Part shown: piece by piece, positions 1 to 31,171 of the stretch
Layout of the letters: each line of letters begins with the position of its first letter
How positions within the stretch are numbered: the stretch's first letter is position 1
Virus record (IMG/VR): IMGVR_UViG_3300032330_000367
Location: 1 to 31,171 of that record
DNA: 31,171 bases
Direction: 5' to 3' (one strand)
Source: a virus
Lineage: Duplodnaviria; Caudoviricetes
The notes under the pieces: generated by a model
The model's input: the letters and a program-made list of their open reading frames with translations, nothing else
The model's database searches: none
What the model was told of the DNA's origin: nothing
Made by a program: the position numbers and the translations under genes

Positions 1-111
1 CTTCCCATCTACTTACCCCGAGCCAGTCATGCCTAGCCCAGATGAGGATTTCCCATCTACTTACCCCGAGCCAGTCATGCCTAGCCCAGATGAGGACTTC
101 CCATCTACTTA
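1..111 (+). repeat. 48-bp tandem repeat (2.3 copies visible; encodes [16 protein letters not shown])
   Basis: Units start at 1, 49 and 97 and are nearly identical. The array runs off the left edge of the window. Confidence 0.95.
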
Positions 112-1282
112 TACAGATGAACCCGTGGTTTTTGAACCAAAGTTTGAGCCTGTTGAAGAGCCTAAGCCTCTACCTGAGCCAGAGCCATTCCCTGAGCCCA
201 AGCCTGAGCCCGAGCCTGAGCCAATAGTTGAGCCTATTCGTGAGCCTTTACCTGAGCCCAAGCCCGAGCCTGAGCCTGTTCGTGAACCTGAGCCTGTTCG
301 TGAACCTGAGCCTGAGCCTGAGCCAGTAGTTGAGCCTATTCGTGAGCCTTTACCTGAGCCTGAGCCATACGACGATACTCCTATTGAGTACCACGACCCT
401 GTAGAAATTCCAGATCGGGGTGAGCCTGAGCCTGTTCGTGAGCCTGAGCCTGTTCGTGAGCCTGAGCCTGTTCGTGAGCCTGAGCCTGTTCGTGAGCCTG
501 AGCCTGAGCCTGTTCGTGAGCCTGAGCCTGAGCCTGTTCGTGAGCCAGAGCCAACTCCTGAGCCAGTACAACCTGAGCCTGAGCCCGAGCCAAATCCTTA
601 CACGCCTGAGCCAGAGCCTAATCCATACACGCCTGAGCCAGAGCCTAATCCATACACGCCTGAGCCTGAGCCAAATCCGTACAGGCCTGAGCCTTTACCT
701 GAGCCTACTCCGTATGACGACATACCACTAAGCGACGCCGAAATAGAAGAACTTTTTGGCGGCAGTGATGGTGGTGGCGGCGGTGGCGGCGGTGGCGGCG
801 GTGGTCGAGGATTAGAAGCCTATAGTGATTATGGTGACTTCGGCGGCTACGGCAACTACGGCGAAAACATGGTTGCTGCTAGTGGTGGCCTAATGAGCTA
901 TGCACGGGGCGGGTCTGCACGCCCATTCTTCTCCAAAGAAACCGGCAAGTTTAGTTTCCATCCCCCACGTGTCTACGCTTCGGGCGGTTTAAGCAACTTG
1001 GGTGGCTACTCTGATGGTGGCCGTTTGCTCAAGGGCCCCGGTGATGGCGTGTCTGATAGCATCCCTGCGTCTATTGGTAGAAACCGTCAACCTGCACGAC
1101 TTGCCGATGGCGAATTTGTAGTACCCGCACGTATCGTGTCTGAGCTGGGTAACGGCTCAACAGAAGCTGGCGCACGTAAGTTGTACGCCATGATGGACCG
1201 CATCCAGCAAGCTCGTGGAAAAACAGTTGGTAAAGGCAAGGTAGCCACCAACTCCCGTGCCGACAAACACCTTCCCGCATAA
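2..1282 (+). CDS. 5'-truncated Pro/Glu-repeat virion protein with a C-terminal GPGDGxSDSIPA...[10 protein letters not shown] domain
   Basis: The frame is open from base 2 ([10 protein letters not shown]...), so the true start lies upstream of the window. It has a long PE-rich repeat tract and a poly-Gly linker. The C-terminal GxGxxxSDSIPA..L..GEFV.PA motif is one I recognise from phage tape-measure/internal virion proteins. Confidence 0.7.
160..712 (+). repeat. Nested coding repeats: GAGCCT hexamers, 18/24-bp PEPVRE units (421-545), 27-bp PEPEPNPYT units (about 580-690)
   Basis: Directly visible in the DNA and the translation. Confidence 0.95.
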
Positions 1283-1293
1283 GGAGCCTATAA

Positions 1294-2517
1294 ATGGCAG
1301 ATACAAGCATTTCACAAGTAACGCAGAATCAGGTTGGCTTTGCACCTGAAGTTGCACCGTATGCACAAAACCTTCTAGGTACAGCCGCAGGTGTAGCGTA
1401 TACATACCAAAAAGATCCCAGCGGCAACATAATGAAGGATGACAAGGGACTGCCAATCATTAGCGGTTTCCAACCCTACCAGCAATACCAAGGTGAGCGT
1501 GTTGCTCAGTTTTCTCCATTACAGCGTCAGTCTTTTGAGGGTGCGCAAAACATGCAACCTGCGTATCAATTGCAGGGCGCTACAGGCTTGGCTGGTTTGG
1601 CCGGTCAACAGGCTCTTGGTACACAGTACAACCCACTGAACTTCAGATCACAAAGCATTACCGGTGGTGGTCGCGGTATGGGTGGCTACGGCGGTGACAT
1701 TGGTGTCGGTGGGTTTGGCGGTGACAGAGGTGTTGGCTTTGACGATAGGAGCGGAGACATTGGTGTCGGCTATGGCGGCGGTATGGGCGGCCCACAAAAC
1801 ACTTTGCAACAATACATGTCTCCGTACATGCAGAATGTTGTTCAACGTCAGCAACAAGATGCTTCACGCCAGTCGGCTATTGCAGGTCAAGCTCAGCAAG
1901 CACAAGCGGCTCGTATGGGTGCGTTCGGCGGCAGTGGTGACTATTTGATGCGTGCGCAAGCTGCTGGTAATTTGGCTCGTCAAAAGGGTGATATCCAAGC
2001 TACCGGCTTGCAAAACGCATACGGGCAAGCGCTTCAGCAGTTCAATACGGAACAACAAGCTCGTCAACAAGCGGCGCAGTTGGGTGAACAGTCTCGTCAG
2101 TATGGTGCCGGTCTAGGTCTTCAAGGTTTGCAAACTGCGCTGTCTGGCGCTAATGCGCTAAACACCATTGGGCAGAATCAGTACTCCCAAGGTATGGACA
2201 TTAACAAGCTGCAAAACCAATACGGTGGCCAGCAACAGCAACAGATGAACACGATTTTGGGTAACCAATATCAGGACTTCTTGAACCAACAGAACCAGCC
2301 ATACAAGCAGCTCGGCTTTATGTCTGACATTATTCGTGGCGCACCTTTGTCTCAGCAGGGTAGTACAGTCTACTCAGCTAATCCTACGACTGCACAAAAC
2401 GTTGCTTCGTTGGGCCTTGGCGCGGCTGGTATTGCTAAACTAGGTTCTTTATTTGCCAAAGGTGGACATGTGAAGTCTAATGGCCTTGGCGGTCTAGCGT
2501 TAAACAAGTTGGTGTAA
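1294..2517 (+). CDS. Gln/Gly/Ala-rich putative DNA-pilot/ejection (internal virion) protein
   Basis: 407 aa with SD AAGGAG upstream. Q-rich helical composition with YMSPY and GAFGGS motifs, located among virion genes. Function is inferred from composition and context. Confidence 0.6.
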   Translation: MADTSISQVTQNQVGFAPEVAPYAQNLLGTAAGVAYTYQKDPSGNIMKDDKGLPIISGFQPYQQYQGERVAQFSPLQRQSFEGAQNMQPAYQLQGATGLAGLAGQQALGTQYNPLNFRSQSITGGGRGMGGYGGDIGVGGFGGDRGVGFDDRSGDIGVGYGGGMGGPQNTLQQYMSPYMQNVVQRQQQDASRQSAIAGQAQQAQAARMGAFGGSGDYLMRAQAAGNLARQKGDIQATGLQNAYGQALQQFNTEQQARQQAAQLGEQSRQYGAGLGLQGLQTALSGANALNTIGQNQYSQGMDINKLQNQYGGQQQQQMNTILGNQYQDFLNQQNQPYKQLGFMSDIIRGAPLSQQGSTVYSANPTTAQNVASLGLGAAGIAKLGSLFAKGGHVKSNGLGGLALNKLV

Positions 2518-2526
2518 GGAAAAATC

Positions 2527-4011
2527 ATGGGAATTGACATGGCATCTGTCTATGCCGAGCGGTATAGAAAAAACCCCGACATACTACGCGCTGCGGTAAT
2601 CGGCCAAAGCCCAGATCGCAGACTGGACCCCTACACTGCGCTTAACGCACTGAAGTTGGTTAATGAGTCCAACAGAATGATGATGGCGGGTCAAGCACAA
2701 CAACCCACTTCTTCACCTTCTTTGGTTGCTCAGAACATGGCTCCACAAGCAGGTCTTGGCGCTATGGTCCCCGGTGCTATGGGTCAGATGGGTGGTCAAA
2801 TGGGTCAGGCCCCTCAAGCTGCTCCCGCAGCTCCAGCTCCAACCATGATGGCTAAGTCCGGTGGCTTGGCTAGTTTGCCGACCAAAGATTTTGGCTACGC
2901 CCAAGGCGGTATCGTTGCTTTTGCTAAGGGCGGTGCTAATGGCCAAGAAAGAGACTACACGCAAGAAGTGCTTGATTCAATTGCAGACGACAAGCGACGT
3001 GAAGACTACGGCACAGACCAAGAGCCCGGTTGGAATCAAGACGACAGTGAAGGCAGTGGTTTGGCGCAAGGGGACTTCAACGCATACCTTATGAAGCAGT
3101 TAAAAGGTATGGAAGAGTACGAGCCTAAAGAAATGTCAGAGAAAGAACAAGACGCTCTGTATCAAAAGTATTTAGGCCGCGAAAAAACATTGGCCGGTCC
3201 AGATATTTACGCCCCAGCAAGGGCGGATTTAAAGAAGCGTGAAACAGATATTGCTGGTAACGAAAACTACGGCCAAGGATTGGCTTTGATAAGCGCGGCT
3301 GGCCACATACTCAAAGGTCGTAACTTAGCGGAAGGTGCAAGTAATGCGGCACCAGCTTTTGCTCAGCAAATGGCAGAAGTTAAACGCTCTTCCATCCAAG
3401 AGAAACGTTCTATTGAGCAGATGAAGTTTGCTTATGCCGACGCAGAACGCAAAGAGAACGCTGGTATGCACCGTGCCGCTGTTTCTTCTATGGAGAGCGC
3501 ACGTAAGTTCCAACAAGACGCTAACAAAGCTAACTTTGACAAACGTAGAGCCTTGGCTGATTTGGCGGCTAAAGGTGTGCAAGCTAACAGACCACGTGCT
3601 GGTGGCGCTGGCGGTGCTAAGTTGGCTGAACGTTTGGCTGATGCTGAAGAAGCAGTCGCACTCAACCCCACCCCAGAAAATAGGGCTCGTCTAACGGCGC
3701 TAACAAGTGCGGCTTCTAAGATGAAGACCACATTCTCTACAAGTGAAGTTGGGCCAGAAAAATCTAGGATTACTACAGCACCTATCCAGCAGCGTGTTGA
3801 TGCTAAGGTTGCCGACTCGATGAAGAGCTTCTCGACCTTAAACCCAGCTTACAGAAAAGCTGTTCGTAGTGGTAATCAGGCTGAGGCAAAACGTTTGTGG
3901 GAAGCTGAGGAAGCTAAGTGGCGTGGTATACACTCTAAGTCTGAAGCTGCCGCCGCAAGTAACACTGCTGCTCCCGGAACTGCTGAAAACCCAATCAAAC
4001 TTTCTCCTTGA
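2527..4011 (+). CDS. Putative internal virion/ejection protein
   Basis: 494 aa with SD AAGGA. Ala-rich and helical, with AxGG motifs shared with upstream genes. Confidence 0.55.
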   Translation: MGIDMASVYAERYRKNPDILRAAVIGQSPDRRLDPYTALNALKLVNESNRMMMAGQAQQPTSSPSLVAQNMAPQAGLGAMVPGAMGQMGGQMGQAPQAAPAAPAPTMMAKSGGLASLPTKDFGYAQGGIVAFAKGGANGQERDYTQEVLDSIADDKRREDYGTDQEPGWNQDDSEGSGLAQGDFNAYLMKQLKGMEEYEPKEMSEKEQDALYQKYLGREKTLAGPDIYAPARADLKKRETDIAGNENYGQGLALISAAGHILKGRNLAEGASNAAPAFAQQMAEVKRSSIQEKRSIEQMKFAYADAERKENAGMHRAAVSSMESARKFQQDANKANFDKRRALADLAAKGVQANRPRAGGAGGAKLAERLADAEEAVALNPTPENRARLTALTSAASKMKTTFSTSEVGPEKSRITTAPIQQRVDAKVADSMKSFSTLNPAYRKAVRSGNQAEAKRLWEAEEAKWRGIHSKSEAAAASNTAAPGTAENPIKLSP

Positions 4012-4019
4012 GGCGTTAA

Positions 4020-7000
4020 ATGCCCATCTACGAATACCAAGGTAAGCATTACGATATTGCTACCGATGATCCAGCCGCAGCTAAGGCTAAGATTCTTGGC
4101 CACCTTGGTACTCAGGAGACTCCTGCGCCTAGTCCCGCGCCATTAGCGCCTAAACCTAAGCAAGCTGCGCAGTCTGATGATTTTGATTTCGGTGCCCCAA
4201 TGGGAACTGGTTCAGAAGAAATCATGGCGCAGCCAACCACGCCAAAGGTTCCTAAGTTTAAGAGCGTACTGGAAGGCCGCGAGCCTGAGTACGACGAAGA
4301 AGCGCTAATCAAAGCATCGCGTCGCAAGTATGTCGAGCAGGGCATAAAAGAAGCCGAGCGAGCAACTGCGGTTGGCAAACAAAGACTTGCTATTCAACAA
4401 GCCGGTCGGGACAGACTGCGCAAAGAAGCTGAAGCTGAGAACTACGGAATCTTAGATTACGCCGCAGATACAGGTATTGATCTTGCTAAAGGTGCAGTCG
4501 GCTTAGGCGAGAACTATGTTGGCTTACTTGACATCACTTCTGGCGGTGCAGCTGGTAAAGTTTTGGGGCGCATGGGTTATGACCCAGAGCGCACGACTGA
4601 ATGGTTGAATGGGTTCCAATCTATTACCCGTAAGAACGCACGTCAAAATGTTAAAGAGGCCGAGGGGTTCGTTGATACTCTCGGCGCGTTGCTTGTAAAC
4701 CCAACTGAACTGCTTGGCTCAATTGCTGAATCGCTTCCCGGTACAGTCGCATCTGGTGCGGTTGGTGGTAAGTTTGTACGGTTCCTTGCTGGTAAAGCTA
4801 CGGCTGAAGCATCTGCTTTGGGCCTGACTGGAAAAGAAGCACAGGACTTTATTTCTGGCAAAGTTAAAGAACAAGCGTACAAGATCGCCGCTGTTGCAGG
4901 TGGAACCGAGGGCGCTCAAACTGCTGGCTCTGTTGCAGAAAAGGGTCGTCAAAAAGATAAAGACTGGGACCAATATGTAGCTCCCGCTATTGCCGCTGGC
5001 CTTGGCACTGCCGCCATCTCTGCACTGTCCGGTAAAGTTGCTCAGAAGCTTGGTATTGGTGATATCGAGACTAGCATTGCCGCACGCTCAGCTGGCGTCA
5101 AAGGTGTCGGCCAAAGTGAAGGCACGTACTTTACTAAGCTCTTCAAAGAGATGGGCAAGGAAGGTTTGCTTGAGGAATTGCCACAGGGTGTCCAAGAACA
5201 AATCTTTACCAACTTAGCTACAGGCCGTCCTTGGGATGAAGGTATCGGCAAAGCTGCCGCCCAAAGTATTGTTACCGGTGCGGGTATGGCTGGCGGCCAT
5301 GTTACCGGAGCCGCTGCACTCCAAAAAGCATCGTCTACTTTGAACAATGCTTTGTTTGGTCTTTCTAAAGAAGAGCAACAGCAACAGCAAGAAGAACTTA
5401 AACAGACTAACGAGGCCCCTCCACCTCCACCACCTGCTACTAATGAAGCACCACCTGCACCCCCTTCACCTGCCGCTCAAGCAGGTCAGGCTCGTGCCGA
5501 CAGGATTGAAAAAGTAACTCAAGTACTTGTACAGCAAGGTATCCCTGCTGAAAATGCTGGGCGTATTGCCGAGCGCAGAGTCGATGCAGAGTTAAAGGGT
5601 GAAGCCAAAGCTGCGGCTATTAAAGTACCTGAAGGCCGTGTTGAGCAGCTTACACAAGATTTAATCGCCAGCGGTGTAGACCCACAACAAGCAGTTATTC
5701 AAGCACAGAAACAAGCCCAAGAGGAGGCAGAGGCAGATGAGCTTGCGAAGACAGAAACAGGAGGAGCAGCTAATGTTGCAGGACCTATCAGTAAGCCAGC
5801 TGGAGAAAGCACTAGCTTGGTTGGACAGTCCGATACAGAGCCCTCCACCGGAAGAATTGCTGGAGCTGAATCAGATGGAATGGTTTCTACTAGACCGGAT
5901 GTTGCAGGCGCTACAACTGGAGAAACAGGCAAGCCGCTTACACTAGAAGAGCGACTTCAGGAAGCGGATGAGCGTAGAAGTAAAGCCATTGCTATGGCTA
6001 AAAATAACCTCGACACTGCAGAGGCTACGAAGTCTGAATACGGTGGTTTGAAAGAAGCCTTTGGTGCCCACAGGCAAAATGTAATTGACACCCTTAGTGA
6101 GCAAGGTGAAACAGACCGACGTGTTGTAGATGCAGCACTTGATGCGTACGATAAAGAAGTTGAAGCGCGATTAGCTAAAGAAGAAGCACCTGCCGCAATA
6201 GAAGAAACACCCATTGAAACCAAAGGAGCCGAACTTGGCACTGAAACCACTGAAGCCCAGCAAACAACGCAAGAAAGACAAGCGGCACCAACAACCGGAG
6301 CAGTAAGCAAAGGTAAACGTGGTCGGCCACCTGTTCAGCAGAGGCATGTAGTCGTAAAAAATTCTGAAGGTAAGTTTGAACACGTTACGGATGGTGAAGT
6401 AACTGCAACGTACGCAAACAATAAGCAAGCTACTGCGGCTGTCAACTTGGCTAAAGCCAAAGATGCAAACAACACTGCAAACATCGCCAAGTATCAGGCT
6501 GAGTTGGACAAAGCACTTGCTTCTACGGGTCGAGGCCGACCAGCTAAGGCCGCGACAGAAACCAAAGCCGGAACTGAAAAGCTAGATAAAGACACACGCG
6601 AAGAGCTTGATGCCTTAGAGTCGGCGCTTGAAACATATAACTCCACTACAGACGACAAAAAAGCTGGAGACGCAGCGCTATATATTAGTGATGCCGCAGT
6701 TGACCCCACTGTGCCAAAAGCAGTACGCGAACGGGCTCAGCAAATGCTTGAGGATGAAATTGATCCTAAAGACATCCCAAAGAAACTGCGTTCTTCTGAA
6801 GGTAAGGTAGCCAAAGCAGACACAGGGTTCAGCAATCTGACCAATGGCTCACAGGCTATTGCGCACATCATTAAGACTGGCAATCTGTTCCAGCGGTTTG
6901 TTGCCGAGCGTATCCGCAACTTCGTAGTCGGCGTTAAGTTCGTAGTCGTTGAGAAGGGTGACCCCATGCCCCCTCAACTGCGCGGTGCGCGTGGTTTGTT

Positions 7001-10000
7001 TGTGTACACCCCCGGCTCTAAAGAACGTACCATCTACGTGCGTGGTGCCAGCTTCGGAGACATGCAGGGCGTAAACGTTATAACTGTGCTGCACGAATTG
7101 CTGCACGCAGCAACGGCTAGTCGTATTGAAGCAGGTCTATTAAAAGGTTTCAGAAACGCCAGCCTCCAAAAGTTCATGCGTGAAATGGAAGGCTTGATGA
7201 AGCGCACGCAAGAAGCATACGAAGAAGGTGTGCTGTTTGGTGATTTGCCAGCTGATGTGCAGGAAATGATTGAGGGCACTACCGACCTTGACCCAAGAAC
7301 GGGCAAAGTAACTATTGGTGTATTCGCAGACCCACATGAGTTCTTGGCTTATGGCATGTCCAGCCCTGAGTTCCAAAAGTTTTTGATGGGCGTGCAGGGT
7401 AAGCGCGGTACAGGCTTCTCTGGTTTTGTCGACAGCATCCGTGATCTGTTTGGTATCAAGCAGGGCGACGCCACTGCGTTCTCTGATCTGGTCGATATTA
7501 CTGATAAGATGCTTGGCACAAGGCTAACTGCAACTGAGACTAAGGGCGGTGCACTCCAGCAAAAGGGCAAGTTCACTCCTCCCGAGTTTGACGAGCAAGC
7601 AGATATTAGAGCAAAACGCTCTGCTTTGGAACTAGAGCGTGACGCACGCAAAGCCAAACAAAACGTAGCTAACTCCCGTGAAGGCGATATGGCTACTGCC
7701 GTAGAAGCTATGCAGAAGGAACGGGACCCTTCTAAGGTTCGTCAGATTCTTGCAAACGCTTGGAGCTGGATGGATTACAAACAGCGCGAGGCCATGGTGC
7801 GCTTGCCTACGTTTGACTTCCTCGCTAAGTGGGCGGCTGAAAAAGGTATCAATGCACTGACAGAAACAAACCTGTACCTTGAACGCATGTTGGGTATGTC
7901 TCAACAATTCTTGGCTGGTGCTGAGCAAGTCGTCGGCATGCTTGATCGCGGGTTTAAAGAAGACAAGAACCTCAGCCGTAAAGCGTTTGAAGACTTTGTG
8001 TATGCGACAACGATCGCAGAGATTGACCCGTCTGACCCCAATGCAGTTGAGCGTAGCAAGACCCTTGATGAAGATTACAGAGCGCTCGGCACAGTCGGTC
8101 AGCGTATGTACAAAGACTTGCGTAACTATTACGAAGGCATCATTGAGTTGTATTCCGATCTGCTCGACGACCAGATTCAAAACGCGCAAGGCTTAACACA
8201 GTCAGATAAAAACAATCTGATGGCTATGTTGCGCAAAACGTTTGAGGCCAAGACCCGCATCAAGCCTTACTTCCCGTTGGTACGCCGTGGCGACTTCTGG
8301 TTGGCTATTGGCTCGGGTGCAGATCGCAGATTCTACACATTTGAAAGCCGTATTGACCGCAACAACAAAGCCGCTGAACTTGCCGCCCATAAGGGTGATG
8401 ACGTTGAAGACATGTTGTTCCGTCAGGAGTTCGTGCAGGGTAATGACCTTGGCTCACTGCGTACAGCTTCCAAAGACTCCAGCCAGATGCTCAAGCAAAC
8501 GTTTGATGCAATCGACAAGATGGAGATGGGCGAAGACTCTGCCGCTGCTAAAGAAAGTCTAAAGGATGCCGTGTATCAGATTTACCTGAACACAATGCCT
8601 GAGCAAACTTTCCGTAAGCAGTTTACGCATCGTAAGAACCGCATGGGTTTCAGCACCGATGTAAGGCAGAACGTAGCTACCACTGCGGCTAAACAAGCAA
8701 CTCAGTTGGCTCGTTTGAAGTACGCTCCCCTGCTTCGCAACTCTGTGTCTGCCGCAAGGGATTCAATTCGTGAGCAGGAAGAGCTGTCTCCATTTGTTCA
8801 GGAAGCCGAGAAGCGAGTGAACTTGGCGTTGTCCGGTGGTAATGGTTCTTTAGGTGAAGCTGTTGCCGGTGCAGCTAATAAGGCATCGTTCTTCTGGTAT
8901 TTGTCCGGTGCATCGTCGGCTTTGATTCAGCCAAGCAGTATCTTTATTTCTGGCTTGCCCGTGCTTGCGGGTAACTACAACAACGCTTCTGGCGCTGGGC
9001 TTGAGCTTGCAAAGATGGTCACGTTGGTTAACCAATACAGCCTCATGCGTACCAACTCTGATGGCTCAACTTCCATCTCCGCACCAAGCATCGCTAACAA
9101 TAAGTCCCTACCTGCCGATGAACGTCAAGCAGTCAGCGAGATGGTCTCACGTGGTGTGTCTCAATCTACCTACGCTTCTATGGTGTGGGGCTACAAGCAA
9201 ACGCCGACTGAGTCAATGTACTTCCGTTTGGACAAAGGCTTTGGCAACATTCCCGTCGCATACGGCAAGGGCAAGCGCATGGCTAGTTTGTTAGTCGGCG
9301 CTCTGATGCACAACACTGAGCGTTTAAGCCGTGAGGCCGTGTACCTAGCTGCGTATCGCTTAGGTAAGAAGCAGGGCTTGACTTACGCCGACGCCGTCCA
9401 GAAAGCGGTCGACTCGACCAATGAGGCACTGGGTAACTACGACATTACTAACAAGCCACGCTTCATGCAACAAGGCATTGGTAAGATTGCGTTCCAGTTC
9501 AAGATGTATCCGTTGCAGATGACTCTGCTGATGTTGACTAACTTGAAGAAGATGATGCCGTTCCTCAACAAAGAGGGCAAGAAAGAAGCGGCTACTAAGT
9601 TCTTCGGCATGATGGGCACATCTGCTCTGCTCGGCGGCGTAGCAAATATGGCTCTCTTTAGCCCCATCATGGGTTTGATTGGTTGGGCTTGGAGCAAGAT
9701 GCGCGACGACGAAGATTGGCCTGAAGAACTCAAAGACCTTGACTTCCAAACTTGGTTCCGTGAAGTGTTCCTGCCAGAAAAACTTGGCGACACTATGATT
9801 GGTGGCGTACCTGTAAGCGAATTGATTGACCGTGGACCATTGAACGCACTCACCGGGTATGACATTGCTTCGCGTATTGGCCTGAATGATTTGTGGGGCC
9901 GAGACAGCAAAGAGACTAAGACTGCTAGAGACAGTGCAATTGCGTACATGCTGGACCATTTTGCTGGCCCAACTGCAAGTCTGGGTTTGAGTCTTGCCGA

Positions 10001-10574
10001 CGCCTACGACGCTTACGCTATGGGCGACTACCAAAAGATGCAAGAGAAGTTGGCCCCTGCCGCTATCCGTAATTTGTTAGTTGCTAATCGTATGGCTGAT
10101 GAAGGTATGAAGACCGGTCGTGGTTCTGAGTTGGTCGGCAAAGATGATGTGAAGACTGGCGAATTGATTGGTCAAGCAATTGGTTTCCGCCCTGACATTC
10201 TTGCGGCTACACAAGGACCAAGCTTTAAATTAGCGGGTATCGAGCAACGCATCCTTAACCAACGTGGGTTGTTGCTGAACAAGTTGGACTTCCAACTGCG
10301 TCAAGACACTGACAAAGGTGATGAGCGGTTTGAAAAAATCTTGGAAGACGAAGTTCCTAAGTTCAACATCAAGTATCCATCGTACGCTTTAGACAGCGAC
10401 GCAATCTACAACTCATTGGCAAAGAAAGCCGAGCAACGATTGGGTGCTCGTGCGGGTGTAATTGCAACTGAGAAAAACATTCCTCTGATTGAGGAAGCTA
10501 CCGATACGATGGAACGCCGACTTGATCGCCGAGCAGATGAAATGAAAGCTCGACGCGAAAAAAACCCCCGGTGA
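4020..10574 (+). CDS. Very large (2184 aa) internal virion / polyvalent-type protein with a zincin-like HEXXH motif
   Basis: Uninterrupted 6.5-kb ORF with VLHELLHAAT followed later by PHEFLAYG. It has two GRP (AT-hook-like) motifs and hydrophobic helices near the C-terminus. It is the last gene of the + block. Confidence 0.65.
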   Translation: MPIYEYQGKHYDIATDDPAAAKAKILGHLGTQETPAPSPAPLAPKPKQAAQSDDFDFGAPMGTGSEEIMAQPTTPKVPKFKSVLEGREPEYDEEALIKASRRKYVEQGIKEAERATAVGKQRLAIQQAGRDRLRKEAEAENYGILDYAADTGIDLAKGAVGLGENYVGLLDITSGGAAGKVLGRMGYDPERTTEWLNGFQSITRKNARQNVKEAEGFVDTLGALLVNPTELLGSIAESLPGTVASGAVGGKFVRFLAGKATAEASALGLTGKEAQDFISGKVKEQAYKIAAVAGGTEGAQTAGSVAEKGRQKDKDWDQYVAPAIAAGLGTAAISALSGKVAQKLGIGDIETSIAARSAGVKGVGQSEGTYFTKLFKEMGKEGLLEELPQGVQEQIFTNLATGRPWDEGIGKAAAQSIVTGAGMAGGHVTGAAALQKASSTLNNALFGLSKEEQQQQQEELKQTNEAPPPPPPATNEAPPAPPSPAAQAGQARADRIEKVTQVLVQQGIPAENAGRIAERRVDAELKGEAKAAAIKVPEGRVEQLTQDLIASGVDPQQAVIQAQKQAQEEAEADELAKTETGGAANVAGPISKPAGESTSLVGQSDTEPSTGRIAGAESDGMVSTRPDVAGATTGETGKPLTLEERLQEADERRSKAIAMAKNNLDTAEATKSEYGGLKEAFGAHRQNVIDTLSEQGETDRRVVDAALDAYDKEVEARLAKEEAPAAIEETPIETKGAELGTETTEAQQTTQERQAAPTTGAVSKGKRGRPPVQQRHVVVKNSEGKFEHVTDGEVTATYANNKQATAAVNLAKAKDANNTANIAKYQAELDKALASTGRGRPAKAATETKAGTEKLDKDTREELDALESALETYNSTTDDKKAGDAALYISDAAVDPTVPKAVRERAQQMLEDEIDPKDIPKKLRSSEGKVAKADTGFSNLTNGSQAIAHIIKTGNLFQRFVAERIRNFVVGVKFVVVEKGDPMPPQLRGARGLFVYTPGSKERTIYVRGASFGDMQGVNVITVLHELLHAATASRIEAGLLKGFRNASLQKFMREMEGLMKRTQEAYEEGVLFGDLPADVQEMIEGTTDLDPRTGKVTIGVFADPHEFLAYGMSSPEFQKFLMGVQGKRGTGFSGFVDSIRDLFGIKQGDATAFSDLVDITDKMLGTRLTATETKGGALQQKGKFTPPEFDEQADIRAKRSALELERDARKAKQNVANSREGDMATAVEAMQKERDPSKVRQILANAWSWMDYKQREAMVRLPTFDFLAKWAAEKGINALTETNLYLERMLGMSQQFLAGAEQVVGMLDRGFKEDKNLSRKAFEDFVYATTIAEIDPSDPNAVERSKTLDEDYRALGTVGQRMYKDLRNYYEGIIELYSDLLDDQIQNAQGLTQSDKNNLMAMLRKTFEAKTRIKPYFPLVRRGDFWLAIGSGADRRFYTFESRIDRNNKAAELAAHKGDDVEDMLFRQEFVQGNDLGSLRTASKDSSQMLKQTFDAIDKMEMGEDSAAAKESLKDAVYQIYLNTMPEQTFRKQFTHRKNRMGFSTDVRQNVATTAAKQATQLARLKYAPLLRNSVSAARDSIREQEELSPFVQEAEKRVNLALSGGNGSLGEAVAGAANKASFFWYLSGASSALIQPSSIFISGLPVLAGNYNNASGAGLELAKMVTLVNQYSLMRTNSDGSTSISAPSIANNKSLPADERQAVSEMVSRGVSQSTYASMVWGYKQTPTESMYFRLDKGFGNIPVAYGKGKRMASLLVGALMHNTERLSREAVYLAAYRLGKKQGLTYADAVQKAVDSTNEALGNYDITNKPRFMQQGIGKIAFQFKMYPLQMTLLMLTNLKKMMPFLNKEGKKEAATKFFGMMGTSALLGGVANMALFSPIMGLIGWAWSKMRDDEDWPEELKDLDFQTWFREVFLPEKLGDTMIGGVPVSELIDRGPLNALTGYDIASRIGLNDLWGRDSKETKTARDSAIAYMLDHFAGPTASLGLSLADAYDAYAMGDYQKMQEKLAPAAIRNLLVANRMADEGMKTGRGSELVGKDDVKTGELIGQAIGFRPDILAATQGPSFKLAGIEQRILNQRGLLLNKLDFQLRQDTDKGDERFEKILEDEVPKFNIKYPSYALDSDAIYNSLAKKAEQRLGARAGVIATEKNIPLIEEATDTMERRLDRRADEMKARREKNPR

Positions 10575-10586
10575 TTAGCCGGGGGT
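10558..10586 (-). terminator. Intrinsic terminator of the leftward replication transcript
   Basis: The minus strand reads ACCCCCGG-CTAATCA-CCGGGGGT followed by a T tract, at the convergence point of the two gene blocks. Confidence 0.85.
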
Positions 10587-10591
10587 AAGGT

Positions 10592-10650
10592 GGGGCCAAC
10601 TAACCCCAAGGAGAGTACCATGTCAGCAACTGCATGCCAACATGTGCAGT
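10592..10650 (-). ncRNA. Candidate structured 3'-UTR RNA element
   Basis: Overlapping stems ACTGCA/TGCAGT and CATGTTGGCA/TGCTGACATG, single-stranded ACTCTCCTT, and hairpin GGGGTT-AGTT-GGCCCC. G-U wobbles work only on the minus strand. Confidence 0.4.
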
Positions 10651-10655
10651 CTAGC

Positions 10656-10850
10656 CTAAACTCTCCATACCCGTAAACCTTTGACGCCATCTTCTATAAC
10701 TACTTTCGTAACTACAGGCATCTTTAAACGTTTAGTTACTGCCGCAATTGTTTGGCGTGCGGCTTTCTCCTCAATACAGGGTACAAAAAAAGAATAGCCG
10801 CGCCTAAACTTAGACCAGTCAATCTGATACGACACTGTCTCGATTTTCAT
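10656..10850 (-). CDS. Small hypothetical phage protein (SFFVPC...GLRVWRV)
   Basis: 64-aa ORF overlapping the primase-helicase stop and lying just before the terminator. Confidence 0.7.
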   Translation of the reverse strand: MKIETVSYQIDWSKFRRGYSFFVPCIEEKAARQTIAAVTKRLKMPVVTKVVIEDGVKGLRVWRV

Positions 10851-13671
10851 CTGTTGCTACAAAAGAATCCATCTGTAAGAACTCAGAATTGGATGCATCA
10901 AACTTCAGCACCCGAACTGCAGGGGACACAACCTTCATGCCCTTGGACATTCGTTTGTTCACACCCTCGACGTATATCTTGGCGTTGCCCAACTCTTTCA
11001 AGGTGGTCTTGTAGTTGATTTGCTGTTTAACGCAGAAATCTTTGAATTGTTTAGCCGCAATAAAAAGTTCTTTGGTATCCGGCTCGTAGCGTATGAGTAG
11101 CTCTCCACGAGGCTCGAGCATCGGCATCGACTGCAGGTTACTGCGAGCGTCGACCTCCCCATTCACCACCAAAGCATTATTGATATGGGCGTTAACAAAC
11201 TCACCGAGGATTGTGACTGGGGTTGAGTTTGGCGCTTGGATTTCAAACCGCATCTCGCCGAGCATGCCCTTGAGCCAGTCGTAGATTGCTTTCATGTCGT
11301 AGTCGTGCAGACCCAAGTTACCGGCAATCAAACCACCAGCAATGTTGCATGCAGACACGCCTGACCAGAAGCGTTCCTTTTGGTTGAACTGAACATCCTT
11401 GTCAAGCCGAGCCTGAACCTTACGCATCAGGGCGACTGCTTCTTCCAAGTTGTTAACAAGCCACTGGATGTAGATTTCACCGGCATGCCCAAAGTTCTCG
11501 CGCATCTGGTGGTCAAACATCTGCTTGCCTTCTTGCACGTCGATGATGTTGTTAGGCTCAATCTTGTACTCAAGCAGACGCATGGACTCACCATCGGGTG
11601 TGTTCTTGGCTACACCTAACTTCTCATAAAAGCTGGCATTTGCAGAACATAGGGTAATCCCTTGCCACTTGGTGTTGTTGATTCGCAACTCGTTGGTCGA
11701 GCCCTTCATCTTGTCTTTGCCCCGTCCTTGGGAGATGCTGTATGCCAAGTCTGAGAACTCCATGCCACTCAGGTTGGTGATCTCGTCGATTGTGTTGGGC
11801 AGGTTGTTCATCACGCCAAGCCGGTGCATCTTTGCATTGAACGTATCCTTGTACATGGACGTGAGTTCTTTGGGTTGCCCATACACGCTGTTGCACATAA
11901 ACAACGCAGTCGACTTACCTGAACCAGACTCGGGGTGAATCAAGTTAATGATCGCGCCTTCAAGCCCTGTGAATTTCAACAGTGGTGAGCCGAACGCTGT
12001 GAGCGCGGCAAACGCATGGCCTTCCAATCCGGGTCTAGCGTACATGTTGAACGCTTCTTTCCACTTCTCCATCGTGCCTTTAACAATAAGTTTTTCGGCA
12101 ACATCTTTCGTTGTGCTTGACGGCGGGCTATAGAACACTCCGTCTTTTGTAATTTCACGATCGCCAAGGATGAACTTGCTGTCCCCCTCGACCCAACCAA
12201 ACTGAGTTCTCATGGTCTCTGCCTTTCTAACGTACTGCAAATTTTTTATAAAGAAAACAACATACCTTGCAAGTAATTCATACTGCGACTTATGGGCTAC
12301 GACCCCATGCTGTGCCAACTGTTTGCGCAACTCATCAGGCGACGAGATAGACATTGTGGAAATGCTGAACTCTCTAACGCCATCGTGCGGTAAGTGCAAA
12401 CGGAACAAGGCAACTTCGCCAACTTCAGGGTCACGCATACGCTTGACCACGTAGAAGTCATGCTCGTAGACAAGTTTGGGCTCGGCTTCGGCGTCTTCGC
12501 TTTCTGGGCGAATGTAGACACCACCTTTTTTGCCACGGAAAAACGGAAATGGGTACTCGGGTATATGTTGTATTTCGACTGAACCGTCTTCACTCTCGAC
12601 GGCATACTCGTTATCTTCTGCTTCGGCTTCTTCAATCTCAACGCCGAGCATGATGGGTGATTTAATCTTGCCGTTATGAATGCAACCTTGGCACCCCTGC
12701 GGGTTCAGTTTTGCAAACGTGGAGCAGTGATGTGGACCACCCTTTTTTCGTAGGTTGTTGATCTTGTTGTCAACTTCTACTGGGTCATAGCTTTCGTGTT
12801 CGCTAGACAGTCTGTGTGCGGCCTTGTCACCATCTACGCAGAAAGCTGCAATAGAAAGAGCGGATCGCCACAATGGTTCTTCGATGCTGTTTTGGTTTGC
12901 ATAACAATGGTTGAGTTGGGCACACCCATCCTCACCCTTCATCATGATCGTCTTAAACCGCTTGACCTTGTTGCCCATCAATGCTTCCATCATCGGGCTC
13001 ATAGAGCGCGGAATGAAATCGGGTACATCTTCTTTTGGGTCGGGCGCACCAAGCAAGTCTTTCAACTCTTGATACGTCATGCGAGGTGTCAGTGGGTTTA
13101 GTACTGTTACCTCTTTGGCATCTTCTTGTTTGAAGTTGAATGTGCCGGGGATGCGCAGGATGCGTGAAGCCTCAAAGACTGAGGAGTCCACGATCAACCC
13201 TTGCTCAACGCACAACTCACGAAGCCTATTGGCTAGTGGTTCCCACTCGGTGCGGGACACTGTTTCTTCTAGCAACCAGTACGCATGAATGCCGTAGCCA
13301 GAGCTAACTAATATTGGCTTTGGTAAGCCGACTGCACTGCAGAACTTTTTGAACTCATCGAGTCCAATCTGCTGATCGAGATAGCCTTTGATAATGCCTT
13401 TTTCGTCGGGTACACCTTTTGTGGGGCCACAGTCAATGTCCATCCACAGAGCACGGAAGTATTTGGCATTCTCATGCGTACGATTGTTTAACGGGCCGTA
13501 CTTGGCGCATCCAAAGAATACGTCAATCTTGCGTTTAACAAACCGCTGCGCTAACTCTTCAACTTCTTCTTTAGTATCTACAAAATGCTGGTCAGGATAC
13601 CTGCCAATCCCCATCACACAGTAGCGCCCTTCCGGTGGCAGTACTGTATCCAGTAGATCGAAGGTTGACAT
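10819..13671 (-). CDS. Primase-helicase: N-terminal RepB/AEP-like primase, Cys-rich linker, C-terminal DUF927-type helicase
   Basis: Primase motifs WMDID, SSGYGIHAYW and RILRIPGTFN; Cys cluster HHC...GCQGC; Walker A SGSGKST and Walker B TIDE. Confidence 0.85.
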   Translation of the reverse strand: MSTFDLLDTVLPPEGRYCVMGIGRYPDQHFVDTKEEVEELAQRFVKRKIDVFFGCAKYGPLNNRTHENAKYFRALWMDIDCGPTKGVPDEKGIIKGYLDQQIGLDEFKKFCSAVGLPKPILVSSGYGIHAYWLLEETVSRTEWEPLANRLRELCVEQGLIVDSSVFEASRILRIPGTFNFKQEDAKEVTVLNPLTPRMTYQELKDLLGAPDPKEDVPDFIPRSMSPMMEALMGNKVKRFKTIMMKGEDGCAQLNHCYANQNSIEEPLWRSALSIAAFCVDGDKAAHRLSSEHESYDPVEVDNKINNLRKKGGPHHCSTFAKLNPQGCQGCIHNGKIKSPIMLGVEIEEAEAEDNEYAVESEDGSVEIQHIPEYPFPFFRGKKGGVYIRPESEDAEAEPKLVYEHDFYVVKRMRDPEVGEVALFRLHLPHDGVREFSISTMSISSPDELRKQLAQHGVVAHKSQYELLARYVVFFIKNLQYVRKAETMRTQFGWVEGDSKFILGDREITKDGVFYSPPSSTTKDVAEKLIVKGTMEKWKEAFNMYARPGLEGHAFAALTAFGSPLLKFTGLEGAIINLIHPESGSGKSTALFMCNSVYGQPKELTSMYKDTFNAKMHRLGVMNNLPNTIDEITNLSGMEFSDLAYSISQGRGKDKMKGSTNELRINNTKWQGITLCSANASFYEKLGVAKNTPDGESMRLLEYKIEPNNIIDVQEGKQMFDHQMRENFGHAGEIYIQWLVNNLEEAVALMRKVQARLDKDVQFNQKERFWSGVSACNIAGGLIAGNLGLHDYDMKAIYDWLKGMLGEMRFEIQAPNSTPVTILGEFVNAHINNALVVNGEVDARSNLQSMPMLEPRGELLIRYEPDTKELFIAAKQFKDFCVKQQINYKTTLKELGNAKIYVEGVNKRMSKGMKVVSPAVRVLKFDASNSEFLQMDSFVATDENRDSVVSD

Positions 13672-13674
13672 GTT

Positions 13675-13923
13675 TTACTTTATTTGGTGGTGAGCTTTGG
13701 TGTGAATGATGTAATCGCTGATCGCTTGCGCGTAACTCGGGTGCGGTTCTCGGTCACCCTTGAACCAATTGTAGATAGTCATCCGAGTCACACCGAAGTC
13801 GTCGGCAATCTTGCTAACGCTGATGTTTGCGCGAATACATACACGACCCAAGGCTACACCCAAAGACTTGATACTTGCCTTTCTATTTGCGTATACCAAG
13901 CTTTGGCTATAACCATAGGTCAT
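13675..13923 (-). CDS. Cro/XRE-like helix-turn-helix protein
   Basis: ISVSKIADDFGVTRMTIYNWFKG is a canonical HTH pattern. Confidence 0.8.
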   Translation of the reverse strand: MTYGYSQSLVYANRKASIKSLGVALGRVCIRANISVSKIADDFGVTRMTIYNWFKGDREPHPSYAQAISDYIIHTKAHHQIK

Positions 13924-13927
13924 GCGT

Positions 13928-14815
13928 TTACTCCTCGTCGCTCCAAGCCTTCACCACAGAGTCAAGGTCTTTCTTGACAGTTGGTTTTGGCTCGGCTTTC
14001 TTCTCACGCTTGGTTGGCTCCTCGATGGGGGACTCAACCTTTGGCGCGGCGGCTTTAGGGGCTGGCGCTTCTAACTTAGGCTTACCTGCCATGTCAGCTT
14101 GGTATGGTGTCATAACGACCATCTTCAGCACGTCAGGCTTCTTGGCTACTTCGCTAGTTACAGCGTACTCACCTTTGTTAATGAAGCGTGTTGGTGTGAA
14201 CAACACAGACTGATTGTCATTCTCTTCATTGAAGCTGATTTGTGTCAGCACATAGTCCAAGCTCTTGCCGTTGTTGGCTAAGTACTTAGAGTAGTTTTCA
14301 AAGGTGTGGGTGTTGTCACCAGCACCGTCCCCGAACAATGACTTGGATGCCAAGTTCATTTGATATACCTCGCCTTCAAGTGAAGTGCCAAAGTCTTCTT
14401 CCAACACGAGCGCAATACGACGTGAGTAGCGGCAAGCTTTTGAATTGCCCATACCTGAACCCTTGGTGTTTTGGGTGCAGTTGTCGCAACGCTCAGATTG
14501 TGGGTTTGTTGAACCGGCGTCAGGTGTACGACCGTCATTAGAGAAGCAGTCAGGTGCAGACGGCTCGGCATCGGGGCTCCATGCTTTTGCATAGAAGATA
14601 CGACCCACAGCAGGAGAAGCGTTAACGATGATCGCGTTCAAGTTACCCTTGACCTTGCCCATCTCTTCACCGCCGACTGTCTTACGGAAGATTCCGTTTT
14701 TAGGCACGATGCGTTTAACGCCAGTCTTACCGGCGAGTTGTTTTGTAAGCTCACTAACACCTGCGGTTTGCAGGAAGTCGGGGAGGTCTTGGTTGAGAAT
14801 AGTGAGATCACTCAT
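13928..14815 (-). CDS. Putative single-stranded DNA-binding protein with a Cys (Zn) cluster
   Basis: Start re-assigned to MSDLTIL (SD AAGGA, TGAAATG coupling). Has C..CxxC..C residues, a Pro/Lys-rich linker and an acidic-aromatic tail WSDEE, and sits next to the primase. Confidence 0.55.
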   Translation of the reverse strand: MSDLTILNQDLPDFLQTAGVSELTKQLAGKTGVKRIVPKNGIFRKTVGGEEMGKVKGNLNAIIVNASPAVGRIFYAKAWSPDAEPSAPDCFSNDGRTPDAGSTNPQSERCDNCTQNTKGSGMGNSKACRYSRRIALVLEEDFGTSLEGEVYQMNLASKSLFGDGAGDNTHTFENYSKYLANNGKSLDYVLTQISFNEENDNQSVLFTPTRFINKGEYAVTSEVAKKPDVLKMVVMTPYQADMAGKPKLEAPAPKAAAPKVESPIEEPTKREKKAEPKPTVKKDLDSVVKAWSDEE

Positions 14816-14816
14816 T

Positions 14817-15236
14817 TCATTTTTCCTTAGAACGTCTAACAACCACGGAGTAAGCATTCTCCACATTGAGGCCAAGTGGTAGAACTGTGGGATTCTCAGA
14901 GAGGAAGTCCTTCATGTTTGTTTGATGAAGTCTCTTCTCCAACAGGCCAAATGCACCATGCTCCTCTATGAAGTCGTACATTGAATCCCAATCGTTCGTC
15001 CAGTACCGTGACTTTACTGAGCGAATGATCGTGCCGTGTGGGGTGCGAATGCTGTCGGCATTCATTTCTTTGCATACATCGAGCATCTGTGCTTCTAACA
15101 CTTCCATCTGCTCTTTAAGATCGTTGTCTTCAGCTTCAAACATGCGCTTGTTGTCGGCACGCTTGTCTCTGATTTTGATGTAGATGGACGTTAGCTTGGC
15201 TAAGTCCATAGGGGTGGTTCGTTGCGCTTCTTCCAT
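14817..15236 (-). CDS. Hypothetical replication-module protein (N-terminal coiled coil)
   Basis: 139 aa with SD AGGAG. First gene after the structured leader. Confidence 0.75.
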   Translation of the reverse strand: MEEAQRTTPMDLAKLTSIYIKIRDKRADNKRMFEAEDNDLKEQMEVLEAQMLDVCKEMNADSIRTPHGTIIRSVKSRYWTNDWDSMYDFIEEHGAFGLLEKRLHQTNMKDFLSENPTVLPLGLNVENAYSVVVRRSKEK

Positions 15237-15254
15237 CTGATTCTCCTAATAAAG

Positions 15255-15355
15255 TGTGCGGCAGTAGCAGTTCACATAAAGCAGTGTGTTTTAGCGTTCC
15301 CGCTGATGAAAGGAGAGTCTGACGGCGCTAACCCGTCATCCACCACTGCCACACA
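15255..15355 (-). ncRNA. Candidate structured leader/small RNA (four-way junction, possible pseudoknot)
   Basis: A 16-bp closing stem with four G-U pairs encloses three hairpins. It starts about 7 nt after a consensus -10 box. Confidence 0.65.
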
Positions 15356-15361
15356 ATTCAA

Positions 15362-15389
15362 ATTATATTCTAACTTTTGACAATGTCAA
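15362..15389 (-). promoter_or_regulatory. sigma70-type promoter TTGACA-N16-TATAAT
   Basis: Both hexamers are perfect. The -35 box is part of the palindrome TTGACA-T-TGTCAA. Confidence 0.85.
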
Positions 15390-16773
15390 CATCTTCTGAA
15401 GAAATTTCTTGCTTGTACAAGTCAATCACTTTTTGATGGTTGTCAATGTTGTTTTGAAGCATCGAGTACATCTTGGCTTCAATCGGACTGCCCTTAATAT
15501 GCACGATGGTCATGTTGTTGACTTGTCCGGGTCGGTCGATACGTGCGTTGGCTTGCAAGTACGTTTCAACACTTGTGCATGGAGCATACCAAATGATTGT
15601 GTTGGCGGCAGTTAGAGTTAACCCGTGGGATGCCGCCTTCGGTTGGATGATTAAAACTTTTGGTTCCGGTTGCTCTTGGAAGTGCTTGACAATGTCGGAG
15701 CGTTTGTTTACAGGCACGGACCCATTGATGACGTCGCATGTGATGTTGTGTTTCTGCAAGTGCTTCTCAAGTAGCTCAATGGTGTGCGTGAACGGAACAA
15801 ACACAAGCACCTTGTGGCTCGACTCTTCAACAACTTCCTGAACCACGTTAAGCCGACTGCTCACGTCGAACTCAACCACTTCGCCCGTATCCGTATACAC
15901 CGCACCTCCAGCTATTTGTAGAAGTTTGTTGATTTGTACGGCGGCATTGACTGCTGATACTTCTTCGCCAGCGGCCTCAATCAGCATCTGCTTCTTTAGT
16001 ATGTTGTAGAACTTTAACTGCTGCGGTGTTAATGGTGCGTCTCGTTCAACAAATGTAATTGGCGGCAAGTCGAGGCAGTCGGCTTTCTCAAATCGGATGG
16101 CGGGTTGCAGTGCTTTGTGTACGATGAGCTGTGACGTTGGCTTGGGTATCCACTTGTACATGGTCAGCTTCATCATCACTGAGTCGCGGAACTGACCGAA
16201 GAAAGGTGACACACCCTTGGGGTTCACAAGTTTTGCCAATCCGTAAGCATCCACAGGCGATTGCGCGGCAGGCGTACCCGTAAGCATCCACAAGCCCTTT
16301 ATAACTTTTGTTAGATCGCGTAGGTCTTTCCAACGCTCGGTCTGCGCGTTCTTATAGGCTGATGCCTCGTCCACTACGATGAGGTCGAAGCCCCCCTCCA
16401 TGATTTCTTTCTTCACGATGCCAACACCATCAAAGTTGATGATGACGAACTCGGCACCCGCGTTCACAATTTCCTTGCGCTTTCTTGCAGAGCCGTAAGC
16501 AACTACTACGGTCCGGTGAATTGCAAACTTAAACAAATCGTTCTGCCATGCCGACTTCATGATCGACAAAGGGCAGATCACTAACACACGCTTTACTAAT
16601 CCAATGGTCATGAGGTAGTCGACAGCCCAAATGACTGACGCTGTTTTACCTGTGCCTTGCTCGTTGAAGCAGAACGCTTTGGGGTGACCCGTCAAGAACT
16701 CTGCTGTTGTCTTCTGATGATCGAACGGCGTGAACCCCGGGGGACGAGGCCACGTATACTCTGATAGGTTCAT
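15370..16773 (-). CDS. SNF2-like superfamily-2 helicase
   Basis: Motifs EQGTGKT, DEAS, LTGTP, SHGLTL and QANARIDRPGQ. Confidence 0.9.
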   Translation of the reverse strand: MNLSEYTWPRPPGFTPFDHQKTTAEFLTGHPKAFCFNEQGTGKTASVIWAVDYLMTIGLVKRVLVICPLSIMKSAWQNDLFKFAIHRTVVVAYGSARKRKEIVNAGAEFVIINFDGVGIVKKEIMEGGFDLIVVDEASAYKNAQTERWKDLRDLTKVIKGLWMLTGTPAAQSPVDAYGLAKLVNPKGVSPFFGQFRDSVMMKLTMYKWIPKPTSQLIVHKALQPAIRFEKADCLDLPPITFVERDAPLTPQQLKFYNILKKQMLIEAAGEEVSAVNAAVQINKLLQIAGGAVYTDTGEVVEFDVSSRLNVVQEVVEESSHKVLVFVPFTHTIELLEKHLQKHNITCDVINGSVPVNKRSDIVKHFQEQPEPKVLIIQPKAASHGLTLTAANTIIWYAPCTSVETYLQANARIDRPGQVNNMTIVHIKGSPIEAKMYSMLQNNIDNHQKVIDLYKQEISSEDVDIVKS

Positions 16774-17084
16774 TTTTTCTTGCGTTCCTTGGCGCTTACT
16801 TCTGACACAACTTTGTGGTTTGAGCCACGTTTGAATGAGCGATTGGCTGAGGGCGACTGCAGTTTGACTCCGTCTTTGTTAGACCCACCTTTAGATAGTG
16901 CCTTGATATGCGCAACATCTTTGCCTTCGCGTACGTCAGCACGTCCATCTTTGTTTCTGTCGGCGCTCTTCTTGTCAATTGACTCACGGGCGCGTTGTCG
17001 TTCGAGCCGTTCATCGGCTTCTCCTCTTGCTATTTGCTGTTGATATTCTTTTTTGTAGGGTCGGGGTTTGTTAACGTATGGCAT
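16770..17084 (-). CDS. HNH-like endonuclease
   Basis: DVAHIKALSKGGSN...SANRS beta-beta-alpha-metal pattern; basic protein. Confidence 0.7.
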   Translation of the reverse strand: MPYVNKPRPYKKEYQQQIARGEADERLERQRARESIDKKSADRNKDGRADVREGKDVAHIKALSKGGSNKDGVKLQSPSANRSFKRGSNHKVVSEVSAKERKKK

Positions 17085-17382
17085 AGTCGGTGTCCTTTTC
17101 CATGTGAGACCGGTTAAGTTCTTCGCGTGTCAAGCCAAACTCCTCGGGGGTTGCTTCCCAAAGTGGCTTACGCCCCTCATTTTCGATGACTTGCATGGTT
17201 TTGCCAACTGCTATGCACACTTCCATAAGCATTTCTTCTTTGTATTTATTCATTTCTTCGTGGATGATTTTCCCGATCATGTTGACCACGACCTTCTCAA
17301 CCACCTCGGCTACCCTGCGTTTAAGTTCGCCCTCAAGAATCAGGGCTGTGTCGAGTTCATCATTTGGCATTTGCTGTGTCAT
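17071..17382 (-). CDS. Hypothetical protein
   Basis: Start re-assigned to MTQQMP (SD AAGGA). Fills the gap between neighbouring genes. Confidence 0.6.
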   Translation of the reverse strand: MTQQMPNDELDTALILEGELKRRVAEVVEKVVVNMIGKIIHEEMNKYKEEMLMEVCIAVGKTMQVIENEGRKPLWEATPEEFGLTREELNRSHMEKDTDYAIR

Positions 17383-17383
17383 G

Positions 17384-17719
17384 TTATTTCCTTGAAAAGT
17401 TTCTGGTGTTAAAGAACGCATTAGCGGTTTTGTGTTTTGGTCTACGCATCTTGTACCCAAGGGCTAGAGCCGCGCAAATAAACTCGCCGTTAGCTATGTA
17501 CTCACCTTTGTCACGTTCTACCGCATGCTTTAGTGCGTAGCTACTAAAACCCATATTTATGGTCTTGCGTCGGTCTAGGCCATCATGCGCAAGTAGCCAC
17601 TCGGCGCAAAGGTTCACAGCATCCATACGAATTTCACCCTTTCCACCGAAACCAAACTGAGTCAGGTCGGGGTACTTGGCTTTTACTTTTGCAACTTTTT
17701 CTTCAAACTCGTTAGCCAT
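17384..17719 (-). CDS. Hypothetical protein with SSYxLKHxxE...YIxNG motif
   Basis: 111 aa with SD AGGA, tightly packed between neighbours. Confidence 0.65.
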   Translation of the reverse strand: MANEFEEKVAKVKAKYPDLTQFGFGGKGEIRMDAVNLCAEWLLAHDGLDRRKTINMGFSSYALKHAVERDKGEYIANGEFICAALALGYKMRRPKHKTANAFFNTRNFSRK

Positions 17720-17721
17720 GG

Positions 17722-18384
17722 TTAGTTCCTGTTGTACTCACATTGTTTTACTGAGCAGAATTTGCATAGTGGTCCTTGTACGGGGTTCCATACCCCATTC
17801 TCTAAAGCCGCTTCAATTCTTGCGACGTCTTGGGCGGGCTTTTCGATGTACTTTTGCATCATCTCTTGGTAGTGCGTAGCCCTCACGAACTCCTTGCTCA
17901 CTACAAATAAGAGGGCCGACTTCACTTTCTGAACTTCCGGATACTTGGCGAATAATCCACAGGCGACAAGATCGAGTTGCTTCACGTCCGCATATCTCGC
18001 ACTCTTGCTTGTCTTGTAGTCTATGGAGTGTGCCGTTTTCGTAGTCGGATTGATAATCACCAAATCCGCTACCCCATGCCACCACACATGCGGAGCATCG
18101 AATTCGCACGACTCTAAGTTCTTCGTCAACCCAAGTTTGACTTCGCATAACTTTTCTCCCGGGATATCTTTTAAAACGTCTAGGGTTGCTTGCATATAAG
18201 CAAACTGTTCTGGGATCGGGGTTCCGTCACGGATGTATTCCTCCGCCACAGTGTGAGCCGCTTTGCCATACAGCGTTGCCTGTGTGTCAGGTTCAACAAC
18301 GTCCCTTGCTATCTTGGTGTGGTAGTACTTCTTAGGGCACTGCTGAAATGTTTTCAGGCTACTGAATGACCAAATAATGCTCAT
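17722..18384 (-). CDS. PD-(D/E)XK exonuclease (Cas4/AddB-like, four-Cys staple)
   Basis: WSFSSL...CPKKY, G..AH, E, ADL, IDYKTS and a C-terminal CKFCSVKQC. Confidence 0.85.
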   Translation of the reverse strand: MSIIWSFSSLKTFQQCPKKYYHTKIARDVVEPDTQATLYGKAAHTVAEEYIRDGTPIPEQFAYMQATLDVLKDIPGEKLCEVKLGLTKNLESCEFDAPHVWWHGVADLVIINPTTKTAHSIDYKTSKSARYADVKQLDLVACGLFAKYPEVQKVKSALLFVVSKEFVRATHYQEMMQKYIEKPAQDVARIEAALENGVWNPVQGPLCKFCSVKQCEYNRN

Positions 18385-18623
18385 GTTTTCATGTTCCTTA
18401 CGTAAGCGGAAAAACTTGCGGCGGTGTCACCGAGGGCTTTCATCTTATCGAATTCTTTTGCTACTTCTTCAAGAACACGATTTCTTTGCGAGCGTGAAAC
18501 ATAAATATCAAAATAATAAGGTTGGCCTTCAATCTCACGCAGTATCTGCTTGCCAAGGTTGCTGTGTTTTTCAACCTCATTAAAGGCTTCGTCTTCTTCA
18601 CTTGTCCATTCTTGATTGTTCAT
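18381..18623 (-). CDS. Hypothetical protein
   Basis: 80 aa with ATGA overlaps on both sides. Confidence 0.7.
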   Translation of the reverse strand: MNNQEWTSEEDEAFNEVEKHSNLGKQILREIEGQPYYFDIYVSRSQRNRVLEEVAKEFDKMKALGDTAASFSAYVRNMKT

Positions 18624-18826
18624 GCTTGTCCCCTTGCAAATTTTAAATCTTCCAATCTAGCATCGCGCCATATATAGTCATCAAAGTCAAGAGTCCAATT
18701 GCCGTTGGCATCCATGAGTTCACTGCCTTTTCTATGTATTTCAACTTGAACAACAATTAATGGTTTTTTAAACCACCGAGTTTCAATTCGGTATCTTGTT
18801 TTTCCAGTAAGTTGATATGTAATCAT
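18620..18826 (-). CDS. Hypothetical protein (AT-rich cassette between 18-bp direct repeats)
   Basis: 68 aa with ATGA overlaps. Confidence 0.7.
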   Translation of the reverse strand: MITYQLTGKTRYRIETRWFKKPLIVVQVEIHRKGSELMDANGNWTLDFDDYIWRDARLEDLKFARGQA

Positions 18827-18840
18827 GCTTGTCCCCTTGC
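18620..18840. repeat. 18-bp exact direct repeat TCATGCTTGTCCCCTTGC at 18620-18637 and 18823-18840
   Basis: Exact match. Both adjacent genes end in ARGQA*. Confidence 0.95.
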
Positions 18841-19056
18841 TCGGATGTCGTTTGCAATCTCAGGCAAACACTCTTGACTGTATGTGTCAGGCAAACTGCT
18901 TTCTTCAACAATCTTTGCACACGCCTCACGCTCATGCTGTGCTACTAGCTTGGCAAAAATTTCAAGGTGCAAAAGCGCAGATGGATGAAATGGTTTTCCT
19001 TCCTCATCTATGCCGTAGGCTTTGTTTGCCATCTTAATGATTTCATCTTGTGTCAT
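18823..19056 (-). CDS. Small phage protein of the EREACA...IRARG type
   Basis: 77 aa containing FAKLVAQHEREACAKI...IRARGQA. Confidence 0.75.
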   Translation of the reverse strand: MTQDEIIKMANKAYGIDEEGKPFHPSALLHLEIFAKLVAQHEREACAKIVEESSLPDTYSQECLPEIANDIRARGQA

Positions 19057-19271
19057 ATCGGTGCGTCCTCTTCATTCTCAGGGTTGAACGGCAACTTGTC
19101 CAACGGCGTTGTGTTGTTCAGCTTGTTGGGGAAAGGCCAGTTGATGCGCTCATCCATGGCTTCCTCAATAGCTTTCTTTTTCTCCAAGTCTCTGCCAAAT
19201 ATGGCATCCCAACGACTTGCGTATTCTTCGTTCGACACAGCGAACGGGCGTGGCACTGACCCTTTGCTCAT
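19053..19271 (-). CDS. Small hypothetical protein (MSKGSxPRP...WDxIF)
   Basis: Start re-assigned to the ATG after SD AAGGAG, just past the polymerase stop. Confidence 0.7.
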   Translation of the reverse strand: MSKGSVPRPFAVSNEEYASRWDAIFGRDLEKKKAIEEAMDERINWPFPNKLNNTTPLDKLPFNPENEEDAPI

Positions 19272-19281
19272 TTCATTCTCC

Positions 19282-21099
19282 TTAACAATCACCATAACTC
19301 GGTCCATATCCTGCTTCGCAGTTAAGCGGCAACTCCATGCCCCAATCAGGGCGTGTGCGCATGCACATCTCAACGTACTCGGTAGCGGTTTCAACGTGCT
19401 CTGTCGGCACAACACAAGCGATCGCGTCATGCACAGTCATCACAACTCTGTATTTCTTGGCAACCATAAGCATCTGATCGCCAATGATTATGCGAGCCAA
19501 GGCTTGGCACATGTTCTCAATCACCTTACCGCCATAGATGCGAGTCGGTATAACTGCCTTGCCCTTCTTGGTGTCGTACACCAGCTCAGCCTTGCCTTCC
19601 TCGTTCTCTACTAAGCGCAGGTTGGGGTAGCGCAGGTACAGACCATTGGGGAGCAGTACGCCATCATTGCCTTGTATCTTCAAGATACCGCCTCGGCCTA
19701 ATGTTGTTTGCTGATTCTGTAGTATCGCTTTGAGCGCCGTGGCAGCGGATTTCCATAACTCGGTAATCTTCGGGTACGTGGTGCGGTACGTGTCGATAAT
19801 GCGTTTTGCTTCCTCAAGTTCAATCGCCACATTGAAGTTCTTAAGTTGGGCTTGAAACTTTGCCGCACCCATTCCATAGCCACACCCAAGGATGGTGGTC
19901 TTACCAACGAACCTTTCGTCCTTTGTGATGTCATTAACGCTCTTGCCATAAATAGCAGATGCCATGATTTTGTATACGTCCTCGCCACGATCAAATGCCT
20001 CCACTAAGTCATTCTGTTCCGCAAGCCATGCGAGCGTACGTGCTTCAATTTGTGATGAATCTGAATCAATGATCGAATACCCGTCCGGGGCAAGTATTGC
20101 CTTCTTCAGCGGTGAGTTGCGTTGTAAGTTTTGCAAGTTGAGTTTGTCATCCCCGCCCCAACGCCCAGTGTGTGCGGCGTAGTAGCGTAGCGGTACAGGT
20201 AGCGCACCGCGCTCAGCGATGCCCATGAACCGAGCTGTCCTTGTCTCTTCAATCGTAGACTTAGTACCGAGTCGTGCGCCGACTAAAGCTTGAACTTGTG
20301 GGTTTGGATGCTCAAGCAACTCTTTGAACGCTTCGTCTGTCTTAGAGAACGCATAGGTCTGCTTGCCTGTCGCGGGGCTTGTCTTCATCGGAGGCGTAAT
20401 GCCGTACGCAATCAATATCTCCGCAAACTTATTGTTGCTCATCAAGTCGTCTTTGGCAAAGTTCTCGAGCAGTTCTTCCTTGCGGATTCTTTCAGTCAGC
20501 AAATGGGTTTTAAGAAGGACTTGATCTAAACGCAACACAGGCTCGGTGAACATGCGCACAGTCAGATCAATGAGTCGCAACTCAGTCGGCGGGAAGTTTG
20601 TAGCCATTGCATTAAACAACGCATAGGTAAGGGCAACGTCGTTCTTGCAGTACTCGCCATACCTTTGTAGCTGTTCGGGGCTGAAGTCCTGACGCCGCAG
20701 ACCTAGCGCATTTTCAACCTCGGTCCCCTTCTCGCCAAGATCGTAATGATTTGCCAGCACCTTCAAGCTACCGCCTACTTGAGTGCCATGCAAAGCCCTG
20801 CCCATGGACAAAGTATCAAGCCAACCTTTGGGGCTGAGTCCGAAGACCCATTGCAAAATTGCGCCGTCGAACGGAGCGTTGTGGGCTAGCGCAAGGGAAT
20901 TCCCCCAATCGAATCGGGTAAGGAACTGGTGCATGGATTCAGCATCGCCGCTGAACCATTCGGGTTCACCATCGTTGATCTGTACGGCTACGCCGATAGT
21001 CTCAAACTGCGGGCTACGAACGTACTCCTCAGTGGTAACTTTTGTTAGGGAGAACTCACGGGAATAGTAAGTCTCAAAGTCGATCGTGAGAATGTTCAT
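19282..21099 (-). CDS. polA: Phage family-A DNA polymerase with 3'-5' exonuclease and no 5'-3' exonuclease
   Basis: Exo I DFET, HNAPFD, TGRW..NLQN, motif A DSSQIEAR, motif B RFVGKTTILGCGYG and motif C VHD. Confidence 0.93.
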   Translation of the reverse strand: MNILTIDFETYYSREFSLTKVTTEEYVRSPQFETIGVAVQINDGEPEWFSGDAESMHQFLTRFDWGNSLALAHNAPFDGAILQWVFGLSPKGWLDTLSMGRALHGTQVGGSLKVLANHYDLGEKGTEVENALGLRRQDFSPEQLQRYGEYCKNDVALTYALFNAMATNFPPTELRLIDLTVRMFTEPVLRLDQVLLKTHLLTERIRKEELLENFAKDDLMSNNKFAEILIAYGITPPMKTSPATGKQTYAFSKTDEAFKELLEHPNPQVQALVGARLGTKSTIEETRTARFMGIAERGALPVPLRYYAAHTGRWGGDDKLNLQNLQRNSPLKKAILAPDGYSIIDSDSSQIEARTLAWLAEQNDLVEAFDRGEDVYKIMASAIYGKSVNDITKDERFVGKTTILGCGYGMGAAKFQAQLKNFNVAIELEEAKRIIDTYRTTYPKITELWKSAATALKAILQNQQTTLGRGGILKIQGNDGVLLPNGLYLRYPNLRLVENEEGKAELVYDTKKGKAVIPTRIYGGKVIENMCQALARIIIGDQMLMVAKKYRVVMTVHDAIACVVPTEHVETATEYVEMCMRTRPDWGMELPLNCEAGYGPSYGDC

Positions 21100-21587
21100 T
21101 ATGGAATCATCCCTGTTTTTCTTGCGTAATCTTCGGGCGACAAACCTAGCTTTTGCGCTATTTTTAGTTGTGATGAATTAAGCGTGAATGTTGTAGGTTT
21201 CGGATTAGCAAACTGCTTCTCAAGTAGCCTTAGCGATTCGTTTGTAATTTGGTTTATGGTGAGTGGTTTGCCGTAGTACTCTTTCTTACTAAAGTCTTCG
21301 TACTTGGGCTCTTCCAACAACTTACTCATGATGCCCTGATCGAACCTTGCACGCATCATTTCTTTAAAGCCCTCAATCAAAGCGGTCTGCTCGGCTTTGG
21401 TGAACAAGTGCCAATCGTCCCACTTAACCTTGTCTCCACGTACTATGTCACGCATAAGGTCAGCGAACATACCGAACTTAGGCTCGTCGTCGGAGTGGTA
21501 GCTAGTCACAAAGTCCTCGGGGTTGTTCTGCATGCGCTCAAGCAAAATCTTCACGCCTTGACTAAATTCTTTTTCAATTGGTTTCAT
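21099..21587 (-). CDS. Hypothetical protein, RM..xPEDF paralog 1
   Basis: GVKILLERMQNNPEDF; overlapping junctions with neighbours. Confidence 0.75.
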   Translation of the reverse strand: MKPIEKEFSQGVKILLERMQNNPEDFVTSYHSDDEPKFGMFADLMRDIVRGDKVKWDDWHLFTKAEQTALIEGFKEMMRARFDQGIMSKLLEEPKYEDFSKKEYYGKPLTINQITNESLRLLEKQFANPKPTTFTLNSSQLKIAQKLGLSPEDYARKTGMIP

Positions 21588-22018
21588 GGTTGTATCCCGA
21601 TCGCGCCTTGTAATGGGTTTTTTCCGTATATTGATCGTGGGTCGGTGTATCCGGAAAGCATGCCGCTTTGTAATGCTTGCTGACTGTTCACCATTGATTG
21701 GGCTAGGTTTTTGTAATAAGCCCTAGAAACCACCCCATCCTCTATGTCTTCTCGAGTAGTTGGGTTGATTGTCTGTTGCATGATCTGAGCAAGTAACTTT
21801 TTACGATCGCGTTGCATCTGACATTCTTTCCAGTACTTGCGTATCATCTTGCGTTCTGTGCTTGTGTACGGGTTACGTTCATTGTCGGCAATCTCAACGA
21901 GCTTCTTCCAACCTGTGCCGTAGTCAAAGTCCTCGGGGCGTTCCTTCATGCGTGTGAGCATTAGCTGTACTTCCGTAGAGCAACGCTTGACTAAAAGTTT
22001 TTCGATCATTTGAACCAC
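21584..22018 (-). CDS. Hypothetical protein, RM..xPEDF paralog 2
   Basis: EVQLMLTRMKERPEDF. Confidence 0.75.
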   Translation of the reverse strand: MVQMIEKLLVKRCSTEVQLMLTRMKERPEDFDYGTGWKKLVEIADNERNPYTSTERKMIRKYWKECQMQRDRKKLLAQIMQQTINPTTREDIEDGVVSRAYYKNLAQSMVNSQQALQSGMLSGYTDPRSIYGKNPLQGAIGIQP

Positions 22019-22371
22019 CCTGTTCCTGTTGCTACTGCTTTAACGTTCTTTATGTCGTCTTCGGTGAGTGTTTGGTTACCAATCGACAAAGTGTTTGCCA
22101 TTTGGACACCGCCATTGCTTATCTGATACCTACCACTTAGAGTACCCTCCATCTCTTCTTTGAGTAGTTCTTTCACTACCAAGGTGTCGAACTCTTTACG
22201 TCGTACTTCTTTGAGCGCCTCATGCAATGCGCCCTTCTCGGGCTCGGTCAGCACCTCACGAAAGTTTGCGGCAAACATAAACCGCCACTTGGGTGCATCC
22301 CCAAAAAATTCTTCGGGGTTTGATTCCATACGTGCTACCAAGGTACGCACTCCGCTACACATTTCACTCAT
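22006..22371 (-). CDS. Hypothetical protein, RM..xPEEF paralog 3
   Basis: GVRTLVARMESNPEEF. Confidence 0.75.
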   Translation of the reverse strand: MSEMCSGVRTLVARMESNPEEFFGDAPKWRFMFAANFREVLTEPEKGALHEALKEVRRKEFDTLVVKELLKEEMEGTLSGRYQISNGGVQMANTLSIGNQTLTEDDIKNVKAVATGTGWFK

Positions 22372-22586
22372 GTTGGTTCCTTTAAAAGTTTCATCATTCC
22401 AATTGCTTCGGCTCGGTCTACTTTGTTGGCTAAGGTCGTACTGGTACGCCTACCATTGTCTGCGTATTCCCATTTGTATATGCTGTACTTGCCGTACCTT
22501 GCTTTCATGTGGTACTCGGTGCGTGGGAAGTACTTGCGCAGTAGGTCGTCAATTACTTGTTGTTCTAGGAGGGAACTGGTGGTCAT
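22368..22586 (-). CDS. Hypothetical protein
   Basis: 72 aa with ATGA overlaps on both sides. Confidence 0.7.
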   Translation of the reverse strand: MTTSSLLEQQVIDDLLRKYFPRTEYHMKARYGKYSIYKWEYADNGRRTSTTLANKVDRAEAIGMMKLLKEPT

Positions 22587-22879
22587 TCAGATTCCTTAGC
22601 AAGCCATGCGGCTAAGTCTGCTACGTTTGTTTCGTATATGACCGCAGTTTTGCCACCTGATTCTCGGATAGCCTTAAGGTTCTTCTCTTGTAGCGCAGTG
22701 GTTGTGCCCTTACCCGCCTTGGCTTCGATCGCTAGGAACTTGCCGTTGACGCAACAGAGAAAGTCGGGGACGCCACTGTTGCCGTAGCCTGTGCCAATCG
22801 GCATAGCGTAGTAGACGTTGTGGGCTTTGAGGATTGCCTTGATCTTTGCCTTGACCTTGGCCTCGGGTGTGGTTGCCAT
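22583..22879 (-). CDS. VRR-NUC domain nuclease / putative Holliday junction resolvase
   Basis: TPEAKVK...GVPDFL...FLAIEAKA...TALQ, a PD-(D/E)XK pattern. Confidence 0.85.
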   Translation of the reverse strand: MATTPEAKVKAKIKAILKAHNVYYAMPIGTGYGNSGVPDFLCCVNGKFLAIEAKAGKGTTTALQEKNLKAIRESGGKTAVIYETNVADLAAWLAKESE

Positions 22880-22907
22880 CTAATACTCCAGTTGTTTTCG
22901 AGTCTTG

Positions 22908-22935
22908 ATGATAGCATGGGATTTGACAAAGTCAA
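22908..22935 (-). promoter_or_regulatory. sigma70-type promoter TTGACT-N16-TATCAT
   Basis: Both hexamers match 5/6. It lies between a terminator and VRR-NUC and shares TTGACWTTGTCAAA with the promoter at 15362-15389. Confidence 0.75.
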
Positions 22936-22947
22936 TAGTACAGACGT

Positions 22948-22970
22948 AAAAAAGCCACCCGAAGGTGGCT
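22948..22970 (-). terminator. Intrinsic terminator with a UUCG tetraloop
   Basis: The minus strand reads AGCCACC-TTCG-GGTGGCT-TTTTT. Confidence 0.9.
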
Positions 22971-22997
22971 AGTGGTTTCCCTAACTTCTAACAAATG

Positions 22998-23516
22998 TTA
23001 GGACAGGCTGTTGATCTCGCGGTTCAAATACCACAACGCTTTCTCAAGGTCTTGCTTGCGGTTGCCTTTGTGGTCGGCACGAGTGATGTACTTCACCACG
23101 TTGCCAAGGTTGTACCCGAGCTTCTTCGCTTCAATGAAGTCGATTGTTTCGATTCCACCTACTTTGTAATGAGCAGGGTGATTCACGGGATCAGGTTTTG
23201 GTTCAAACATCTCGATCTGTTTGTCGGATGAAGTCGTGCTAATGGTTCTCCACACTTCGACCGCGCCTTGCAATACTTGCTTTTGTGTTTTGAGTGCTTT
23301 AGCCAGCTTAGCTTTATTGGTCATGTCCTTTTTCTTTTGCATGCCGCTTTTCTGTTTCATCTTCCACACAATTGAGTACACGTACTGAAGCCCAGTACCA
23401 ACTGCTTTGGCTACTTCAGGAGGCGTAGCCTTGGGGTTCTCTGCAATGTACTTACGGATTTTGTCAGCCTTGGACATAGGCTTGCTTGCGGTTAAAGTTG
23501 TTGCTAATTCAATCAT
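22998..23516 (-). CDS. HTH plus DUF3310 (SaV / T7 gp1.7-like) fusion protein
   Basis: N-terminal ATPPEVAKAVGTGLQYVYSI HTH; C-terminal DPVNHPAHY..GGIETIDFI...GNVVKYITRA..K...QDLEKALWYL. Confidence 0.85.
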   Translation of the reverse strand: MIELATTLTASKPMSKADKIRKYIAENPKATPPEVAKAVGTGLQYVYSIVWKMKQKSGMQKKKDMTNKAKLAKALKTQKQVLQGAVEVWRTISTTSSDKQIEMFEPKPDPVNHPAHYKVGGIETIDFIEAKKLGYNLGNVVKYITRADHKGNRKQDLEKALWYLNREINSLS

Positions 23517-23719
23517 GGTGTTTCCTTGGTTTGGTTGTTAACGTACTCGGTAAGAATTTCTCGCATCTTGGCTTGCTTTGTATACGCAAAGTTTGTGTTG
23601 AAGTAATCCATCACATCCTTTGGTAGACGCAAGCTCGTACAGAAAAGTGCGGGTTTCTTACCAAGCCCCCGCCCTTTCTTTTTTTGTTCCGGTTTCAAGT
23701 ATTCAATCCCTGTTGTCAT
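23513..23719 (-). CDS. Ribbon-helix-helix protein (BrnA-like)
   Basis: GRG.GKKP...TSLRLPKDVMDYF...QAKMREILTEYV. Confidence 0.7.
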   Translation of the reverse strand: MTTGIEYLKPEQKKKGRGLGKKPALFCTSLRLPKDVMDYFNTNFAYTKQAKMREILTEYVNNQTKETP

Positions 23720-23879
23720 TCAGTATCCTTTCATAATATTTTTTAGGGAACGGCGCTCTCTTTTCCAGCTCGGCACGTAGCCACTCGGAACTGCCGAGCT
23801 GTTTGAATATTAACCATTGCCGATCACTCATCCGCACGTATCTAACTTTTAGTGGCTCAGGCGGTTTCGGTCTTGGCAT
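23703..23879 (-). CDS. Small putative ribbon-helix-helix protein (58 aa, not in ORF track)
   Basis: Hand-translated MPRPKPPEPLKVRYVRMSDRQWLIFKQLGSSEWLRAELEKR...; exactly fills the gap between its neighbours. Confidence 0.65.
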   Translation of the reverse strand: MPRPKPPEPLKVRYVRMSDRQWLIFKQLGSSEWLRAELEKRAPFPKKYYERILNDNRD

Positions 23880-24057
23880 TTTTTAAGTTCCTCCTCGTTA
23901 CTCTGTTAGCCCAACATGCTGAGCATGACCATCGGGTCGGTGACAACTCGATGCCCCCCTCGGGGGGTCGCATCTCTTCGCATTTGGTACACAGCTTGTA
24001 CTTGTGTATTGGTTGCTTACTACCAATCTCAAGTTGATGCCGTGTGAACCCATTCAT
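23857..24057 (-). CDS. Small zinc-finger protein
   Basis: CTKC...CSAC; ATGA overlap. Confidence 0.7.
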   Translation of the reverse strand: MNGFTRHQLEIGSKQPIHKYKLCTKCEEMRPPEGGIELSPTRWSCSACWANRVTRRNLKNAKTETA

Positions 24058-24335
24058 TTGTCAACCCCTTTCATCATCAACAACATCGTCAGCGCATCTG
24101 TCAATGACTCGCCCTCTTTGATTACGTACATCTCAGTAATCCAATCGGGTCTGTGGCTTTTTGTGGTTGGTTGGTACGTGCGCACTGATAACACTCGCCC
24201 ATTGATTGCGTGGTTGATACCAATCTGCACACTGTTTTCGGACATGGCTTCAGCTTCGACTACTGCGTTTGTTCGCAACTTAAGGCCGTCACTGTGCAAC
24301 CAATTTCTAATCCAACTTTTAATGCTCATCTTCAA
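24054..24335 (-). CDS. Hypothetical protein
   Basis: 93 aa with SD AAGGAG. Confidence 0.7.
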   Translation of the reverse strand: MKMSIKSWIRNWLHSDGLKLRTNAVVEAEAMSENSVQIGINHAINGRVLSVRTYQPTTKSHRPDWITEMYVIKEGESLTDALTMLLMMKGVDK

Positions 24336-24513
24336 TCACTCCTTCTAATATGAAACTAATCCTGTCGAGCATGTCGGCTCGATCTCCAAACTGTCTCGGG
24401 TTGCCTAGCACTCGGTCGATCTCAACCAACGCAAGGTAATACTCTTCACCTCGTAACGCATGCTTGAGCTTGGCTTCATCTTGTGGATACGTGAACTCAA
24501 GCACGGCTTTCAT
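24319..24513 (-). CDS. Hypothetical protein (MKAVLEF..P.D type)
   Basis: Start re-assigned to the ATG at 24513 after AAGGGG. Confidence 0.7.
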   Translation of the reverse strand: MKAVLEFTYPQDEAKLKHALRGEEYYLALVEIDRVLGNPRQFGDRADMLDRISFILEGVIEDEH

Positions 24514-24682
24514 ACGCTGCCCCTTTGGTGATGCGTATAAGCAAGCGAGCCTTACGCCATGTCCTTCGCACATCGGTAGCGGCGGCGGGAATCCACTTGA
24601 ACTTGGGGTGATTGTGGTCACGCAAGGGGATAGCCTTCGAACTGTATTTCAACTCTGACATTTCATTCTCCTTCTCTAACAT
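24497..24682 (-). CDS. Small hypothetical protein (PAAATDVRRTWRK)
   Basis: The start is either the ATG inside the palindrome (24682) or the ATG at 24661 after AAGGAG. Confidence 0.7.
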   Translation of the reverse strand: MLEKENEMSELKYSSKAIPLRDHNHPKFKWIPAAATDVRRTWRKARLLIRITKGAAYESRA

Positions 24683-24685
24683 CTG

Positions 24686-25540
24686 TTAGGTTTCATCGAC
24701 CAACAACACAAAGATTTCACTCGTCACCTTGCAACCTATGTCGGTGAGATACTGCTCATCCTCTACCAACTTCAGCATGCCTACCTTCATACGCATATCT
24801 TGAGGGAGCGTATTATCATCGTACATGTCCACCTTGTCACCTACTTTAACTAGGTACTTACCCAAGTCTTTGACTACTAGCGCAGTCTTATTGTTGCCAA
24901 ACTGTTCCTGCACTTTCTCGATAGTCTTCATCTCGGTGTCGAGTACCTCTAGCTTTTCGATGCTATTGCTTATGGTATTGCGCGTAGTACTAGATGCTTC
25001 CTTCTCGACGAACTCCAAGAACATTGCATAGCCCTTGCTCTCAGCCCATCTCAGCATCTCACCTTGCACCATACCTTTGTGGTTGTTGCGCTCACGCTCT
25101 TTGTTCCAGCTTGCTCGAGTCACTACACGTTCTGCCGCATCCTTAGCCTTCTGTATACGCTCATTGGGATTCATCTTGCCGAACATCTTCTTCGCCATGA
25201 GTACGGCTTTTTCTGCATCTTGCGTACGATAAGAGTCGCTACGTTGTCTGCCCTTACCAATACGATCGTTGGCAATAGCAATCACTTGCCCACGGCTACC
25301 CATGTAGCTCGTACCAATCGTACCCAAAGTCTCACCATCTAGCTTGACTACGAAGTCAGACACCTTGTAGTTGTCACCCATACTGTATGACCTACCCATA
25401 GCCACGAATGTCCAAAGCGGATTGAGCGTAGCCAGTCGGCTAATCACAGGCTCGATGATGGGGTGCACTCCAACGACTTTACTGCGGTGCTTCTCCAACT
25501 CTTCGTTAAACACCACGTTGCTCAGTTCTAATGTATTCAT
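24686..25540 (-). CDS. Hypothetical protein (284 aa)
   Basis: Long ORF with SD AGGAG, flanked on both sides by palindrome copies. Confidence 0.85.
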   Translation of the reverse strand: MNTLELSNVVFNEELEKHRSKVVGVHPIIEPVISRLATLNPLWTFVAMGRSYSMGDNYKVSDFVVKLDGETLGTIGTSYMGSRGQVIAIANDRIGKGRQRSDSYRTQDAEKAVLMAKKMFGKMNPNERIQKAKDAAERVVTRASWNKERERNNHKGMVQGEMLRWAESKGYAMFLEFVEKEASSTTRNTISNSIEKLEVLDTEMKTIEKVQEQFGNNKTALVVKDLGKYLVKVGDKVDMYDDNTLPQDMRMKVGMLKLVEDEQYLTDIGCKVTSEIFVLLVDET

Positions 25541-25565
25541 ACTCAGTTACTCCTAACAAATGTTA

Positions 25566-26414
25566 TTACCACTCAAACTTACCCAAGATTTCATCAACCT
25601 TGGACTTCAAATTCTCACGCACCACGGGACTGTCTTTGACTTCATCAATGTCAGCACCAAGCATGGCTAGCTCTACTTGCCTACGTGCATCCTCCAACTT
25701 GGGGTCGTTAGTGATGTTCAGCTTTGTCAACAACTCACACAACTCCAATGGGTTGGTAATCAATGAGTCGTGATAACGCTTCTTCCCGTCTCCGTTATCT
25801 TCCAACTTCTTGGACATACCCAAGAGAACTTCGTGCAGGCGTTCCCATGGTGTACGCATCGCTTCGGCCAGCTTCTCAGAATACTGTGACTCGTATGCCG
25901 ATCTCATTTCCTCCAAGTCATGCGCGGGAATGTCTAAGCGAAAGTCACCAGCCTCGGGCAACGGCTTCACGCTACGACGAAAGCTGAACTTCTTCCTAAC
26001 TTCTGTTAGGTCGGGGTAATCCTCTGCCTTGTAAAGCGCACCCAAGTTGACCTTGGCTTCTTCCACCAATGTCTCGTACTCATCAAAGAAGTTATCGCAC
26101 AACATGTTGAACGTACGCTCGTATCCATTCATGGTCTGCTTGTAGTCCATGAACAACTTGGTCGGCAACATACGCTCACCTTTGTCTGCCCATGGCAGGG
26201 TGTGCTGATTGTTATAGAGTCGAACCCTTGCGGCGAACTTCTCAATGTCTGCTCGTAGGCTTGTACCCGCAAACAGATTCTTTTTCGTTTGGGATGCGTC
26301 TTTATGTGCAGACGCATTGGCGTTGACCTGACTCGTTATTTCACGATCAATCTTGGCGGCAGGCCAAACGCTGATGTTCAACTCGACTAATACTGCTGAT
26401 GCGCTAATACTCAT
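25566..26414 (-). CDS. DUF3150-like helical protein
   Basis: LVELNISVW.A.K.D N-terminus, YP...EV..KF.F motif and LTKLNITND.L. It co-occurs with AAA and VWA genes. The family assignment is from memory of the pattern. Confidence 0.55.
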   Translation of the reverse strand: MSISASAVLVELNISVWPAAKIDREITSQVNANASAHKDASQTKKNLFAGTSLRADIEKFAARVRLYNNQHTLPWADKGERMLPTKLFMDYKQTMNGYERTFNMLCDNFFDEYETLVEEAKVNLGALYKAEDYPDLTEVRKKFSFRRSVKPLPEAGDFRLDIPAHDLEEMRSAYESQYSEKLAEAMRTPWERLHEVLLGMSKKLEDNGDGKKRYHDSLITNPLELCELLTKLNITNDPKLEDARRQVELAMLGADIDEVKDSPVVRENLKSKVDEILGKFEW

Positions 26415-26415
26415 T

Positions 26416-26667
26416 TCATTTCTCCTGTGGTTTTCCGGCTAACTTAGCCATTTGATAATGTGAATCGCTGATGATGCTCATGTTGAACGCTGAATCGTTC
26501 GGATACACGTGGTAGGTATAAGTCTCAGTCATACCAAACTCCGCACGTTTGGCGTCAGTCCAATACTTTGCTTCGTATACCTCCGCACCCTCTAAGCACT
26601 CGACCAAAAGCATCGCCTTCTCTTTGGGCATAACTAACTTTTTGTAACCAACATCTACTACTACCAT
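26416..26667 (-). CDS. Hypothetical protein (83 aa)
   Basis: Start re-assigned to MVVVDVG after SD AGGAGG. Confidence 0.75.
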   Translation of the reverse strand: MVVVDVGYKKLVMPKEKAMLLVECLEGAEVYEAKYWTDAKRAEFGMTETYTYHVYPNDSAFNMSIISDSHYQMAKLAGKPQEK

Positions 26668-26701
26668 CTGATACCTCCTAACATTTGTTATAAACAACCA
26701 T

Positions 26702-27949
26702 TTAATCCTTGACGTGAATCGTTTTGCCGTTCTCTGCAACACAATCGTTTCCTCCTACGATCGCCCACAGTACAGGCGCAGTCCACTCGCTACCCCAGTC
26801 GCTACCGACATACCCATCGGTTAGTACGATGACGCACTCAGGTACGATGCGTTTGTCTTTCAGATACTCTGATACACATGAGGGTGATGTACCACCACCG
26901 CCTCTAGGTTTAGTAGAGTTGATAATGTCGCCCACCATGTTCTCGGTGTACTCCTCGTGTCCGGCTACCTGACTGTCCCAATAGATCAAGTCCACTTGGC
27001 TCGGCTTAACTTCTTCTGCGATACCCCTAACTTCTGTTAGGAAGCCCGACAGCTCTTCTTGGCCTACTGAACCTGACGTATCCACAGCCACAACCAAGTG
27101 ACCTACCTTCTCACCAATCAAGCTAGGCATGTAAGTACCGGCAGACAAGAATCTGCGGTTAACCCTACGCCACGATGACGTATCCTTTGCGCTACATGTT
27201 GACTTCACAAACTCACGCAACATCTCACGCCAATCAACTTTTGGTTCGAGCAAGTCAAGCAAGTCACGATCAAGCCCACCTGCACCAGTTCCCGCGATCT
27301 TCTGATGCGCCATTACCCCTTGACGAATAGCCTGATCTATCTCACGCTCAAGCTCTTTCTTCTCCGCCTCGGTCATTTCCTTCGCACCATCCCAGTCGTG
27401 TTCGTCAAAGCCTTCTTGCGTACCACTACCACTAGACCCACCGGACCCATTGCCTTCGCCTTCGTTGCTATTTTTGTCGCCTCTACTCTTCTGCTCATCC
27501 TTGAGTATGTCGAACACTTGCTTGGCGTTCATACCACGGAATCGCTCATCCACTAGACCCATGGCCTTACCTTTGAGTTCACCATCTGCCCACTTAGGCA
27601 TGGCAATGGTTCGCTCGCTTGGGTCTAAGTCTTTGAGCTTGAGGTTAATCACGTAGTCGCAAGCGGAATTGGCTAACCGGTGATTCTCGTCATGCAACTT
27701 ACGCCATGTGGTCAGGTGTCGAAACGCCTTGTGCAGATTCTCATGGAGTACCACGAAATTCAACTCGGGCTCTTTCAACTCAGCCACAAACTTGCGACCA
27801 TACTTCTCGTCACGACCATTGGTGCATGCCGTAGGGATATCATTCACTACGCTCGTACGACCAACCATCAAGATACCAGACCAAAGGGCAAACCTCGGGT
27901 CACGCATCAATGTGATCTTCGCCTTCTGAACTTTTCTTTCTTCTAACAT
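26702..27949 (-). CDS. Metallopeptidase-VWA protein (DUF2201-like)
   Basis: PTACTNG, HENLH (HEXXH), AN.ACDYVIN, MIDAS DTSGS, GGGGT and LTDG. Confidence 0.88.
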   Translation of the reverse strand: MLEERKVQKAKITLMRDPRFALWSGILMVGRTSVVNDIPTACTNGRDEKYGRKFVAELKEPELNFVVLHENLHKAFRHLTTWRKLHDENHRLANSACDYVINLKLKDLDPSERTIAMPKWADGELKGKAMGLVDERFRGMNAKQVFDILKDEQKSRGDKNSNEGEGNGSGGSSGSGTQEGFDEHDWDGAKEMTEAEKKELEREIDQAIRQGVMAHQKIAGTGAGGLDRDLLDLLEPKVDWREMLREFVKSTCSAKDTSSWRRVNRRFLSAGTYMPSLIGEKVGHLVVAVDTSGSVGQEELSGFLTEVRGIAEEVKPSQVDLIYWDSQVAGHEEYTENMVGDIINSTKPRGGGGTSPSCVSEYLKDKRIVPECVIVLTDGYVGSDWGSEWTAPVLWAIVGGNDCVAENGKTIHVKD

Positions 27950-27952
27950 TTG

Positions 27953-28168
27953 TTACCTTTCATTTAAAACATTTACTAACTTTTGACAAACTTCTCTGTC
28001 GGCATGCTCGAACAAAGTCTTGCACTCCTTTGTGTCGTATACACAATACCCAAGTATCTGTATCTGCAAAGTACCGCTTTCGTTGGGGTGTCGTTCAATC
28101 ACCCACCTAGCGATGTACCTACCCCTTCGCATTAGGTCTTCGGGGGTTGTTCCATTCAGTCCTAACAT
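27953..28168 (-). CDS. Hypothetical protein (71 aa)
   Basis: Both its ATG and its TAA are supplied by palindrome copies. Confidence 0.65.
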   Translation of the reverse strand: MLGLNGTTPEDLMRRGRYIARWVIERHPNESGTLQIQILGYCVYDTKECKTLFEHADREVCQKLVNVLNER

Positions 28169-28180
28169 TTGTTAGGTATC

Positions 28181-29245
28181 TCACAGTAGGTCTTGGTTCT
28201 TAACAACCCAGTCCTTGAACGCACTGCTTGAGAAAGCGATACTCTGCTTGGTTGGGTTCTTGGCAATGTTGATAGCGAACACGGCTTGCCACTCGGCATC
28301 GAATCGAGACAAGTACTCCATGAATGGGGCAATGGTTTCTTTCGTAATGCGAGCGATAGCACCGAACACCACAATGGCGCATGCACCCGGACTTGTAGGT
28401 ACGACAGTAGTCTTTGGCTCTTTGACAGTCGCCTCCCATGTAGGCAATTGATCTGAGAACTCAATGTAGGCTTGCATGTCACGCGCACCCGATTCACCAA
28501 TCGCACCAGTCAAAGCGGCAATCACCGAATCAGGGTCGTTGTCTTTGCGAGTCCGCACAATGTTCGATGCTGTCTCCAATGAGCGTGGTGATACGAACGC
28601 ATGCTGAGACTTGCGTGGGTTGTAGATGTATGGGTTGTCACCTTGTGCCGCATCGGTATAGCTTGCCAACACATGAGGGAAACGATTCACCCATGCAATC
28701 ACCTCGGGCTCGAGTCCCTTAGCAATCGCCCATTCAATCCATTGCTCGGCATCGGGCTTGGCAATCGTCACCGGAACCAGTCGGTTACGGCTATGTGCTT
28801 TGAGGTTGTCGCCAACTCCATCGGTCGTAAGATTACCAGTCAAAAACACTATGGTATTGCTCGACAATGGAATGTCACCCAAGCGTGGGTTTGCCTTCTC
28901 TAGCATGGGGTGAAGCATATTCTTCACAGGGTCTGCACCTTTGGTGAACTCGTCAAGCATGATGACCAATGGTTTGTTCTCATGGATACGGAAGCGGGCA
29001 TTGGGGTAATACCTTGTGGTCTTGGTATCGTGGTCGATCACAGGCATTGCGATGTCGCCTAAGTCCATATTGGGTACGTCGATATACGCATACTCAAAGC
29101 CCAGCTCACCTGCGATATTCTCTAGTAGGGAAGACTTACCGATGCCGGGCTCGCCTTGCAACAGGAAGCGGGTCGTTGGGTTTGTGCGAATGAGGTTAGC
29201 CGCTTGCTTGAGGGTAATTGATTTACCGAAATTAATTTCTGCCAT
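28181..29245 (-). CDS. MoxR/dynein-related AAA+ ATPase
   Basis: Walker A GEPGIGKS, Walker B IMLDE, sensor TGN, Arg finger RNR and SPRS. Confidence 0.9.
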   Translation of the reverse strand: MAEINFGKSITLKQAANLIRTNPTTRFLLQGEPGIGKSSLLENIAGELGFEYAYIDVPNMDLGDIAMPVIDHDTKTTRYYPNARFRIHENKPLVIMLDEFTKGADPVKNMLHPMLEKANPRLGDIPLSSNTIVFLTGNLTTDGVGDNLKAHSRNRLVPVTIAKPDAEQWIEWAIAKGLEPEVIAWVNRFPHVLASYTDAAQGDNPYIYNPRKSQHAFVSPRSLETASNIVRTRKDNDPDSVIAALTGAIGESGARDMQAYIEFSDQLPTWEATVKEPKTTVVPTSPGACAIVVFGAIARITKETIAPFMEYLSRFDAEWQAVFAINIAKNPTKQSIAFSSSAFKDWVVKNQDLL

Positions 29246-29341
29246 GATGTTCTTTCTAATACGCTGATAGTTCTAACATTTGTTAGGGATGCGGGTTGGT
29301 GCATCCCATTGCTACGGACACAATTATCCATAGCAACCTTT

Positions 29342-29370
29342 ATTATACCACAAAGTTATGGATATGTCAA
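29342..29370 (-). promoter_or_regulatory. Perfect sigma70 promoter TTGACA-N17-TATAAT
   Basis: Exact consensus hexamers and spacing, about 95 bp upstream of the AAA ATPase start. Confidence 0.92.
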
Positions 29371-29544
29371 TTATTTCGTGGGGCTCTCCTCTACAATTTT
29401 CTTTAGCCTACGCAAGTCCTCATCAACAATTGCAATTGCGGTGTCGAATCCTTTCCTACGCCCGAGGAAGTATCCTGTGTGATACACAATCCACATCAAC
29501 GCCAACAACTCCGCAGTCCAAAATAAAATCTCAAGATCAGTCAT
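29371..29544 (-). CDS. Small single-pass membrane protein (57 aa, not in ORF track)
   Basis: Hand-translated MTDLEILFWTAELLALMWIVYHTGYFLGRRKG...; ATGA overlap with the upstream gene. Confidence 0.65.
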   Translation of the reverse strand: MTDLEILFWTAELLALMWIVYHTGYFLGRRKGFDTAIAIVDEDLRRLKKIVEESPTK

Positions 29545-29702
29545 GCTTCACCTCTCAGTTTATAAAGTTTGATTTTCTTAAGCGTTGGGTACTTGGACAC
29601 GAATCGTTCCTTCGCCACCGCCTTGCTCTTCGCTTCGAGACTCTCGGCAATCCACATGCCGAACCGCCCACTCCACCCTGTCACATAGTACTTAGCTAAC
29701 AT
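29541..29702 (-). CDS. Small basic protein (53 aa, not in ORF track)
   Basis: Hand-translated MLAKYYVTGWSGRFGMWIAESLEAKSKAVAKERF...; the ATG lies inside a palindrome copy. Confidence 0.65.
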   Translation of the reverse strand: MLAKYYVTGWSGRFGMWIAESLEAKSKAVAKERFVSKYPTLKKIKLYKLRGEA

Positions 29703-29705
29703 TTG

Positions 29706-29900
29706 TTAGTTCCCCGTTAATAATTTGTAGTACGCAATTACCTCGTGCTCGTATCCCTGTGCTAGAAGCACTAGGTTGTTCTCGGGGTCAGGCACGCGCA
29801 GTCTTTCCTCGTGGTTACGCATGTATCTGTAATCCCGCTCGGGCACTCGAATCACCGCCCCAGTCCAAGGCACTCGGCACAAATACCATTGCTCACGCAT
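29706..29900 (-). CDS. Hypothetical protein
   Basis: 64 aa; the stop lies inside a palindrome copy. Confidence 0.7.
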   Translation of the reverse strand: MREQWYLCRVPWTGAVIRVPERDYRYMRNHEERLRVPDPENNLVLLAQGYEHEVIAYYKLLTGN

Positions 29901-30375
29901 CTTTACCCTCCTTGTGGTACTTGTCGTACGCCCATAGTCGTTTGCCTAACCAATAGACTTCGTTCTCGACAAACTCCCATGTCTTGTACTTGGCGCACTC
30001 GTGGTACTTGGGCGGGTCTTGGTCTGACCCCACCCTAATCAGCATCTCAACAATCGCAGGGCAAAAGTCACTCGAATGGGCGGTGTCAAAACCAAAGTAC
30101 CACCATCCATCCTTGTCCGCTTGTGAGTAAGTCAGCCCTCCATGCACATCGTCTTGGATTGCATCCATCTCATCGTTGCCTCCGTTGTAGTCCTCACCCC
30201 AGAATGTGTGTCCCTTGGGTATGCCCACATAACCACAAAGCGTACCTGTAATCGGGTTGCGCTTAATCCTGCACTTGTACCCACTCGGCTCTTGTATCCA
30301 CTCCGCATTGTCGGGCTCGTCTTCCCATGGTCTGACTGGGTAGAACAGTTTCATCTTCAGACTTGCTTCTAACAT
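29893..30375 (-). CDS. Phage protein with CGYV...HGGLT...GFDxAH motif
   Basis: Motif typical of a widespread uncharacterised phage family. The ATG lies inside a palindrome copy. Confidence 0.8.
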   Translation of the reverse strand: MLEASLKMKLFYPVRPWEDEPDNAEWIQEPSGYKCRIKRNPITGTLCGYVGIPKGHTFWGEDYNGGNDEMDAIQDDVHGGLTYSQADKDGWWYFGFDTAHSSDFCPAIVEMLIRVGSDQDPPKYHECAKYKTWEFVENEVYWLGKRLWAYDKYHKEGKDA

Positions 30376-30502
30376 TTGTTAGTTCCTTCCTAAAATTATT
30401 TCGTACCACTTGCCTTGCATCCAGTCGGCTAGCAAACCAACGGCTCAATCGTTGGGGCTCGTAGCCTTCACTCTCGTCTTGTAACAATCCCATCTTCAAC
30501 AT
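30263..30502 (-). CDS. Hypothetical protein (GLLQD...LSRWFAS..DAR)
   Basis: SD GGAGG upstream. The 3' part overlaps the next gene by 113 nt, so that tail is doubtful. Confidence 0.5.
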   Translation of the reverse strand: MLKMGLLQDESEGYEPQRLSRWFASRLDARQVVRNNFRKELTNVRSKSEDETVLPSQTMGRRARQCGVDTRAEWVQVQD

Positions 30503-30713
30503 GGTTCACCTCCAGTTTCATGTGTTTCTCAGTCAGGCTTGCCATTGCTTGCATAGCCCCATGGTCATCACTCTGCGCAACAATCCACCAAGCCTTTTCA
30601 TTTCCACGCTTCTTGGCAATGCCAACATAGTCGTACCACCTACGCTCAACCACAATGAAAAAGCCCGACTTCCCACGCAAGAGCATCCACTTCTTCTTGC
30701 GCCTCGGCATCAT
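30468..30713 (-). CDS. Hypothetical protein
   Basis: 81 aa with SD GGAGG and an ATGA overlap. Confidence 0.7.
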   Translation of the reverse strand: MMPRRKKKWMLLRGKSGFFIVVERRWYDYVGIAKKRGNEKAWWIVAQSDDHGAMQAMASLTEKHMKLEVNHVEDGIVTRRE

Positions 30714-30799
30714 GGCCTCCAGTAAAACAAATCAAGGGCTACGACAATCAAGCCGATCAGGAACACGGCTCGCTCGAACTTCTCAAACTTAGTCATCAT
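30710..30799 (-). CDS. 29-aa membrane peptide (…DLFYWRP)
   Basis: Start re-assigned to MMTKFEK after AGGAGG. Single hydrophobic helix. Confidence 0.65.
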   Translation of the reverse strand: MMTKFEKFERAVFLIGLIVVALDLFYWRP

Positions 30800-30911
30800 G
30801 CTCTTCCTCCTGCACATGTATGCGCACGATGCGTACGCCTTCAAAGATTTCAACCACTTCGTAGTCGATCTCGGCTTTGTCCAACAACTCATACATTTCC
30901 TTCGGTGTCAT
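30789..30911 (-). CDS. 40-aa acidic protein (not in ORF track)
   Basis: Hand-translated MTPKEMYELLDKAEIDYEVVEIFEGVRIVRIHVQEEEHDD; SD GGAG and ATGA overlap. Confidence 0.6.
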   Translation of the reverse strand: MTPKEMYELLDKAEIDYEVVEIFEGVRIVRIHVQEEEHDD

Positions 30912-31081
30912 TTGATCTCCCGCTTGCGTTGTATGGGTAACTCTTTGGTCAGCTCGTGCATCACGGGCTTGGACTCGGACACCTTCAATGTCTGCATCAC
31001 CTCACCTAACATTTGTAAGTAAGCAGTCTGCGTGACTGGCTTGGACAACTTGTCCACCTTCACATACTTCGGTCTCGTCAT
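30908..31081 (-). CDS. 57-aa protein (not in ORF track) containing a degenerate palindrome copy
   Basis: Hand-translated MTRPKYVKVDKLSKPVTQTAYLQMLGEV...; AAGGGG upstream. Confidence 0.55.
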   Translation of the reverse strand: MTRPKYVKVDKLSKPVTQTAYLQMLGEVMQTLKVSESKPVMHELTKELPIQRKREIK

Positions 31082-31171
31082 GGCTCAGCCCCTTAAATGT
31101 TTTTGGTTAGTCTGTTTGAGCGTTGTGTGTGCGCTCGTAGGCGTTACTAATTGATACGGCCCTTTGCCATA

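Follow-up and report, generated by a model that had tools for sequence, protein, structure and literature searches.

A spacer-typed palindrome array in a phage early operon and c10, its candidate binding protein

The early operon of this phage carries an array of the palindrome CTAACA-NN-TGTTAG that is confined to that operon, keeps one spacer length per genome and is maintained even within coding sequence. Judging from the comparison of relatives, the palindromes are very likely double-stranded DNA sites bound by a protein, and c10, the product of the first early gene in the relatives, is probably their binder. The explanation of the whole that we favour, with modest confidence, is that c10 would act through the array as a roadblock repressor of the early operon.

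The array in this phage and in its relatives

In the window, i.e. the whole stretch of 31,171 nt that was analysed, a scan allowing at most one mismatch found 12 copies of the palindrome versus 0.05 expected, a number reached in none of 100 shuffled sequences. The ten copies of the original prediction were all found where it had placed them. The two additional ones, at 25996 in the 282-aa gene and at 27027 in the DUF2201 gene, lie deep in coding sequence and both are translated as L-T-E-V-R. It had been claimed that nine of ten copies sit at gene boundaries or in a leader; with the two additional copies, 3/12 (25996, 27027 and 31006) rather than 1/10 are intragenic. The one-mismatch variant at 31006 was also found in 12 relative loci. 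Confinement to 8 kb held at one mismatch or less, with no such copy in the remaining 23 kb of the window, but two copies with two mismatches, which may be due to chance, lie outside the array in the helicase (16301) and DNA polymerase (21035) genes. The motif overlaps stops, starts and SDs as described, with an alternative downstream ATG at 24682, 28168 and 30375, and the last copy, at 22988, does end the final gene before the terminator. Both orientations of the centre occur, as stated there, but unevenly, the coding strand reading AAAT in 7/12 copies and ATTT in 2/12. The features are as follows, with the strand where one is assigned and "scan" for the mismatch scan.

31006..31019: site, 1 mismatch, within the 57-aa ORF 30908-31081 (scan)
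30369..30382: site, perfect; the 160-aa gene may take its ATG from it (scan)
29696..29709: site, perfect; one gene takes its stop from it and the following gene its ATG (scan)
29342..29370, minus strand: predicted sigma70 early promoter, consensus 12/12, extended -10; relatives also have it in front of the ATPase gene
29273..29286: site, perfect, in the leader at ~+49 to +62 from the predicted transcription start (scan)
28181..29245, minus strand: AAA ATPase (N4 gp24-like), core early gene; internal site only in 1-bp-spacer relatives
28162..28175: site, perfect, directly past the ATPase stop (scan)
27943..27956: site, 1 mismatch; ends the small gene (stop) and starts the DUF2201 gene (ATG) (scan)
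27027..27040: site, 1 mismatch, within the DUF2201/VWA gene (scan)
26678..26691: site, 1 mismatch, intergenic, continues into the SD (scan)
25996..26009: site, 1 mismatch, within the 282-aa gene; same codon in 25/32 two-bp-spacer loci
25553..25566: site, 1 mismatch, where the 282-aa gene stops, continues into an SD (scan)
24676..24689: site, perfect; gives the stop of the 284-aa gene (scan)
22988..23001: last site, perfect; ends the HTH-DUF3310 gene with its stop, shortly before the terminator; centre ~-93 from the next promoter
22953..22970, minus strand: predicted intrinsic terminator, end of the early operon
22908..22935, minus strand: predicted sigma70 promoter, serving the replication operon; no full site follows it directly
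21035..21048: possible weak site, 2 mismatches, within the DNA polymerase gene; perhaps a chance match (scan)
16301..16314: possible weak site, 2 mismatches, within the SNF2 helicase gene; perhaps a chance match (scan)

A search in relatives, which had been suggested along with the prediction, found the array in 79 of 80 loci related through the ATPase, with 4-23 copies each; no relative of the ATPase was found in GTDB genomes. Among these 79 loci, many of the compared loci being close kin, the spacer is 1 bp in 41, 2 bp in 32 and 3 bp in three, and three carry arm variants; 0-bp spacers were also seen among relatives. Most types share the same arms, and each genome has its own spacer length, from 0 to 3 bp, or its own arm variant, 1012 of 1059 exact cores (96%) being of the genome's own type. 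Nearly all sites lie inside 7-14 kb in ten out of ten long records. With genes of the relatives called by our own ORF script, whose output contains noise, 71% of 742 sites fall between genes or across a start or stop, compared to 17% of random places. Within conserved genes, sites are gained or lost by synonymous change according to the spacer type: one codon stretch of the ATPase holds a 1-bp site in 39/41 one-bp loci versus 6/40 others and, when the peptide is held fixed, in 28/31 versus 1/24 distinct contexts. PF00589, PF00239 and PF01656 (integrase, resolvase and ParA-type) had no match in any of the 13 complete genomes, which therefore show no known route to lysogeny.

The candidate binder c10

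In relatives, c10 is a two-domain helical protein of ~170 aa whose gene comes first and is followed by a terminator; palindrome sites are present on both its flanks, the first one upstream of the c10 promoter. In this phage the gene would lie just past the contig end, and, since it is absent from the window, we infer its presence from the relatives. The predicted structure consists of two helical domains (pLDDT 89.8), and the basic columns R21, K/R74, R103 and K/R105 are conserved. Sequence searches gave no match in Pfam, PHROG or PDB and no known DNA-binding family. Foldseek with the first c10 model found nothing in PDB or BFVD at E<=0.001, and the best VIA Z, 6.1, is within the common helical range; these searches point to no known fold and do not establish a new one. 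A resemblance of c10 to the integrase core-binding domain may be a lead. PF13495 matched weakly and below threshold over 26-28 residues in 4/146 c10 members, and its sole matches in a scan of five records, found in two of them, fall on the helix pair of c10; hhalign of c10 with the IntI1 N-terminus gave no match. PF25746, the family of the phiC31 repressor c, came up in Atlas as a weak neighbour of c10 (0.81 and 0.79, both <0.9), but its profile found no match in five records. Homology to repressor c of phiC31 was rejected (hhalign probability 0.1%). Longer fused forms of c10 were not found among 7999 candidates, which is weak evidence.

Across relatives, spacer type follows c10. It changes three times on the c10 tree versus eight times on the ATPase tree (n=50; shuffled minimum 13), four times versus seven on that of the Cro-like gene (n=28), and less often on c10 than on each of 12 other families, although by margins of 1-4 changes. 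The co-variation is drawn from 86 distinct c10 proteins, and linkage accounts for part of the signal, since c10 is located inside the array; independent pairs on well-supported branches were only four, with a median p of 0.125 in the sign test. In the near-identical phages L105 and L143, five neighbouring proteins are 93-98% identical while c10, from different clades, is 36% identical (over 67 aa), and a one-base indel makes up the spacer difference at every aligned site. When a prediction made in advance was checked, 30/33 loci with clade-B c10 had a 1-bp spacer and 2/3 loci with clade-A c10 a 2-bp spacer; the third, L156, is a mosaic in which the sites flanking c10 are 2-bp. Where another first gene is present (L071 and L098), 0-1 exact sites remain. 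Exceptions to the map between clade and spacer are L045, which has 1 bp in clade A, L058 and L221, which have 2 bp in clade B, and L057 (3 bp), and the sister loci L222 (1 bp) and L227 (0 bp) also differ.

A host transcription factor, with a spacer that mirrors the host, might instead bind the sites. The arms are indeed alike across most types, and L078 and L138 carry five and three sites, respectively, with c10 undetected. However, spacer and arms follow a phage gene even in the near-identical phages and in the mosaic genome, and the array is almost gone where c10 has been replaced, so that a host factor seems improbable to us. The original prediction was supported in regarding the sites as targets of a dimeric protein on double-stranded DNA, but three of the binders it had proposed from the window, RHH at 23513, HTH-DUF3310 at 22998 and the Cro-like protein at 13675, do not follow the site type. 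These three and the fourth, RHH at 23703, are plausible DNA-binding proteins, the Cro-like one with a Pfam HTH match. In two phages with 1-bp and 2-bp spacers, respectively, RHH 23513 is 94% and HTH-DUF3310 96% identical, and the array-less L098 has kept the two genes; the Cro-like tree barely beat shuffled labels (35/300 shuffles as low). That one of these regulators is the binder is quite improbable.

Proposed mechanism and competing explanations

Around 162 strong promoters, no site of the major types is centred from -64 to +35, and nearly every strong early promoter has a site at +35 to +85. The median spacing of sites in relatives is 637 bp, and the end of the array coincides exactly with the early terminator. 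The 3-bp-spacer core overlaps the -10 box in 3-bp genomes and some 2-bp genomes, so the absence of sites from promoters is not absolute. Helical phasing of sites relative to promoters was not significant (best p about 0.11). Since the sites lie 35-85 bp past early promoters and recur about every 640 bp, a roadblock repressor is likely, and repression is the effect of the bound protein that we somewhat prefer. The N-terminal helical domain of c10 would contact DNA and its C-terminal helical hairpin would pair monomers, so that the geometry of the dimer sets the spacer. Bound c10 would then halt the host RNA polymerase 35-85 bp past early promoters and again at intervals of ~640 bp, while the replication promoter and the short unit of c10 itself would remain largely open. 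The outcome would be early shut-off and silencing of superinfecting phages with the same spacer type; in that case, spacer types would be immunity groups.

It is also conceivable, but rather unlikely, that c10 binds the sites mainly for a structural purpose and not for repression, pacing transcription-driven genome entry, compacting or shielding the 12 kb that enter first, or loading another protein. Such a role would agree with the avoidance of promoter cores, with a quarter of the sites being mid-gene at fairly even spacing, with the lysogeny genes not found in the 13 complete genomes, and with a first site that lies outside any early transcript. Against it speak the sites just after nearly every strong early promoter and the stop of the array at the early terminator, and repeated switching of specificity would, we infer, suit a role in immunity better.

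Recombination between early-gene cassettes, the second proposal of the original prediction, would explain the preference of sites for gene ends, and the integron core consensus is fitted by 144/361 left arms and 68/361 right arms. Occasional deletions between repeats are described for Cluster O phages (PMC4351075). Yet junctions with a site were broken less often than those without (337/1187 pairwise comparisons, 28%, versus 753/1823, 41%; family-level rho -0.18, p 0.34), contrary to the expectation that the motif marks synteny breakpoints. Moreover, 24% of sites lie deep in genes, where they are created and erased through point changes, and neither a tyrosine nor a serine recombinase was found in the 13 complete relatives. 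In contigs of four runs, which drop rare variants, none of the 15 joints listed out of 75 runs from site to site. Recombination joints are thus very improbable, with occasional homologous exchange as a possible side effect. Equally hard to credit is the third proposal, that mRNA hairpins mask start codons, and likewise a version in which the hairpin is the target of a protein that binds RNA or causes antitermination, with c10 acting like lambda N. A 5-bp stem is possible, sites are located after promoters and over starts, and the order of c10 and terminator would fit. But the folds are weak (-0.6 to -7.4 kcal/mol; z beyond -1.9 in 0/8), centres occur both ways with mirror-image mismatches, and changes preserving G-U pairs are almost absent. 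With 0- or 1-bp spacers the innermost arm bases are unable to pair, a perfect 0-bp palindrome being in use in G039, and one site precedes the promoter of c10.

Implications and comparison with known systems

Under repression by c10, a wider picture may be drawn, which we offer tentatively and with some doubt: widespread freshwater phages without integrase or partition genes would silence their whole early operon with a repressor of new fold, immunity groups would be coded by the distance between half-sites (0, 1, 2 or 3 bp), and after a repressor swap 15-20 sites spread over 12 kb, some of them in genes, would be rewritten in concert. If true, phages that look strictly lytic would be capable of superinfection immunity or of a carrier state, and nature would offer a set of mutually orthogonal roadblock repressors. 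If repression holds, spacer length would be an unusual basis for immunity groups, and a silent state may exist in abundant lake phages that look lytic. With a candidate binder at hand, a single small synthetic gene plus a reporter would suffice to address the question. Titles and abstract openings in the literature gave no account of this motif or phage group.

Repressor c of phage phiC31 binds conserved inverted repeats and represses lytic genes. Eleven copies of one palindrome are present in the 26 kb of phiC31 examined; phiC31 integrates, however, and c10 has no profile similarity to its repressor. In contrast to integron attC, the sites described here do not mark the ends of mobile units and there is no PF00589 match. 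The T4-type PeSL cassettes likewise place a repeated motif at variable early-gene junctions, but PeSLs are promoter-terminator motifs tied to gene shuffling (PMC2839356, PMC4122927), whereas our sites are neither promoters nor marks of breakpoints.

In its mode of action the system would parallel the stoperators of mycobacteriophages, and in form it is similar to the Cluster O palindromes. The stoperators of Cluster A, bound by an L5 gp71-type repressor, comprise at least 20 sites proposed to halt elongation, and site motif and repressor diverge jointly and shape superinfection immunity (PMC9283540, PMC6550527). Many sites off promoters and in short intergenic spaces are common to both systems. 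However, stoperators are asymmetric, orientation-dependent 13-mers (PMC9283540, PMC6550527) while ours are dyads in both orientations, and their binder is a monomeric repressor with an N-terminal HTH and a Stoperator domain; for the candidate c10, sequence searches gave no HTH match and fold searches nothing clear. Cluster A phages are also temperate with int or parABS, genes of which 0/13 complete genomes here have any, and specificity here varies mainly by spacer length. In Cluster O (Corndog; PMC4351075), palindrome arrays without lysogeny genes, and without binder or function, are already known, the 17-bp repeats having been proposed as sites for a dimeric protein. A many-copy dyad whose arms are invariant and whose spacer is A/T-rich, mostly off promoters and partly intragenic (about a third there), is common to both, as is the lack of integrase, with parAB also missing there. 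The Cluster O repeats differ in arms and length (7-3-7), are genome-wide and of a single spacer length, and no binder is known for them, whereas the array described here is confined to the early operon and has a spacer that varies between relatives and follows one gene. Here, a candidate binder is singled out by co-variation, with natural swaps and a mosaic genome.

Palindrome arrays in the window and its relatives

The window is a 31-kb tailed-phage fragment with virion genes on the + strand and the replication genes and early-gene run on the - strand. When it was scanned for the palindrome CTAACA-NN-TGTTAG, 12 copies with at most one mismatch were obtained versus 0.05 expected, all of them within 22988-31019. 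The ten copies listed in the original prediction were all correct, and the other two lie inside the 282-aa gene and the DUF2201 gene. One copy is located about 50 bp downstream of a predicted perfect sigma70 promoter, and the final one is at the stop of the last early gene, with a predicted terminator directly after it.

Several further features of the window were recorded. The AAA ATPase and DUF2201/VWA pair (26702-29245), with about 24% identity to N4-like gp24 ATPases, shows 77-96% conservation within this phage group. The C-terminal part of a 2184-aa virion protein (4020-10574) matches a DarB-like antirestriction family, and a repetitive Pro/Glu-rich long ORF (2-1282) is truncated at the contig start. 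Three neighbouring small genes (21099-22371) have a 28-bp stretch in common and begin with similar peptides, which suggests that they are paralogues.

From 295 IMG/VR loci that encode a related ATPase, the best 80 were taken as relatives. Searched with the window's own motif, they fell into two groups, with many copies or none; de novo motif search revealed identical arms in the "empty" loci, separated by a different spacer. In this way 4-23 copies each were found in 79 of the 80 loci, L071 having practically no array. The 79 comprised 41 1-bp, 32 2-bp and 3 3-bp loci, two with TGACA arms and one with G-flanked arms, counts that overstate independence because many loci are close kin; 0-bp spacers appeared in later scans beyond this set. 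The type is near-pure per genome (1012 of 1059 exact cores of own type, L071 excluded). Five 2-bp records, 53-66 kb long, had their 10-19 sites all inside 7-13 kb, with 0 matches to a reversed control pattern; sites were likewise clustered in five 0/1-bp genomes, save one outlier each in two of these, G020 and G030. The palindrome array is real and conserved in relatives.

In L156 (1979-12148) and L132-L134 the array is a mosaic, two site types occurring together with hybrids of them; these genomes are probably caught in transition. HNH-like endonuclease genes, recognised by eye, follow the ATPase or the 282-aa gene as insertions (L133:3485-4168, L133:7482-8105, L094:4424-5038), and one 1-bp palindrome of L133 lies inside such an insert.

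DNA sites, mRNA hairpins and cassette joints

Small mRNA hairpins and joints for shuffling gene cassettes had both been proposed as explanations of the motif. The palindrome centres are A/T-rich and have mirror-image mismatches. The hairpin reading was not borne out, since the RNA folds of eight window palindromes were weak, both orientations of the centre are used, and, of 353 1-bp sites, about 99% have complementary innermost arm bases, although these cannot pair in a hairpin. The 742 distinct sites divide into 526 that lie between genes or across a start or stop, 39 close to gene ends and 177 deep in genes. At one ATPase position, 39 of 41 one-bp loci have a 1-bp site versus 6 of 40 others; with the peptide fixed, the site is present in 28 of 31 versus 1 of 24 distinct contexts, which are related to each other, the stricter pattern removing some of the six exceptions. 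Judged from sequence, the palindromes very probably act as DNA, not RNA, elements.

Cassette joints likewise lost ground, as gene neighbours changed at 28% of junctions with a site versus 41% of those without, and searches whose positive controls matched found neither tyrosine nor serine recombinases in any of 13 complete genomes. At the family level, site presence and neighbour change gave a rho of -0.18 (p 0.34).

c10 and the spacer type

Protein clustering around the arrays brought out c10, a fast-evolving gene of about 170 aa that heads the early region and is the candidate binder of the palindromes. It lies physically within the array, divergent from the terminase genes and with sites on both flanks; the window stops 2-4 kb short of its position in relatives. 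There are 349 representatives at 50% identity, and family searches gave no family match. In the predicted model (pLDDT 89.8), a loose linker joins an N-terminal helical domain to a C-terminal helical hairpin, and fold searches with the protein returned no clear structural neighbour. In L071 and L098 an unrelated gene occupies the first early position and the array is all but gone. L078 and L138 have 5 and 3 sites, respectively, without detectable c10.

The c10 tree shows two deep clades, with 23 of 24 rows being 2-bp in one and 24 of 26 being 1-bp in the other; L045, L057, L058, L221 and the sisters L222/L227 break the rule. Spacer type changes 3 times on this tree versus 8 on the ATPase tree and at least 13 in shuffles, and c10 needs fewer changes than 12 of 12 other families, by a margin of 1-4. 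Independent pairs on strong branches numbered only 4 (median p 0.125). The Cro-like gene, an earlier candidate binder, fits the site type less well than c10, requiring 7 versus 4 changes (n=28; excluded were two genomes whose locus has no c10). Between the loci L105 (1 bp) and L143 (2 bp), the ATPase, DUF2201, 282-aa, RHH and HTH-DUF3310 proteins are 93-98% identical; the two c10s belong to different clades, and the aligned intergenic sites have a one-base difference in the centre.

Predictions for three distant c10 subfamilies were written before scanning. The scan gave 50 distinct new loci, of which 36 were scored; the remaining 14, with a truncated protein or under 3 cores in the available sequence, were left out. 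The 1-bp prediction held in 30 of 33 loci, two of the others being 0 bp and one 2 bp, and the 2-bp prediction held in 2 of 3. In the miss, L156, the c10-adjoining sites fit its c10 clade and the distal sites are mixed, with one hybrid. The array is a putative dispersed operator array, its specificity apparently set mainly by half-site spacing and tracking a protein of no known family, c10.

Sites adjoining c10 often have a non-cognate spacer or mismatches (L001:5020, L004:5000, L013:5521, L042:4931-5975, L072:146, L077:413), which would fit a weak autoregulatory site or a recent c10 swap. In the two phages without detectable c10, tandem repeats with a 19-bp period lie 3' of the alternative first gene (L078:1038-1621, L138:6532-7079).

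Promoters, proposed mode of action and known systems

Across 162 distinct strong promoters, the interval from -64 to +35 never contained the centre of a major-type site. Early promoters have a site downstream, mostly at +35 to +85; at the promoter of c10 itself and at the replication promoter a site lies upstream, at -64 to -94. Sites recur at a median of 637 bp. This layout fits a protein that would let the polymerase start and then block it repeatedly, c10 and the replication genes staying largely open. Since 3-bp cores overlap the -10 box in 3-bp genomes and some 2-bp genomes, direct promoter occlusion may add to this block.

In genomes of every spacer type, the two main early promoters (window 29342-29370 and homologues) often contain the word TAAC in the promoter spacer, immediately ahead of the extended -10; c10's own promoter lacks it. 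In 3-bp genomes this word serves to complete a cognate site that covers the -10 box.

All 13 complete genomes searched gave no match to integrase, resolvase or ParA-type genes, and GTDB genomes gave no prophage-like match. Therefore, the array would more likely serve to shut off early genes at a set time and to keep out superinfecting phages of the same type, or to maintain a carrier state without integration. The main rival to these is a structural role of the array in genome entry.

Beyond the window's end, a non-coding element of about 500 bp separates c10's terminator from the first early promoter:
L010, 7200-7600: non-coding element
L071, 6600-6950: non-coding element
L098, 5280-5700: non-coding element
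L069, 8640-9050: non-coding element
It consists of convergent half-site repeats around an A/T-rich centre; 26 of 27 loci have 5-16 of these repeats per 500 bp, against about 1 on average. Because it is kept in genomes without c10 and in TGACA-type genomes, it is probably bound by a protein other than c10, for which the window's 950-aa DUF927 primase-helicase is a candidate. The element looks like an iteron origin and resembles that of P4.

A similar palindrome array exists in phiC31, whose repressor, which we take to bind those repeats, is unrelated to c10. Among the papers listed in literature searches, none dealt with the present palindrome system. In its way of working the array can be likened to the Cluster A stoperators (PMC9283540, PMC6550527), but it differs from them in symmetry and lifestyle and does not belong with them. 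Closest in form are the Cluster O 17-bp palindromes, which have no known binder (PMC4351075). Dispersed operator arrays are known, and what is new is a specificity of putative operators that apparently lies mainly in half-site spacing and tracks c10.
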